A stretch of DNA of 64,000 nucleotides from Candidatus Latescibacterota bacterium (GCA_965116875.1 OZ220733.1:4512001-4576000), one strand, 5' to 3'. Positions 1 to 64,000 are shown, counted from the first letter of the stretch. Program-made: numbers and translations. The notes: generated by a model not told the origin, from the sequence alone.

Positions 1-687
1 CTGCCGGAGGCTCTTGCGGAAAAACTCCTGATACCACTCCAGAAGCGTGCGCCTTTTCAGGAGTACCCGGGCAAGGCTGAGCCGGTCGACCTGAAGCATA
101 TTCTGGCCGTGCTGAAAACAGAGTCGAAGGTGTCCGGACTTGAGCTCGTAGGTTTCCAGGGCAAACAGGGGAGGCGATGAACACACGAGATCATATAGCG
201 CCCAGGTCCGGTGGCCCTCGGGAGAGGTATCCCGAATTGAATTCAGAATCCTGCTGATACTGTCTCGTGCATCCTCGTCCGGTCTTGTCCGTATTCTGAC
301 GAACAGGAGCCGGTCGGACGGCGGACTGTAAAACACCAGCGCGTGGACGAGGTGCTCGGCCTGCCAGGAGAAAAAGACTGGAGAACGCGCATCGGGCAGA
401 TCAATCCACCCGGCCTCGGGACTGCGGTCGATGTCGATCCGTTTTTTTTCCTTGCGGGCGCTCTGGGCAAGTCCATCGACAAAGCGGTCCACAATCGGGG
501 CGACTCGCTCGTCGCCCCGGGCATCCTTCCACTCGATTTCCAGTCTGGCCAGCGTGGGGTCATCCAGACGAACGCTGCCTGCATTGGAGTCGCCCGTTAT
601 CTTGCCGGGGTTCCACTCCAACGGCACCTCGAGTTTCAGCCCGTGCCATGCGAAAAGGGTCCAGTCTGAGTAACGCAAACGCTTCAA
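1..687 (-). CDS. Hypothetical protein, runs off the left window edge (not in the ORF track)
   Basis: My translation of the minus strand from TTG at 687 (alternative ATG at 756) reads like a real protein: ...WTLFAWHGLKLEVPLEWNPGKITGD...RLEIEWK...WALYDL...YELKSGHLRL...LLEWYQEFFRK. The parts I translated contain no stop. Divergent from lexA. Confidence 0.7.
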   Translation of the reverse strand, partial: MKRLRYSDWTLFAWHGLKLEVPLEWNPGKITGDSNAGSVRLDDPTLARLEIEWKDARGDERVAPIVDRFVDGLAQSARKEKKRIDIDRSPEAGWIDLPDARSPVFFSWQAEHLVHALVFYSPPSDRLLFVRIRTRPDEDARDSISRILNSIRDTSPEGHRTWALYDLVCSSPPLFALETYELKSGHLRLCFQHGQNMLQVDRLSLARVLLKRRTLLEWYQEFFRKSLRQ

Positions 688-993
688 GTGACGCCACCCT
701 TTTTCTGGCAGCCCGCTGAAAAAGCCCATCAGGGACGGGACGCCAACCCTTGCCATGAGAGCGACTTCAGGTACGGACTGCTGGAGAATCAATGCGCCGG
801 ATGGATAAATATACGTAACCCGGAACACCTGTCAAGCACTTTATGTTTTATCTAAGTATAGGTTTTGCAGTGAGTTGCAAGTGAACATCCGGGTGGCAAC
901 ATGCGGATTTCCGGTTTGACGAAAGCCATGGTTCGACAACAGACCGGCTTCTCTTGCGGCAATGGCAAGTTGCCGCGCACCTCAAAACTGATA

Positions 994-1022
994 TTGACGA
1001 ATGAACTAATGTTCACTATATT
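994..1022 (+). promoter_or_regulatory. sigma70-type lexA promoter with SOS box in the spacer
   Basis: TTGACG(994-999)-17 nt-TATATT(1017-1022). Palindrome TGAAC-TAAT-GTTCA at 1002-1015. Confidence 0.8.
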
Positions 1023-1117
1023 CAAATGAGCAGTGCCCGGGTTAACGGACCGGATCGAGAAAAACAGGATGGTTTTTCGAATTCTGAAAAAGCGTTTGGC
1101 TCTTGAGGAGATGCGCG

Positions 1118-1747
1118 ATGCGTCAGAAGCTGACGGACAGGCAAAATGAAATCTACGAGTTTATCGCCAGGAAGATACGAGATGGCGGCGCCCCTCCAAC
1201 CATTCGGGAGACGATGGACGCATTTGGCATCGCTTCCACAAATGGCGTGAGAACCACACTGGCCGCGCTCGAGAAAAAGGGTTACATCCGACGGCGCCCG
1301 ATGGTGTCCCGTGGTATCGAGCTTACGGACTTCGTGGAACGCGACGTTCCAGGTAGAGCCGAAACCCGGGAGGTGCCGGTTATTGGACGTGTGGCTGCCG
1401 GAGAGCCCATTCTGGCATCTGAAAACGTCGAGGGCACCGTGGCTGTCGATCGTTCTTTTCTTCCGTCAGAAGACGTCTTCGTTCTTCGTGTCAGGGGCGA
1501 GAGTATGCGCGACGCAGGCATCCTGGATGGAGACTATGTGTTGGCACGCCATCAGGAAACGGCGAGTCCCGGCGAGATCGTGGTGGCGGTGATTGGGGAG
1601 GAGGCAACCGTGAAGCGATATTTCCCCGAAGCGGGCCGGATACGGCTCACCCCGGAAAACGAAGCGTTCGAAGCCATACTGGTACATCCAGACCGCGACG
1701 AGTTCCGCATTGCGGGCAAAATTGTGGGGCTGATGCGTCGATTCTGA
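1118..1747 (+). CDS. lexA: SOS repressor LexA
   Basis: N-terminal wHTH (LTDRQ..PPTIRE..LEKKGYI), Ala-Gly cleavage site (VAAG), catalytic Ser (GESM) and Lys (TVKR). RBS GAGGAG at 1105-1110. Confidence 0.97.
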   Translation: MRQKLTDRQNEIYEFIARKIRDGGAPPTIRETMDAFGIASTNGVRTTLAALEKKGYIRRRPMVSRGIELTDFVERDVPGRAETREVPVIGRVAAGEPILASENVEGTVAVDRSFLPSEDVFVLRVRGESMRDAGILDGDYVLARHQETASPGEIVVAVIGEEATVKRYFPEAGRIRLTPENEAFEAILVHPDRDEFRIAGKIVGLMRRF

Positions 1748-1779
1748 AACTGCCTGTACGCACCGGTCCTGAATGTCCG

Positions 1780-1809
1780 CCTCTCTCGACTTCGAGAGGG
1801 GTATTTTTT
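1780..1809 (+). terminator. Intrinsic terminator after lexA
   Basis: CCTCTCTCGA/TCGAGAGGGG hairpin followed by a T-run. Confidence 0.65.
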
Positions 1810-1929
1810 CGTGTCAATCGTTTCAGTGCGACTGAACAATTCACTCCGGTGTAGCGCCGTCGATTCCCCGGCGTCCGGACGGCGAGAACCGACCACCGGA
1901 CTTCGGAAATCCCGTCAGGGCCCTGGAAG

Positions 1930-3051
1930 TTATCCGGTTCGAACCGGCTTCCGGAGAAAGCGTTTTCCGGGTCGTTGTTCGGCGACGCCCGCCAGTTCCA
2001 ACGACAGCAGCAAGGAAAGCACGCTGGCGGCCGGCATCTCCGTGAGGTCGGCAATCGTATCGATGTGGGCCGGCAGGTCGGACGAAAGGCACTCATAGAC
2101 CTGGCGCTCCCCTTGGGAGAGTTCCAGGGGTTCCGGAGCCGGCTTCGGACGGACGTTTCGGGTGGGAATCTGTGCCAGTTGCGAACGGATTTCATCCAGA
2201 ATGTCCTCTACCGACTGAACCAGAACCGCGCCCTGCCTGATCAGCCGGTTTGTGCCGCGGCTTCGACCGGAATGAACCGGACCTGGAACGGCGAAGACCT
2301 CCCGGTTCTGCTCAAGCGCCAGCCGGGCGGTGATTAACGCGCCACTGCGTTCACCCGCCTCGATGACCAGGACCCCAAGACTCAGCCCACTGATGATTCT
2401 GTTACGACGAGGAAAGTTGTGGGCCTCCGCGGATGCGCCCATTGGGAATTCTGAAAGCGTTGCGCCGGTTTCGTTGATCACATCGAACAGATCCCTGTTC
2501 TGTGGCGGATACGGCCTGTCCAGTCCGCTACCCAATACCGCCACGGTATATCCTTGTTCGGCAAGCGCGCCCCGGTGGGCGTACGTATCGATGCCGGTGG
2601 CCAGCCCGCTGACTACGGTAATTCCTCGACGAACGAGTTCTCCCGACATCTGATAGGCGATATCCCGACCGTAGGAGGTGAATGAGCGGGAACCCACAAT
2701 CGCAACGGTGGGATGCGCACAGACATCTATTTTCCCCAGTACGTAGAGGATTGGCGGCGGCGCGTAGGTTTCTCTGAGATAGCCCGGATAGCCGGGACAC
2801 TGCAGCGTCAGCAGATGCACACGCGCATCTTCAGCGCGACGAAGCTGCTCTTCAGCCCAGGACGGGTCGCGATCTTTATGGATCGCGTTGGCAAGTTCGG
2901 GACCTATTCCTGGTACAGTACACAGGCGTTCACGGGGCGCCCGCAGTACCTCGTTCGGTCTGCAAAACTGACGCAGCAATGCGGAAAACGCGACGGGGCC
3001 GAGCCCGGCTACCGAATGAAGGGTCAACCAATCCAGAATGTCTTTGGACAT
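1930..3051 (-). CDS. dprA: DNA-protecting protein DprA
   Basis: Motifs VAIVGSR, VSGLATGID, FPRRNRIISGLS, SGALITA, VFAVPG; C-terminal wHTH. Confidence 0.96.
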   Translation of the reverse strand: MSKDILDWLTLHSVAGLGPVAFSALLRQFCRPNEVLRAPRERLCTVPGIGPELANAIHKDRDPSWAEEQLRRAEDARVHLLTLQCPGYPGYLRETYAPPPILYVLGKIDVCAHPTVAIVGSRSFTSYGRDIAYQMSGELVRRGITVVSGLATGIDTYAHRGALAEQGYTVAVLGSGLDRPYPPQNRDLFDVINETGATLSEFPMGASAEAHNFPRRNRIISGLSLGVLVIEAGERSGALITARLALEQNREVFAVPGPVHSGRSRGTNRLIRQGAVLVQSVEDILDEIRSQLAQIPTRNVRPKPAPEPLELSQGERQVYECLSSDLPAHIDTIADLTEMPAASVLSLLLSLELAGVAEQRPGKRFLRKPVRTG

Positions 3052-3287
3052 CTTTTAAAGGAACGGGCCTCCGCGCATCAGCCGTAGACGGTGGCCGGGT
3101 GTGGTGTCCGGTGGGTTCAGTCCAGCTATATGCAAAAGGAGTGCCAGAAAAAACGGGGGCGTTGCGGCGCAGGAGGCCCGGGGCGGTGAACGGGATTTTC
3201 AGAAGCGGTATCGGGATCGAAAGGAACTTACAGGGGACTGAGGAGGGGTATTGTTCGCCTGGCGGGGTGGGTGACGTCCATGAGGGA

Positions 3288-4283
<996 letters not shown>

Positions 4284-4446
4284 CTATAGGCTGGCGCACA
4301 CGACCGTCTGTATGAAAACCGGGACCTCATTCAGCCGACCGTGGTATTGCCGAAAAGGAGACGAATTCAACCGGAGCATAGAGTAAGCATATGGGTTCAT
4401 GTCTGCAGCCCGGATGGACTTTTCCAACGGGCTGCTAACAGACGCT

Positions 4447-4923
4447 TCAGACGAATTTTGCTTTAAGTCGTTTCTCAACCGCTGGCGGTACGAAAGCGGT
4501 CACATCGCCGCCAAAACGCGCGATTTCCCGAACAAGGGTGGAGTTGAGATACGCATATTCCAGACTGGGCATCAGAAAGACGACCTCCAGGCGGGGTTCC
4601 ATCTGACGGTTGGCAACCGCCATTGCAATTTCCAGTTCGTATTCGGTGGTTGTGCGCAGACTGCGCACAACGGTGAAGACACCGCTCTCCCTGGCAAAGT
4701 CAACGAGCAATCCACTGTACTTCGTGACTTCCACGTTCGGACACTTCGACGAGACTTCCTGAATCATGTGCACACGTTCATCCGACGAGAACAGAGGGCG
4801 CTTTTCAGGATTCAGGCCCACGGCGACGATCAGCCGGCTGCAGATCTTCGCCGTTCGTTCGATCAGGTCCAGATGACCGAATGTCACCGGATCGAAGGTG
4901 CCAGGATAGATCGCCGCAGTCAT
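4447..4923 (-). CDS. coaD: Phosphopantetheine adenylyltransferase
   Basis: MTAAIYPGTFDPVTFGHLDLIER. True start at ATG 4923, overlapping the upstream stop. Confidence 0.95.
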   Translation of the reverse strand: MTAAIYPGTFDPVTFGHLDLIERTAKICSRLIVAVGLNPEKRPLFSSDERVHMIQEVSSKCPNVEVTKYSGLLVDFARESGVFTVVRSLRTTTEYELEIAMAVANRQMEPRLEVVFLMPSLEYAYLNSTLVREIARFGGDVTAFVPPAVEKRLKAKFV

Positions 4924-5873
4924 GGTTGCTCCTTTGCGAGGTTCATATAAGCCAGACCTGCCGCAATACTGAATCTGGACTGGTTCACCAGGAAACGCCG
5001 CTGTGATTCCCGGAGAGTCTCTGTGGTACAGTTCGAAAAGGGCAGGAGGGATTCGAATCCTGGCCCCCCGGCTTCCTCCAGGCATTGGCTGAGGGTCTCA
5101 ATCTGGTTTTCTTCGCCACATAACAGTACCCGGTCAAATCCGGACTTGCTCCGTCCGGACGGATGCCGCCGGTTGAGCCAGCGGCGCAACACAACACCGG
5201 TTTCCTCCAGTCTCGAGCGTTCGTGCGAGGTTTGAGATGGCAACCCGTCAGACCGCACCGTGTCTTGCAGGCAGACAGCCTCTGCCGAAACCAGATTTCC
5301 CGATTCCGTCGCGACGAAATAGAACCACGGATGTCCGCCCATGACAATGGCTCCGGATCCGGCCCGACCCTTCGCCAGCAGACAGGCGTAATACAGCCCG
5401 ATCGGCTCGGCTTCCAGTCGATACTTCCGTACAGGAAGCGATGAAAGCAGTTCCGAACAGAACTCGAATACCTCCTTGCGGATTGCAATCCAGAAGGCAG
5501 TTCGCCCCACGGCAAGGTAGTTAACGTCATACCTGTCGATGGGGTCGACCAGCGTCTGCGCGGCCTCCCAGGTAATGTGTTCCCGTCGATCATCGGGCGA
5601 AGCGAGTTCCAGCGGAGTTTTTTGCAGGTGAAAGAAGCCGCCGCCCAGTGAGAGTACCACTGTCCCGGGCACTTCCTGCACCTGCGCGAATGCTTGCTGC
5701 AGACCTTCCGAGATGCATTGCCTGACTCGCGGTCGAAAAGGCCAATGCGGCAGAACAGGGTTGACCAGGCGAGACTCGAAGAGCGCACAGATCCGGCAGC
5801 CCGCCGGCGTGCGTTCCAGACAGACCAATCGAAGCAGATCGCCAGCGATCTGAATCCCCGTCGCCCTGGTCAT
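4920..5873 (-). CDS. Hypothetical protein, weakly PilM-like (actin-like fold)
   Basis: N-terminal GIQIAGDLLRLVCL, VLLCGE and C-terminal FSIAAGLA resemble PilM motifs. Translationally coupled between comEA and coaD. Confidence 0.5.
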   Translation of the reverse strand: MTRATGIQIAGDLLRLVCLERTPAGCRICALFESRLVNPVLPHWPFRPRVRQCISEGLQQAFAQVQEVPGTVVLSLGGGFFHLQKTPLELASPDDRREHITWEAAQTLVDPIDRYDVNYLAVGRTAFWIAIRKEVFEFCSELLSSLPVRKYRLEAEPIGLYYACLLAKGRAGSGAIVMGGHPWFYFVATESGNLVSAEAVCLQDTVRSDGLPSQTSHERSRLEETGVVLRRWLNRRHPSGRSKSGFDRVLLCGEENQIETLSQCLEEAGGPGFESLLPFSNCTTETLRESQRRFLVNQSRFSIAAGLAYMNLAKEQP

Positions 5874-6256
5874 GGACTGTCTACCGTAATCTTCGAACCC
5901 ATTCTTTCCAGTGTTTTTTTCCCAATACCCTTTACCCGGGAAAGATCATCCACGGACTTGAACGGGCCGCGTTGATTGCGGTCGTCCACAATGCGACGCG
6001 CGAGTTTAGGGCCGATGCCCGGCAGGCGCGTCAGTTGACCCGCTGAAGCCCGGTTCAGATTGATCGGGCCGGTGTGCTGCGCCACAGATTCAGTTTCTTC
6101 AGGACCGTCGGGCACCCGTACCGCGCCTTTCTGGACGTGGAAGTCCGGGAGGTCGCGGTCGCTGAACCGTTCGACCAGATTGACCGCCCCACCGATCAGC
6201 AATGCGGCGGTCAGACCCAGCAATACGAACCGTTCTTTGCGGTTGAAGGAAAACAT
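5870..6256 (-). CDS. comEA: ComEA-family helix-hairpin-helix DNA-binding protein
   Basis: N-terminal TM helix, ININRAS-type motif (INLNRAS), LPGIGPKLA, RVKGIG. Confidence 0.9.
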   Translation of the reverse strand: MFSFNRKERFVLLGLTAALLIGGAVNLVERFSDRDLPDFHVQKGAVRVPDGPEETESVAQHTGPINLNRASAGQLTRLPGIGPKLARRIVDDRNQRGPFKSVDDLSRVKGIGKKTLERMGSKITVDSP

Positions 6257-6313
6257 GCGTACTCCGACAAAGATGGCGGGAACAGGTGGAGGTTGAACGG
6301 CGGATGGGAAAGT

Positions 6314-9300
6314 TCAATTGAAGCGGATTTCTCCCCATACCTTGAATTCCCAGACCCTGTTGTTCAGGTCCCGGAGCTTGTCCTTCCGGTTTTCATGTCG
6401 AAGGCGGGTCCCTCCCGTAAACTTGCTGCTGAACTGATACTGACCTGCAAGGCTGGAGTGCCAGCGATCTTCGCTCTGGCGCACCACAGCCTGTTCAGTT
6501 TCGGTGGCGTCCGCGCTTCGGGGAATCTCCCGTTTGAGGCTTGTGTTGGTGCCGTACTCCAGGGTGAGGTCCAGGTTGCTTTGCAGTTTCCGGACGAACT
6601 TCGAGCTGAGTGAATATCTGAGGGATGCCGTGAACTGGGACGTTTCTGTAATGGTGGTTCCAATCTGGCGCTCCTCCAGCGTCGGCTGCGCCAGGGTCGT
6701 GTCGGCCGCCACGTTACGCTGGTACCTGATGTCGCTCTGACGACTGCGGTTTCTGCGGAGATTCGTACTCATTCTGTTCTTCCACCGGGCCTGCCACGCG
6801 ACGAGAGGCCTGAACTCCGTTCTCCGGGTATCGTTGGTCAGGACGTGGTCATCCAGCCCCCCGTCGCCCCTGAAGGTGCGGTTTGTCTTGTAGTTGAAGC
6901 TGAGATTGGAACTGGTGAACAACCATCTCAGAACCGGAAGTTCACCAAGGCCGCGCCAGTTTATGCCAAATTCCGGGAATTCCAGTTTCTGTTCCTCCGT
7001 ATTGGCGTTACCAAAACTCCTCGTATGATTGAACGTCAGATTGGTACTGCCCCGAAAGCCGGCCGGAAGGCGAACGCCGCCCTTGACAATCGCATTATCG
7101 GTGATGTTTCTGGTGTTCACACGTGTGACGCCCCCCGAACCGTAACGGGGCGACGTCGTGGTGTCGGTGATCCCGAGCTGGAACTTCAATGCGGGTCGAC
7201 GTCTCAGGCCGAAGAGATTGAACGTACGGTTGCGAAAGACGTTGACCTGAACGAGTTCCAATGATCCGCCCAGTCTCCCAATTAGCCGGACCACGGAAAA
7301 CCCGGTCCGGTCCTTCGACGGACGTGCGAGAGGACGAAATAGTCCGGGCACGTTCAGGCTGAACCTGCCGCCGACGCGGCTGGTGTTACCCACGGACAGA
7401 CCTCGGCGTTCGTTGCCTATGGGAGTACGCTGGCCTCCGGTTTCAAGTCGCTCACGATAGCGGGCGGAGTAGTCGGAATTGATGTTGAGCCACTTGGAGA
7501 CCCGGGGCGTGAAGTTGAAGCGCACCTCCTGATTTCGCGTGGTCTCGCGGCCAAACTGCAGTCTGGCGAAATCGAACGAATTCCTGAGGTCGCGGTTTAC
7601 CCCGAGGGAATAGTTGGCGTTCAGGCTCCGAAAGGGAGTCAGTTTTATAGCGAAACTCTCATTGACGTTGAAAGTCTCATTCAAGACCGCGATGACATCG
7701 GACGTATCGCCTTCGACGGCGGAGAAGGAGCGTCTGTTGATGTTCTTCCGGTCAAAACGCAGGTTATAACGAATTGTTGACGGGAGGTAGAAGAACCGGA
7801 CTTCCTCGAAAGTGGAACCCAGCCCCGGGATCCAGGTAAGGATTGTAACGCCTCTTTGTCTGGGCCAGCTGACGTCATAGCTGAAACTCCCGTTGAAATT
7901 ATGCTGTTTGTTGGACCGGCGACGCGTGATTGCGCCGCTGACCGCGTTGTTGGAAAGGAGGTTCAGTGACGCATTGATCCGGTCGAAGAAAAGCCTGGCG
8001 ATCCAGCGACGGTCTGTAGCCGCCGCACGTTTGCGCAGAGAGACATTGAACCGTGAGGAAGCGCGGACCGCGCTCTCCCGACTCTTCTGCTGTTCGGTCA
8101 GTACGATGTCTGAACCCTGTCGGATTCGGGGCACCGAGCCGTTCCGGAGGTAATTGAACCGGACCGGAATGACGGTGTTCCATCTGTCGGGCAGGAACTT
8201 GTTCAGATTGAACGAACCGTTCATGCTGACCTGGGTTGTCGTATTGCCCGTGGAACGTCCCTGAAGATCCTGGAAGTCGCCGCTCCTTCGTTCCAGATTC
8301 AGGCTCACGTTTCCCAGATCCGCCAGTGTGGTCTGAACGTTCAATAACATGGAGACGGCGTTTTTCTTGCGGATTCGATCGACGCGGAGTTCATCCAGCC
8401 AGATTTCGTTCTCTCCCTCCAGGGGGAATTCTCCCGTGTTTCTGACGCCGACCACGAAAGACTTGATTTTCGAAAGCGCCGGGTTGCCGCGCACGGTATA
8501 CGTTCCGCCGTGCAGTCGTGCGCGTATCTGACTGGCTTCACTGTCGTAGTCGGCCAGGATCTCTCCAGTAGGGAGGGAAATCCTCAGGGTGTCGGACGCC
8601 TGCCCGATGGCCTTGAAGTCCGTGAGCTTCGCCTTGATCTGCGACAGGACATCAAGCTCGATCTTGAACGTGTTGTTTTCCGGAGACCAGCCCCGGTAGA
8701 TGGGCTTCCTGAACTCATAGAAGTTGAGCGTGTCTTCGCCGATAGGTGAAAACCTTACAAAGAGTTCGATCGGGCTGAAGCTGCCGGCGACCGAATCGGG
8801 TCCGGCGGGAAAATTCGCCTCGTACGCGGGTGACGTGGGATTCCCGCCGTGTACGAACATGGTCATCAGACCGTATCGGGTATAATTCTGACCCTCGGTA
8901 AAGGTCCTCGACGCCGACATGCTCTCACCGGGAAACAGGTCTTCAAACCGGAGAACGAGAGACCGTTCGAGGAGTTGCCTTCCCGTCTGTGGATCGATCT
9001 CACGTTCGAGTCCGGGCGGAAGTTCATAGACCTGATTGTCGGTGCCGATGGTGGCAACCTTGAAGTCACCCGACTGTTGTCCCTCAGGGGATTCATCTTC
9101 GAGCCAGTCGCTTCCTACCGCGGCGATCGTGTAGATGTCGAGGGAGGTTGTATCGTCGTGTTCGATCCAGATTCGCGCGAAATCAAACACGCCGGCGAAG
9201 GTGGTATCCGGATTGCCTTCGACCGTGCGGGGCGCGTTGCCGCCGCGCAGGGGAATGCGCAACAGCCTCCAGGGCCTGTCGGAGGGATCGGACTGGCTGC

Positions 9301-12300
9301 CCACGACGAGCACGGAAGGGCCGTCGTACTCGCCGGTCAGCGGGTTCCAGCCCCGATCCGACGCCAGATCGACGCCGTAGTGCAGGTAGTGGTTTCGCGT
9401 GTCCAGGATGCCGTTTCGGTTGAGGTCTTCGGAGTCGGGTCTTTGTTCACGCTCGGGATTGTTGTTCTGGGTACCATTAATCCCCGCCGGGTACCGGAAA
9501 CGAAGATCCTCCTGCGCGTCGTCCACGTCCTTGAAGTTGTCGTCCGACGGATCGTCGGGTACTGTCACGCCGGGGTAGATCAGGCGAAAGACCGAATCTT
9601 CCTGGGCATCGGTCAGACCGTCAAGGCCGATGTCCTCTTCCGGAACGGCCACGTCATCGCCAGTGGGAAAACCGGGAAGGGGACGGTCTTCGGTGCGAAA
9701 CTGCCCGGCAGGCGGCGGGTTGAACGTCGCGTGGTCGAGCAGCAGACCCGCCCGCTCGGAGATCTCACCCAGATCGATATGCAGCCGGCCGGAATTCCCC
9801 CTGACCCAGAGCTCGATAAACTTGGACCGTGAGAAGTCCATGCCGAACAGGTAACTCGTAATGCCCGCCCAGGAGGTTTCCGGGAGGCCCCCGGCCGGGT
9901 TCCGCGAGGTCTCGGGAAAGCCGTTGGTGCGGTGCGGCTCGAATCGGACGCTGAGAACGTCGTCGATGATACTGCTTTCCACGGGAATGTCGTCGCGGCT
10001 CGGCTGAATCTCGTAGATGGTTATGCGGTCCCGGTCCACCAGATTGTACCAGGTGAGGCGTCCCTTCGGCAGTGAGAGGGGGAGTCCGTTCCGGGTTGGG
10101 AAGCTTCCCGCGGACCAGTCGAATTTAAACGTCGAAAACGACTTCCTGCTTTCGGCGCCCTCGAAATCATCGATGTACGCTACGTTCTTCGTATTCGGGT
10201 TGGGAAGGCTCTGGGCAATTTCCATGTCGACGTTAAGTGCCGATGGCGCCTCGGTGGAGACGAACGGCAGCCTGTTGGCGAAGTCGGTGAGGATCTGCGG
10301 CTTGAAGCGGAATCTGCCGTTCATATCCCAGATCAGGGTTCGCGCGGGCTCGTCGCCCACGCGGATCCGTTGCGTTCTGGCACTTTCGCTGCCGTAGAGA
10401 AGGCTGACCCCCACCATCGAGACGTTGTCTTTGAATGGGTGCTCCGCCCGGATGCCAAGAAGACTCTTCTGCCCGCCGCCCAGACCGAACTGGCTCTTGG
10501 AACGGTAGTTGATTGTCAGGTTGGCGGATGGGTCGGCCGCGAGATCCGCGGCCTCGCCGATCAGATTAATGTCACCGCTTACATATTGGATGTCGTAGTC
10601 CCGGCCGCGGGTCAGCCGCTGGGTGTTCAACAGCACCTCCTCGCTGTTTTCGATCACACCAAATCCCAGATTGAATTTGGTGGCCCTGCTCTGCGATCGG
10701 ATCCGCAGGAAATATTGTCCCTTCTGGGCGCGGGTGGTGTTGTTGGTCGTGTTGTAGATCTCGGGCACGCGGGCGTCGTCCGCCAGCGTCTCCGCGCCGA
10801 CACCGCGTTCACCGAACGGCTCGAGGTCCGGAAATACGAGGTGGCCGGTCAGCAGATTGAGTCCGGGCAGATTCGTGCCACCGTCGATGTCGATGAGATT
10901 GTCGGGAGGAGAGGATTCCGAAGCGCCGTTTGTATGTCTGTCCAGTCCGAAGATCTGAAGGTAGGGGGTGCCGCCCTGGTTGTCCACCGCCTCCTGGCCG
11001 GGGACGTCTCTGAGGATCTCCAGTTCGAAACCCTCAGGTTCGATGTTCCGGTCTCCGAGGAAATACACGTTTCGCCACGCCAGGTCCCACGTTGGAAATT
11101 CCGGCCTTTGCTGGCGGGCGTGTATGAGTTTCAGTCTGATCTTCGTTTCCGGATCTGAGGGATTCTGGATGAAATTGAGGTCCCCGAAGACCCGGCCGTC
11201 GGCCGTGCGGTACGCAACGGCAAGGGTGTGACTTCGCTGGACTCTCCTGACGGTCATGATCAGATACCCTCTGGCGTCAACCAGAAATTCGGAGCGGTCC
11301 AGTTCGTGAAAAAACCCCTCTTCGATGCCTCCGCTTTGCGCGCCATCCGCACCGGCATCCGGCTCCGGAGCCGCTCCGCCCGTCCAGTATGCGTAAGCGG
11401 ATCCACGGCCTGCGCGCTGTTCAATATCATTGCGATCGTTGAAGTCATTAAGAAAGACCCGGACGGAGTTGATGTCCACGAGGTCCGGTCGAGCGGGTTC
11501 GTCGGGGAAACTCCTTCGATATACCTGGTCGAGAAAGAAGTACCGGTTTTCTTCGTAATCGTAGTCGCTGATTCTGTGTGCGATCTCCTCAGCCTGACCC
11601 TGGAAGGATTTCCGGTTGCTGGCGCCACGGTCGTGGCTCGTGACCACCGTTACGTCCAATCCGCCCAGTCGCCCACGGCCTTTGATGCCGAACAAACCGC
11701 TTGGGTTGGACGAACTGAAGCCGACCAGTCGGGTACCCGGCAGGCTGAGGGAGGTACGGCCCGCCTCAATCTCCTGGATGATATCGTCTTCGTCTCCATC
11801 GTAGCGAAATTGAAGGGACTCGCTGATATCCGTCTGACCGCGACTGTCCTGCTGCAGATTCAGTGAAATGCGGTCGCCGATCGTACCCTGCACGTTTAAC
11901 TGGGATTCCTGCTCGAAGTTTACGGTAAAGCCCTCGGCTGCGCGCGCGCGGACGGTCTGTGCCTGCCCGCCCACGGTGGTATTCCTCCCTGACAGATCGA
12001 TACGCCGCGATCCGGTGATTTTGATATTGGTGTCGCCTTCACCGGTAATGACACTCAATGCCTTGGGCACATTGACCGGTATCTTGATATCCACGAGCGC
12101 TCCGCCCATATCCCGGCGGGTCCGCACGGGAAGACTGAGTTTTTCCGCAACCACGCGACGGAAGTCAGCGTCGAATTTGTATGCGGACAGACCCTTTATG
12201 GTGATGACCGCGGGAATGCCATGGACGACTTCGCCTGCAGCGCGATACACCATGAGTGTACCCGTATCCGTGTTGAGCAGTCGGGTGACCGTCTGGGTGA

Positions 12301-12577
12301 ACTGCCGCCGCTGTCGAAAGAGTGGCTGAAAGGCGGTGGAACGGGAATACGTCAGCTTGACCGGAGAACGATGAAAGACGTGCGCGGGGGTTTTTCCGAA
12401 AGAGAGTTGGATGCCCGGTTCGGCGTGGAGCCTGGCCGAATCGGACAAAAGACTCGTGCTGAGCGCAAAAGCGAGGATCGCGGGAAGCGGAAGCGTCGTT
12501 CCCCGTTGTGATTCTCTGGAGATGTATGGGATCTGCATGCGTGAATTGGCGTGGCTTGTTCGAGGACGGCCCTGCAC
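6314..12577 (-). CDS. sprA: SprA/Sov-like giant outer-membrane protein (T9SS translocon family); start uncertain
   Basis: 2087 aa. DDIIQEIEAG, GLFGIKG, YIDDFEGAE and IWLDELRV match SprA motifs. Ends in a beta-strand with terminal F (IRFN). Confidence 0.85.
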   Translation of the reverse strand: MQGRPRTSHANSRMQIPYISRESQRGTTLPLPAILAFALSTSLLSDSARLHAEPGIQLSFGKTPAHVFHRSPVKLTYSRSTAFQPLFRQRRQFTQTVTRLLNTDTGTLMVYRAAGEVVHGIPAVITIKGLSAYKFDADFRRVVAEKLSLPVRTRRDMGGALVDIKIPVNVPKALSVITGEGDTNIKITGSRRIDLSGRNTTVGGQAQTVRARAAEGFTVNFEQESQLNVQGTIGDRISLNLQQDSRGQTDISESLQFRYDGDEDDIIQEIEAGRTSLSLPGTRLVGFSSSNPSGLFGIKGRGRLGGLDVTVVTSHDRGASNRKSFQGQAEEIAHRISDYDYEENRYFFLDQVYRRSFPDEPARPDLVDINSVRVFLNDFNDRNDIEQRAGRGSAYAYWTGGAAPEPDAGADGAQSGGIEEGFFHELDRSEFLVDARGYLIMTVRRVQRSHTLAVAYRTADGRVFGDLNFIQNPSDPETKIRLKLIHARQQRPEFPTWDLAWRNVYFLGDRNIEPEGFELEILRDVPGQEAVDNQGGTPYLQIFGLDRHTNGASESSPPDNLIDIDGGTNLPGLNLLTGHLVFPDLEPFGERGVGAETLADDARVPEIYNTTNNTTRAQKGQYFLRIRSQSRATKFNLGFGVIENSEEVLLNTQRLTRGRDYDIQYVSGDINLIGEAADLAADPSANLTINYRSKSQFGLGGGQKSLLGIRAEHPFKDNVSMVGVSLLYGSESARTQRIRVGDEPARTLIWDMNGRFRFKPQILTDFANRLPFVSTEAPSALNVDMEIAQSLPNPNTKNVAYIDDFEGAESRKSFSTFKFDWSAGSFPTRNGLPLSLPKGRLTWYNLVDRDRITIYEIQPSRDDIPVESSIIDDVLSVRFEPHRTNGFPETSRNPAGGLPETSWAGITSYLFGMDFSRSKFIELWVRGNSGRLHIDLGEISERAGLLLDHATFNPPPAGQFRTEDRPLPGFPTGDDVAVPEEDIGLDGLTDAQEDSVFRLIYPGVTVPDDPSDDNFKDVDDAQEDLRFRYPAGINGTQNNNPEREQRPDSEDLNRNGILDTRNHYLHYGVDLASDRGWNPLTGEYDGPSVLVVGSQSDPSDRPWRLLRIPLRGGNAPRTVEGNPDTTFAGVFDFARIWIEHDDTTSLDIYTIAAVGSDWLEDESPEGQQSGDFKVATIGTDNQVYELPPGLEREIDPQTGRQLLERSLVLRFEDLFPGESMSASRTFTEGQNYTRYGLMTMFVHGGNPTSPAYEANFPAGPDSVAGSFSPIELFVRFSPIGEDTLNFYEFRKPIYRGWSPENNTFKIELDVLSQIKAKLTDFKAIGQASDTLRISLPTGEILADYDSEASQIRARLHGGTYTVRGNPALSKIKSFVVGVRNTGEFPLEGENEIWLDELRVDRIRKKNAVSMLLNVQTTLADLGNVSLNLERRSGDFQDLQGRSTGNTTTQVSMNGSFNLNKFLPDRWNTVIPVRFNYLRNGSVPRIRQGSDIVLTEQQKSRESAVRASSRFNVSLRKRAAATDRRWIARLFFDRINASLNLLSNNAVSGAITRRRSNKQHNFNGSFSYDVSWPRQRGVTILTWIPGLGSTFEEVRFFYLPSTIRYNLRFDRKNINRRSFSAVEGDTSDVIAVLNETFNVNESFAIKLTPFRSLNANYSLGVNRDLRNSFDFARLQFGRETTRNQEVRFNFTPRVSKWLNINSDYSARYRERLETGGQRTPIGNERRGLSVGNTSRVGGRFSLNVPGLFRPLARPSKDRTGFSVVRLIGRLGGSLELVQVNVFRNRTFNLFGLRRRPALKFQLGITDTTTSPRYGSGGVTRVNTRNITDNAIVKGGVRLPAGFRGSTNLTFNHTRSFGNANTEEQKLEFPEFGINWRGLGELPVLRWLFTSSNLSFNYKTNRTFRGDGGLDDHVLTNDTRRTEFRPLVAWQARWKNRMSTNLRRNRSRQSDIRYQRNVAADTTLAQPTLEERQIGTTITETSQFTASLRYSLSSKFVRKLQSNLDLTLEYGTNTSLKREIPRSADATETEQAVVRQSEDRWHSSLAGQYQFSSKFTGGTRLRHENRKDKLRDLNNRVWEFKVWGEIRFN

Positions 12578-12828
12578 GTCGTGGTCAGGAGTAAGGCGTC
12601 AAACTAATAATACCGAACACGGTGTTAAAGATCAAGGGAAAATCCGAACAGGATGATTCATACATAACAAAATTAAAAACAATTAGTTAAAAAGAAAAAT
12701 CTACATGCCGCACAGGCGACGGGTCCAGAAAGAGCTTCCGAAGAAGAAAAATTCCGGTATATTCTTGCGTCTTTCCGTGTCAGGATCTTTAACTCTTTAG
12801 AAAACACACGGTTCCATGGAGATGGGGC

Positions 12829-14127
12829 ATGGTGCTGTCCAGGTACGTGTTGAAGGAGCATGTCGTGCCGTTTGCGTTCGGTTTCTCCGTGATCATGTTT
12901 CTCCTGGTCATTGACCTCATCCTCCAGAAGATGGACCTCATACTCGGCAAGGGCATCGCACCGGGTGTGGTCCTGGAACTGTTTCTGTTGAATACCGCGT
13001 GGATGATCGCCCTGGCAGTCCCTATGGCGGTACTGGTCGCCACGCTGATGGCTTTCGGCCGGCTGAGCGCCGACGGTGAGATTTCGGCCATGCAGGCGCT
13101 TGGAATCGGTGTCTACCGTGTAATACTTCCGGTATTCCTGACCGGTGCAACGCTGGCGATCGGACTGGTTGTCTTCAATGACAGGATACTGCCTGAATTC
13201 AACTACCGTGCCCGATTGCTGATGGGAGACATTCAGCGAAAGCGCCCCACGGTGGCGCTGGAGGATCGGAGCGGTATCTTCATTCAGGATTTCGCCAATT
13301 ACAGGATTCTGATCGGTGATATCGACAGACGGACTTCAAACCTGAAGGATGTTCTGATATACAAGTACGAAGCCGGAGGGTATCCGGTATCCATTGCGGC
13401 CGAATCCGGCCAGGTTCGAATTGACAGCGAGAGTGACGAGGCGCTGGTAACGCTGGAGAACGGTGAATGGCATCGGGTGGACAGGGCGGACACCGACGTC
13501 TATATCAGAGCGCGTTTCCGAAAAAAAAACCTGCGCCTCGGAGAAGCCGGTCGACAACTGATACGCACGATGTCCCATTACCGGACGGACAGGGAGATGG
13601 GCTTGAACGCGATGATGGAAAAGGTGGATGCGTACCATCGGGAGGCGTCTGCATTGCAGGCCGAAGCCGCTGACAGCGCAGGTGCCGCGCTGGGGCGGAT
13701 GCTTTTCGGGCCCGGCGCCGAACGCCGTCCCTTTGGAATCGTCTCGGACCTGGCCATGAAATTACGAACTGACGCCGCGATTGGGCATCACAAACTCCGG
13801 CAGGCGGACCGGTACCGGGTTGAGATCCACAAAAAACTCTCGATTCCTGTTGCATGTATTGTCTTCGTTGTCATAGGCGCCCCGCTCGGAATACGGGTAC
13901 GAGGGAGCAGTCCCGCTGTCGGGGCAGGAATCAGTATCGGTTTCTTTCTTCTGTGGTGGCTTTGCCTGATCAGCGGGGAAACGCTGGCTGATCGCGGATA
14001 TGTCCCGCCGTGGGTTGCCATGTGGAGCCCCAACTTCATTGTACTCGCCTGCGGTTCATGGCTCGTATTCGGAACGGTGCTCGGGTTGCGTTTCGGTGAG
14101 TGGAGGAGGCGTTTTTGCGCATCTTGA
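12829..14127 (+). CDS. lptF: LptF/LptG-family LPS export permease
   Basis: RYVLKE start, FGRLSADGEISAM, VEIHKKLSIPVAC..GAPLG, WSPN. Confidence 0.9.
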   Translation: MVLSRYVLKEHVVPFAFGFSVIMFLLVIDLILQKMDLILGKGIAPGVVLELFLLNTAWMIALAVPMAVLVATLMAFGRLSADGEISAMQALGIGVYRVILPVFLTGATLAIGLVVFNDRILPEFNYRARLLMGDIQRKRPTVALEDRSGIFIQDFANYRILIGDIDRRTSNLKDVLIYKYEAGGYPVSIAAESGQVRIDSESDEALVTLENGEWHRVDRADTDVYIRARFRKKNLRLGEAGRQLIRTMSHYRTDREMGLNAMMEKVDAYHREASALQAEAADSAGAALGRMLFGPGAERRPFGIVSDLAMKLRTDAAIGHHKLRQADRYRVEIHKKLSIPVACIVFVVIGAPLGIRVRGSSPAVGAGISIGFFLLWWLCLISGETLADRGYVPPWVAMWSPNFIVLACGSWLVFGTVLGLRFGEWRRRFCAS

Positions 14128-15185
14128 GCCGATATGTACAGAAACAGTTTTTCGTATTCCTGGTTTTGTGTTTTTCAGGATTCCTGGCCGTTTTCATCGT
14201 TGTGGACCTCGCCGGCAGGCTCAGCGGCTTCATAGACAGCGGCGTGAGCGGCGGCACGATATTCGTTTACTATGCGCTCTCCACACCTTATATGGGTATC
14301 CTTATCTTGCCGATGGCGATGTTGCTGGCCAGCCTTTTCTGTTTTGGCAATCTCGCGCGCTTCGGCGAGCTTGCCGCGATGAAATCGGCGGGCATCTCGC
14401 TCTACAGCATCGCCGCGCCCGTTCTGGGGGCCGCTCTTTTCGTGTGTACCGCATCGTTCTTTCTGACCGACCGGGTCATGCCGGGAGCAAACCGGAAACG
14501 CGCGGCAATTGTCGAGGGCAAACGCCGGACCGTCTTTGCGCCGATTGTGTCCCAGGTTGTCCTTCAGGACGTCGACGGACAGATTCTATCCGTTGCCACC
14601 TACTTCCGCAATGAAGCGCGCGGGGAGCAGGTGACGCTGGACAGGTATGACGGGATGCGCCTGGTCGAAAAGTTGCGTGCCGAGGAAATGCGTTGGCAGC
14701 GCGGGCGATGGACGTTTCTGCGTGGCGAAGTGAGAAGGTTTTCAGAAGGTGGCGGAGAACAGGTTACCCGGTTCGGATTCATGCCGGCGCGCGACGTCAC
14801 CCTCACGCCTGAAGACCTCAGCCGGGACGTTCGTTCGGCGGATGAGCTGAGTTTTTCCGAACTCACCGCGCTTATTGAGCGAAAGCGGCGAATGGGCGAT
14901 GACGTCGTCCGGGTTCAGGTCGCACGTTACATGCGCGTTTCATTTCCATTCACAGGGTTTGTTATGGCTTTATTTGGTATTTCACTCTCGTCCCGTACGC
15001 AGCGCGCGGGCAAGCCCCTTCTCGTAGGAATCTGTCTATTGATCTCGTTTGTCTATTATGGGTGCATCCAGGCAGGTCGGGTCATGGGCTGGAACGGAAT
15101 CCTGCCGCCGTTCTCGAGCGCGTGGGCCGCCAATTTTCTGTTTATGGGTCTGGGCGCGGTTCTTCTGATCCGGACCCGAAGGTAG
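14115..15185 (+). CDS. lptG: LptF/LptG-family LPS export permease
   Basis: ELAAMKSAGIS, multiple TM segments, AWAAN. TTG start at 14115 follows RBS GGAGGAGG. Confidence 0.88.
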   Translation: MRILSRYVQKQFFVFLVLCFSGFLAVFIVVDLAGRLSGFIDSGVSGGTIFVYYALSTPYMGILILPMAMLLASLFCFGNLARFGELAAMKSAGISLYSIAAPVLGAALFVCTASFFLTDRVMPGANRKRAAIVEGKRRTVFAPIVSQVVLQDVDGQILSVATYFRNEARGEQVTLDRYDGMRLVEKLRAEEMRWQRGRWTFLRGEVRRFSEGGGEQVTRFGFMPARDVTLTPEDLSRDVRSADELSFSELTALIERKRRMGDDVVRVQVARYMRVSFPFTGFVMALFGISLSSRTQRAGKPLLVGICLLISFVYYGCIQAGRVMGWNGILPPFSSAWAANFLFMGLGAVLLIRTRR

Positions 15186-15206
15186 ATGCCCGGACGCCGG
15201 GTACAC

Positions 15207-15240
15207 AAAAAGAGGACACATTGACAATGCGTCCTCTTTT
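15207..15240. terminator. Bidirectional terminator between convergent lptG and M23 gene
   Basis: AAAAGAGGACACATTG / CAATGCGTCCTCTTTT inverted repeat with A and T tails. Confidence 0.7.
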
Positions 15241-15270
15241 GGAATCATATTGGCAGTAAATCCTGGTATC

Positions 15271-16245
15271 CTAGTATCGCGAGAGACGATGCCTCCGGTT
15301 TTTCTGATTGTGGATGAACTTTCGAGGATTCATCGGGTGTTCCTTGTTCCCGTCCCTCTTCGTCACGGCATAATGCAGATGCGGCGCCGTCGCACGTCCG
15401 GATCTTCCCATTCTGCCAACCACCTGCCCGCGTTTCACGACCTGACCCACGCCAAGCGACGGTTTCTTCACGAGATGGGCGTACAGCGTGCGATAATCCG
15501 TGCCGTGGTCGATGGATATGTACCAGCCGAGATACCTGTCTTTGCCGACGGACTCCACCCGTCCGTTGGCCGTGGCCAGAATCTTCGTACCGGATCGACC
15601 GGCAATGTCGATGCCTTTATGAAACTGTCTGGCGCCGGTAAAGGGATTGGTCCGATAGCCGAAGCCCGAGGAAATCCAGCATCCGGACTCCGGGGGTACC
15701 GGAAGTATGGAAGGTGTATGCAGGCGGGCGATCTCGTTTTGATTGAGGATTGAGTAGATATGCTCGAAACTGGCTTCGAGAAAGCGGGCTTCCCGCAAAA
15801 GCTGGTCCACGTCGGTATTCGCCCTCGTCAACCTCTTGCCGATGTCGCCAGTCACCTGGCCATCCCACTCCGGCGCACCCGTGTCATATCCACCCACGCC
15901 CATTTTCCGCACCTCGTCGCCCGGTTCGGCCAGATTGACCCAGGTGCGGAACATGCGGTCCATTTCCGTAAGGTCGTTTACATCATCCCGCAGCCCTTCC
16001 ATTTTTTGCTGCAATCGGCTGACCTGTTTTCTGAGCACGGAATTCTCGGACGTCAGCGCGAGAAGCTCTGTTTCCTGATGCCGGTTTACGAAATAACCCA
16101 GTGCATAAAAAATGACGGCGAGGGCAAGACACCCGAACAGAAACGCGGCCCCAAGCCCCCAAACGGTGGGGCGAGAGGCCCGGACCTGGCGCATCTGATC
16201 TCTATTATGGGGTATGACCATCAGCGTCAGGTTTCTCTTCCACAT
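15271..16245 (-). CDS. M23-family metallopeptidase with TM segment and coiled coil
   Basis: SSGFGYR..PF, HKGID, YAHL, HLHY motifs. Confidence 0.92.
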   Translation of the reverse strand: MWKRNLTLMVIPHNRDQMRQVRASRPTVWGLGAAFLFGCLALAVIFYALGYFVNRHQETELLALTSENSVLRKQVSRLQQKMEGLRDDVNDLTEMDRMFRTWVNLAEPGDEVRKMGVGGYDTGAPEWDGQVTGDIGKRLTRANTDVDQLLREARFLEASFEHIYSILNQNEIARLHTPSILPVPPESGCWISSGFGYRTNPFTGARQFHKGIDIAGRSGTKILATANGRVESVGKDRYLGWYISIDHGTDYRTLYAHLVKKPSLGVGQVVKRGQVVGRMGRSGRATAPHLHYAVTKRDGNKEHPMNPRKFIHNQKNRRHRLSRY

Positions 16246-16504
16246 AGACGAAACCTTTCGTTGGTGGATTTTACAGCCAAAAACAGCCTGTATCCTGAGT
16301 ATTGTCTGACAGTGCAGAATTAACGACTTTTCCGGAATTAAGTCAAGGCAAAACGAAACCGATCAGAGTCGTGCCGCGTACCCTCCTCCCGGCGCATATC
16401 GTTCTGACGGAACGATCCGAGCGCCGGCGTTCCGTAGGGCGACGACCTGTCCGGGCGGTACCATTCGACCATTTGAAGGAGATCGATTCGGACAGCGATG
16501 TTGA

Positions 16505-17854
16505 CTAAGCGGACATCATGTGGTCGATTACCTCGGCCTTCAGCGTGTCTCTCAGCGTCGGCTGGTCGACGCAGAAGATACGTACGACCTTGGCCTGCGT
16601 TTCAAAGTTGCCGATCAGGTACTCCTTGAGCAGGGAGACTTCCGGGTCGTCGAACCGGAGGGGGTCGGCCCTGTCAAGTGGGATGTGGGATCCAAAGTAG
16701 ACGTTCAGGTTGACCTCGGGGCTCTTCCCAAGCCGTGGGATATCGATCAGAATCTCGTCGCCGTTCAGCTCGAGCCCGGTCTTCGCGCCGAATTCCTTGC
16801 ACAATTCGATTTCGAGTTTCCGCCGGTCGGCGGGCTGATAATACAACCTCTCGAGTTTGGCCGTCAGGCCCTCTTCTTTTTCTCCGGGGAAGAAGACCCG
16901 TGCAACCTTGTAGAGTTTACGACGTTTCAGACGCCCGATCATGCTGCTTCGCCGATCGATACCCAACCGATCCATCTCCAGTTCAAGGCGGTGAATCAGG
17001 TCGGCTTCCGTCGCCCTGTTGAAGTCAGCTTCGCCAAGGCTGGAAGCAGGGTGATGCAGCAGATCCTGGATACCGCGTTTGAACATCGCATTGGCAGACC
17101 GCACGGCGTGGTGCCAGTATACGTTCCGGTACATCAGATAGCTCGTGAATACGAGTGCTTCCACGGCGGAAACACCCTTGTAGGTGATCGCGGGCCGCTG
17201 TCCCGCCGGATCGAACGTGATTGAACCCAGCAGACGGTCCCGGTTGACGGACTCGCCGAATGGCACCCCGCAATAACGCGCATCTCTAAGGAGGTAGTCG
17301 ATCTTGTCAGGGTCCAGTGTGCCGCTTAGAATATGCGCCAGGCGCAGGTCGGCATCGGGGACCGCCACGCTGCTGTTGCGGTAGTCGATCACGTTGGCTA
17401 CCCGGAGCGGGTCCGTCTCCGCCTTCAGAAGGGCGGCGTTGACTTCCGTGGAAGGATCCAGGATGATCTGCCGGCCGCGTTCCTCGTGGTCGACGAAAAA
17501 CATCTGCATTTCTTCGAGTACGTGGCAGAACGGATAGTGGCCGATGTCGTGCAGCAGGCTGGCCGCCAGCAGAACGCGAGCATCTTCGATATTTATATCC
17601 GGTGGCGGTTTCGCATGGGCAAGCCGCCGAAGAAACTGACCGGCAATGTGGAAGACGCCCAGCGAGTGTTCGAACCTGGAATGGCGGGCCCCGGGATAGA
17701 CCAGAAGTACGTGGCCAAGCTGGGAGATGTCACGCAGGCGCTGGAATTCTTCGGCGTCAACCAGCGGGACCATATCGTCGGGAATATGGATGTGTCCCCA
17801 GATGGGATCCCGGATGGCCTTGCCCGAATCCAGAAACCGGAGGTCGATCTGCAT
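16505..17854 (-). CDS. HD-domain phosphohydrolase (dNTP triphosphohydrolase-like)
   Basis: RDPIWG, FQRLRDISQLG, RFEHSLG, LLHDIGH, DKIDYLLRD. Confidence 0.9.
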   Translation of the reverse strand: MQIDLRFLDSGKAIRDPIWGHIHIPDDMVPLVDAEEFQRLRDISQLGHVLLVYPGARHSRFEHSLGVFHIAGQFLRRLAHAKPPPDINIEDARVLLAASLLHDIGHYPFCHVLEEMQMFFVDHEERGRQIILDPSTEVNAALLKAETDPLRVANVIDYRNSSVAVPDADLRLAHILSGTLDPDKIDYLLRDARYCGVPFGESVNRDRLLGSITFDPAGQRPAITYKGVSAVEALVFTSYLMYRNVYWHHAVRSANAMFKRGIQDLLHHPASSLGEADFNRATEADLIHRLELEMDRLGIDRRSSMIGRLKRRKLYKVARVFFPGEKEEGLTAKLERLYYQPADRRKLEIELCKEFGAKTGLELNGDEILIDIPRLGKSPEVNLNVYFGSHIPLDRADPLRFDDPEVSLLKEYLIGNFETQAKVVRIFCVDQPTLRDTLKAEVIDHMMSA

Positions 17855-18157
17855 TGAATAACGCTCGTCGTGTAAGGGCCCGGTGGCACGCCATCGGGCA
17901 CAGGGTTTCCGGACAGGTGTACGCCGTACAGGCTCTGTTCTTTCCCGGATCGTTCAAAATATCGGTATCGACATTGCGTAAGTCAAGCCTCGCGCCGGGA
18001 ACGGAACCCGGCGTTGTGCGGGAATTCGAACCCATGAAATACACGGCACAATCCGTATGCCGGATGGAGGAAGGATGAAGACGCCTGCAGTCAGGAGTGC
18101 AATCCGCTCTTGTCACCGGGTCAGGACTTCCGGGATGTTCCCGCCGTTTCGGAGAAG

Positions 18158-18886
18158 ATGCCGATGTGTACCCTGAACACGTGGTGGGAGAGCCCGCTGC
18201 CTGAGACACGCGTCGCCCTGATCGCTGAAATGGCCGGTGTACTCGACGGTTTGTTCGGTGGAGCGGCATGGGACCTTGAGCGCGTGCGACCGGATGGTCT
18301 CGATGCCCTGATGAGGACGATCCTTTCCCAGAATACGAACGACGAAAACAGGGACAGGGCGTTTGAGACGATGCGTGCCCGGTTTCCGGAGTGGGGCGAC
18401 GTGATGGTCGCGGACGAAGCACGTCTGAAGGACGCGATACGCGTGGCGGGACTTGCGAACTCAAAGGCGCCGAATATGCAGGCGTTCCTGCGCTGGCTGA
18501 AGCAAAAACGAGGGGATTTGAACCTTGATTTCCTGCAGGATCTGCCGAATCAGGCCGCGGTGTCCCTGTTGACCGAACATCGAGGCATCGGGGTCAAGAC
18601 GGCGTACATCGTACTTGCTTTTGCGTTTGATCGCGACCTGTGCGCAGTGGATACGCACGTGTACCGCGTTCTTCGCCGGGTGGGAGTTGTCTCGGCGCGA
18701 TGCAGCCGTGAAAAGGCGCACCTGGAACTCGCGCCCCTGATCCCGGACGGCCAGTCCCGGTCTTTCCATATCAATATGGTTGAATTCGGAAAGACAGTTT
18801 GCACCGCCAGGAATCCGTCCTGTGACGCCTGTTCCGTATCCCGCCTGTGCCGGTATTATCACGAATGTCAGGGAGGAAGGATATAG
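18158..18886 (+). CDS. nth: Endonuclease III-family DNA glycosylase
   Basis: ILSQNT, HhH GIGVKTA, VDTH, 4Fe-4S motif CTARNPSCDACSVSRLC. Confidence 0.85.
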   Translation: MPMCTLNTWWESPLPETRVALIAEMAGVLDGLFGGAAWDLERVRPDGLDALMRTILSQNTNDENRDRAFETMRARFPEWGDVMVADEARLKDAIRVAGLANSKAPNMQAFLRWLKQKRGDLNLDFLQDLPNQAAVSLLTEHRGIGVKTAYIVLAFAFDRDLCAVDTHVYRVLRRVGVVSARCSREKAHLELAPLIPDGQSRSFHINMVEFGKTVCTARNPSCDACSVSRLCRYYHECQGGRI

Positions 18887-18950
18887 GCCGGAATCGTTAT
18901 GAATGCACCCGACGCAAACGGGTCGCCCCCATGCGGACGACTGACGCCTT

Positions 18951-20027
18951 TCAATCTATTCTGATACGCTGCAGATCGTAGGAATCGATATTGTAGGGTT
19001 CAAAGGTATCGTCATCTCCGGGCGTGTAGACCGCCAGGTACAAATACTCATCGTTGTTGTCGATGGCGATGCCTCGTTCCCTGAGGTTTCCGGCCGCAAG
19101 AAAGTAGCGCTTCTCCAGTTTGGTCTGCGTATCGAACTCAACGATAAAAACGCCCGCTTCATCAGCGTCTGTAGGCGCGACAAATAACCGGCGGCCGTCG
19201 CGGCTCAGCGCGAGCCCCAGTGCGGGCGACTTGATTTCATATTTCCCGGACAGGGTCAGGTCGTCGGTACTGAATGCCCAGAGGTCCTTAACGTGGCCGC
19301 GGTCTTCCGGATCCGCCAGACCCAGATAGAGATGCTCGTTGAGGGGGCCAATGACGAAATCGTTGATCTTGGCTGAGAAACTGAACCGGGTTGAGGTGGT
19401 CTCCGTGGTGGGGAATCGTCCTGAAGCGTCGTATTTCAGCACATTGTTTCTGGCGGCGACAAACAGCTTTTGGTCCCCGTGGCTCATCTGAAGCGCGCCG
19501 GAACGCACGTTCCCGCTTGACTCGAGGTTGTCCACAATCGAAACTGCGATCAGCAACGGTTCATCCAGAGAGGAAACATAGACCGTCGAGTCGGTTCCGC
19601 AGACGATGTGGGAAATGTCATTCAGCGTAAAGGGAACCGTCTTCACAATGGCGAATGAACTCAGGTCGATTACCTTGAGGTTCGATTCGCCGTTCAAACC
19701 CACCACCAGACGGCGTTGATCCGGCGTGATGTCAATGTCGACGGGGTGGGAACCAACCTGAATGCTCCCGTCGACGGACATCCGGCTGCCGAGGTGGATA
19801 CGGAGTATCCGGTTGTTTCCGTAATCGGCCAGATACAGATATGGCTGATTCGGATCCATGACCATATCGGAGATGTTCACGCCGAGTTCGAGTATTTCGA
19901 AATCTTCGATCTCGTAGAACTGCTCAGGCTCCTCGTCGTCAAGATAGAGCGAGCAGCCCGCCACAAAAAGGGTTACGCACAGGGCAAGAAAAACGAACCG
20001 GCCGCTTTTCTTTCCAATTCGGTGCAT
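18951..20027 (-). CDS. Lipoprotein, YncE/YVTN-like beta-propeller
   Basis: Signal peptide with lipobox VAGC; VGSHPVDIDITPD and LALSRDGRRLFV repeats. Confidence 0.75.
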   Translation of the reverse strand: MHRIGKKSGRFVFLALCVTLFVAGCSLYLDDEEPEQFYEIEDFEILELGVNISDMVMDPNQPYLYLADYGNNRILRIHLGSRMSVDGSIQVGSHPVDIDITPDQRRLVVGLNGESNLKVIDLSSFAIVKTVPFTLNDISHIVCGTDSTVYVSSLDEPLLIAVSIVDNLESSGNVRSGALQMSHGDQKLFVAARNNVLKYDASGRFPTTETTSTRFSFSAKINDFVIGPLNEHLYLGLADPEDRGHVKDLWAFSTDDLTLSGKYEIKSPALGLALSRDGRRLFVAPTDADEAGVFIVEFDTQTKLEKRYFLAAGNLRERGIAIDNNDEYLYLAVYTPGDDDTFEPYNIDSYDLQRIRID

Positions 20028-20154
20028 GCCGGATCGCCTGAGAAGTTGTGTTAAAATTACCGGTGAGTTCCCGAGCGCGAGCGAAAAAGCGCCTGCCTGC
20101 CTTGCCTGCGGCAGCAGGCAGATGCGAAGACTGCTGGGAATTTTAAGACAGTTT

Positions 20155-21120
20155 CTAAAGCGAGATAGCATATGACGTGCTCAGCTCGACCAGATAGTCC
20201 GATGTGAGCTGGCTCTCGTTCACGTTTTGAAAGACGACAAAGGGCATGTGAAATTCAACGCTTAAATTGTCCAGTACGTTGAACCCCAATTCGGGCGAAA
20301 GATACATCCACTTTCCTCCGCGTTCTCTGGTTATCTGTCCGTACTGATATCGGTCCCTCGAGGTGATCAGGTTTTTGAGGCTCACCCCGCCGTACAGCCA
20401 GCCTCCACCCTCGTATTCCAGAGAGAGGCTTGCGTGCAGTTCGTTTCCGTATTTGTAGCCATAGATGTTCTGCCTTGAGGTGATGCGTGTGAACACACCT
20501 GCTGAAACCGTGAGATTTTCGAAACGATGGAAACCATGGATCGCCAGAATCGGATCCACACTTCCCGACCCGATCTGCAGGTTGTCGGAGAAACGCTCGC
20601 CGTACCGGTCCTTGGCATCCACGGAACCGTTTGCCAGCTTCAAACCGATGCCGAAATTCATCCCGGGAAAGCCCGCCGCGAGGGGAGCGGCGTAATTAAG
20701 CATAGCCACGATATCGCCGAGGCCGGAAGCATTCCGGACGTACTTGCCACCCTCATATTGATTGGGATTCTGACCCCGCAACAGCACCTTTTCGTTGGTT
20801 ACGGAACGAAAGGGTACGGCGAGGGCAAGACCGATGTGCCCGGAAACGCCCAGCGAGGCAAACAGGGTGGTTGTGGCATTGTCCGTTCGCTCGCGATTGA
20901 CGTTCGGAATGGCGCGCGACCCGTAGTGGGGGTCTGACAGGAATTCGTAGTCGTAATGCACGCTGAGCTTCAACTGATCCTGCACGGCGAGACTGTTCTT
21001 CATGAGGCTCCCGCCCGGGAGCACGGGGCGTCGTCAGCTGACGCCGCCCTGAGCGTGGGCGGCCGGCGCAGCGACAAATCGCGCCAGAAGAAACAGGAAG
21101 AGTACTGCGGACGTTCGCAT
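20155..21120 (-). CDS. Outer-membrane beta-barrel (MetA-pathway/phenol-degradation 'transporter'-like) with in-frame UGA at codon 29; candidate selenoprotein
   Basis: RBS AAGGA, then ATG 21120 and signal peptide MRTSAVLFLFLLARFVAAPAAHA-QGGVS. TGA at 21034-21036 is in frame with ORF 20155..21024 (GLGD, LKLANG, LQIGSGSVD, YKYGNEL). Confidence 0.75.
21007..21022 (-). promoter_or_regulatory. Putative bacterial SECIS hairpin
   Basis: GCUCCC-GGGC-GGGAGC, a perfect 6-bp stem with a G-rich loop, beginning 11 nt 3' of the UGA. Confidence 0.6.
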
Positions 21121-21361
21121 TCCGGGTTTCCTTGATTCGTTCGTTGTGGACTTGCCGGGAGCGTCCCGGATCCCGGGTTGAAATATACCTTACCTGCCTC
21201 CGGATAGCAAGGCGGATTTTCTTTTCCGAGTCTGCATAGAGCTCAAATTTACAGATCTTTACATAGCTATTCGTCGCGCCGTTTTTGCTTGACACCAAAG
21301 GGAGATTGGGCTATCTTTATCCACCGATTTCCAGCAGACGGCTTCGTACGCGGGGCTTGTG

Positions 21362-21435
<74 letters not shown>

Positions 21436-21452
21436 TTTTTGCATCAACCTGT

Positions 21453-21530
21453 GGTGGGTGTAGCTCAGATGGTTAGAGCGCCTGGTTGTGGCCCAGGAGG
21501 TCGGGGGTTCAAGTCCCCTCACTCACCCCA
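21453..21530 (+). tRNA. tRNA-His(GTG)
   Basis: G-1, GTGGGTG/CACTCAC acceptor, anticodon loop TT-GTG-GC, GGTTCAA, encoded CCA. Confidence 0.96.
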
Positions 21531-21608
21531 TTTTTCGCTTCGCTGTCTCTCGCCTTTGGTTCCCTGCGGGTCTTGGAGCCAAAGGTTTTTTAGCGTCCGT
21601 AATTTCCA

Positions 21609-22970
21609 ATGCTTCCGCTCAACCACCTCCGACATGAGCCGTCACGGGCTGTGATTATCGGGCTGGATGGTACTCCCTGCAGCCTGATGAACCGGTTTGT
21701 CGCCGAAGGCAGGATGCCGAATTTCGCGGCGTTGCTGCAAACCGGAAGCCTGGCGGAAATGGATTCGGTCCTGCCAACGGTATCGTCCGTCGCGTGGGCA
21801 TCGATGGTAACCGGGTGCAATCCAGGCAGGCACAATATCTATGGCTTTATAGATCGTGTGCCGGAAACCCATGAAATGTACATTCCCACGTCCAGAACGA
21901 TGCGTGCCAGAACCTGGACCGAGATTTTCAGCCGGATGGGCAGGCGTGTCTTTTCAATGGGCGTACCCACGACGTACCCTCCAAAGGCGGTGAACGGAAT
22001 TCAGATTTCCGGGTTTCTGGCGCCAGACCTGAACACGGCTACCTATCCCGCCTCCGTGGCAAGCGAACTGGCTGCGATGGGATATCGGATAGACATCGAC
22101 GCCTGGCTTGCCCGCTTGGACCGGGAGCGGTTTCTGGACGATGTCTTCCAGGCCATGGAACGGCGGTTCGACGCGATGTTCCGCTTCCTGGACCGGGAGC
22201 CGTGGGGGCTGTTTGTGGCCCACGTCCTGGAAACGGACAGGTTGCACCATTTCCTGTGGGGACTGGTGGAAGACGGCAGCGAGTCGTATCTGCCCTGGTT
22301 CCACAGGTTTTATGCCCGGGTTGACCGTGCCATCGGTGAAGTCGCGTCCCGTCTGGACGATAACGCGCTGCTGATGATTGTTTCCGACCATGGTTTCTGT
22401 ACGTTGAAGTATGAAGTGCATCTGAACCACTGGCTGCACCAGGCCGGTTTCCTGCGTTTCCACGGGCAAAAAGCCAGGGGGCTTCGCGACCTGGCGCCCG
22501 GCACGCAATGTTATTCGCTGCTGCCCGGGCGCATTTATCTTTCTCTGCGAGGCCGTGAGCGCGGGGGTCGCGTGGAGCCGGGCGCGGAATACGAAGCGCT
22601 GAGACGGGACATCGCGGATGGTCTGATGCAGATCCGGAATCCGGCAACAGGTGAACGGGTGATCCGGAGGATCTTCAGGCGCGAGGAACTCTACGCCGGG
22701 GATGCCTTCGACCTGGCGCCGGATCTGATCGCCATGCCGGCGGCGGGGTACGATTTGAAAGGTGACTTCGATAGCGAGGTATTGATGGATCGCGGGCCGA
22801 TGAATGGCACCCATACGTTTTCGGACGCGATGTTTTTCATCAATCGCAAGGCGGACCTGCCGCGGCGGATTCGGTTGATCGACGTGTTTCCGACGCTTTT
22901 TGATGCCATGGGTCTGGACGTCCCCGGTGACGTGGACGGGCGGTCCGTCGTTGCAGGCCGTTTGAACTGA
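21609..22970 (+). CDS. Alkaline-phosphatase superfamily protein (type I phosphodiesterase/nucleotide pyrophosphatase)
   Basis: IIGLDG, WASMVTG.NPG.H, ETDRLHH, VSDHGF, GTH. Confidence 0.88.
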   Translation: MLPLNHLRHEPSRAVIIGLDGTPCSLMNRFVAEGRMPNFAALLQTGSLAEMDSVLPTVSSVAWASMVTGCNPGRHNIYGFIDRVPETHEMYIPTSRTMRARTWTEIFSRMGRRVFSMGVPTTYPPKAVNGIQISGFLAPDLNTATYPASVASELAAMGYRIDIDAWLARLDRERFLDDVFQAMERRFDAMFRFLDREPWGLFVAHVLETDRLHHFLWGLVEDGSESYLPWFHRFYARVDRAIGEVASRLDDNALLMIVSDHGFCTLKYEVHLNHWLHQAGFLRFHGQKARGLRDLAPGTQCYSLLPGRIYLSLRGRERGGRVEPGAEYEALRRDIADGLMQIRNPATGERVIRRIFRREELYAGDAFDLAPDLIAMPAAGYDLKGDFDSEVLMDRGPMNGTHTFSDAMFFINRKADLPRRIRLIDVFPTLFDAMGLDVPGDVDGRSVVAGRLN

Positions 22971-23341
22971 GTCACGACAAGCTCGCGACGACCGCCTGGA
23001 ATTCGAATACGGCTTCCAGGGCGAATCGTTCACGAAGCCCGGTGGTTGTGTTGTTTAACCGGTTGTATTTCGATAGATTCAGCGATGTCTGGTACGACTG
23101 CATATAGAGAGATATGGAATCTGAACGGTCAGTGTGAAGCCGTGCGGTCTACATACGTAAGGATTCATCGCTTCGGCGCCGAAAAGTGAGCATTTGGCCT
23201 GCTCGTGGCTCTTGTCCTGCATTGGGTTTTGATCCTGCATATTTATATTGATCCTGGTCGGCTTTCATCCTCCTCCTGGTTTCCAATCCTGACCATCCAT
23301 GTACGTTTGCATTTTCAAATTCACGAGCCCAGGGGGTCGTT

Positions 23342-23941
23342 TTGATAAAACTGTTGCTGGCTTTTTTCGGAATGGGTGTCGTGGCGGTGGGCGCGCACGC
23401 CGACCGGGAACACGTGATGGACACGAGCGAAGAGAATATGAAACGGATTGCCGCGTCACTCGGGGTACGGTGTGCTCATTGTCACACTGCACGCACACCG
23501 GATGGAAAGCCTGACTTTATGGCGCCTTCGTTGTTCAAGCAGACAGCCGTCCACATGAAAGTTCATTTTGTGGACGGCCTGAAAACACAGGACGGGAAGG
23601 CGCTGGACTGCATGTCTTGCCACCGGGGAAGGGCCCGATTTATACCGCGGGATCTCGCCGGCGCCAAACCCTCCAATCTGTCTGAGCGGATGCCGCGGCG
23701 GGAGATTTATCGGAAGATGAAGGCTATTGAGTCAGCATTGGGGGTAAACTGTGAATTTTGTCACGTCAGGCGTGAGGATGGACGCCTCGCGCCGGAGCAG
23801 CCCACCCGACACAAGCTGATGGCGAAATATATGATGGACCACTACGAGGGATCGCTCGTCACATCGGACGGGTCGCCGGTCACGTGCGGAACCTGCCACG
23901 CCGGCGCGGCAGAATTTCTGCCGCGTTCCGCGGGTGAATAA
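23342..23941 (+). CDS. Secreted tetraheme c-type cytochrome (reaction-centre cytochrome c subunit-like)
   Basis: Signal peptide; CAHCH, CMSCH, CEFCH, CGTCH; duplicated M..I..(S/A)LGV.C..CH unit. Confidence 0.85.
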   Translation: MIKLLLAFFGMGVVAVGAHADREHVMDTSEENMKRIAASLGVRCAHCHTARTPDGKPDFMAPSLFKQTAVHMKVHFVDGLKTQDGKALDCMSCHRGRARFIPRDLAGAKPSNLSERMPRREIYRKMKAIESALGVNCEFCHVRREDGRLAPEQPTRHKLMAKYMMDHYEGSLVTSDGSPVTCGTCHAGAAEFLPRSAGE

Positions 23942-23966
23942 ACGCTTCGAATCGGTACTGAAAACA

Positions 23967-24000
23967 AGAAGGGCCGGACGAACTGTCGTCCGGCCCTTCT
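23967..24000. terminator. Hairpin terminator between convergent cytochrome gene and nrdJ
   Basis: Perfect 15-bp inverted repeat AGAAGGGCCGGACGA-ACTG-TCGTCCGGCCCTTCT. Confidence 0.75.
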
Positions 24001-24021
24001 GCACGTTGTCACAGATCCCTG

Positions 24022-27000
24022 CTATGAACAGCCAACCGAATTTCCGCAATTCAGGCAGCGATAGCACGAACCGTTACGTACTGTAATATGACCACACGTG
24101 TCGCAAAATGGAGCATCCCCCATCATCTGCGAGAGCTGACCGTCCAGAACCACCGTATGAGGATGCGCGTGCGCTTCCGTTTGAGATGACGAGCCGTTCG
24201 ATGCGGTTTCCTGTGATTCCGCACTCGCCGTGCCGTTGGATGCCGGATTGGCTTTTGGCGCGGGGTCTGCCGGCGGTGAAGCGCCTGGCGAATCGGCACG
24301 AGTGCCCGGGACTTCGGAACTTTGTGCAGAGAGCGAAATCATCTCGTTTTCCAGATCGTGATGATCGTTGATATCGGATGCGATATCTTCGGGCTTAACC
24401 TGCAGAAAGTCGGTCCGGCCGAGATATTCGTAGCCCAGGACGCGGAAGATGTAATCGACAACGGAGGTCGCGAATTTGATATTGGGATGATCGACGGTTC
24501 CCCAGGGATCGAATCGGGTAAAGGTGAAGCGGTCCACGAACTCTTCGAGCGGTACGCCGTGTTGAAGGCCCTTGGAGACGGCAATAGCGAAACAGTCCAG
24601 CATGGCGCGGAAAGGCGCCCCTTCCTTGCTCATGTCAATGAAGATTTCCCCAAGCGTGCCGTCCTCGTATTCACCGGTGCGAAGGAAGACCTTCTGATTG
24701 GCGACACGCGCTTCCTGCGTGAATCCGCTTCGTTTTTTCGGGAGCCGGCGTCTTGTCGGTCGGCTCGCCAGCGTGACCGGCGCAGGCGCTGACGTAACGT
24801 GGCCGACTTCCGCCGATTGCTCGGGCGATTCTTCTGCTTCGGCGGTCTCCGCTTCGGCGTCGGATTTTGTAGCCGTACTCAGGGGCTGAGAGAGTTTAGA
24901 GCCATCTCGATAGATGGCCACGGCCTTCAACCCCAGTTCCCAGCCCTTGATATAAAGGCCTTCAATTTCCCCGGCTGTGGTTTCATTGGGGACGTTTACG
25001 GTTTTGGAAATGGCGCCGCAGATAAACTTCTGCGCGGCGGACATCATACCCAGGTGAGCCATGGGCGCAATAAAGCGCCTGCCATGTTTCCCGCACTTGT
25101 TCGCACAGTCGAATATGGGCAGATGTTCATCTTTGAGATGAGGCGCTCCCTCGACGGTCATACGGCCGCAAATGTATTCGTTGGCTTCGTCGATTTGAGA
25201 TCCGGTAAAGCCGAGTTCGGAAAGCAGGTTGAATCCGGGCGCTCCGTATTGTTCGGCAGAGAAGCCCAGGCGTCCCATCAGACCGTCTCCCAGAATCCAG
25301 GGCGTAAAGGCGAATTCCAGCTCGAGGACGCCGGGAAGCGCGCCCTCCGCCTTTGCCAGATCCGCGGGACTGAAACCCTTGGCCTTCAACGACTCGACGT
25401 TGATATGCGGTGCGCCTTTCAGGGAGAGCCGTCCGCTGAGGTAGGTGAGGATATCGGTAATCTCGTCGGAAGAATAGCCAAGCCTTTCGAGGGCTTTCGG
25501 CACGGCGTGGTTGACGATTTTGAAATAGCCGCCGCCGGCGAGTTTTTTGAACTTGACCAGGGCGAAGTCCGGTTCAATGCCGGTTGTGTCGCAGTCCATC
25601 AGCAAGCCGATGGTGCCCGTGGGCGCGATTACTGTGGCCTGCGCATTACGATAGCCGTACTTTTCGCCCAGTTCGACCGCCTGGTCCCAGTCTTCCTGCG
25701 CGGCGCGAAGCAGGTCGCGCGGGCAGGCGCGGGCATCGATACTGTGAGCAGCGTCTCTGTGCATGTTCATAACGTTGAGCATGGGGCCGCGGTTCTTGTC
25801 GAAGCCGGGAAATGGACCCTTGTCGGCTGCCATTCGGGCGGAGGTCGCGTATGCCTGACCACACATGACTGCGGTGATGGCGGCGCAGATCGCCCGTGCT
25901 CCCTCGCTGTCGTAGGGCAGCCCCTGAACCATCAGGAGTGTACCCAGGTTGGCGTAACCGAGGCCGAGGGGGCGATAATCGTGGCTGTTCCGCGCGATCT
26001 TCCGCGTGGGATAGGATGCGAAATCGACCAGAATTTCCTGGGCAATGAAAAAGATCTTGCACGCATAACGGAAACCGTCGACGTCGAAGGCGCCATCTTC
26101 ATTGAGGAACTTCATGAGGTTGATAGAGGCCAGGTTGCACGCCGTGTCGTCGAGGAACATGAACTCCGAACACGGGTTGGACCCGTAGATACGGTCGGTG
26201 CCGGCGCACGTGTGCCAGTGGTTGATGGTGGTGTCGTATTGCATTCCGGGATCGGCACAGGCCCAGGCGGCCTCCGCGATTTGCCGCATAAGATCGCGGG
26301 CCTTGTGCGTTTCGTGGACTTCCCCGGTTGTGCGCAATCGGGTGTGCCACTCGCCGTCCTCTTTACAGGCCTGCATAAATGCGTCCGTGACACGAACGGA
26401 GTTGTTGGAGTTCTGGCCGGAAACGGTCTGGTACGCCTCGCCGTTGAAGTCCGAACTGTAGCCGGCGGCCATGAGTGCGGCGACCTTCTTCTCTTCCTTT
26501 ACTTTCCAATTGATGAAGTCGAGTATTTCCGGGTGATCCATGTCCAGGCAGACCATTTTGGCGGCGCGTCTTGTCGTCCCGCCGGATTTGATGGCGCCGG
26601 CGCCCCGGTCGAGGACTTCCAGAAAGGACATCAGGCCGGATGAGACGCCGCCTCCGGAGAGCTTCTCCATTCTTCCACGAATCCTGGAGAAGTTGGTACC
26701 GGTGCCCGACCCGTATTTGAAGAGTCGGACTTCACTCTTCAGCAATTCGAAAATGTCCATGGTGTCGTCCTGGACGGACTGAATATAGCATGCGGAGCAC
26801 TGCGGATGCGAATAGGAGTCTTCGGTTTCCGATACGCATTCCCTGTCCCAGTGCCAGTTGCCGCCGCTTCCGCGAATGCCGTATTCGTGGTACAGCCCGC
26901 AGTTGAACCAGACCGGCGAGTTGAAAGCGCCCATTTGATGTACGAGGTGGAAGGCAAGTTCCGCCTCGAAGGTGTCCGCGTCTTCAGGCGAGTCGAAATA

Positions 27001-27282
27001 TCCGCCCTGGTCCTCCCCGGCCATGCGGATGGTGCGGGCAACCCGCTGCATCACCTGTCGCACGGAAGTTTCGTGTCCGGTATCGGGCACACCCCGTTTT
27101 CGGAAGTATTTCGATACAACGATATCCGTTGCCAGTTGGGACCACTCGGCCGGGACTTCGGCGTGGTCCATGCGAAAGACTTCTGATCCGTCGGGGTTGG
27201 TGATTACGGAAGTTTTCTCTACGTATTCGACCTGATCCAACGGATTCCGGCCGGGAGTCGTCTGCCTGCGTTCAAGCTTCAT
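24022..27282 (-). CDS. nrdJ: Vitamin B12-dependent (class II) ribonucleotide reductase
   Basis: FNSPVWFN, PQCSAC, GGTTRRAAKM, NPCSE, IAPTGTI, AISKTVN, C-terminal TSCPD-like domain and CDTCG..CLNCG. ATG at 27282 follows GGAGG. Confidence 0.96.
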   Translation of the reverse strand: MKLERRQTTPGRNPLDQVEYVEKTSVITNPDGSEVFRMDHAEVPAEWSQLATDIVVSKYFRKRGVPDTGHETSVRQVMQRVARTIRMAGEDQGGYFDSPEDADTFEAELAFHLVHQMGAFNSPVWFNCGLYHEYGIRGSGGNWHWDRECVSETEDSYSHPQCSACYIQSVQDDTMDIFELLKSEVRLFKYGSGTGTNFSRIRGRMEKLSGGGVSSGLMSFLEVLDRGAGAIKSGGTTRRAAKMVCLDMDHPEILDFINWKVKEEKKVAALMAAGYSSDFNGEAYQTVSGQNSNNSVRVTDAFMQACKEDGEWHTRLRTTGEVHETHKARDLMRQIAEAAWACADPGMQYDTTINHWHTCAGTDRIYGSNPCSEFMFLDDTACNLASINLMKFLNEDGAFDVDGFRYACKIFFIAQEILVDFASYPTRKIARNSHDYRPLGLGYANLGTLLMVQGLPYDSEGARAICAAITAVMCGQAYATSARMAADKGPFPGFDKNRGPMLNVMNMHRDAAHSIDARACPRDLLRAAQEDWDQAVELGEKYGYRNAQATVIAPTGTIGLLMDCDTTGIEPDFALVKFKKLAGGGYFKIVNHAVPKALERLGYSSDEITDILTYLSGRLSLKGAPHINVESLKAKGFSPADLAKAEGALPGVLELEFAFTPWILGDGLMGRLGFSAEQYGAPGFNLLSELGFTGSQIDEANEYICGRMTVEGAPHLKDEHLPIFDCANKCGKHGRRFIAPMAHLGMMSAAQKFICGAISKTVNVPNETTAGEIEGLYIKGWELGLKAVAIYRDGSKLSQPLSTATKSDAEAETAEAEESPEQSAEVGHVTSAPAPVTLASRPTRRRLPKKRSGFTQEARVANQKVFLRTGEYEDGTLGEIFIDMSKEGAPFRAMLDCFAIAVSKGLQHGVPLEEFVDRFTFTRFDPWGTVDHPNIKFATSVVDYIFRVLGYEYLGRTDFLQVKPEDIASDINDHHDLENEMISLSAQSSEVPGTRADSPGASPPADPAPKANPASNGTASAESQETASNGSSSQTEAHAHPHTVVLDGQLSQMMGDAPFCDTCGHITVRNGSCYRCLNCGNSVGCS

Positions 27283-27654
27283 ATGAGGGCTTCCTCCGGA
27301 AATCTGGAATCGATTTGAAATTGAAACGGCAAGGCAAAGAGGAACAGCCTGGTAAACTTGATTCGTGCCGCAAAAATCCTGCGCCGCCTGTTCGGGCGGG
27401 ACCAAAGTCAGTCCAATTGCAGATCTTGAAGTTGTTTCAGAATTCCCGGTGAGCTCCCCGGCGCGAGCGAAAAGGTGGCGGTCATGGCGGGAGAATCCGC
27501 CTCTATCAATTGATCAGGGCGGGTTTGACCAGGGCCGACCGGCGATTTTATAGCCGCGCGAAGACCCACAGGGGATTTTAAAACAGCTTCCTGAGACGCA
27601 ACTGAAGGGGAAAGGCGCGTCCGGTGACTACAGCGAGAAGGGAGTGAATCCGGT

Positions 27655-28119
27655 TCAGCCGCCTGCTTGAGGGGAAGCGAGTTGCCGAAGTTCCTTTTCA
27701 AAGTCACTCAGGTCTTTGAACTGCCTGTAGACCGATGCGAAACGGACATAGGCGACCTGGTCGAGGTCTTTCAGTTCATTAATTACCAGTTCGCCGATAT
27801 CGTTGGCCTCAACTTCACGTTCGCCGGTGCCGCTCAGCCTGGCTTCGATACGGTCCGCGATTTCTTCGAGCCGGTCCATTGAAATGGGTCGTTTGTTACA
27901 CGCGAGATGAAGCTTTGAAAAGAGCTTGTTTTTGTCGAACGGTTCGCGTCGACCATCGGACTTGACGACCATCAGCGGCGTGTCTTCGATGGATTCGTAG
28001 GTCGTAAACCTCCGACCGCAATTCAGACATTCCCGGCGTCTGCGAATGGCCGTTGACTCTTTGCTGGACCTGGAGTCTACGACCTTGTCCTCCACTGTTC
28101 CACAGTAGGGACATCTCAT
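27655..28119 (-). CDS. nrdR: Transcriptional repressor NrdR
   Basis: MRCPYC..VVDSR..IRRRREC..C..RFTTYE, ATP cone, AYVRFASVY. Confidence 0.98.
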   Translation of the reverse strand: MRCPYCGTVEDKVVDSRSSKESTAIRRRRECLNCGRRFTTYESIEDTPLMVVKSDGRREPFDKNKLFSKLHLACNKRPISMDRLEEIADRIEARLSGTGEREVEANDIGELVINELKDLDQVAYVRFASVYRQFKDLSDFEKELRQLASPQAGG

Positions 28120-28183
28120 GTGAGTTCTCCCGTAACCTCACGGAGAGCGGGGATAAGGACAGATATAGGGTCCTCAGGTTAAA

Positions 28184-28238
28184 GGACCCTATATTGTGGG
28201 GTATTGCTATTATAATACCAAATATAGAGTTTTGTCAA
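28184..28238 (-). promoter_or_regulatory. nrdR-nrdJ promoter with tandem NrdR boxes
   Basis: Minus-strand TTGACA(28233-28238)-18 nt-TATAAT(28209-28214). NrdR-box-like 16-mers GGACCCTATATTGTGG (28184-28199) and ATACCAAATATAGAGT (28215-28230) lie 31 bp apart. Confidence 0.8.
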
Positions 28239-28538
28239 GTGAAAATTTCAAATTTCCAATCGATCAAATTCACGGTGAATCCTGTACATGAAACGGGATG
28301 TCGCAGTAAGGATATTCAGATGAAGTTCATGAACGCCGGCACCCTGATTCGAACGTCACGGGGTTGACAGAACGGTCGCCGACAGCCGGATTCATGCAAG
28401 GCGAAATCTACCTTAACACACATAAAAACAACTCTGTTTCCGTCGTCCTTTGCCGGTGTCGAATCACATCAGTATCGCAAAGCGAGGCGTCCACGACGAG
28501 CGCGAACCGTCCCGTTTATACACCGTTGCATGTCTACT

Positions 28539-30941
28539 TCAGGGCGAAGTCACGTCCAGGTTCCGATCCCGGAAAGTCAGCCGTGTGCCGGACACGGTCG
28601 AGTGCGAGAGGTAGGTGCCGTCGGAGTCGGTCCTGATTACAGCGCAGATTGCATCGGTGGCAAGTCCGCCTGCCCCGAACGTCCTGTGTGTTCCGTCCGT
28701 AATGACGATGTGATCCACGCCGCCGGCGCGTTCCACGATCAGGTACGCGGTGCCGCCCGGTCCGTGGTTTTCGCCGCGACGAACCCGCACACCGGGAAGC
28801 GGCATGCTCCGGAAGGGGTAGAGCAGCACGGCGAGGTCGTCCACGAGGCCGTCGCCGGAAGTCGTCACGTCAAGGGAAGCCCACCGGATGAGTTGTCGTG
28901 CGGGCCTCCGGCCCGGGATGCCCCCGAGATGCGCCATTCCCGTGCCCAGGCGAACGGACGGCGCATCGGGCGTGGCCACGAGCAAACCCGGCGCTTCCGT
29001 GGAAAACACCGCCGTTCCGCCTCGCTGAAGCGGCGTGGGAGAATGAAGGTAGAACGAAGCTCTTCTTCCGCCTTCGGCCGAGGAGAAGGCATCGAATACC
29101 AGAAAGTAGGGATCGGTCCCGGTTGCCGGCTCAGCGGGCTTCAGGAAGAGAACGTGGCGACGATGGATGACGCCCCGTGATCGATAGCCTTCGTGCTCCG
29201 CTGAAAAGTAGTCCATTCCGGCCTGACTGCTCCAGACGGGTTGCTCGCCCACTGCGATCCGACGATCCAGGTTCCGGTCGTCTATCACGAGCATGTTGTG
29301 CGCTTTGGAGCTTGTGTACCAGGACCGGTGTAGCGGATCGTCGTAGCTGACGCCGAGCCCGGCGTCGACGGCCAGTGCCGCGCCGTAAGCAAACAGTTCA
29401 AAACTGAGAATGTCGTAGTGGTAATGCCCGCCGGCCCAGTCGCCGTAATTGATAACCAGATATGGGCTTTCCCGCGTCCAGTTCAGTCGCATCACGGCGA
29501 AACCGGACGGACGGAAATCGATTGACGTGCCGGAAGGCGGTTCGGCATCGTCGTCAATGTCGGCCCCCAGCAGGTTTCTGGCCACCCACAACAGGTCCGG
29601 CCGATCGAAGATGCGCCCGCCATCGACAAAGACGTCCCTGTCGAACCGCGCCCGGCCGCCGTCGTTGACCGCGGGCTGGGTGCCCAGGGGGCTGATCAGG
29701 TACATCCAGTGATTCAGGGTCCGTTCGAGGGGTGGGCGCAGGGCCGCCGCCCGGTCTTCATGACCGCCGAACTTCCCCAGAAGGTGGGCGAGATTCCTCG
29801 GATCGCGATAAACGACATTGGAGTAGCTCGACGGGCAACGCTCGGAATGGCAGCCGTCTTCGTAGAAGTCCTTTGCCAGATGTTCTTCAATCCTGTTGAC
29901 GCCAAGTGAGACCCAGCGCCCGGCTTCCCTGAACTCGGCGAAGTTGAGGCCCAGTTCGGCCAGGGCGTAGGAGCCCATCACCTGCCAGTTGCCCGAACGG
30001 TACCCCTGCTTCTGCAATTCGAACAACCAGCGTGCCGATCCCAGGAAGTTCTTCAGGATCCGTTCGTGGGTCGTTACGGCGAGCCTTCCGCGGTTCAGAC
30101 GATAAAACTCCAGAAAAACGCGGTTCCGGCGGGCGCCGAGTCCAAGTTCATACCAGATCGGGTGTTTGTCCGGGTCGGCGCCCACGACGTCGTCACGCTG
30201 TACGTACCACTGGTTGAAGAGTTCGTCGAAGGCGTCCAGATACTTCGTGTCCCTCGTGCCCAGGTATGCCCAGAGCAGGGGCTGGGACCATTCCCAATAG
30301 TGGAATCCGTATTTTCCGCCGCGACCGTAATCCGCATTGAAGTCCACGACCGGCCCGTGCTGGATGTTGACGCCACCCCATCCGGTAATATTGTGGGCGG
30401 CCACGCGGTCAGCCACCGCGGTATACGATTTCGTACTGAAGTACCGAAAGGCAGCTTCCACGGTGTAATAGGGGACGCCGGCGTTAATATAGGCGTATCC
30501 CGGTCGTGTGTCCCAGTACCTGCCCCACGCCCTGTAAGCCTCGGTGTAATCTCTCCGGTCAACGGCGCGCTTCACGTCCTCCAGCCCGGCACGGTTCAGA
30601 TCCATCGCCGCAAAGAGATCCGGATCGCTGATGTGCTTGATCTGCCTGTCGAGGTAGACGGGATCTTCACGGAGGTCGGTATTCGACTCGCCGAACGCCG
30701 TCGCAAACAGAACGAAGTCACTGAAACCGACCCGCCCGTCGGCATCCAGATCGAAAAGGTCGTCGAAGGCGTCATCGGACCGGGACGTACCGAAGTTCCG
30801 GACGAAGGCGACGAAATCTTCGAAGCCCACGTGGCCGTCGCCGGTGAAGTCCGCGGACACATTCGAATTGGCGCCGGCATGCATCAGCAGGGCCGCCGCG
30901 AGCGGGCTCAGCCACATCCAATGCGCGATTTTTCCGGTCAT
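28539..30941 (-). CDS. Heparinase II/III-family polysaccharide lyase with N-terminal dockerin/EF-hand pair (copy 1)
   Basis: Signal peptide, DFTGDGHVGFEDF / DLDADGRVGFSDF, NW, DG.H.E, SGFAVMR, H.H.D.LSF, VDAG, AHN. Confidence 0.85.
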   Translation of the reverse strand: MTGKIAHWMWLSPLAAALLMHAGANSNVSADFTGDGHVGFEDFVAFVRNFGTSRSDDAFDDLFDLDADGRVGFSDFVLFATAFGESNTDLREDPVYLDRQIKHISDPDLFAAMDLNRAGLEDVKRAVDRRDYTEAYRAWGRYWDTRPGYAYINAGVPYYTVEAAFRYFSTKSYTAVADRVAAHNITGWGGVNIQHGPVVDFNADYGRGGKYGFHYWEWSQPLLWAYLGTRDTKYLDAFDELFNQWYVQRDDVVGADPDKHPIWYELGLGARRNRVFLEFYRLNRGRLAVTTHERILKNFLGSARWLFELQKQGYRSGNWQVMGSYALAELGLNFAEFREAGRWVSLGVNRIEEHLAKDFYEDGCHSERCPSSYSNVVYRDPRNLAHLLGKFGGHEDRAAALRPPLERTLNHWMYLISPLGTQPAVNDGGRARFDRDVFVDGGRIFDRPDLLWVARNLLGADIDDDAEPPSGTSIDFRPSGFAVMRLNWTRESPYLVINYGDWAGGHYHYDILSFELFAYGAALAVDAGLGVSYDDPLHRSWYTSSKAHNMLVIDDRNLDRRIAVGEQPVWSSQAGMDYFSAEHEGYRSRGVIHRRHVLFLKPAEPATGTDPYFLVFDAFSSAEGGRRASFYLHSPTPLQRGGTAVFSTEAPGLLVATPDAPSVRLGTGMAHLGGIPGRRPARQLIRWASLDVTTSGDGLVDDLAVLLYPFRSMPLPGVRVRRGENHGPGGTAYLIVERAGGVDHIVITDGTHRTFGAGGLATDAICAVIRTDSDGTYLSHSTVSGTRLTFRDRNLDVTSP

Positions 30942-31092
30942 CGGAATTTCCGAAAGTCGTTGCGATGGAGAATCCGGGCCGTCTGAGCGGATCGTTGGAA
31001 GTTTCGGCTCTACGTCGATCGAATGGCAACCGCTCGAGGCAATGCCCGTCGTCGTCACGTTTTCCCGGTATCGGAAACGGTCAGGGTTCGCC

Positions 31093-33495
31093 TCAAGGCG
31101 ACGTCACGTCCAGGTTTTGATCCCGGAAAGTCAGCCGTGTGCCGGACACGGTCGAGTGCGTGAGGTAGGCGCCGTCGGAGTCGGTCCTGATTACAGCGCA
31201 GATTGCATCGGTGGTAAGTCCGCCTGCCCCGAACGTCCTGTGTGTTCCGTCCGTAATGACGATGTGATCCACGCCGCCGGCGTGTTCCACGATCAGGTAC
31301 GCGGTGCCGCCCGGTCCGTGGTTTTCACCGCGACGAACCCGCACACCGGGAAGCGGCATGCTCCGGAAGGGGTAGAGCAGCACGGCGAGGTCATCCACGA
31401 GGCCGTCGCCGGAAGTCGTCACGTCAAGGGAAGCCCACCGGATGAGTTGTCGTGCGGGCCTCCGGCCCGGGATGCCCCCGAGATGCGCCATTCCCGTGCC
31501 CAGGCGAACGGACGGCGCATCGGGCGTGGCCACGAGCAAACCCGGCGCTTCCGTGGAAAACACCGCCGTTCCGCCTCGCTGAAGCGGCGTGGGAGAATGA
31601 AGGTAAAACGAAGCTCTTCTTCCGCCTTCCGCCGAGGAGAAGGCATCGAATACCAGAAAGTAGGGATCGGTCCCGGTTGCCGGCTCAGCGGGCTTCAGGA
31701 AGAGAACGTGGCGACGATGGATGACGCCGCGTGATCGATAACCTTCGTGCTCCGCTGAAAAGTAGTCCATTCCGGCCTGGCTGCTCCATATCGGATTCAG
31801 GCCAACGGCAATCCTGCGGTCCAGGTTCGCATCGTCAATCACCAGCATATTGTGCGCCCTGGACGTCTTGTACCACGGTCCGTGGAGCGGGTCGTCGTAA
31901 CTGACGCCGATGCCGGCGTCCACGGCCAGCGCATCGCCATAGGCGAAAAGCTCGAAACTGAGGACGTCGGGGTGCGAATGCCCTCCGCCGTACTCGCCGT
32001 AGTTGATGACCAGATAGGGACTCGCGCGGGTCCAGTCCTGGCGCATCACTGCGAAACCGGACGGTCGGAAATCAATAGACGTTCCGGATGGTGGCTCGAC
32101 CGGGTCTTCGATATCGGCGCCGAGCAGGTTTTCAGCCACCCATAGCATATCCGGTCGATTGAAGGCGCGTCCGCCATCGATGAAGATATCGCGGTTGAAA
32201 CGGCCGCGTCCTCCGTCGTTAACCGCAGGTTGGGTGCCCAGCGGACTGATCAGGTACATCCAGTGGTTCAACGTCCGTTCGAGGGGCGGGCGAAGGCTTG
32301 CCGCGCGCTGCCGGTTGTCGCCGAAGCGCTCGAGCAGGTAGGCAAGATTCCTGGGATCGCGATAGACGATCGTCGAATAGCTGGACGGGCAGCGCTCCGA
32401 ATGACAGCCGTCTTCGTAGAAATCTCTCTGAAGATGTTCTTCGATCCGGTAGACGCCCTGTGAGACCCACCGTTCCGCCTCCCTGAACTCGGGCAGGTTG
32501 ATGCCCAGTTCGGCCAGGGCGTAGGAACCCATCACCTGCCAGTTGCCCGACCGGTACCCCTGTTTTTCCAATTCGTAGAGCCAGCGCGCTGAACCCAGGA
32601 AGTTCTTCAGGATCCGCTCGTGAGTCCGCACCGAAAGCCGTCCCCGGTTCAGCTTGTAGAATTCCAGGAATACGCGGTTCCTGCGCGAACCGAGGCCGAG
32701 TTCGTACCAGATCGGATCCAGGTGGGCGTAAGCACCCTCGACGTCGTCCCGCTGCTCGTACCATTGATTGAAGAGCCTGTCGAAAACATCGAGATACTTT
32801 GTGTCACGCGTGCCGAGGTACGCCCACAACAGGGGTCCCGACCAACCCCAGTAGTGGAATCCGTATTTGCCGCTTCTTCCGTAATCCGCGTTGAAATCCA
32901 CGACCGGACCGTGCTGAATGGTGACGCCGCCCCATCCGGTGATGTTGTGAGCGGCCACGCGATCCGCGGCCGCCGTGTAATTTCTGGTACTGAAGTACTC
33001 GAATGCCTGGTCGACGCTGTGGTAGGGAATGCCGACATTGATATAGTCGAACCCCGTCCGGGCGTCCCAGTATGCGCCCCACGCTTCGTAGGCCGCGCCG
33101 TACTCCCCCTGGTCCACCGCGCGCTTCACGTCCGCCAGCCCGGCACGGTTCAGATCCATCGCGGCAAAGAGATCGGGATCGCTGATGTGCTTGATCTGCC
33201 CGTCCAGGTAGACGGGATCCTCACGGAGGTCGGTACGCGCCTCACCGAAAGCCGCCGCAAACAGAACGAAGTCACTGAAACCGACGCGCCCGTCGGCATC
33301 CAGATCGAATCGGTCGTCGAAGGCGTCATCGGACCTGGACGTGCCAAAGTTCCGGACGAAGACGACGAAATCATCGAACGCGACCACACCGTCCCCCGTA
33401 AAGTCCCCCGCAACGCCGCACCAGGCGGCTGAGAACGCCAGAATGACGATCAGGGACGGTCCGGAGCATTTTCGTAGTAGAGTTTGAGGGGACAT
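31093..33495 (-). CDS. Heparinase II/III-family polysaccharide lyase with N-terminal dockerin/EF-hand pair (copy 2)
   Basis: Tandem paralog of 28539..30941 with the same motifs. Confidence 0.85.
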   Translation of the reverse strand: MSPQTLLRKCSGPSLIVILAFSAAWCGVAGDFTGDGVVAFDDFVVFVRNFGTSRSDDAFDDRFDLDADGRVGFSDFVLFAAAFGEARTDLREDPVYLDGQIKHISDPDLFAAMDLNRAGLADVKRAVDQGEYGAAYEAWGAYWDARTGFDYINVGIPYHSVDQAFEYFSTRNYTAAADRVAAHNITGWGGVTIQHGPVVDFNADYGRSGKYGFHYWGWSGPLLWAYLGTRDTKYLDVFDRLFNQWYEQRDDVEGAYAHLDPIWYELGLGSRRNRVFLEFYKLNRGRLSVRTHERILKNFLGSARWLYELEKQGYRSGNWQVMGSYALAELGINLPEFREAERWVSQGVYRIEEHLQRDFYEDGCHSERCPSSYSTIVYRDPRNLAYLLERFGDNRQRAASLRPPLERTLNHWMYLISPLGTQPAVNDGGRGRFNRDIFIDGGRAFNRPDMLWVAENLLGADIEDPVEPPSGTSIDFRPSGFAVMRQDWTRASPYLVINYGEYGGGHSHPDVLSFELFAYGDALAVDAGIGVSYDDPLHGPWYKTSRAHNMLVIDDANLDRRIAVGLNPIWSSQAGMDYFSAEHEGYRSRGVIHRRHVLFLKPAEPATGTDPYFLVFDAFSSAEGGRRASFYLHSPTPLQRGGTAVFSTEAPGLLVATPDAPSVRLGTGMAHLGGIPGRRPARQLIRWASLDVTTSGDGLVDDLAVLLYPFRSMPLPGVRVRRGENHGPGGTAYLIVEHAGGVDHIVITDGTHRTFGAGGLTTDAICAVIRTDSDGAYLTHSTVSGTRLTFRDQNLDVTSP

Positions 33496-33669
33496 TCCGA
33501 TTTCCGGCGGAAATTCGCGCGGGACCTTAAACGAACAAACCTACAGGGCAGCAGGGCAGGGGGCTTACACGATCGAATCTACAGGCCGTAGCCGTAAAGT
33601 ATCAAAGTCTCGGTGGGCAAATAGGTGACTAAAATTGCCTGCAAAGCGTGAACATCGGAACACTCTTTC

Positions 33670-34014
33670 TCAATTGTCTCCGGCGTGTGTGAGCTTCGAG
33701 ACGTAGGTGAGGCGCTTGCGGCCAGCGTGGTAATTCTCCCAATTCGGTACATGAACCGTCATCAAAGCCTTGAACAGCTTGCCATGGTTCGGAACGCGCA
33801 GGTGCAACAGTTCATGTGCAATGACGAAGTCCTGGAAACCCGGTTCCTGATCGGCCAGATCGATCGCGAGCGTGATGACCCCCGATGTCGAGCAGGAACC
33901 CCATTTGCGTGTCATCTGTTGAACCCGGACAACCCTTGGGCGGACACCCAACGTTTGGGCCCAGCAATCCACGCGTTTGCGAATAGATCGACGACTCTCG
34001 TCACGAGTGCGCAT
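33670..34014 (-). CDS. M48/YgjP (DUF45)-like metallo-hydrolase
   Basis: MTRKWGSCS and HELLHL..PNHG. ATG at 34014 overlaps the end of hsdR. Confidence 0.85.
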
Positions 34015-36952
34015 CTGTGTCAGATTCGAGCAGGATTTCAAGTATGGTCTCAACGATCCGGGGGCGTTCCTTCTTGTCAACGTCCAGAATCGGTTGGTAG
34101 AGAGCAGATCGAAGTCTCCGTTTTTCGTCCTCATTTTCTGATGCGTTCGGAAAGCGCGCGAGAAGCGTTTCGGCTTCCCGTGCCACCATCGAAGGAGCGA
34201 TTCCTGCGGACTTAAGGGTCGTGTCCTTCTTGAGCGTCCAATACACACCGAATGCTTGAGTCGAAAGACCACTGTCTTCAGCGGCTTTTGCCGCATCTTC
34301 TTTTTCTTTCGCCAGTTCCAACAACTGCTCCATCGCCACGAGGCTCGTCGCATTGCGGTTCTGAAGATCCTCGAGGATGTGTTCGGCGCGTTCTTTGAGC
34401 GGTCGAAACACAGGTGCTTTTTCCGGTTCCGCGTCGATTTCGTCACGCAAGCCCCGCACGAGGTTGAATATTTGCGCTTTGTCGGAGCCCGGTTCGTTTC
34501 GAAGTGCCTGGACCGTGGGCGCATCGAACGTCACTGTTTTAATCACGTCTCCAAGGCCCTGTTGAGTAACGCTGTCCTTCACCAGACTGGCCGTTTTCAG
34601 GCCCAAGGGTGCGTTGTAAGTGGTATTCGTCGTATAGGCATTATTGAGAACGGCATATAATTTCGCAAGGTTTTTGTACGTATTTATGTGCTCGCGAAGT
34701 TCAGGAGATGGTGACAAGATTTCCCAAAGGGCTTCAATTTCCCTAAATGCGTGAAAATAAGATCTTCTTGTCTCCGGAACCAGAAAACGACCGTAGATGA
34801 TTTCCTCAAGTCTCTCATCCGCTCCACCTATGCCTGCCTCGCCAAGATATTCGATCTTTGCACGCTCGATTTTTCCAAGGCAATCCTGTAGAAGAAGATC
34901 AAGATCCTCGATTACTCCGCTGACATCGGTAGAGTCAAATCTCAGCGCCTTTCTCAATTCCCGAAGGACGCCCACGAAGTCCACGACCAGCCCAATGCGT
35001 TTACCGGCGCCTTTCTCGTCAACGTGAGGTCGATTGACGCGCGCGATCGCCTGAAGCAGTACATGATCTCGCATAGGCTTGTCGAGATACATACAGTAGA
35101 GAAGTGATGCGTCGTATCCGGTGAGCAGCTTGTCGGTTACAATCAGGATCTTTGGATTCTCATTTGCCTTCTTGAATAGGAGTCGGACCTCCTCCTCGCG
35201 GCTCGTCGACAGCTGCAACTTTGCGACCAGGGGACGGTCAATCACGTCCGCCGCGTTCTCGGTATAGACAGCCTCAGACCACTCGGGCGGCAGATGCCTG
35301 TCCAGGGCACGCTTGTATTTCGCACAGGCCTCGCGGTTTACACCCACAAGAAACGCCTTGTAGCCAAGCGGTTCGACGTTTTTCTTGAAGTGCTCCGCGA
35401 CGTATTTGGCGACTTTTTCAACCCTATCGTCAGCAGTCAGGAAAGTACGAAGACCGACCGCTCTGTCGAGAATCCTGTTAAGTTCATCGACGTCGGTAAC
35501 GCCTTCCGACTCCACCAATTCGAAGAATTCCCTGTCAAGTCGCTCGACCGGTACGGTCATTTCACTCGGCGCCATCGTGTGGCGGAGCGGAAGCGTCGTT
35601 TCATCCTCAATCGACTCGGCGATGGAATACTTGTCGAGATACCCCAACTTGTCGTCGATACCGAAAATCTTGAAGGTACCTTCGCCCTGGTCAGTCTTCG
35701 CGATCGGTGTGCCGGTGAAACCGATGATGGTTGCATTTGGAACTGCCGCCATCATGTAGGTGCCCAAATCTTTGGCTACTGAACGATGGGCTTCGTCGAT
35801 GAACACGTAGATGTTGTCGCGCGTGTTCGCGTCTTTGTCGATCCCCTCGAATTTGTGGATCATCGAGATTATCAGGCCCCGTTTGTCGGCTTCCAGCAAT
35901 TCCTGTATTTCCTTCTTAGAATTCGCCTGCCAGACGGCAATGTCCTGCTGCTGCATCTCGCCCAGGAGTCTTTCAACCCAACCCCTGAGCTGGCCTTCAA
36001 TTTCCGTGCGGTCCACAACCACGACCACAGTCGGTGTGTGAAACCGATCCTTGCGTTCCAGGATCAATCGCGCAGCGGTAAGCAGGGTAAAGGTCTTTCC
36101 CGAACCCTGGGTATGCCAGATAAGCCCCCGGCGTTTTCCGGTTTCCGAACAACGCTCAACGATACGATCGATCGCACGCCTCTGATGCTGGCGCAGCACC
36201 GACTTGCGTGTTTCACCGTCTTCGACGTAGAAGAGAATCCAATCCCGTAGCGTACGGAGAAAGTCCGTTGGCTCGAAGAATGACTGCACCGCAAATCGGT
36301 AACTCTCGTCCCGCTGTTCCTTCCAGCGTGCCATGAAACGCCGATTGGCGTTCCACGTCACGCCGTACCAGTAATCGAGGAGATGGGTGACATTGAACAG
36401 CTGTGCGGTGCCTATCAGCTCGGGTGTTTCAAGTTCGTAGCGCTTGAGTTGGCCGATTCCATGATCGATCGCATTACGATCTGTAGGATTCTTGTGTTCC
36501 ACGATGGCAACCGGTACACCGTTGACGACGAACATCACGTCTGCACGATTGGCTTTGCGCGCGGGTGGTCTGAGTCTCCATTCCCACGTGACATAAAGGA
36601 CGTTCTCATTGGACTGTTCGAAATCGATGATCTGAACGCGCCGATAACGGCTTTCATCCTCGTCGTACAACTGGCGCTCGCCGCGCAGCCAGGAGAGCAT
36701 CTCGCGGTTGCCCTCTATCGTCGCTGGTATTGCTTCGAGACGCTCGACCACGGATCGGATGGCATCGTTTGACATCCAGGCGTTGAATCGCCCCAGTGCG
36801 TCTTCCAAATCGTCACGGAACAATATCCCCGTCTCGCCGCCGCGCCGGCGCCGGGCGTCCCCGGGCGGGATGGGTGTCCAACCGACCTCAGCCGCGTGGC
36901 GGACCATGGGAAACTGGACGGTGCCTGCTTCAGTTATGTTGAGTTCGGTCAT
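34001..36952 (-). CDS. hsdR: Type I restriction endonuclease subunit R
   Basis: RADV..VNGVP..IVEHK nuclease motif, [32 protein letters not shown]. Confidence 0.95.
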
Positions 36953-37470
36953 GGTCGGATCCGGAACCCCTGATGAGACCAATAACGCACCCGTCAGGCC
37001 TCCAGCGCGTCATCGGTCCGCGATTCGTGGGGACGGCATGTCACAGCTGCCTGTCACAGCTTGTCATAGCTCACAGTCAAGCAATCCATCATTGAGCACA
37101 TATCAATGGCCGGAATCAGTCGGACCCGTTGCATATTCTTCCACGATACCCTGTACGAGCATGGCACGAACGTCCGCCCGTAGGGATTCAGTGTAAGTGG
37201 TGCGGCGCGCTTCCAATAGCAAAGCACGAGTACCCACCGCACGAAACCCGAGGCTTCGCCAGGCAATGTTTGCCATAATATCTTTGGCACCCTGTGAATT
37301 GGTTCTGAGGCTCGTCGTCATTTCATCCCAACTCTACTCATGGAGTTGACCGAGTGGGAATCCTAGAGGTATCACTGTCGCGACGTACATATCCTGCTGG
37401 AATATTGAGTTACTTCATCGTTCGAAAGGTCCAGATGGGATATGGTTGCTTTGCTCTCACGATCCTGTGA

Positions 37471-38646
37471 TCACGGTCCGCCACGACTCTTGATCGCATC
37501 CCAAATCCATATGTACCACATTGGCACCCCTCCACGAGCGAATATTCCTCCGACTGATACGTGGATTCCCTTGACCTGTAGGAATAGACTTTCGGCCGCC
37601 TCGATAGCCTTACCTACGTGATCTGCAGTTGGTACAATCATTTGATGCGCCCAATTATTCCGAGATTTCCGTACATCCTCGAGCGAGAGATACAGATCAT
37701 GATCAATTCGATCATTCATCTCCAGAATCTCAGTCATGACAGAAATTGTGTAGTCTCTACCCTTCAGTTTGTCTTTCCGTTTCTTGCGCAACCGATCCGC
37801 AGCTTTTATATCATCTAAAAACACCTTCCAAGCTGATGACAGAAGCTGCTCACAGACTCCCCAAGCCAAGATTAGTGCCTCTCCATATCGCTTTTCGGTG
37901 CATCTACATGCTGCTAAGTACACCGCTTCAATCATCTGAATTAAGGCCTTGTCCTCAGCAGATAGAATTCGGTCGAGTAACGTCAGCGAGTGTTCAATGA
38001 CATTTAGCTCCAAAACCCGTCGAGGATACGGTTGGGCTCGGGGTACTTGGTCCTTGTTGTTAAGGACATTGCGTGCAAGGGCACGAATATCTTCGTAGTC
38101 ATCCGCGTACGAAACTGCTGCGTCGAAGCTGATCGCCTTAAATGTATTCCAGGAAGTTAGTGGGAATCCCATTTCAGCCGTGCGTTGCTTCACGTCCTTT
38201 TCTGAAGTCGCCAAGCAGGCCTGATGGACGTTTATGGTTTGCGCCCGCAAAACAGCATGCTCTTCGGCTTTGTTTTCGGCACGAGCAGTTTCAGAGGGAA
38301 CGCGATACGGGTGTCCTGGATTCGGAATTCTGTATCCCGGAATCACGATCTGCGGCGCGAGGCACCAAGATGTAAAATCAAACAAAAACGTACCATCGCG
38401 TTTTACACGAACTTCGATACCACAGTTTAGCTTCCTCTTCAACACTACTGCATGATGGATCGGAGGATTTAGGGTACGCACCGACTCAGGATCGGGGGGG
38501 TCACCGATCCATACTGCAGGAATTCGAAAGTACCCCTCTACAGCGGGTGAGGCCTTATCCGGACAGATTGCAGGATCTTCGGTGGGATTCTTGAATAGCG
38601 GCTCGTCCTCAGCTGACCTAAACCCCATTGGAACTTCATCCATCAC
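37471..38646 (-). CDS. Hypothetical protein with C-terminal HEPN-like motif
   Basis: 391 aa ORF; helical C-terminus with AWGVCEQLL and RNNWAH (Rx4H). Confidence 0.65.
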   Translation of the reverse strand: MMDEVPMGFRSAEDEPLFKNPTEDPAICPDKASPAVEGYFRIPAVWIGDPPDPESVRTLNPPIHHAVVLKRKLNCGIEVRVKRDGTFLFDFTSWCLAPQIVIPGYRIPNPGHPYRVPSETARAENKAEEHAVLRAQTINVHQACLATSEKDVKQRTAEMGFPLTSWNTFKAISFDAAVSYADDYEDIRALARNVLNNKDQVPRAQPYPRRVLELNVIEHSLTLLDRILSAEDKALIQMIEAVYLAACRCTEKRYGEALILAWGVCEQLLSSAWKVFLDDIKAADRLRKKRKDKLKGRDYTISVMTEILEMNDRIDHDLYLSLEDVRKSRNNWAHQMIVPTADHVGKAIEAAESLFLQVKGIHVSVGGIFARGGVPMWYIWIWDAIKSRGGP

Positions 38647-39049
38647 TTGCCTCTCGGATTTGGTTGTATTGCGCAGCAGTCAGGCCAGAGAGTTCATCGG
38701 GCAGTCGGTGCGTCACTTGTGAGTACTCTGTCCTTCCGAATCACCTAACTCGATCTAAATAGAACAATGAAGGCTTGTAGCAACTCCAATGCAATCCAAC
38801 CACTGGTTGTTTTCTCTATTTCAAGGCGAGATCATCGGTCGTGTTTTCGGAAGTCAGGGAATTGTGAAATTGAGATTTGAGGTTGTGTTTTTCAACAAAA
38901 GACTTCGACACTAAACCCCTCGGTGAGCTTTTGCATGCGTTGTCGGCCCGAGAAAAGCGGGCGTGCCGCGACAATAGTCAATTGGACCGAGATGATGAAC
39001 TCCACTATGCAATCACAGGTGATTAAGGTACCGCTACTCCCGTCGCATC

Positions 39050-39590
39050 GCAACCACGGCATTGCGGTTACCCATTCCAACAATCTCGCCCACGGTATCC
39101 GGTCAGAGTTTCTCTCATGCTGGTACTCACTCGAGACGCGTCCTAGCGGAAGATCTCCAAAGACTTCAAGATCGCATTCTGGCGAAGTTGGCTTGCCTCG
39201 AAATCCGCGTATGTGATCCCCCAAACAAACTCCATTGCATCTCGGGCCGACAACAGCATGGCGAGCAGATCGGCGTCGTCACGTCGCAGAGACTTCCTTA
39301 GCCGAATAGAGAATTGCTGTGCTTCGGATGTAGTTACGACTCTGCTCCACGGCGGAACAAGCCACTAGATCCATTTCTCTACCGAACCGGGCGGACAACC
39401 GCGCGTCTATTTTCGCAATGACCAACAAACCCAGCGTCCGGACTGGCTCGAAATCGACCATAACGTCTATGTCGCTCTCTGGTCCTAAATCCTCTCGTGG
39501 CGCAGAGCCAATGACGGCGAGTCGTTAGATTCCGTGGTCTTGACAAAAAATCGCAAAATCGGTCTTCGAAATCGATTACTGTGGGTTCAA
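39050..39590 (-). pseudogene. Degenerate MNT-HEPN (nucleotidyltransferase/DUF86) toxin-antitoxin pair
   Basis: MNT frame from 39590 to 39279 resembles 52761..53066 but has TAA at codons 5 and 22. A DUF86-like remnant follows (RRDDADLLAMLLSARDAMEF..QNAILKSLEIF*). Lower boundary approximate. Confidence 0.75.
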
Positions 39591-42445
39591 TGCCTCTGCT
39601 CCCTTATTCCATAGCATCATTTGACGGGGAAAACCCCCATCGCCCTATCCTTGCTGCTTGGATTGTGGGCGGCGCCAATTGGCAATGTAAGTAGCGCACG
39701 GTCTCTCAGTCGCCGGTATCTTAAAGCTTGGCGATTGGAGCCCTTGACCGTCAATATATATCAGTGATATATCACATATCGTTTTGATTCCTTTCTTGTT
39801 TCAGGTTCTCTGTCGTATTTAGATTCATAGAACTCACGCTTTTCGTCAATACGAGTACATAACAATCTTTGATAACGAAGACATATTTCAGCTATCAGAT
39901 CACGGCGCACCCGAAGTCTTACTCCATAGGAAAGTCTTTCCCGAGAATATGCCTCAGCTTGGTATCCCTCCTGCCATGCCTCGTACTTGGCGACAACTTC
40001 ATCATCTCTGGTTAGATCGAATCCATCGAACGAGAGATCAAATTCGTCCAATATGAATGACGCCAATGAGCAGATGTACCAAAAACCCAAAAAAGTCCTT
40101 GGATTTTGATGTTCGGCAATGAGAGGGATGCAGTCTTCGTTAACATTCAACCCATCACCGCCCCTGTTCTTCAGTACATCGCGGACTTGCTCGAAGGTGA
40201 CAGCCATTGCCGATGCCTGCGCAATTCGCTCCGTCGGCAGATTGAGTTCATCCAATTCGTCCGACCCGCCATACACCTGCAGGGGAATCAGCATTGAGAT
40301 CAACGATGTCTTTTGCCGGTAGGGCACATTGTATTTTTCCTCGTAAGCCAGCATCTGCTTTTCAAATACAGTGAGCCAATCCGTGTTCTGTTGATCCGTG
40401 CTGGCGTTCCCGACTTGGAACGATTCGATCTCGTCGAGTTCTCTGAACCATGCTTCCTTTTCGGCTACCCGAAGCATCCTAATGTCCGAAGGACGAATCA
40501 TGGGTTCTCGTACAACATATTCTGGATCGACCATTTGAGTTGCCTGCCAGAGCCACTGAATTTGGGCCTGGCTTAGTCTCTGTTTCTCGGCTACTTCATT
40601 GAGGATATCCCAGAGTATCTCTGTGACTCGCTCCTGAAATTCGGTTGTGATCCAAACAACGGGCCAACCTTGGGTATGTACATGCCCATACCAGTCGTCC
40701 TTGATACGAGAACGCTCCTCATCCATCGACCAGTTCTGAGCATTGAAACACTCTTCAATGGCCGCCACAAGACTCCCCGGCTGGATCTGAAGGATTTTCT
40801 CTATCGTTTTCACCTGTTCAGAGAAGTGAATCAGAGTGTTTTTCTTGAGAAAGTTCGAGAATGCGGAACTTGGTTTGGATGGCAACCGATAGGTCGAATG
40901 CGATATGGCGGCTGAGTAATTCCTGTCGATACGCTCGACTGCGGCGCTAACTGCAGTTTCCAATGGCGAAACTTTACTCACACACCGAAGAATGCACTTC
41001 GCTGAATGACGACAATAAAAGTCTTCTCGGTCAAGGAGTTTAGCCAGCATTTGCTGATTAGAAGCCAACGGATTGGGCTTTTGATTCGCAAGCGTATGAA
41101 GAATCATTAGCAGGCGTCGAAGACGCCTTCCATTGGCCGACAGTGTTTCGCTAACGAGTAGAGGAATTGTACTCTGAGGCCGTGCAATCGCCAATCTCGT
41201 GAGTGCTTGGATCAGTCTTTCGCCGTGATTAATCTCTGGCGTATCAAGGTCTTCTATACAAAACTGAAGAATGAGTCGATTCTCATCGAAAGTCGGCCCC
41301 GCATACTCCTTCAACCATGCATAGTCGTTGTCTTTGGGTAGCTGTGCAAACATGCTTTCGCAATGTGTCAGGAAATCTTCGAACACTGTCTCAAGTAGGC
41401 ATGGGTCGTTGAGAATATCCAAGCCCGTAGCCGCGATGGGTGCGGTATCATACCCTCCCTCGGTCCTACTCACAGAGTTGTAGCACTTCTCCAATAAAGT
41501 CATCGTTGCAGTCGTTTTGTTCACTTTTTCTATTGTGGCCAGGTACTTGGGATTGCCTTGCCAAAGGTATCCCAACGCGTTTCTGGTATTATAGCATAAA
41601 TAAGCCGATGCGAAGCAGTCTACGGCGTTGTCTTTTTCGCCCAATTCCATGAAACGATCCGCTAAGCACTCAAACGCACTTGGGTCTTGCCATCGTCCCT
41701 GCGATTCGACGTATTCTCTGATTGAGATAAGGTCCTCCGTCGAACCTGCTTCAGCTATATGGTGACGTAATGTTGCATCGAGCAAGTCTGTTTCGTAGAA
41801 ATGCGCATTCTGATCTTTCAGTTTCTTTAGAATTGCAAGGAACCCAGAAAAGGATTCCATGCATCTCTCGGCGATACCTTCCTTTGTCACGGTTGTTCCA
41901 TCCAGCATGAATTCAGACGGCGAGTGAGCACTCTCTTCAGCACCACTTCCGTTGTCGCTGTCTGGATCGGAACAGACAGAGAACTCGTCCTTGAGGTCGG
42001 CTGGCCAATGTCTAGGGGAGATCTCCGTCAACACGAAGTGCCTGAAGCGATCTTCAAAGGTCCTTTGGACCTCCTCTGAACAGGACTCTCTAACGAGGTC
42101 AACGATGTATTGTCGGACACCGGTAATCTGTCTACAATGTCGGCCATCATCACTATTATGATTACGGAAAGATTCGCTAAAGCACCATAAATACTCAGGG
42201 TCTCCATCCACAGCACTGAGAAGGTACTCCTCCAAGCAATCTTGCATCTTCCATCTTGCCGTTGATCGAGAGAAATGCTTGAGCAGGTCGAATGCCGCTT
42301 GACGATTGACAGAAAGAACAGCACAAAAGGCGTTTTCTGTAAACCATTTTGTTTCTCGTCCATCAGTGAGATCGGGCATCCACTTCACCATCCACAGAAC
42401 ACGAGCGCATCTCTCGAGCGCGATTTCGGGCTGACGACGGTTCAC

Positions 42446-43701
42446 TAGTGGTCAATTTCAGAAATCGGTATAATGTTGTCTGGAGTCATGAGAGTGCCTA
42501 TAATAGGGTCGTCTCCCCGACCGAGTAGGGAGGTGCCCCATGCCTGGACCAAAGCCGAAGTATCAACCGCAGTTTGAGAAGGAGGAGATCGCAGAGGCAC
42601 GCAGGATCGCACGACAACAAACGGCACCCAGCGGTCTTGTTTACAGGGCCAAGATGGTATTGGTTTTGTGGGAGCATCCAGACATCTCGCACGAGCGTGT
42701 TGCCCAAGCTGTTGGCGTGCACCCCAGAACGGTGATGAAATGGCGAAAGCGCTGGGCGGTTGAGGGCTATTCACTGCTGGATCGGCCTCGTAGTGGAAGA
42801 CCTCGGGTTTTTCCCCCCCGAGAAGATCGCTGAAATTAAGGCCCTCGCCTGCCAATTGCCAGCCGTGCGGGGCATCCCGCTATCCCGCTTCAGCCTCGCG
42901 GAACTGCTTCAGGAAATCCGTTCCGAGACCGGCCTGTCGATCTCGAAGAGCACGCTGTGGCGTCTCCTCAAACGGGACGCCATTCGTCCCTGGTTTCACC
43001 GATCGTGGATCTCAATCAAAGATCCACGCTTTCTGGAAAAAGCGGGCCCTGTTTTGGATCTGTATCAAGGGGATTATGAGGGCGCGCCCCTGGGGCCCAA
43101 AGACTACGTTCTCAGTGCGGACGAGAAATCGCAACTCCAGATCTTGGAGCGGGAGTTTTCGTGTTCACCTCCGGAACCGGGAAAACCGATTCACTGTGAG
43201 TCCGACTACAAGCGCCACGGGACCGTGGCCTACCTGGCCGCACTCGATATCAGGAGCGGAAGGGTCTTTGGTCGTGTGGATCAATCCACGGGTATCGAAC
43301 CCTTTCAGGGGCTGGTCGACCTCGTGATGAAGCAGGAACCCTATGCATCGGCCGAACGCGTGTTCTGGATCCTCGACAATGGGCCTTCCCATCACCCGTC
43401 GACCTCCCCTGCACGCCTCAAACAGGCTTACCCGAACCTGATCGCCATCCATCTTCCCATCCACGCCAGCTGGCTCAACCAGATCGAGATCTACTTCTCC
43501 ATTCTTCAGAGAAAGGCACTCACGCCGAACGACCTCGGAACCAGAAAGCAAATGGAAGACCGCATCCTCGGATTCCAGCGACGCTACAACCAAACCTCGA
43601 GTCCCTTCAACTGGCAATTTACACGCAGCGACCTTGAAGAAAGGCTCCGCGAACTCAATGCCGCCGCCTAACTTGATACATACTTCTGAAATCGCCCACT
43701 A
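42446..43701 (+). mobile_element. IS630-family insertion sequence
   Basis: TA duplication at 42446-47 and 43700-01. Imperfect terminal IRs TAGTGGTCAATTTCAGAAAT / TAGTGGGCGATTTCAGAAGT. Confidence 0.93.
42540..43671 (+). CDS. IS630 transposase in two overlapping frames (HTH orfA 42540..42833 plus DDE orfB)
   Basis: D.PRSGRP motif; DDE residues in ADEK, LDN and NQIE. The frames join at T5C7 (42808-42819). Confidence 0.9.
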
Positions 43702-43919
43702 GTGTGAGAATATCCATTAGATATAGCAGGGTGATATCCTTGCGGTAACCATATATGAGCGAGGAGCGGATTCCATAGCGAAGCCACTCATCCGCGCATT
43801 CACGCATACCGCATTTAGCCATGATTGCTGCAAGCCGTATGAAGTGATTGGACCTGGTGTTTCCCTTCAGCTTGGTAGATTTCTCGAAAGTGAACGCGCA
43901 GTGTGTTAGGATAGAAGAG

Positions 43920-43943
43920 AGCCTACAGCCTACAGCCTACAGC
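43920..43943. repeat. Heptamer tandem repeat (AGCCTAC)3AGC
   Basis: Directly visible. It causes the frameshift and stop that end ORF 43923..47138. Confidence 0.9.
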
Positions 43944-46900
43944 TGGATTCTTGGCGAGGGTCTCCCACAAGTGTAGCTCGAAGTCGTAGTCTTGGCGAGA
44001 CTCGGCGATTCCGAAGTGAGTATTCCATAGGAAGGAATCGCGCAGTGACGACAGCCGTTCAATCCAATTATCAAGTTGATTGGGAAAGCGCTTGTGTACC
44101 TCATCGGTCAATGTGCCGATGGTAAATGGCAATACTTCACGTATTAGTTCGATGGAGTCTGCGATTCCTTCTCCATGTCCCTGCTTTGCCTTCAAAAGCA
44201 TGTCAATGCTGATACATGCTCGTTTGTACCATCCAGAAACATCGGCCTTAAACGACTGACCAATGCAATGGCAGGCCTCGAAGAGATGTCGGAGCGCAAA
44301 CGTCCATAGCGTCTGGGAATTACCAATGGCCGTCCTGAGATTCTCGTAGGAAGACTCGTTGTCCTCGTATCCTAAGGTGACAAACGAATATGCATACTTC
44401 CAGAGTATAGGATCGTTTCGTGAAAGGTAGTCGGGGCATTCCACCATTGGGGATTCGATTACCCCAGCAATGGCGGAAACATCAGAAGCCGGCAGGCCTG
44501 ATTTGGCGGCATAGAAAGCCAGCTCTACATTACCGTGGGGTTGTTCTGACTCGACATACTCATTTATGGCAATCCGCAGATCATCGAGAAGATCATGATT
44601 CGCGAGCGAGCGGATCAACAGGTAGCGAACCAAACGATTTGGAAATAGCCTCTTCACGCGTTTAAGCCGATTCCATCTTTCGGTATGCCCGAATTGAACT
44701 AATGCATCTACATATGCCGATAGGTGTGGTGCATAATCTGGGGCAAAGACATCAAGTCTTTCCAGTATATCTGGGGTTAACCTAAACCGAGAAAGCCATT
44801 TCAGTGGACGTGCTTGCCGCCTCGAGTAGATGCCCAAACACCGGGCAATGCCGACAACCTGTGAGCGAATCTCATCTCTGTTGTCAGAATGAACACCTCG
44901 AAACTCGTCCGTGAATATATCGAAAAGCTCTCGTCCAAACTCCTGTTTACCGTCGTCTGCGAGTACCGACATAATGGCAAGTGAAACTTGGCTATCGACT
45001 ATCCAGTGATTTGCTTCTGGCGAATAAGCAAAGGAGATTACGTCTTGTTCACGGCCCAAAGCCAAGAGAGCATCTCCTAGCAGAGCTCGATCAAGATTAT
45101 GTTCGAGACGCTCCCCTGTTCTGAATTTCAATGCGCCAAGCCGACTGAGCTGAACGATGTCACGTTGTTTGTATGCCGATTCAACCGCCCAATGTATTGC
45201 GTTCAAGACTTCGTTGGTTGGCCGATAGTGCAGAAGGGCGCGTTCAACAAAATCAGCATTCACTTCTTCCAAGACATATGTGTAGTCGCCAGCGTCAAAG
45301 CAGTATTCAAAGGCATATCCATACCACTTAGGAGAATAACGATCGGCCTTTAGAAAACTTGCAATGTTTGCTTTTATTTCCTGTATCCAGTCCGCCTGCA
45401 GTTGGCCGATTACGAACTCACGGAAACTGTTATGGAATACCGACAGTCTATCACCAGAGTTTCGCAAGAGGTGACTCATGCACTTGTACGCATCTTCGAA
45501 CTGGGGACGGTCGAGAGACTGTTGAATGCGGCGGAGTTCATCTCTGTGTACGGAAAATCGCAAACAGGCCATGACCGCACACAGGTGTCTTGCGTCAGCC
45601 ATACCCAATCGGTCGAACTCTTCCCAAAGGAGCCCATAGTAGTCGCGAATATCTCCGCCCGTTGCCGCGGCAAGGGACGCTATAGCATTTGACACTGTGT
45701 CACTCGATAAGATGACTTCCGCGGCATACTGTAGATACAGGGGAAGCCCTTCACATTTTTCGTGGATATCGACAATGTCAGCGTGTGATAGACCAGAAAT
45801 TCCTCGCTTTTTCTCCAGGTAGTCTTGTGTCTCAGATTCTGAAAACAATGGCATTTGAATATGGGTTTTGGGACACTCTCTCGTACTTTTGAGAAAGTGA
45901 GGCCATTTATGCAACTCTTGGGTGCCCACAACTATGGCAACACCGGTAGGCACACCAGACGGCAGAGCCGAGATCACAGTATCTCTTACTTCCTGCTCAA
46001 GACGTTCAGCGTGGTCCAGTCCGTCTAGGAAGATTACAAGCTTTCGACCTTGCTCAACAAAAAAGCCCGCCAGGGTCTTCAAACACGCATGGAAATTTCG
46101 CTCGCTATAGTCGAGTCGTCGTTCAAGAACATTCGGAAATCTCCTATGGAACTCACTTAACAAATTCGCGCGGAGGCTTTCTGCCTGGACTCGCATCCTT
46201 TGAGCATTGTCGTTCACATCGACGAAGCAATAGTAACGGAAGACCTCATACTTTGCTCGATTTAGCTCGTCGAAGTACGTAGTGAGTGAGGTCGACTTGC
46301 CGCTACCAGGCAAGCCTGAAACAATAAGGTATCCTCCATCAATTTGCGGCAACACGGTGTCCAGTCGCTCAGTCAGAGCCTTACGCTCTACAAAATGACC
46401 ATGGTTGACCGGAAATACTTGTGAAATAAGCAACTTGCTCTGGAGTCGTTCCAGAATTCTGTCAATTGATTCAGTAGTAATTGGATCTCTGGATGTAATT
46501 GCGTTCTGTTTAATTTCCTCCTTGAGATCGAGAAAGATCGTGGAATCGGAAAGGCCTAACTTTTCGTCAAGAAGAACCGTTCGGATATATCGCTCCAGCT
46601 CCATCAACGTCGGTTGCCGCACTCGGAATTGGAATTCCATCAAGAATTCACAAAAAGCGTCAACATCAAGCCCAGAGGCGAACATGAGGCTTGCACGTAG
46701 TTGTTTTGTATTTCCCCGTCTTCTATCATCGATGAATTCTGGCTTAAATGCCCCGCAGTGTGTCACGAGGTCAACGAGAGAAGCATCAAGAGCACGGTTT
46801 GAGCAGAGGTACGCGGTAAGGCTATAGCCGGGAAATCTGCCGCGCAGGGTGTTCCAGCTGTCCGCGAATTTCTTCAGGTTTATCGGACTACTGGAATCAA

Positions 46901-47154
46901 TGAGATCACTTGCCTCATAGACATCAAGCGGATTAACGGAATATTTGACCTGATAGGCTTCAATTCTAGTTTCTTGAAACAGAACAATGTCATCGAGATT
47001 TCCCGACTGTTCATACTCCAAGAACATCCTAAATGGCGTTCGAGCTATATAGTTCTCTAGCGCAAGCCGCAGGGCCGTGAGGTCCTGATATTCATCGCCC
47101 TTTCTTCGGGAACTGCCTCTTTTGGGTACCTCAGTCATTTGCAGTTCAACCGTT

Positions 47155-48399
47155 CTATCTCTGTTTCAGATTAGTGATTTGAATTTCACCCGTCATCAGC
47201 TTGTGCAGCAACGCCTTGAATAACTCTTCCAACACCGCGCGTTTGCGCCGGTGCAGGTCAATCTTGCGATCAATGGCGTCGAGGACGGCGACGATATTCT
47301 GTTGCTCCTCTATGGTCGGCAGCGGAAACAGGACTGTCCGGAGCTTGGTCGCATTAATGTTTGCTTGTCCGACGGCACGGCTCGCGAGCTTCTTGATCTC
47401 CTCCTGCGTTCTCGGCCAGTTCACGTAGAAATTAAGAAACTCCGGGATGCATCGGTTTGCATCAACCACAAGTCGCACGAGATAGGACGCAAAGACAGCG
47501 GGTCTATCGTCTTCAACAATGGCCATGCGCCCGACCAGATCGATGCTGTTTGTGCGATTGAATAATAGATCGCCAGGTCTTACCTGGAACTTGCCATAAC
47601 TCTCCGAATCTAGATTGACGAACTGAAGATCTCGGTAATGCACCTTTCCGTATTCCTGACAGTTCATACGTAGAATCGGATGGGAACCGGACGTCTGACC
47701 GCGCGCTGATACGCCGTACTGTGTGGTCAAGGCCACATCGTCGATTGCCGTAATTCCCCAACTCTCCGGCATCGGCCCGATCTCGGTCTCCTTCTGAACC
47801 TCGCCCCGCAGCCCGCGCGTGAAAAGCGTCCGCATCGCGGAGCGCTTCAAATCCTGTGCGACCTCAACACTTTGGTTCTGTACTCGAATTGCGGTGCGCA
47901 CCCGACTGAGTGCCGCACTGATCGCCAACTGCTCGCCCAGTGGCGGCTGCGGCACGTCCAGTCCGGCCAGGCGGCTACGTGACAGGTTTGGGATAGTGGT
48001 CTTGTTGCCTGCGCCCTCAAAGATACCGAGTTGCGTAAAAGCAGATTGCAGGAAAAACACGTAGAAACGCGGCTCGATGTCTGGAACGACTGGCCGGAGT
48101 CGATGTAAGTGGTTCTGGAACGAAATGGTCTCCACCTCGCCGCTCCAGATGGCCGCCCGGCCAATCTCGCCTCCCTCGCAGACCAACAGGTCGCCTTGCC
48201 TCAATAGCTTGGCCGGCAATTCGTGCTCTGGAATTGACATCTCGTCTACCGACGAAAGGTCAATTTCGTCCCAAAGGACGTTCGAGGTCCGCAAAAAGGG
48301 CGTCTTGTCGGTGCCATTGCGAGCGGCAGCAGACATTGTTTTGCCTGCACCAATTTCGAACAACTCCCCAAGCGGACGCCATGTCCACGCTTCATTCAT
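47155..48399 (-). CDS. hsdS: Type I R-M specificity subunit S
   Basis: Two TRDs separated by conserved regions (PQPPLGEQ..LFTRGL..ETEIG.MPESW; PLPTIEEQ..LLHKLMTG). Confidence 0.93.
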   Translation of the reverse strand: MNEAWTWRPLGELFEIGAGKTMSAAARNGTDKTPFLRTSNVLWDEIDLSSVDEMSIPEHELPAKLLRQGDLLVCEGGEIGRAAIWSGEVETISFQNHLHRLRPVVPDIEPRFYVFFLQSAFTQLGIFEGAGNKTTIPNLSRSRLAGLDVPQPPLGEQLAISAALSRVRTAIRVQNQSVEVAQDLKRSAMRTLFTRGLRGEVQKETEIGPMPESWGITAIDDVALTTQYGVSARGQTSGSHPILRMNCQEYGKVHYRDLQFVNLDSESYGKFQVRPGDLLFNRTNSIDLVGRMAIVEDDRPAVFASYLVRLVVDANRCIPEFLNFYVNWPRTQEEIKKLASRAVGQANINATKLRTVLFPLPTIEEQQNIVAVLDAIDRKIDLHRRKRAVLEELFKALLHKLMTGEIQITNLKQR

Positions 48400-48776
48400 T
48401 GCGAGCTCACCAAACCCTTTAGCCGCACGGCCGGCAGTCTCTTCAACTGCTGATTCAGCGGGTCCACTTCTATACCGACGGATTCCAGCGCTGTAACACC
48501 CAGGAGCGGCTCCGCGCCAGCCTCGCCGAAGATGATCGTCCCGCCAACGAACTCGCCCATAAATTCAATCTTGGCAACGGCTACGTCCACCGAGATTTCG
48601 CTGCCGTCGGCCAGTTCATACACGCGTTTGCCTTCGGGCTTGAGACCGATCGCTTCCAGGTGCGGCCTGGGCGCCAGGGAATCCGTTGCGCCGGTGTCTA
48701 CCAGAAAAAGACCCTCCCAAAACTTATTCGAGTCGGCCGGGTTCGTAATCCTGACCGTTACATGCGTCGCTCCCAT
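48396..48776 (-). CDS. Clan AA (retropepsin-like) aspartic protease
   Basis: MGATHV, LVDTGAT, YELADG, PLLGVTALE. RBS AGGAGG. Stop overlaps the hsdS ATG (ATGA). Confidence 0.88.
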   Translation of the reverse strand: MGATHVTVRITNPADSNKFWEGLFLVDTGATDSLAPRPHLEAIGLKPEGKRVYELADGSEISVDVAVAKIEFMGEFVGGTIIFGEAGAEPLLGVTALESVGIEVDPLNQQLKRLPAVRLKGLVSSQ

Positions 48777-49020
48777 TTTTTCCTCCTTTGGTCCCAATGT
48801 CCCGTCCCAGAAATGTGTCACAATTCTTCGGGGAGTTCATCCAGTCTCGTTGGGTTGCATGCACTGCCCGGGTTTCCTGACCTGTTTAGGGCTCTTCATC
48901 GCCCATCGCCGACCCTTCGACAAGCTCAGAGAGCGGCTCAGGTCGCAGGTGCCATTTCAGCCGGGCGACTTGACGGACGAATTTCGATAATAGATCTCTG
49001 GGACAACCAAGTATCCATAT

Positions 49021-50865
49021 CTATTGCAGTCGTGCCAGCATTTTCGACAAGCGCGAGTCAATTTCACGGGCCTCGTTGTCGAGACGCTGCAAATCGGCAA
49101 TGATCTCCTTTATCGGGCGCTGCTCTTCAACCTGAGCCTGTCCCACCCACCGACTGGGACTGAGATTGTAGTCCGCATCCTCCGTCTGCTCGCATGTGAT
49201 GACAGCGACCTCGCCCTCAACCGGCTCACCCTTGAGGAAGGCCGCCGCGAGCGGGCGGATGTCCTCGTCAGGGATGTAGTTCTTGGGACGTCCCTTACGC
49301 ACCCGCCGGCTGGCGTTGAGGAGCACGATCTTATTCTGCCGTGAGGCGGGTTTGCGTTTTGACAAGACGACGATGATACCTGCCGCGCTGGTGTTGTAGA
49401 AGAGGTTGTCCGGCAACAGAATGACGCCGTCGATCAGGTCGTGCTCAACGAACCACTTGCGGATGTTGCGCTCTCTGTCTTCATGCCTGGCGCCGGAGCC
49501 GCGCGTCACGGCGCCCGTGTCGAGCACGACCGCGGCCCTCCCCCGTTCGTTCAGGCAGGCGACCGTGTGCTGAAGCCAGGCCCAGTCGCCCTTACCGGTG
49601 GTGGCGCCGCCCCGTGTGCGGAAACGGTCGAAGGGATCGTTGGCGAAGATGTCTGGGGCGAACGGTTGGTTCCACATCGGATTTGCGACTACGACGTCGT
49701 AGGTACCGATCTGGCCGGCTGTGTCTTTAAACTTGGGATTGATCATCGTATCACCACGCGCGATTTCGATTTCCATGTCGTGGATGATCGCATTCATGTG
49801 GGCAACAGCGTAACTCTCGGCCTGCAGTTCCTGACCGAAGAGTTTGAGCGGCACGCGGCTGATGGGGTCGAGTTTCCGGGCAACGAGCTGGAGCTTGACG
49901 AGCAACCCCGCCGACCCGCAGGCGTAGTCGTGGCAGGTCTCGCCTGGTCTAGGGCGCATGATGTGCGCCATAAGGAGGCCGACCTCGGTCGGTGTGAAAA
50001 ACTCGCCTGCGCTTTGGCCGGAACCCTCCGCAAATTTCCTCAGCAGGTACTCGTATGCGCGACCCAGAAAGTCGGGTTGTACGTCGGCGAGGCCGAGCCG
50101 GTACCGCGGATCCGAAAAAGTCTCAATGACCTCTGCAAGCTTTGCCGGGTTGACGTCCCGTTCACCGTTGCGCTCGGACGCGAAGTCAACATAGTCGATA
50201 ACGCCAGAAAGCGAAGGATTCTGCTGTACGATAGCACGAACCGCCTTGGTCAAATGCTCGCCAATATCTCTCGGCCGTGTGCTTCGTCCTTGGTCGTCAA
50301 GCGGCCATTCGTAACTTTCGCGGCCACTGACGACGCCCCATCGTGCTTCCGGTGGGAGGTAGAAACGTAGAAGATCGTGGTCGGCCTCGGCAATTTCCCT
50401 GGCGACGTCGTGGTCTCCGTACTCCTCGGATAGGCGTTTGATTTCGTCGTCGAAGACATCGGACAACCGTTTGAGGAACAGAAGCGGCAGCAGATAATCC
50501 TTGAACTTGGCGGCGTCCTTTTCGCCACGTATGGAACAGGCCGCGTCCCACAACATCTGTTCCATTCTCTTGGTTGAAGGAGTGGTCGATCGTTGGCTAC
50601 CGCGCCGCCGCCGTGTAACTCCCGCCGCCGGTTCGGCGGATTCTGAGACAGCGACTGTGTCAATTCCTGCGTCAGCAGCCAAAGCCGCAATTGCCTCGCG
50701 AGCCGCCTTCTGAGGCTTGGTTGTGCCGCCCTCCCAGCGGTTCACCGTAGCAAACGTGACACCGAGACGTTCCGCAAGTTGCTCCTGAGTTAGGTCAAGG
50801 CTGGTGCGGATGGCGCGTAAGGTAGCGGCCACATCGATCAATTCTGTTATATTTGGTATATCCAT
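49021..50865 (-). CDS. hsdM: Type I R-M methyltransferase subunit M with N-terminal XRE-type HTH
   Basis: [24 protein letters not shown]; [24 protein letters not shown] (motif I), VANPMW (motif IV variant). Confidence 0.93.
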
Positions 50866-51098
50866 ATATAGAATATAATAAAATTGCGCGTCTCGTCAAA
50901 GTATTTCTAATCCCGCCGGACGGCGCGTAAAATGAGGCGTGCAGATAAAGGAATTCGAAGCCAGAATGCGGCCAGGGGCTGGAATCGACAGGAGTCGGCG
51001 TGGAGGATTATCCCCAAGGTTGGTTGGCAGAACACGTTAACGGGGATCCGAATCGGATGCGCGGCGCAGGCAGAGCAGGGGAGCGTATGAAGTCCCCG

Positions 51099-52331
51099 TC
51101 AGTCCGACTGAGCGGCGTTCCTGTCGAATACCGCGTTCCAATCTATGCGCCCGGTATACTGCATTGCGGCAAACAGAGTGGCGATACACAAAGCCGTAAT
51201 GGCAAGGCCGGTATAGCCGGAAAAGAAAAACGTGTATGAGAAGATCACCAGGTAAATGAACTGTCCCGCGCCGATTTCCACGAAGGCCAGACGGGTACCC
51301 ACGACCAGGCGCATGTATGATGTGACGAGAAATATCGAGACCGCGGAGGCGAGGCCAAATGCGTAATGGATGAGCATGTGGTCGACGAGGTAGGCCAGCA
51401 ACAGGTGGAAGCTGAAGAAGGCGGCCCCGATGAAGAAGTAGTGCATCGGGTGCAGGGCGATGCGGCGCACGGTGGTGAAGACAAAGAGCAGGAAGAAGAA
51501 CAGGAAGAGGGAGATCGGGGCCGCAAGGACAACCTGCCTGACCCAGGGACCGGGGTTGAGGCGGGCGGGCATGACCATGCCCAGATCGACGCCGGTCAGG
51601 AGATGATCGTATCGCCACTTCAACGTCCAGGCGTCGCCATTCCGGTTCCTGGAAGTGGGGGATACGCTCTCTGCCGGAAAGTCGATCGCTTCGAAGTCTG
51701 TCCGCATCACCAGTTCGAAGTCCGTCACCTGGTTGACGTCTTCACCGAAACTGTAGCGCCAGTGGTCCAGGCCTCGGGAGCGATAGGACACGTGGACGGG
51801 GATTGCCTGGCCGGGCGCGAGATCCACCTGCTGCACCAGATGGCCGGCGCGAACCGGAACGTCAGCGATGCGTTGGTTGTCTACCGTTAATGTGAAATCG
51901 TCATACACGGCGCGTTGCGCGGGCAGTTCCAGATCAAAGTAAAGGGTCAGGCTTCGGTCCGCAGGATTGGACAGGGTGTACGTGGAAGCGAACTGGACGT
52001 GGTAGGTGGCATACCACAGCAGGCCCTTGCGACGGTGTTCGAGTGAGAGGTCGACCTCGATGCGGCTGGAATTCAGGTCCTGGAAGCGTTTTTCGTCCAC
52101 CGTCCGGGAAATTGACTCGCCCCGCGCGCCGGTTTCCATTCGCGTAACGCGTTCCAGTCGGTAAATCTGAGGGGCATGCTGCGTCTGGGCCGTACCCCAG
52201 AGTTGCCCCACGGCTTCTTCGAGCTTGTCGTCCTGTTCCAGCGTGCGCAGGTGGATGGTCTGCCCCAGAATCAGCCAGGCGACTGAAGTGCACAGATAGA
52301 TGAAACCGATAGCGGCGATTCGAAGGATCAA
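51099..52331 (-). CDS. CreD-like inner membrane protein
   Basis: N-terminal TM, large soluble domain, C-terminal multi-TM region with LHPMHY..F.LLL.Y..DH and T.RIDW. Confidence 0.75.
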   Translation of the reverse strand: MILRIAAIGFIYLCTSVAWLILGQTIHLRTLEQDDKLEEAVGQLWGTAQTQHAPQIYRLERVTRMETGARGESISRTVDEKRFQDLNSSRIEVDLSLEHRRKGLLWYATYHVQFASTYTLSNPADRSLTLYFDLELPAQRAVYDDFTLTVDNQRIADVPVRAGHLVQQVDLAPGQAIPVHVSYRSRGLDHWRYSFGEDVNQVTDFELVMRTDFEAIDFPAESVSPTSRNRNGDAWTLKWRYDHLLTGVDLGMVMPARLNPGPWVRQVVLAAPISLFLFFFLLFVFTTVRRIALHPMHYFFIGAAFFSFHLLLAYLVDHMLIHYAFGLASAVSIFLVTSYMRLVVGTRLAFVEIGAGQFIYLVIFSYTFFFSGYTGLAITALCIATLFAAMQYTGRIDWNAVFDRNAAQSD

Positions 52332-52423
52332 GGGACGCCCCGGATTCAGTATACGAGAAGGTTATTGTGTCGAGCGTATCGCGAAACAGGATGAATTGAA
52401 AAGCGAAAGCCCGGGTTGTTTTT

Positions 52424-52774
52424 TCAGTCAACACCGGGCTCCGGCGATACGTGCCCCTCAAGCTTGTTAATCAGAGTTGGAAGATCTTCTTCTACGGTTT
52501 GCCAGACGATATCCAGATTTATGCTGAAATACGCATGTACAAGCCGGTTCCGAATCGCGACGATTCTGTCCCAGGGAATGTCTGCCAACTCCATTCGTGT
52601 TGATTCGGTAATCTGCGCTGCGGCTTCGCCGACAATCTCGATGTCTTTGATAAGCGACAAAACCAGGTGGCGGTCGATGTCCAGGTCTCCCCGGCCGCGT
52701 CCGCATGCAAACAACAAGGCCTCTCGCGCCGCTTCAATCATGTGGCGCAAGCGAATATCGTCATCTCTGTTCAA
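52424..52774 (-). CDS. HepT-like (DUF86) HEPN ribonuclease toxin
   Basis: IEIVGEAA, IPW, RNRLVHAYF, IVW. Confidence 0.9.
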   Translation of the reverse strand: MNRDDDIRLRHMIEAAREALLFACGRGRGDLDIDRHLVLSLIKDIEIVGEAAAQITESTRMELADIPWDRIVAIRNRLVHAYFSINLDIVWQTVEEDLPTLINKLEGHVSPEPGVD

Positions 52775-53066
52775 CTTGTACTTCTGCCGTATCCAGAACC
52801 TCCTGCCTGAAATATGGGCTTAAATCCTCGGGTGTCCGCATATCCACCTTTCGTCCCGGGAACAACTGGGAAAATTCCAGTTCCATTCCAGCTACGCCGA
52901 GCAGTCCGGGAATTCGGTCCGGATAGAATTCGACGAGTACATCGATATCACTCTGCGGGCCGAGGTCCTCTCTCAGTGCCGAGCCGAAAACGGCAAGTCG
53001 CCTGATTCCGTGTTCTTGACAGAAAATTGCGATAGCCGTCTTGGATACCGACAGGAGTGGGTTCAT
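52761..53066 (-). CDS. MntA-like minimal nucleotidyltransferase antitoxin
   Basis: FGS..R.D....SDIDVLVEF, GRKVD; overlaps the DUF86 gene. Confidence 0.9.
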   Translation of the reverse strand: MNPLLSVSKTAIAIFCQEHGIRRLAVFGSALREDLGPQSDIDVLVEFYPDRIPGLLGVAGMELEFSQLFPGRKVDMRTPEDLSPYFRQEVLDTAEVQVEQR

Positions 53067-53349
53067 TATACTGGCTCATTCAAGGTTTGAACAGTCGCTT
53101 CATCCGACTGGGTATTTGCCACAATTGGAATATCACAAAACAGGTGGTGTCCGTCAATACCGTTTGTATAACGGTGGCTTTCGAAAGTCAGAGGGAAGGC
53201 AGGTTGCGAGATTTCCGCACCGGCGAGCGCGTGAGAGGCACGAACTCGACTTTATGAGCGTTGCTCGTTTTTGCCGATGCGGACAGACTGCGGGCGAATG
53301 AGGGAATCGGTTGTTGATGATTGTGCCCGACCGTAACGATGATCGAGCT

Positions 53350-56205
53350 TTACAGGTAATGCGAAAGGCGCGCGTACAGGTATCTGCCCATGAAATCGTA
53401 GGAGCTGGCGTCCGATGTGCCGAGAAAGCCGTTGAAGATCACCGCCGGCAGCTGATTGAAGACGTTGTTGATTCCAACGGTCAACACGGACGCCCCCGCG
53501 CGAGTACCCAGCCTGTAAGATCCATACAGGCCGATCGTGCTGTTCGAGCTGACCTTGCGGCTCACGGGCGTTACCGATACGTCGTCGCGGTACAGGCCCT
53601 TGCAATCGTCGTCTTCGCATTCCAGGAAACCGCCGACGTACTTCAGGTTCAGACCGAAAGAGATTCGCGGTTGACTCAGCCCCGCCGTAAGCGAATGCCG
53701 CCATCTCGGAAAGACGCCCAGATCGTAGTAACCCCTTCCCTTCACCAGTTCCAGGCCGCCCGGGGCCGGCACAAGTTGCTCATAATTGAACAGCAGATTG
53801 CTTTCCGTGCGGGTCGTCAGAAATCCCAGCGGCGTGTCGATCTTGTAGTCCAGTTCGATGTCCAGTCCGCTGGTCTCGGTTTCACCCACGTTGGCGCCCT
53901 GCGAAAAGATGGTCGTAATCAGCTTCGTGTTCGGGTCCCGTACGATCTGATCGCAGAAGGACGGGGTTTCCTGTGAATAGCAGTTGCTCAGAATGAGACC
54001 CGCCGGCAACGCCCCGATCACGTCCTCTATTTTATTGGTGTAGTAGCTGATGGCAATATCCAGGTTTTCGGCGTATTCAGGCTGGTAAACCAGACCGGCC
54101 GTAATCATGGCGGCGGTTTCCGGATCCAGGTCGGTAGAGCCGCCGACCTTGGCGCGCAGTTGTGCGCGGGAGTCCTCGAAGTCGGCCGGGACGCCGGCGG
54201 CCGCACAGTTCCTCCGTTGTTCGGCCGTCAGTGTCCGGGTACTGCCCGCTTCGTCGACAACGCTGCAGGGATCGCTTACGAGCGGGAAGGCGTCGCTCTG
54301 GCCGAGGAACATCTCGGAGATGCCCGGGGCGCGGAAGGCGTTGGATATTGTGGCCCGGAGGGTCAACCCGCGGGGAAGCTCGCAGCGGGCGCCCGCCTCG
54401 TACGTGAAGCCGCTCCCGAAGGTGTCGTAATCGAATGCCCTGCCGGCTGCCGTCAGGTCCAGCCCCACGGCGTCTGCTCTGAGAACCGGCGCGGAGGCCT
54501 CGCCATAGAGCGCCCTCACGGAATACGCGCCTTCGGTCGCTTCCTGCTTGCTGCCGGTCGTATTTCCCGATCTCGTTACCGGATCGGGAAGATAGGCGCC
54601 TGCCTCCCAGCGGGAAGACACGCCCGCTGCCACGCCCAGAGGCCCGGCCGGCAGTTCGGCGAGCTGTCCGGTCACGTTCAATTGAAGGATCTTCTGCTTG
54701 GAATGGCCCGTGGCGATACCCGTATACTGGATATAGTCCAGCATGTCCCGGGTGATGGTGCCGGCGCCGTGCAGCAGATCCAGCGGCACGCAGTCGCCGA
54801 TGGCGGCGCATTCCTCGGCCGGCCCCAGGGCGTGCGCGAGATGGCTTCGGACAAATCGACCTTCGTTGATATTCGTACCCTCACTGCGTCCGTACGTGAA
54901 CGATAGATCCGTGTCGAAGCCCGATATCGGATACTCCAGGCCCAGCACGATTCGATACGTGTTGATGTCCTGAAGAAAATTGCGGTTACCCGCTTCCACA
55001 AACCGGCGCCGGACGTCGTAAAACTCACGGCCGAATTCGTTGTATCTATTCGTTGACGATACGGAGAGTCCCTCACTGATGATGAAAAGGGGGGTCGGGG
55101 CGAGCTTTTGATCGGACTGCCGGTTGGTGTATGAGACCTCGAAGAAGCCATTCGCCCCGGGCGCGAACGCATACGATCCGCTGAGAAAGGTCGAATACCG
55201 GGTCTGCGGCGTGTAGAGGTAATTCTCCGGCTGGTAATTGTACAGGTCGCCGCTGCCGTCGGACGAATTGCCCGCCCAGTTGAACGGACGCCAGCCGGCG
55301 TTGGGGTCGCGGTGGTAGTCGCCGGCGTTTTCGCCGGCCGCCGAAACCACGGCCTGCCACACCTCGTTGCCTGGGTCCTCCGTCCGGTCGATGATGTGCC
55401 CCTCCGGGGTGGCCGAGCTGCCGCTGGTGGCGTAGGTGCCGTCGTTCTTTTCCCAGTCGTACGTCTTGTCTTCCGCACTGAAGGACCGGTCGCCGGTCCA
55501 TACGGGTTCCTGGCTGTGGTAGCCTGCGGAAAACAGGACGCTGCCTTTCTCGCTTTTCAGACCGGCGGTCACGCTGATATCCAGCGTCTCGCCGTCGCCC
55601 GCGCCCGCGACACCCCGATAGATTTCGAACTCGAGTCCCTCGGTCTCTGCCCTCGTGATGACATTGACAACGCCCCCCACCGCGTCGGAGCCGTACACGG
55701 CCGACGCGCCGTCCTTGAGCACTTCCACGCGCTCAACGGCGGAAGCGGGAATGGCGTTGAGATCGACAGACGAATTGGCGCCCGTGCCTCCGGGCACGAA
55801 GCGGCGTCCGTTGAGCAGGACCAGCGTCCGATGAGCGCCCAGCCCCCGGAGGCTGATACGGGTAGAGCCGTCTCCGCCGTTGTTGGCCTGGGTGTTGATG
55901 GCATTGGATTGAACTGTCAGGGTCTGCAGGACGTCTCCTATGGACGCCAGGCCGCGCACCTTGATTTCATCCCTCGACATGACAATCACCGGTGCGGGGG
56001 TTAGCAGATCCTCGCTCTTGATTCGCGAACCCGTGACGGTAATGGCATCCATTTCATAGACGATCAGCTCTTCTTCCACAGTGTCTTCCGCTTCGCTGGC
56101 GTCCTCGCCACCGTCCACGTCTTCGGCGGTCGCTGGAAATGCCCAGGCCCCGCCTATTAGAAGGATCGCCAGCACGAAACGCGGGAAATTGAGCCGGATC
56201 TGCAT
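53350..56205 (-). CDS. TonB-dependent receptor
   Basis: Signal peptide, ITVTGSRI, plug LRGLG..RTLVLLNGRR, RVEVLKDGASAVYGSDAVGGVVNVIT, C-terminal GR.LYARL. Confidence 0.93.
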   Translation of the reverse strand: MQIRLNFPRFVLAILLIGGAWAFPATAEDVDGGEDASEAEDTVEEELIVYEMDAITVTGSRIKSEDLLTPAPVIVMSRDEIKVRGLASIGDVLQTLTVQSNAINTQANNGGDGSTRISLRGLGAHRTLVLLNGRRFVPGGTGANSSVDLNAIPASAVERVEVLKDGASAVYGSDAVGGVVNVITRAETEGLEFEIYRGVAGAGDGETLDISVTAGLKSEKGSVLFSAGYHSQEPVWTGDRSFSAEDKTYDWEKNDGTYATSGSSATPEGHIIDRTEDPGNEVWQAVVSAAGENAGDYHRDPNAGWRPFNWAGNSSDGSGDLYNYQPENYLYTPQTRYSTFLSGSYAFAPGANGFFEVSYTNRQSDQKLAPTPLFIISEGLSVSSTNRYNEFGREFYDVRRRFVEAGNRNFLQDINTYRIVLGLEYPISGFDTDLSFTYGRSEGTNINEGRFVRSHLAHALGPAEECAAIGDCVPLDLLHGAGTITRDMLDYIQYTGIATGHSKQKILQLNVTGQLAELPAGPLGVAAGVSSRWEAGAYLPDPVTRSGNTTGSKQEATEGAYSVRALYGEASAPVLRADAVGLDLTAAGRAFDYDTFGSGFTYEAGARCELPRGLTLRATISNAFRAPGISEMFLGQSDAFPLVSDPCSVVDEAGSTRTLTAEQRRNCAAAGVPADFEDSRAQLRAKVGGSTDLDPETAAMITAGLVYQPEYAENLDIAISYYTNKIEDVIGALPAGLILSNCYSQETPSFCDQIVRDPNTKLITTIFSQGANVGETETSGLDIELDYKIDTPLGFLTTRTESNLLFNYEQLVPAPGGLELVKGRGYYDLGVFPRWRHSLTAGLSQPRISFGLNLKYVGGFLECEDDDCKGLYRDDVSVTPVSRKVSSNSTIGLYGSYRLGTRAGASVLTVGINNVFNQLPAVIFNGFLGTSDASSYDFMGRYLYARLSHYL

Positions 56206-56810
56206 AACGGGATTCTCCTGTTTCAATCAGGGCGGATTGAATAAACGGATCGTGTTGCCTTCTCTTCATCCTGTGTCGACGATAATCGGACGGCCATTCT
56301 CGCTTTCGGAGATGTTGCGGGGGAGTTCAGGTTTTTTCGCGTTACAGAATGGGGGAGGTCGGCAGGGTCTCGCTTCAACGACACCGGCTGCCGGGACTTT
56401 GGGTGGTTGTCGCATTGCCGGTTTCTAATAAATATAATGGCGAAGGAAAAAGCGGCAAGGTGTGAGTACGGTATTATATCGTGCTTGACGATCGACCGGC
56501 ATGTCATTCAGAACGGAACGAAAAATCTCCTGCCTCCGCGATTGACCGGTAAGCTGTACATGCCCTTGAAGACGAAGATGTGCGTCGACCTATTGCCAAC
56601 GTTTCGCAACGCACAATGGCTTGTCGATTCATTGAGGGAGCGTGATTAAAAGTCCGGGCAAGCCGGAAACCGAAGACAACGAGCCCCGACACACGCGACA
56701 CATCGTCGGCAACATCAGGCACGCGATGGCCGGTCCGCTGGTACCGAACAAAAAAACACCGCAGGAGACGATCCTGAGGTGTATTTGCCAAATGCTCACC
56801 CTTTGTTGTT

Positions 56811-57302
56811 CTATTGGTCGCCTTCACCTGCAAGCGCCAGAACCTCCTGTCGTATCAAATCTGAAATCCACATACCCGAATCTCTGAGCCGGTCCACAAG
56901 CGGCTCAACGCGTTCTGTCAGCCCTTGAGATTTCGCTTCAAGCAGGACTTTTAAAGTTCCCCAGACGGTAAGGCCGGCGTCTAGAGCAATACGCCGCGCT
57001 AACCGTTCGTCGACAAGAACCACCCTGTCCGGATTTTCCAGTCCAAGAGACAGCGCCGCAAGCTCACCCGCTCCGAGTTCCAGCGACCGCCATTCCGAAG
57101 GTATGGAATGAGGCTCAACGACTCTCAACCAGTTATGGGCACCGGGGTCAGGAACATCATACCCTTTTTGCCGGCCATTGTGAAGTTCATTTACAACCGC
57201 GTATGGAACCCAGACCTCGCCGAACAGGCATGACAGCCTTTCCAGTGCGTCAATTTGGTACAGAAACAGCAGGGGAGACGGTTTGCTGATTGCTTCAGGT
57301 AT
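56811..57302 (-). pseudogene. DUF3368-type PIN-domain toxin, apparently degenerate
   Basis: Frame is open from ATA at 57302 (ISKPSPL..VWVPYAVVNEL..LGAGELAAL..LVDERLAR..GTL). No ATG at the expected start. Confidence 0.65.
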
Positions 57303-57546
57303 GCTGGCTCTCCAGGTCGTTTAGTTCAGCCGCCAAAGGGAAGACCTTATACCGTTCGAGGCCCAGCAGGAATTCGACCCGTGACATGCATGCAAGTTCG
57401 GCCGCCCGTCCGGACGACAGGCGACCCAGTTCATACAGCTTTACTGCCGCTAGCGTGCGCAGTTCACGGCCGAAATTCGACTCGTCGGCGTTAATTGCCC
57501 GCAACACGTTCTCCGGCACTTCGATAACAACCTGTCGCGTTGACAT
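57295..57546 (-). CDS. UPF0175-family antitoxin
   Basis: AVKLYELGRLSSGRAAELACMSRVEF. Confidence 0.85.
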   Translation of the reverse strand: MSTRQVVIEVPENVLRAINADESNFGRELRTLAAVKLYELGRLSSGRAAELACMSRVEFLLGLERYKVFPLAAELNDLESQHT

Positions 57547-57971
57547 CGCTCGCTCCAACCTGGCTTGAAACAACCGGGAAATGAAAGAATGCACTTCCAC
57601 CCGGGAGAAAATACCATCGACTTCTTTCAAGATAAAAAATTTCGACAGATCAGGCAACGGGTATCGGGCCTGGAGAGCCCTTGATATGGCAGCCGGCGTG
57701 GGCGCCCTGCCTGTGTCGACGGTTGACCGCCTTCCCCGGCAATACCTCCACAGCCGAACATTCTCCCGTCAGTGGGATTTGACCTTTAACGCAAGTCCGT
57801 GGACGACGAACGTGGAGGCGGACCTGCCTTCAGCAGCCCGCTGAAGTGTACGAGCGAGAGCGTTCGCTGGCGAGGTTCTCCCGGGGTGGAGGTCATCCCT
57901 GCCCTCGCAGCGCCGGCGTTGAAATCGATCATTTCCATGATGCAATTGACTCTCCGCCCTGATCCCGTATC

Positions 57972-58937
57972 TTGTTTACACAGATCCGATCCTCCTCCCC
58001 CGGGGCGTCCGGCGCGGCAGATTTCGATGCGATATCCAAGCACGTGATTCAAACCTATCCCGACGATTTTGCCTGTCTTACCCTCGGGCGGGAGGACGTG
58101 GACGTCCTCGAAGTCGTTGACACGCAGCAGCCCGCGGTCTCGGCAAGCGACAGTCTCACTCGCGTCCGCATCGATGGCCGGGAAGCGCTTGTCCACACGG
58201 AATTTCAAACGACGGACAGTACGGACCCGCCCATGCCGCAGCGTATGGTCGGCTATATCGGGCGGGCTGTCGAGCGCCATGGCTTGCCCGTCTATTCCAG
58301 CGTCATCTATCTGCGTCCCCATGCCGGGCGGCGGGATCCCGGTCAATATTCACAATCGCATCCGGTTCATCGAGTACTTGTGCGGTAAAGGGTGATCCGG
58401 TTGAGCGAGGTGGATGGCCAGGAGGTTCTCGATTCTGGACACGAGGGACTGATCGCCTATGCGCCGTTGATGAAGCCGCCCGAAGGGATGGCATCTCGCG
58501 CGTGGTTGCACCGATGTATGCACACCGCACACGTGCGGCCGATGGCCCAGTCGGAGGTGGCCGAATACCTCGCGGGTATGGCGTTGCTGAGCGGTCTGGC
58601 GTACGTGTCTGAAACCATTACTGGTTTCATTTCGAAGGAGGGCATGATGGATCTCTTACGTGAATCATCCTTTGCCCAATACCTCACCCGGCAGGGCATC
58701 GAGCAAGGAATTGAACAAGGGATTGAGCAGGGGATTGAGCGAGGCATCGAGCAGGGGCTCCGGAGAAGTATCCTCGCCGTACTGGACGTCCGATTCGACC
58801 TCCCTGCCTCGCATCCTCTGGCTGTCCGTATCGAGAACGCCGACGACGTTCAGCGTCTCGAAAAGTTGCACCGCGGCGCGGTTCAGGCGGTCAGCCTCGA
58901 CGCGTTCGGTCAACTGTTGGATGAAGAAGAGGGATGA
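57972..58937 (+). pseudogene. Rpn-family (PD-(D/E)xK) protein interrupted by an in-frame TAA
   Basis: D.ISK..I..YP.DF, SDSL..LVHTEFQT..MP.RM..Y, VIYL. TAA at 58386-58388, same frame continues; GIEQ repeats near the C-terminus. Confidence 0.8.
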
Positions 58938-59051
58938 AATCGATTCCGTAAATGCCATTCACTGAAAACGACAGACGGGACGGTGCACTTTACAGGTGCA
59001 TTGTCCCTCTGTGGTTTTGTTGCGGGGATCTTATGGGAGACCCGAATCAGT

Positions 59052-59079
59052 GTAGGGGCGACCGGCCGGTCGCCCCTAC
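59052..59079. repeat. GTAG-type REP palindrome
   Basis: Perfect 28-bp palindrome GTAGGGGCGACCGGCCGGTCGCCCCTAC. Confidence 0.75.
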
Positions 59080-59275
59080 TGGCGGTGGTTGCTTGGTGGT
59101 GTCTGCAGGGTGGGGCAGACATTCCCGTCTGCCTGTCTCATTGTTCTTCTGAAGGAATTCAGACTCAAGTCAGGCTTTAGTCGCTCCTGAATTCTTGGCT
59201 TTGTTGACATATGTGGTTGTAGACGGGATTATCACTAAAAGGGCGATAGTTCGGCATGGTCTCTTGTAAACGCCT

Positions 59276-60369
59276 TTATCTCCTTCCGTATTTCGACCAA
59301 TGAAAGCCTTCGACGTTGCTTAGCTTCTGCTGACAATTCACCGAGTCAACACGGCGGGACTCCAGCCTCGCGCCTACACGATATGTTACGGATTCACAGG
59401 CAGTACGACGCCCATACAGCCATTCGCCTACCCTCAATCCTTGTGAATATTCGCCTGTATTTCCTTGAAATCTACGCGTTCGAGAATCTCCGTAAAACTG
59501 CCGATTCCGAGTAGTCCATTTCCCGTGCTTCTTGCCGTATTCATACCGACCCTTGAGAACCAGGAAATCATCGGACCAGACAGCGTTTGGACGACGAAGC
59601 TGCATGTTTTCGTACCAGCGAATATCCCATTCGCCATGAGGTCGGTCTTTTATGAACCGCCCCCGGTGGCCCAGCGAATCCGCGTAACTGTACGAATCTA
59701 TTGGTGGACTCCAAACTGCCGTGAGCGTACCCTTCCCATCTGCCCGGCCGTCCGGGCACTTGCCCGTCCACTGCATGTTGTGATGAACGAACATGTAGCT
59801 ATCGACCCATATTTGGCAACCCGGAGGGTTGATCAATGCCCGCCAACAATAGGAAGCTTCAGAAACACTCTTCCCAGACCTCCCATCACAAGGGTAGTGT
59901 AAAGAAAGGGACCTCTCAAGTGAATATCCGACGTGCACTTTTTCGCAGCGGTTAAGTCAAAGTCGGCAAGTACCTGTTCGGCCCTGATCAACAGCGCCAG
60001 CGCTTCGTCATAGTATTCGCCCCGGCGACCCGCTGCCAAATACTCGCTCACCGCGTCCATTGCAGTGTGCACCCTGCCCGCCGCGTAGGCAATCTTCGCG
60101 TACTTGAAATGGAAGTCCTCACGCAGGGTGATATTGTGCTCCTTTTCCATAACCTTGATTGAGTCCATGAGGCTAAGCGCAACGCCATGGTCATTTTTCT
60201 CAACCAGCTGTTCCACTTGCATGAGATATTTATCCGCAAGGACCTCGGGCGGAAGTTGCGCAAATGCGACGTTGAACAGCCCGCAGACAATTGCGATGGG
60301 GACTATATACAAAAGTGGAAAAGAAAATTTGAAAAAACTGGAAAAAGTCTGATTTCCCTTTACTGCCAT
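59276..60369 (-). pseudogene. Secreted protein gene split by a frameshift (helical N-domain plus Cys/MORN-like C-domain)
   Basis: ORF 59833..60369 (signal peptide, AQLPPEVLADKYL) overlaps ORF 59276..59938 (CW..PGC..WTGKC.DGRADGKGTL, GKKHGKW) in the -1 frame. Confidence 0.6.
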
Positions 60370-60432
60370 TTTGTCAGTAAACCTTTTTTGTTGATTTTTT
60401 AGGGCCTACCCGGACAACTGCCAAGCTGGCAG

Positions 60433-60461
60433 TTGACAAACCCGATTTTCATCATTATAAT
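60433..60461 (+). promoter_or_regulatory. Perfect consensus sigma70 promoter upstream of the IS1595 transposase
   Basis: TTGACA-17 nt-TATAAT. Confidence 0.8.
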
Positions 60462-60633
60462 GGAACCGCCTCAGTAGCAGACGCTGCTAAGGCGGTCCAT
60501 CACCGGACAACCCCGGGAGGTGACCCTCTCGGGGTAAACAAAATAAGGTGGGCAGGCTCGAAATACAAGATTTTTTCTTTGTATTGTCCCGCTCCTGCTT
60601 ATTACCTTATTAGTTACAAGGAGGCGTTACACA

Positions 60634-61551
60634 ATGCCTAACGAAGTTTCGTTGTTTCAGTTGCAGGAGATGTTTCCAACGGAAGAGGCGGCCGAGGCTT
60701 GGTTTGAAAAGTTCCTTTGGCCCAGCGGGGTCTTCTGTCGGAGCTGTGCTAGCGAAGATGTACGGGTACGGAAAGACAGTTCGCCGAAGTATTACCGTTG
60801 TAATACCTGCAACAAGAAATTCACGATTCGTCCACATACGTTGCTGCATAGTTCCAAACTCCCCTTGCGCAAGTGGATTTGGGCGATTTATTTTCTTTGT
60901 CAGCCCAAAGGGATTTCTTCGATCCAGTTAGGAAAGGCGCTCGGTATTACACAAAAAAGTGCCTGGTATCTAGCGCATCGAATCCGAGAGGCTTGTAACG
61001 AGGATAAGGGAAAGTTTGACGGAACGTGTGAAGCCGATGAAACCTACGTCGGTGGCCTGAAAAAGAACATGCATTATGCCCGCAAGCTGAAGGTCGGCGA
61101 GGGTTCGGGCACACATGGTAAGTTTCCCGTCTTAGGTATCCGGGAACGGGAGTCAAAACAAGTGAAGGCACTGGTTCCGTATGGCGTGACACAGGAAGCT
61201 ATTGAAAGTCAGTTACGATACTGGATTCACTTTTCTTCACGCCTTTATACTGATGACAACAATGTTTACAATAATATGATCGCCTACTTTGATCACGAAA
61301 CCGTTGTTCATTCTAAATGGGAGTGGACAAAAGGCGAAATACATACAAACGGCATTGAATCCTTCTGGTCGCTGATCAAACGCGCCTATAAGGGAACCTA
61401 CCACTATATGAGCCTGAAACATCTTAATCGGTATGTACAGGAATTTGTATTACGAAACAACTATCGGGACGCCGGAACGTATGGCCTGATGCAAGTAATC
61501 GCCCACAACCTACAATGGAGGCAGATGCGTTACAAGGAGTTAACCAAATGA
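60634..61551 (+). mobile_element. IS1595-family transposase (element ends not resolved)
   Basis: Zn ribbon CRSC..C.TC, KGISS.QL..LGITQKSAWY..HRIR, EADETY, YTD, HTN.IES.WS..KR, KHL.RY..EF. Confidence 0.9.
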
Positions 61552-61682
61552 ACGGAAAAGACAAACCGATAAAGATAAACAAAACGCCGGAGGAGGTCGC
61601 TCGCATTGTACTGCGAGTGGACAAGCCTCCGGCGAAAGAAGATAAGGCCGAGCAACAGATTCAAGAACCTGAAGAAGAATAA
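61548..61682 (+). CDS. Small ORF coupled to the IS1595 transposase
   Basis: ATGA overlap and RBS AAGGAG; MNGKDKPIKINKTPEEVARIVLRVDKPPAKEDKAEQQIQEPEEE. Confidence 0.55.
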   Translation: MNGKDKPIKINKTPEEVARIVLRVDKPPAKEDKAEQQIQEPEEE

Positions 61683-62045
61683 CTGTTGCGTTGTCAAGCC
61701 CGATTCTTTATCTTCGCCTTGCAAGCATCACGGAGGAACCCTGTTGGACGGGTTTCTCGCTGAATACAATAGCCCCTGAGATAGGCGAATAAGCGAGGCT
61801 CACCCTCCTGTGATGCTTGCAAGGCCCGTCACCAATTAACGTAGTGACCGCTCTGCAAGGGCGACAGGAGGAACTGTGAACTGGCTCAGTTGGCAAGGGG
61901 GGCAGTACCGGACGGTCTGCAACTGGCGAATAACAAAAAGTAATATCGGACGTAAAGTCCTCTTATTAAGTTAGGCGTAAACCCTAATTCAATAGGAGGA
62001 TTTTTTATGTCATCGCCTTGCAAGGGCGACAGGAGGGAAAGGGGT

Positions 62046-63128
62046 ATGCTCAAAGCAGCCATTGTGGTACTGTGTTTGTTTCAAGGATCATTGCTTTTCG
62101 CTGATGGACATAAACGCATTCCGGGGGACGTGAATGGGGACGGAGTTGTCAATTTTACTGACTTTACCATTCTTTCTCAAAACTTCGGTTTAACGGGTGC
62201 CTCGTATGATCCAAATAATCCGGATACAATACATATTAAAACGACAGTCCGGGATACCGTAGTTCAAACTATAAGCATTAAAGACACCCTATATATCTGG
62301 TCGAATGTTAAAACTGATGCTGGATATATTCACCCTGCCGATCACGTTGCTGGAATAGGAATTCTTATTGACTATGAATCTAACTGGATTCATGATCCCA
62401 GTGAAATCGCCTGGATATGCGCCTTAGTCAGGGATTTTATCAACGAAAATTTGTACTCACCACTTGAATCAAGAATTACCCTTGTGTACCATCCTAGACA
62501 AACCGGACTAAGATTTGAACGAGGTAATGGCGGAAATCATCGAATTTTAATGAATCTTACCGGAAATCATGCACAGACAATCCATTATTTCGCTCACGAA
62601 TACGCCCATGTGCTTGGGCAGCACTGGACAACAAGAACCGGGTCACATACCTGGATAGAAGAGTCTATGGCTTCTGCAATGGCTGTGTGGACACTCTATT
62701 CACTTTACAATAGGTTATACGACGATTTAGAATATCGGGAGAAATGGGTAATCAGAGGTACTGACTTTGGTCGATTACTGATTAAACAAATTCCGGTTTA
62801 TTTTGAAGAAACCTTTCCAGATCGAGCGCAAAAATTCACTAACGAAGAATTTGCTGCCGGACTACGCAGATCTCTACATAAACTAGAAAATGAACCGTAT
62901 GGGGATTTTGCGAGAACATACAAATTCACCGCCGCTTATCAAATTTTACACATATTTTTCAATGAACCAAAGGCTTGGAACATCATTCGTTACATGTCTC
63001 CATACGGTCCAGTTTCTTGGGAAGCTGATCAGTCGTTTGAAGACTATATGAAAGGATGGAAACTCAGAGTTCCGACAATTTGGCACTTGCACATTAAAAC
63101 TGTGTATGACATTTTTGGAGTCGAGTAA
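62046..63128 (+). CDS. Secreted dockerin/EF-hand protein with gluzincin-like metallopeptidase motif
   Basis: Signal peptide MLKAAIV..FA, GDVNGDGVVNFTDF..NFG, HEYAH..WIEES. Confidence 0.75.
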   Translation: MLKAAIVVLCLFQGSLLFADGHKRIPGDVNGDGVVNFTDFTILSQNFGLTGASYDPNNPDTIHIKTTVRDTVVQTISIKDTLYIWSNVKTDAGYIHPADHVAGIGILIDYESNWIHDPSEIAWICALVRDFINENLYSPLESRITLVYHPRQTGLRFERGNGGNHRILMNLTGNHAQTIHYFAHEYAHVLGQHWTTRTGSHTWIEESMASAMAVWTLYSLYNRLYDDLEYREKWVIRGTDFGRLLIKQIPVYFEETFPDRAQKFTNEEFAAGLRRSLHKLENEPYGDFARTYKFTAAYQILHIFFNEPKAWNIIRYMSPYGPVSWEADQSFEDYMKGWKLRVPTIWHLHIKTVYDIFGVE

Positions 63129-63133
63129 CAAAA

Positions 63134-63170
63134 ATAAGATCCAAAGGCTTGGAAAACCTTTGGATCTTAT
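63134..63170. terminator. Hairpin terminator
   Basis: 14-bp inverted repeat ATAAGATCCAAAGG / CCTTTGGATCTTAT just after the stop. Confidence 0.7.
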
Positions 63171-63459
63171 CCGAGGTGCGGTTTAAATACTGACCAAATA
63201 TGGCGTCGAGACAATTTCGGCGTCGCGTCGGTATTTTTGGTCTCAGGAATAGGGGCAACTATTCCAAAAGACGAGTCGTATAGGTAGGTTGCCCAAGATA
63301 CGGCTCCCGCACCTTTAATAACGTAAAATCTGCATAGCTAGCGAAAGATTTTTCTTAAAACTCCGCCCAGGGCTTTCCGCAAGTAAGCCCTGGGCACAAG
63401 AATGAACAGGAGGGGAGTAACCGGGCGTGGTTTTATACGTCCACATAAGGAGACTAACA

Positions 63460-63699
63460 ATGAATGAGCAAGATTTTCAAAAAGAAATCAACAACCTTCA
63501 GGGTCAAATCTACAATCTCCGGGGGCAGGTGAAAACTCTTATTGGGATTGTGCGCATATTATCAGCAGCAGAAAGAGCAGATCCCGCACAATCCCTAATT
63601 CATAAATATATCGCCGATGTGTTGAGTCATTTACCTGAAGAGAAAAGTGATTTTGAGCGTGGTCAGCAATATATGTGTAATGAGTTTATGCAGCCCTAG
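63460..63699 (+). CDS. Small hypothetical protein
   Basis: RBS TAAGGAG then ATG 63460; coiled-coil-like N-terminus. Confidence 0.6.
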   Translation: MNEQDFQKEINNLQGQIYNLRGQVKTLIGIVRILSAAERADPAQSLIHKYIADVLSHLPEEKSDFERGQQYMCNEFMQP

Positions 63700-63722
63700 A
63701 AATTCTCAACGGGAGAATAGAA

Positions 63723-64000
63723 GTGGACTCACGAATTGCTGTTTTGGAGAAAAGGCTGAAGTGGCAAACAAGAATTCTAATCGGGCTAATTGTAATGTTT
63801 CTGTTCAGTGCCTCGCCCGCGCTGACAATGTTGTCCAATTCGTTCCCGGAAAACTTGACGTCGTTCTTTAAACCGGAAAGCGGCAAGTTGAGTAAAACGG
63901 CCCTGGACAGTGACGATGTTTTACAAGTTGGTAGATTGGAAATTGTGAATGATCAGGGTAATGTTGTCGCCCTTATGGGTGTTGATTTCGTCGGCGACGG
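63723..64000 (+). CDS. Hypothetical membrane-anchored protein, runs off the right edge
   Basis: GTG start after GGGAG; open frame MDSRIAVLEKRLKWQTRILIGLIVMFLF...LQVGRLEIVNDQGNVVALMG. Confidence 0.65.
   Translation, partial: MDSRIAVLEKRLKWQTRILIGLIVMFLFSASPALTMLSNSFPENLTSFFKPESGKLSKTALDSDDVLQVGRLEIVNDQGNVVALMGVDFVGD

Follow-up and report, generated by a model that had tools for sequence, protein, structure and literature searches.

The outer-membrane channels of the COG4313 group carry an N-terminal segment inside the barrel, and both the Pseudomonas putida channel 4rl8 and the transporter FapF are 12-stranded barrels with an N-terminal plug. To our knowledge, selenocysteine (Sec, U) is not known from any COG4313/PF13557 channel. 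In bacteria, the minimal SECIS element of E. coli fdhF begins 11 nt downstream of the UGA. As set out in the accessible text of a 2026 review, the general bSECIS model calls for a loop of 3-9 nt with a G among its first two positions, an upper stem of 4-16 bp, a UGA-to-loop distance of 16-37 nt and a minimum free energy (MFE) of at most -7.5 kcal/mol (PMC13188914). Table 1 of that review, as far as it is accessible, comprises 119 selenoprotein families with no PF13557-like barrel among them, and the only outer-membrane barrels in it are GSU2204/MtrB-PioB (NF041027) and an FCYXU-type TonB-dependent receptor (NF049945) (PMC13188914).

On the minus strand of the 64,000-nucleotide stretch of Latescibacterota DNA analysed here (the window) lies a gene for such a barrel, of a type annotated in databases as a headless "transporter". 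Judged from its sequence, its most likely product is a full-length outer-membrane barrel that is exported and has Sec as mature residue 6. An earlier note had drawn attention to this gene, and its statements about the sequence proved correct to the base. The open reading frame that it had tracked (20155..21024) lacks a signal peptide, starts with GTG and encodes 289 aa; this is the truncated form that gene callers see. In the same frame, 32 codons above that GTG, there are indeed a ribosome-binding site and an ATG (21120-21118) followed by a signal peptide: a Shine-Dalgarno-like AAGGAA (21128..21133) stands 7 nt 5' of the start codon, and the translated leader MRTSAVLFLFLLARFVAAPAAHA (21052..21120) comprises 23 residues, with cleavage predicted after AHA and a mature N-terminus of QGGVS directly behind it. 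The sole interruption, as the note had stated, is a TGA six residues into the mature protein (21034..21036; codon 29), the proposed Sec codon, which is followed by RRPVLPGG. Beyond it the frame reads RRPVLPGGSLMKNSL... and meets no further stop until the TAG at 20157-20155, so that with TGA read as U at position 29 the full coding sequence (20155..21120) yields the 321 residues given in the note. Exactly 11 nt past the TGA, again as described, is the hairpin GCUCCC-GGGC-GGGAGC (21007..21022, loop 21016-21013), a perfect 6-bp stem closed by a 4-nt loop. Signal peptides, in the window gene and in its relatives, were judged by eye; by this reading of the translation, the signal peptide is joined to the barrel only if the TGA is read through.

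An AlphaFold2 model of the protein built on profile A3 (36 mature sequences) has a mean pLDDT of 83.1 and a pTM of 0.81, with values of about 89 in the barrel and low ones, of only 44-51, in residues 1-20; it places the beta-barrel domain at mature residues ~26-297 (20161..20976). In Foldseek searches, the best match to this model was FapF (5o65; E 3.7e-13, TM 0.67), and the COG4313 channel 4rl8_C was likewise retrieved (E 3.1e-11, with TM scores of 0.70 for the query and 0.77 for the target), while look-alikes in the ESM Atlas fell only into "hypothetical" and PF13557-type clusters. At the sequence level, Pfam PF13557 (Phenol_MetA_deg) matched with 22.0 bits, exactly at its cut-off of 22 (E 1.9e-4), and the same label is precomputed on 11 of the 72 database relatives that we obtained in a word-indexed protein search. 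Neither the window ORFs nor the neighbourhoods of the related loci contain fap genes, and nothing points to an amyloid substrate.

How the gene is stored in databases follows from its interruption. All of the 10 closest database proteins, with 81-95% identity and one of them named "transporter [Gemmatimonadota bacterium]", are 282 aa long and start at an internal Met, corresponding to 21003-21001 in the full gene, indicating that gene callers cut the gene at the stop codon. When profile A3 was searched against 1.84 billion representative proteins, we obtained 3363 matches at E <=0.001, of which only 19 reached <=1e-30; the close family is therefore small, and most of it is stored in truncated form.

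A scan of species genomes for barrel relatives yielded 67 loci (L001-L067), and 61 of these have a TGA in the same column, namely L001-L060 without L058, the match of which spans only residues 123-321, and in addition the distant L066 and L067. In each of the 61 loci the TGA is followed by [R/T/S]-x-P-x-L-P (in short, RRPxLPGG), and in nearly all of them it is preceded by an in-frame hydrophobic N-terminal leader. This leader opens with ATG in 55 of the 61 loci, and four were called unclear; the doubtful cases comprise L014 and L067, where it lies in long GC-rich ORFs, L059, where it has 12 residues only, and L033-35, where it opens with TTG. According to record titles, the TGA-bearing genomes range from GC-rich to AT-rich and belong to several phyla, comprising Latescibacterota, "Gemmatimonadota" MAGs, KSB1, Calditrichaceae, an "FCB group" MAG, Fidelibacterota/Neomarinimicrobiota/Marinimicrobia and two Myxococcota. 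Contig and isolate names point to 13 genomes with two paralogues, QGGVS-U...GGSL and QPGVS-U...GGRM, both of which contain the TGA. In the two Myxococcota loci the corresponding stretches are C-P-G-U and C-A-G-U, so that a Cys precedes the TGA at a distance of three residues.

As a control for specificity, we collected all 5498 TGA codons in the window and the 67 loci that are flanked by 20 open codons on each side, and grouped them by flank conservation. The barrel TGA formed one component of 54 loci with a lowest nucleotide identity of 0.39; three further loci with this TGA were split off as a group of their own. All other components of at least six loci had lowest identities of >=0.62, that is, they united close relatives only, and look like off-frame readings of conserved genes. 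The barrel TGA was the only one of the 5498 to be conserved across divergent loci, and its conservation far exceeds chance; a search of the window and the flanks of the 67 loci for further selenoprotein genes, which would have been indirect evidence for the use of Sec, brought no other conserved in-frame TGA to light. We also considered a global reassignment of TGA (codes 4 or 25), which we reject: of 46 non-overlapping window ORFs, two run off the ends, and the 44 complete ones terminate with TGA (23), TAG (11) or TAA (10), and among the 61 related barrel genes, 21 themselves end in TGA. Since TGA is thus an ordinary stop elsewhere, decoding at codon 29 must be local.

It is the (V)LPGGS codons that make up the hairpin, and the corresponding region aligns without gaps in 62 sequences. 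On this alignment RNAalifold predicts the same helix, with 5 bp, and within the 6-bp helix 93.2% of the cells are paired, compared to 27-69% when the partner strand is slid by 1-3 columns. As the LPGGS peptide is itself conserved, four of the six pairs cannot separate RNA from protein constraint, and only the wobble positions are informative. One of these, pair 48-57, connects the third positions of the Leu codon (CUN) and of the second Gly codon (GGN); it occurs as CG (36), UA (19), UG (3), GC (2) and AU (1) and is unpaired in none of the 61 distinct rows. Pair 45-60 is weaker, with 38 rows paired and 23 of 61 unpaired. The covariation score at the synonymous third positions was matched by none of 500 shuffles. 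On a protein tree built without the codons of the hairpin pairs, pair 48-57 changed its state at least 15 times, and among 10 phylogenetically independent pairs a difference in the 5' base was matched by the 3' base in 8.2 cases on average, whereas the 3' base changed in the opposite sense in none and stayed unchanged in 1.8 (sign test, median p 0.008). Compensatory substitutions at the third positions of two synonymous codons thus preserve the hairpin.

In its dimensions the element falls within the bSECIS limits: the loop has 4 nt and reads N-G-[G/U]-N in all 62 sequences, the stem has 5-6 bp and the UGA-to-loop distance is 17 nt. An MFE of at most -7.5 kcal/mol is reached by 56 of the 62 sequences when 45 nt downstream are folded and by 48 of the 62 for the minimal 19-nt hairpin. 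When sequences are folded singly, competition from G+C-rich alternatives leaves the canonical register as the MFE fold in only 31 of 62. A longer stem around the UGA, suggested by the palindrome GTCAGCTGAC in the GC-rich group, found no family-wide support from RNAalifold and was discarded.

What occupies the Sec column in proteins without the TGA depends on their distance. In the HMM alignment 26 proteins reach this column, with 13 Cys, 7 Trp, 4 Ser, 1 Pro and 1 Thr. Cys is confined to relatives of ~20-30% identity, while the close homologues have the TGA or, in two cases (P0016 and P0018, both full-length), a Ser, indicating that a version with neither Sec nor Cys can exist. A few full-length database entries show Trp or Ser at the column. 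We regard Trp as an artefact, as five of the seven proteins concerned are 92-99% identical to TGA loci; for the other two, P0061 and P0076, the nearest TGA locus is 80% and 72% identical, and the case is correspondingly weaker. The most plausible origin of the seven entries is a gene caller run with a genetic code in which TGA means Trp. Many of the distant full-length matches display Q-x-C-C-S-x-G-x-P right after the signal peptide, and among 147 newly listed profile matches, 93 have a signal-like N-terminus, with CC in 52, CxC in 13, other Cys in 15 and none in 13. The short N-terminal alignment may be shifted by one residue, so that either Cys of the pair can come to lie in the column. By these comparisons the Sec corresponds to a Cys of a thiol motif that is ancestral at the N-terminus. 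Nine of the distant relatives were scanned against family models: seven belong to no Pfam family, P0188 and P0077 match PF13557 weakly, and none falls into an NCBIfam family.

It is conceivable that the UGA is read through without selenium, with the hairpin stimulating a near-cognate or suppressor tRNA (for Trp, Cys, Arg or Gly) so that the full-length barrel is made with an ordinary residue. Hairpins close after a stop codon are also typical of read-through signals, a likeness that extends to the element described here, and the Ser of the two close homologues may mean that the chemistry of this residue is dispensable. The loop sequence and the spacing to the UGA, however, are those of the SelB-type model in 62 of 62 sequences, and the Cys at the column in distant relatives, together with the Cys three residues before the TGA in Myxococcota, is the usual signature of Sec. 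Moreover, the UGA has been retained over several phyla, although one base change would give a sense codon. With respect to the decoding machinery, we found no tRNA-Sec in the 64-kb window or in the 60 loci scanned, and no member of the SelA, SelB and SelD families among 45 window ORFs, an absence from so small a part of the genomes that carries little weight. Literature reports speak for Sec: according to the accessible parts of the respective sources, KSB1 MAGs except those of clade II possess selA, selB and selD (PMC9012183), and among single-cell genomes, three of SAR406 and two of KSB1 carry SelD and are classed as "orphan SelD" (PMC5029168). The searchable literature yielded nothing on Sec usage by Latescibacterota or on Marinimicrobia selenoproteins, and PMC8318568 and PMC9999580 contained no relevant information. 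Taken together, we judge selenium-independent read-through to be quite unlikely.

Still less probable, to the point of being remote, is a leader peptide with restart, whereby a signal-like uORF of 28 codons would end at the TGA, the barrel would be translated from a downstream start, and the hairpin would act as an attenuator. In 33 of the 62 rows, those of the Latescibacterota group, there is an ATG 10-11 codons past the TGA, and it is this ATG that gene callers use. The 20 codons past the TGA, however, hold no in-frame ATG in 28 of 62 rows and none of ATG, GTG or TTG in 22 of 62, and the RRPxLPGG stretch ahead of any such start is conserved as in-frame protein in all 61 loci; a barrel without a signal peptide, furthermore, could not reach the outer membrane. 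A fault confined to this genome or its sequence, whether a nonsense mutation, a pseudogene or a sequencing error, as might be suspected where a single TGA interrupts an otherwise intact gene, can be dismissed, since the same TGA recurs in 61 loci with intact frames on both sides and in both paralogues of 13 genomes.

Our preferred reading is Sec insertion, and we consider it highly probable that codon 29 is decoded by a SelB-dependent mechanism and that the product is exported, cleaved after AHA and folded into a FapF/COG4313-like barrel with an N-terminal tail of ~25 residues bearing Sec at position 6. Translation would start at the ATG at 21120; at the UGA of codon 29, the hairpin 11 nt downstream would act as a bacterial SECIS, to which SelB would bind and deliver Sec-tRNASec. 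The chain would then continue in frame, the signal peptide would be cut after AHA, and the barrel would be inserted into the outer membrane, with the Sec probably located in the tail before the first strand. The earlier note had proposed just such a 321-aa exported beta-barrel with an N-terminal Sec, had named as a check whether homologues have Cys or a conserved TGA with a conserved hairpin at this column, and had expected gene callers to miss the gene. The outcomes favour its proposal: the TGA is present in 61 of 67 loci and Cys in distant relatives, the helix is recovered with RNAalifold and shows compensatory changes at pair 48-57, and the ten closest proteins have 282 aa and begin at an internal Met.

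The surroundings of the gene offer some hints to the role of the tail. Directly downstream, 128 nt past the barrel stop, the minus strand of the window encodes a beta-propeller lipoprotein (18951..20027; lipobox ...VAG|C). In 46 of 68 sources such a gene comes directly after that of the barrel, and its start codon often overlaps with the barrel's stop codon; its product has weak Pfam Lactonase/SGL matches and the lipobox Cys in all 46 cases. In 14 loci the gene directly upstream encodes a TlpA-like thioredoxin that contains WATWCxxC, and FG-GAP/ASPIC proteins with a type-IX sorting domain are encoded in 28. The paralogue group has an NHL propeller before and a SAM methyltransferase after the barrel gene in place of the lipoprotein, Marinimicrobia loci have glycan-use genes nearby, and Myxococcota loci are surrounded by unrelated genes; beyond the lipoprotein and the thioredoxin, we found no consistent functional neighbour across the loci. 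In the window and the 14 closest loci, tRNA-Arg and tRNA-His genes are situated upstream of the barrel on the other strand.

In the wider family, the vicinal Cys-Cys after the signal peptide would have become Ser-Sec in the subfamily of the window, and C-x-G-U in the two Myxococcota. Given the thiol motif of the relatives, the C-x-x-U of Myxococcota and the neighbouring TlpA-like reductase, we tentatively suggest that the tail could latch or plug the channel, being redox-active or binding soft ligands; the earlier note had likewise thought of a possible metal- or redox-gated plug. The tail may work together with the lipoprotein encoded next to the barrel, and in part of the genomes the upstream TlpA-like periplasmic thioredoxin could keep it reduced. 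One can carry this idea further, to a model that we think unlikely but worth stating: the Sec, in place of the ancestral Cys-Cys, would be carried by a mobile tail at the N-terminus, threaded through the channel or plugging it, and would act at the cell envelope as a selenium-based relay that passes on a chalcogen or a soft metal, with the TlpA-like reductase re-reducing it and the lipoprotein receiving the cargo. As the UGA is codon 29, the channel would be made only when selenium is available, and the family would perhaps be one main reason why SAR406/Marinimicrobia, KSB1 and Latescibacterota, lineages that are abundant and uncultured, keep selenium metabolism, including the genomes with "orphan SelD".

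On the strength of the sequence comparisons, we are fairly certain that the barrel represents a genuine selenoprotein family, to all appearances undescribed, with Sec-decoding signals of the standard bacterial kind, unusual in its setting and wide in its taxonomic spread. Searched against NCBIfam release 20 down to E = 1, the window protein (P0001) retrieved only a chance match of 12.7 bits to TIGR04200. A search of the openly accessible literature for work joining selenocysteine with COG4313, PF13557 or "MetA-pathway" returned nothing relevant. That this is not one of the classic selenoprotein families, as the earlier note had held, agrees with its position outside both NCBIfam and the 119 families in the accessible table of the review (PMC13188914). 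It would add a family to a rare class, with only two other outer-membrane barrel selenoproteins listed in that table (PMC13188914). It would also correct a systematic annotation error, by which the public entries retrieved here appear as headless 282-aa "transporters" or with Trp at the codon, and would imply that Sec is decoded by Latescibacterota and by Marinimicrobia, a marine group of global abundance. As the family occurs almost always in its Sec form, which is unusual, it should be a good case for studying what selenium does that sulphur cannot, and it draws attention to a larger, uncharacterised group of related outer-membrane barrels with N-terminal Cys-Cys, the chemistry of which is now amenable to study.

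Compared to the decoding signals of described selenoproteins, the element in the barrel gene is likewise a hairpin within the coding region directly after the UGA, as in the bSECISearch consensus and in E. coli fdhF. Relative to the fdhF element it is shorter and shows no bulged U, and its binding by SelB is a prediction from sequence; relative to the bSECIS energy limit, the minimal hairpin lies above -7.5 kcal/mol in 14 of the 62 sequences. Among selenoproteins, the closest counterparts are NF041027 and NF049945, which, according to the accessible part of the review, are also exported outer-membrane barrels with a predicted Sec (PMC13188914). They belong to other folds and families, however, and the window protein matches neither model. 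With regard to the fold, FapF (5o65, 5o67) is the best structural match, but its sequence identity is only 11-13%. The COG4313/PF13557 channels, represented by 4rl8 of Pseudomonas putida, share the fold at ~10% identity, while the subfamily of the window has conserved motifs of its own, NVNESQL, NIYGYKYGNE and LQ.GSGS.DP, and an N-terminal S-U motif where C-C is found elsewhere. The uncharacterised Q-x-C-C-S-x-G-x-P relatives (e.g. P0094, P0121 and P0153) have the signal peptide and, at the same place, a thiol motif with Cys aligned to the Sec column, and match the same barrel profile (E 1e-20 to 1e-29), but carry Cys-Cys where the subfamily described here has Ser-Sec.

Alongside the window-type barrel gene, whose predicted mature product begins QGGVS-U-RRPVLPGG, 13 genomes carry a second, predicted selenocysteine-type paralogue reading QPGVS-U-RRPVLPGGRM (L017, L018, L020-L023, L025-L027, L029-L031 and L049). 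Its gene neighbours are unlike those of the window-type gene: the gene before it encodes an NHL propeller and the one after it a SAM methyltransferase. It is probably also present in the window's own genome, beyond the window. Two Myxococcota relatives, L066 (1168-2127) and L067 (near 5992), have the forms C-P-G-U and C-A-G-U, in which a Cys lies three residues ahead of the TGA, and a hairpin resembling that of the family is found in both. In L066, the barrel gene is directly followed by that of a 272-aa lipoprotein without a Pfam family. In the Latescibacteria contig L024, the barrel frame (3733-4593) stops early at a TGA, leaving 262 mature residues, which may reflect a frameshift or an assembly error close to where the contig ends. 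In the GC-rich group, the TGA is enclosed by a 10-nt perfect palindrome, GTCAGCTGAC (window 21025-21045, minus strand; codons GTC AGC TGA C), which RNAalifold did not support as a family-wide helix.

The 14 closest loci all keep, two genes upstream of the barrel, a gene for a small multihaem cytochrome c with CxxCH repeats and matches to Cytochrome_C7 and MtrC-like domains (window 23342-23938). In 28 related loci, the barrel gene is adjoined by genes for FG-GAP/ASPIC proteins that bear a type-IX sorting tail, and the window encodes a 2087-aa SprA-like protein of the type IX secretion translocon family (6317-12577). Also encoded are a 1127-aa ribonucleotide reductase of class II (B12-dependent) that includes a TSCPD domain (24025-28119), with NrdR just upstream, and two tandem heparinase II/III-like proteins of 839 and 800 aa (28542-33495). 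The region 34004-50865 looks like a defence island: its type I restriction-modification genes, hsdR (34004-36982), hsdS (47158-48399) and hsdM (49024-50865), are interrupted by two large ORFs without a family (37474-38646 and 39764-42445), a DDE_3 transposase (42760-43668) and a 1071-aa AAA ATPase (43926-47138). Further on lie small DUF3368 and UPF0175 genes, resembling a toxin-antitoxin pair (56507-57657), and an IS1595-family transposase (60634-61548).

The distant relatives retrieved by profile search (P0093-P0220) constitute a large, uncharacterised family of predicted outer-membrane barrels. Nine were scanned against family databases: NCBIfam held no family for any of them and Pfam none for seven, while the other two weakly matched PF13557. 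Barrels like P0094, P0121 and P0153 share the mature N-terminal motif Q-x-C-C-S-x-G-x-P; the CC pair occurs in 52 of the 93 listed profile matches with a signal-like N-terminus, and further branches carry SCGxxxCP-type motifs.
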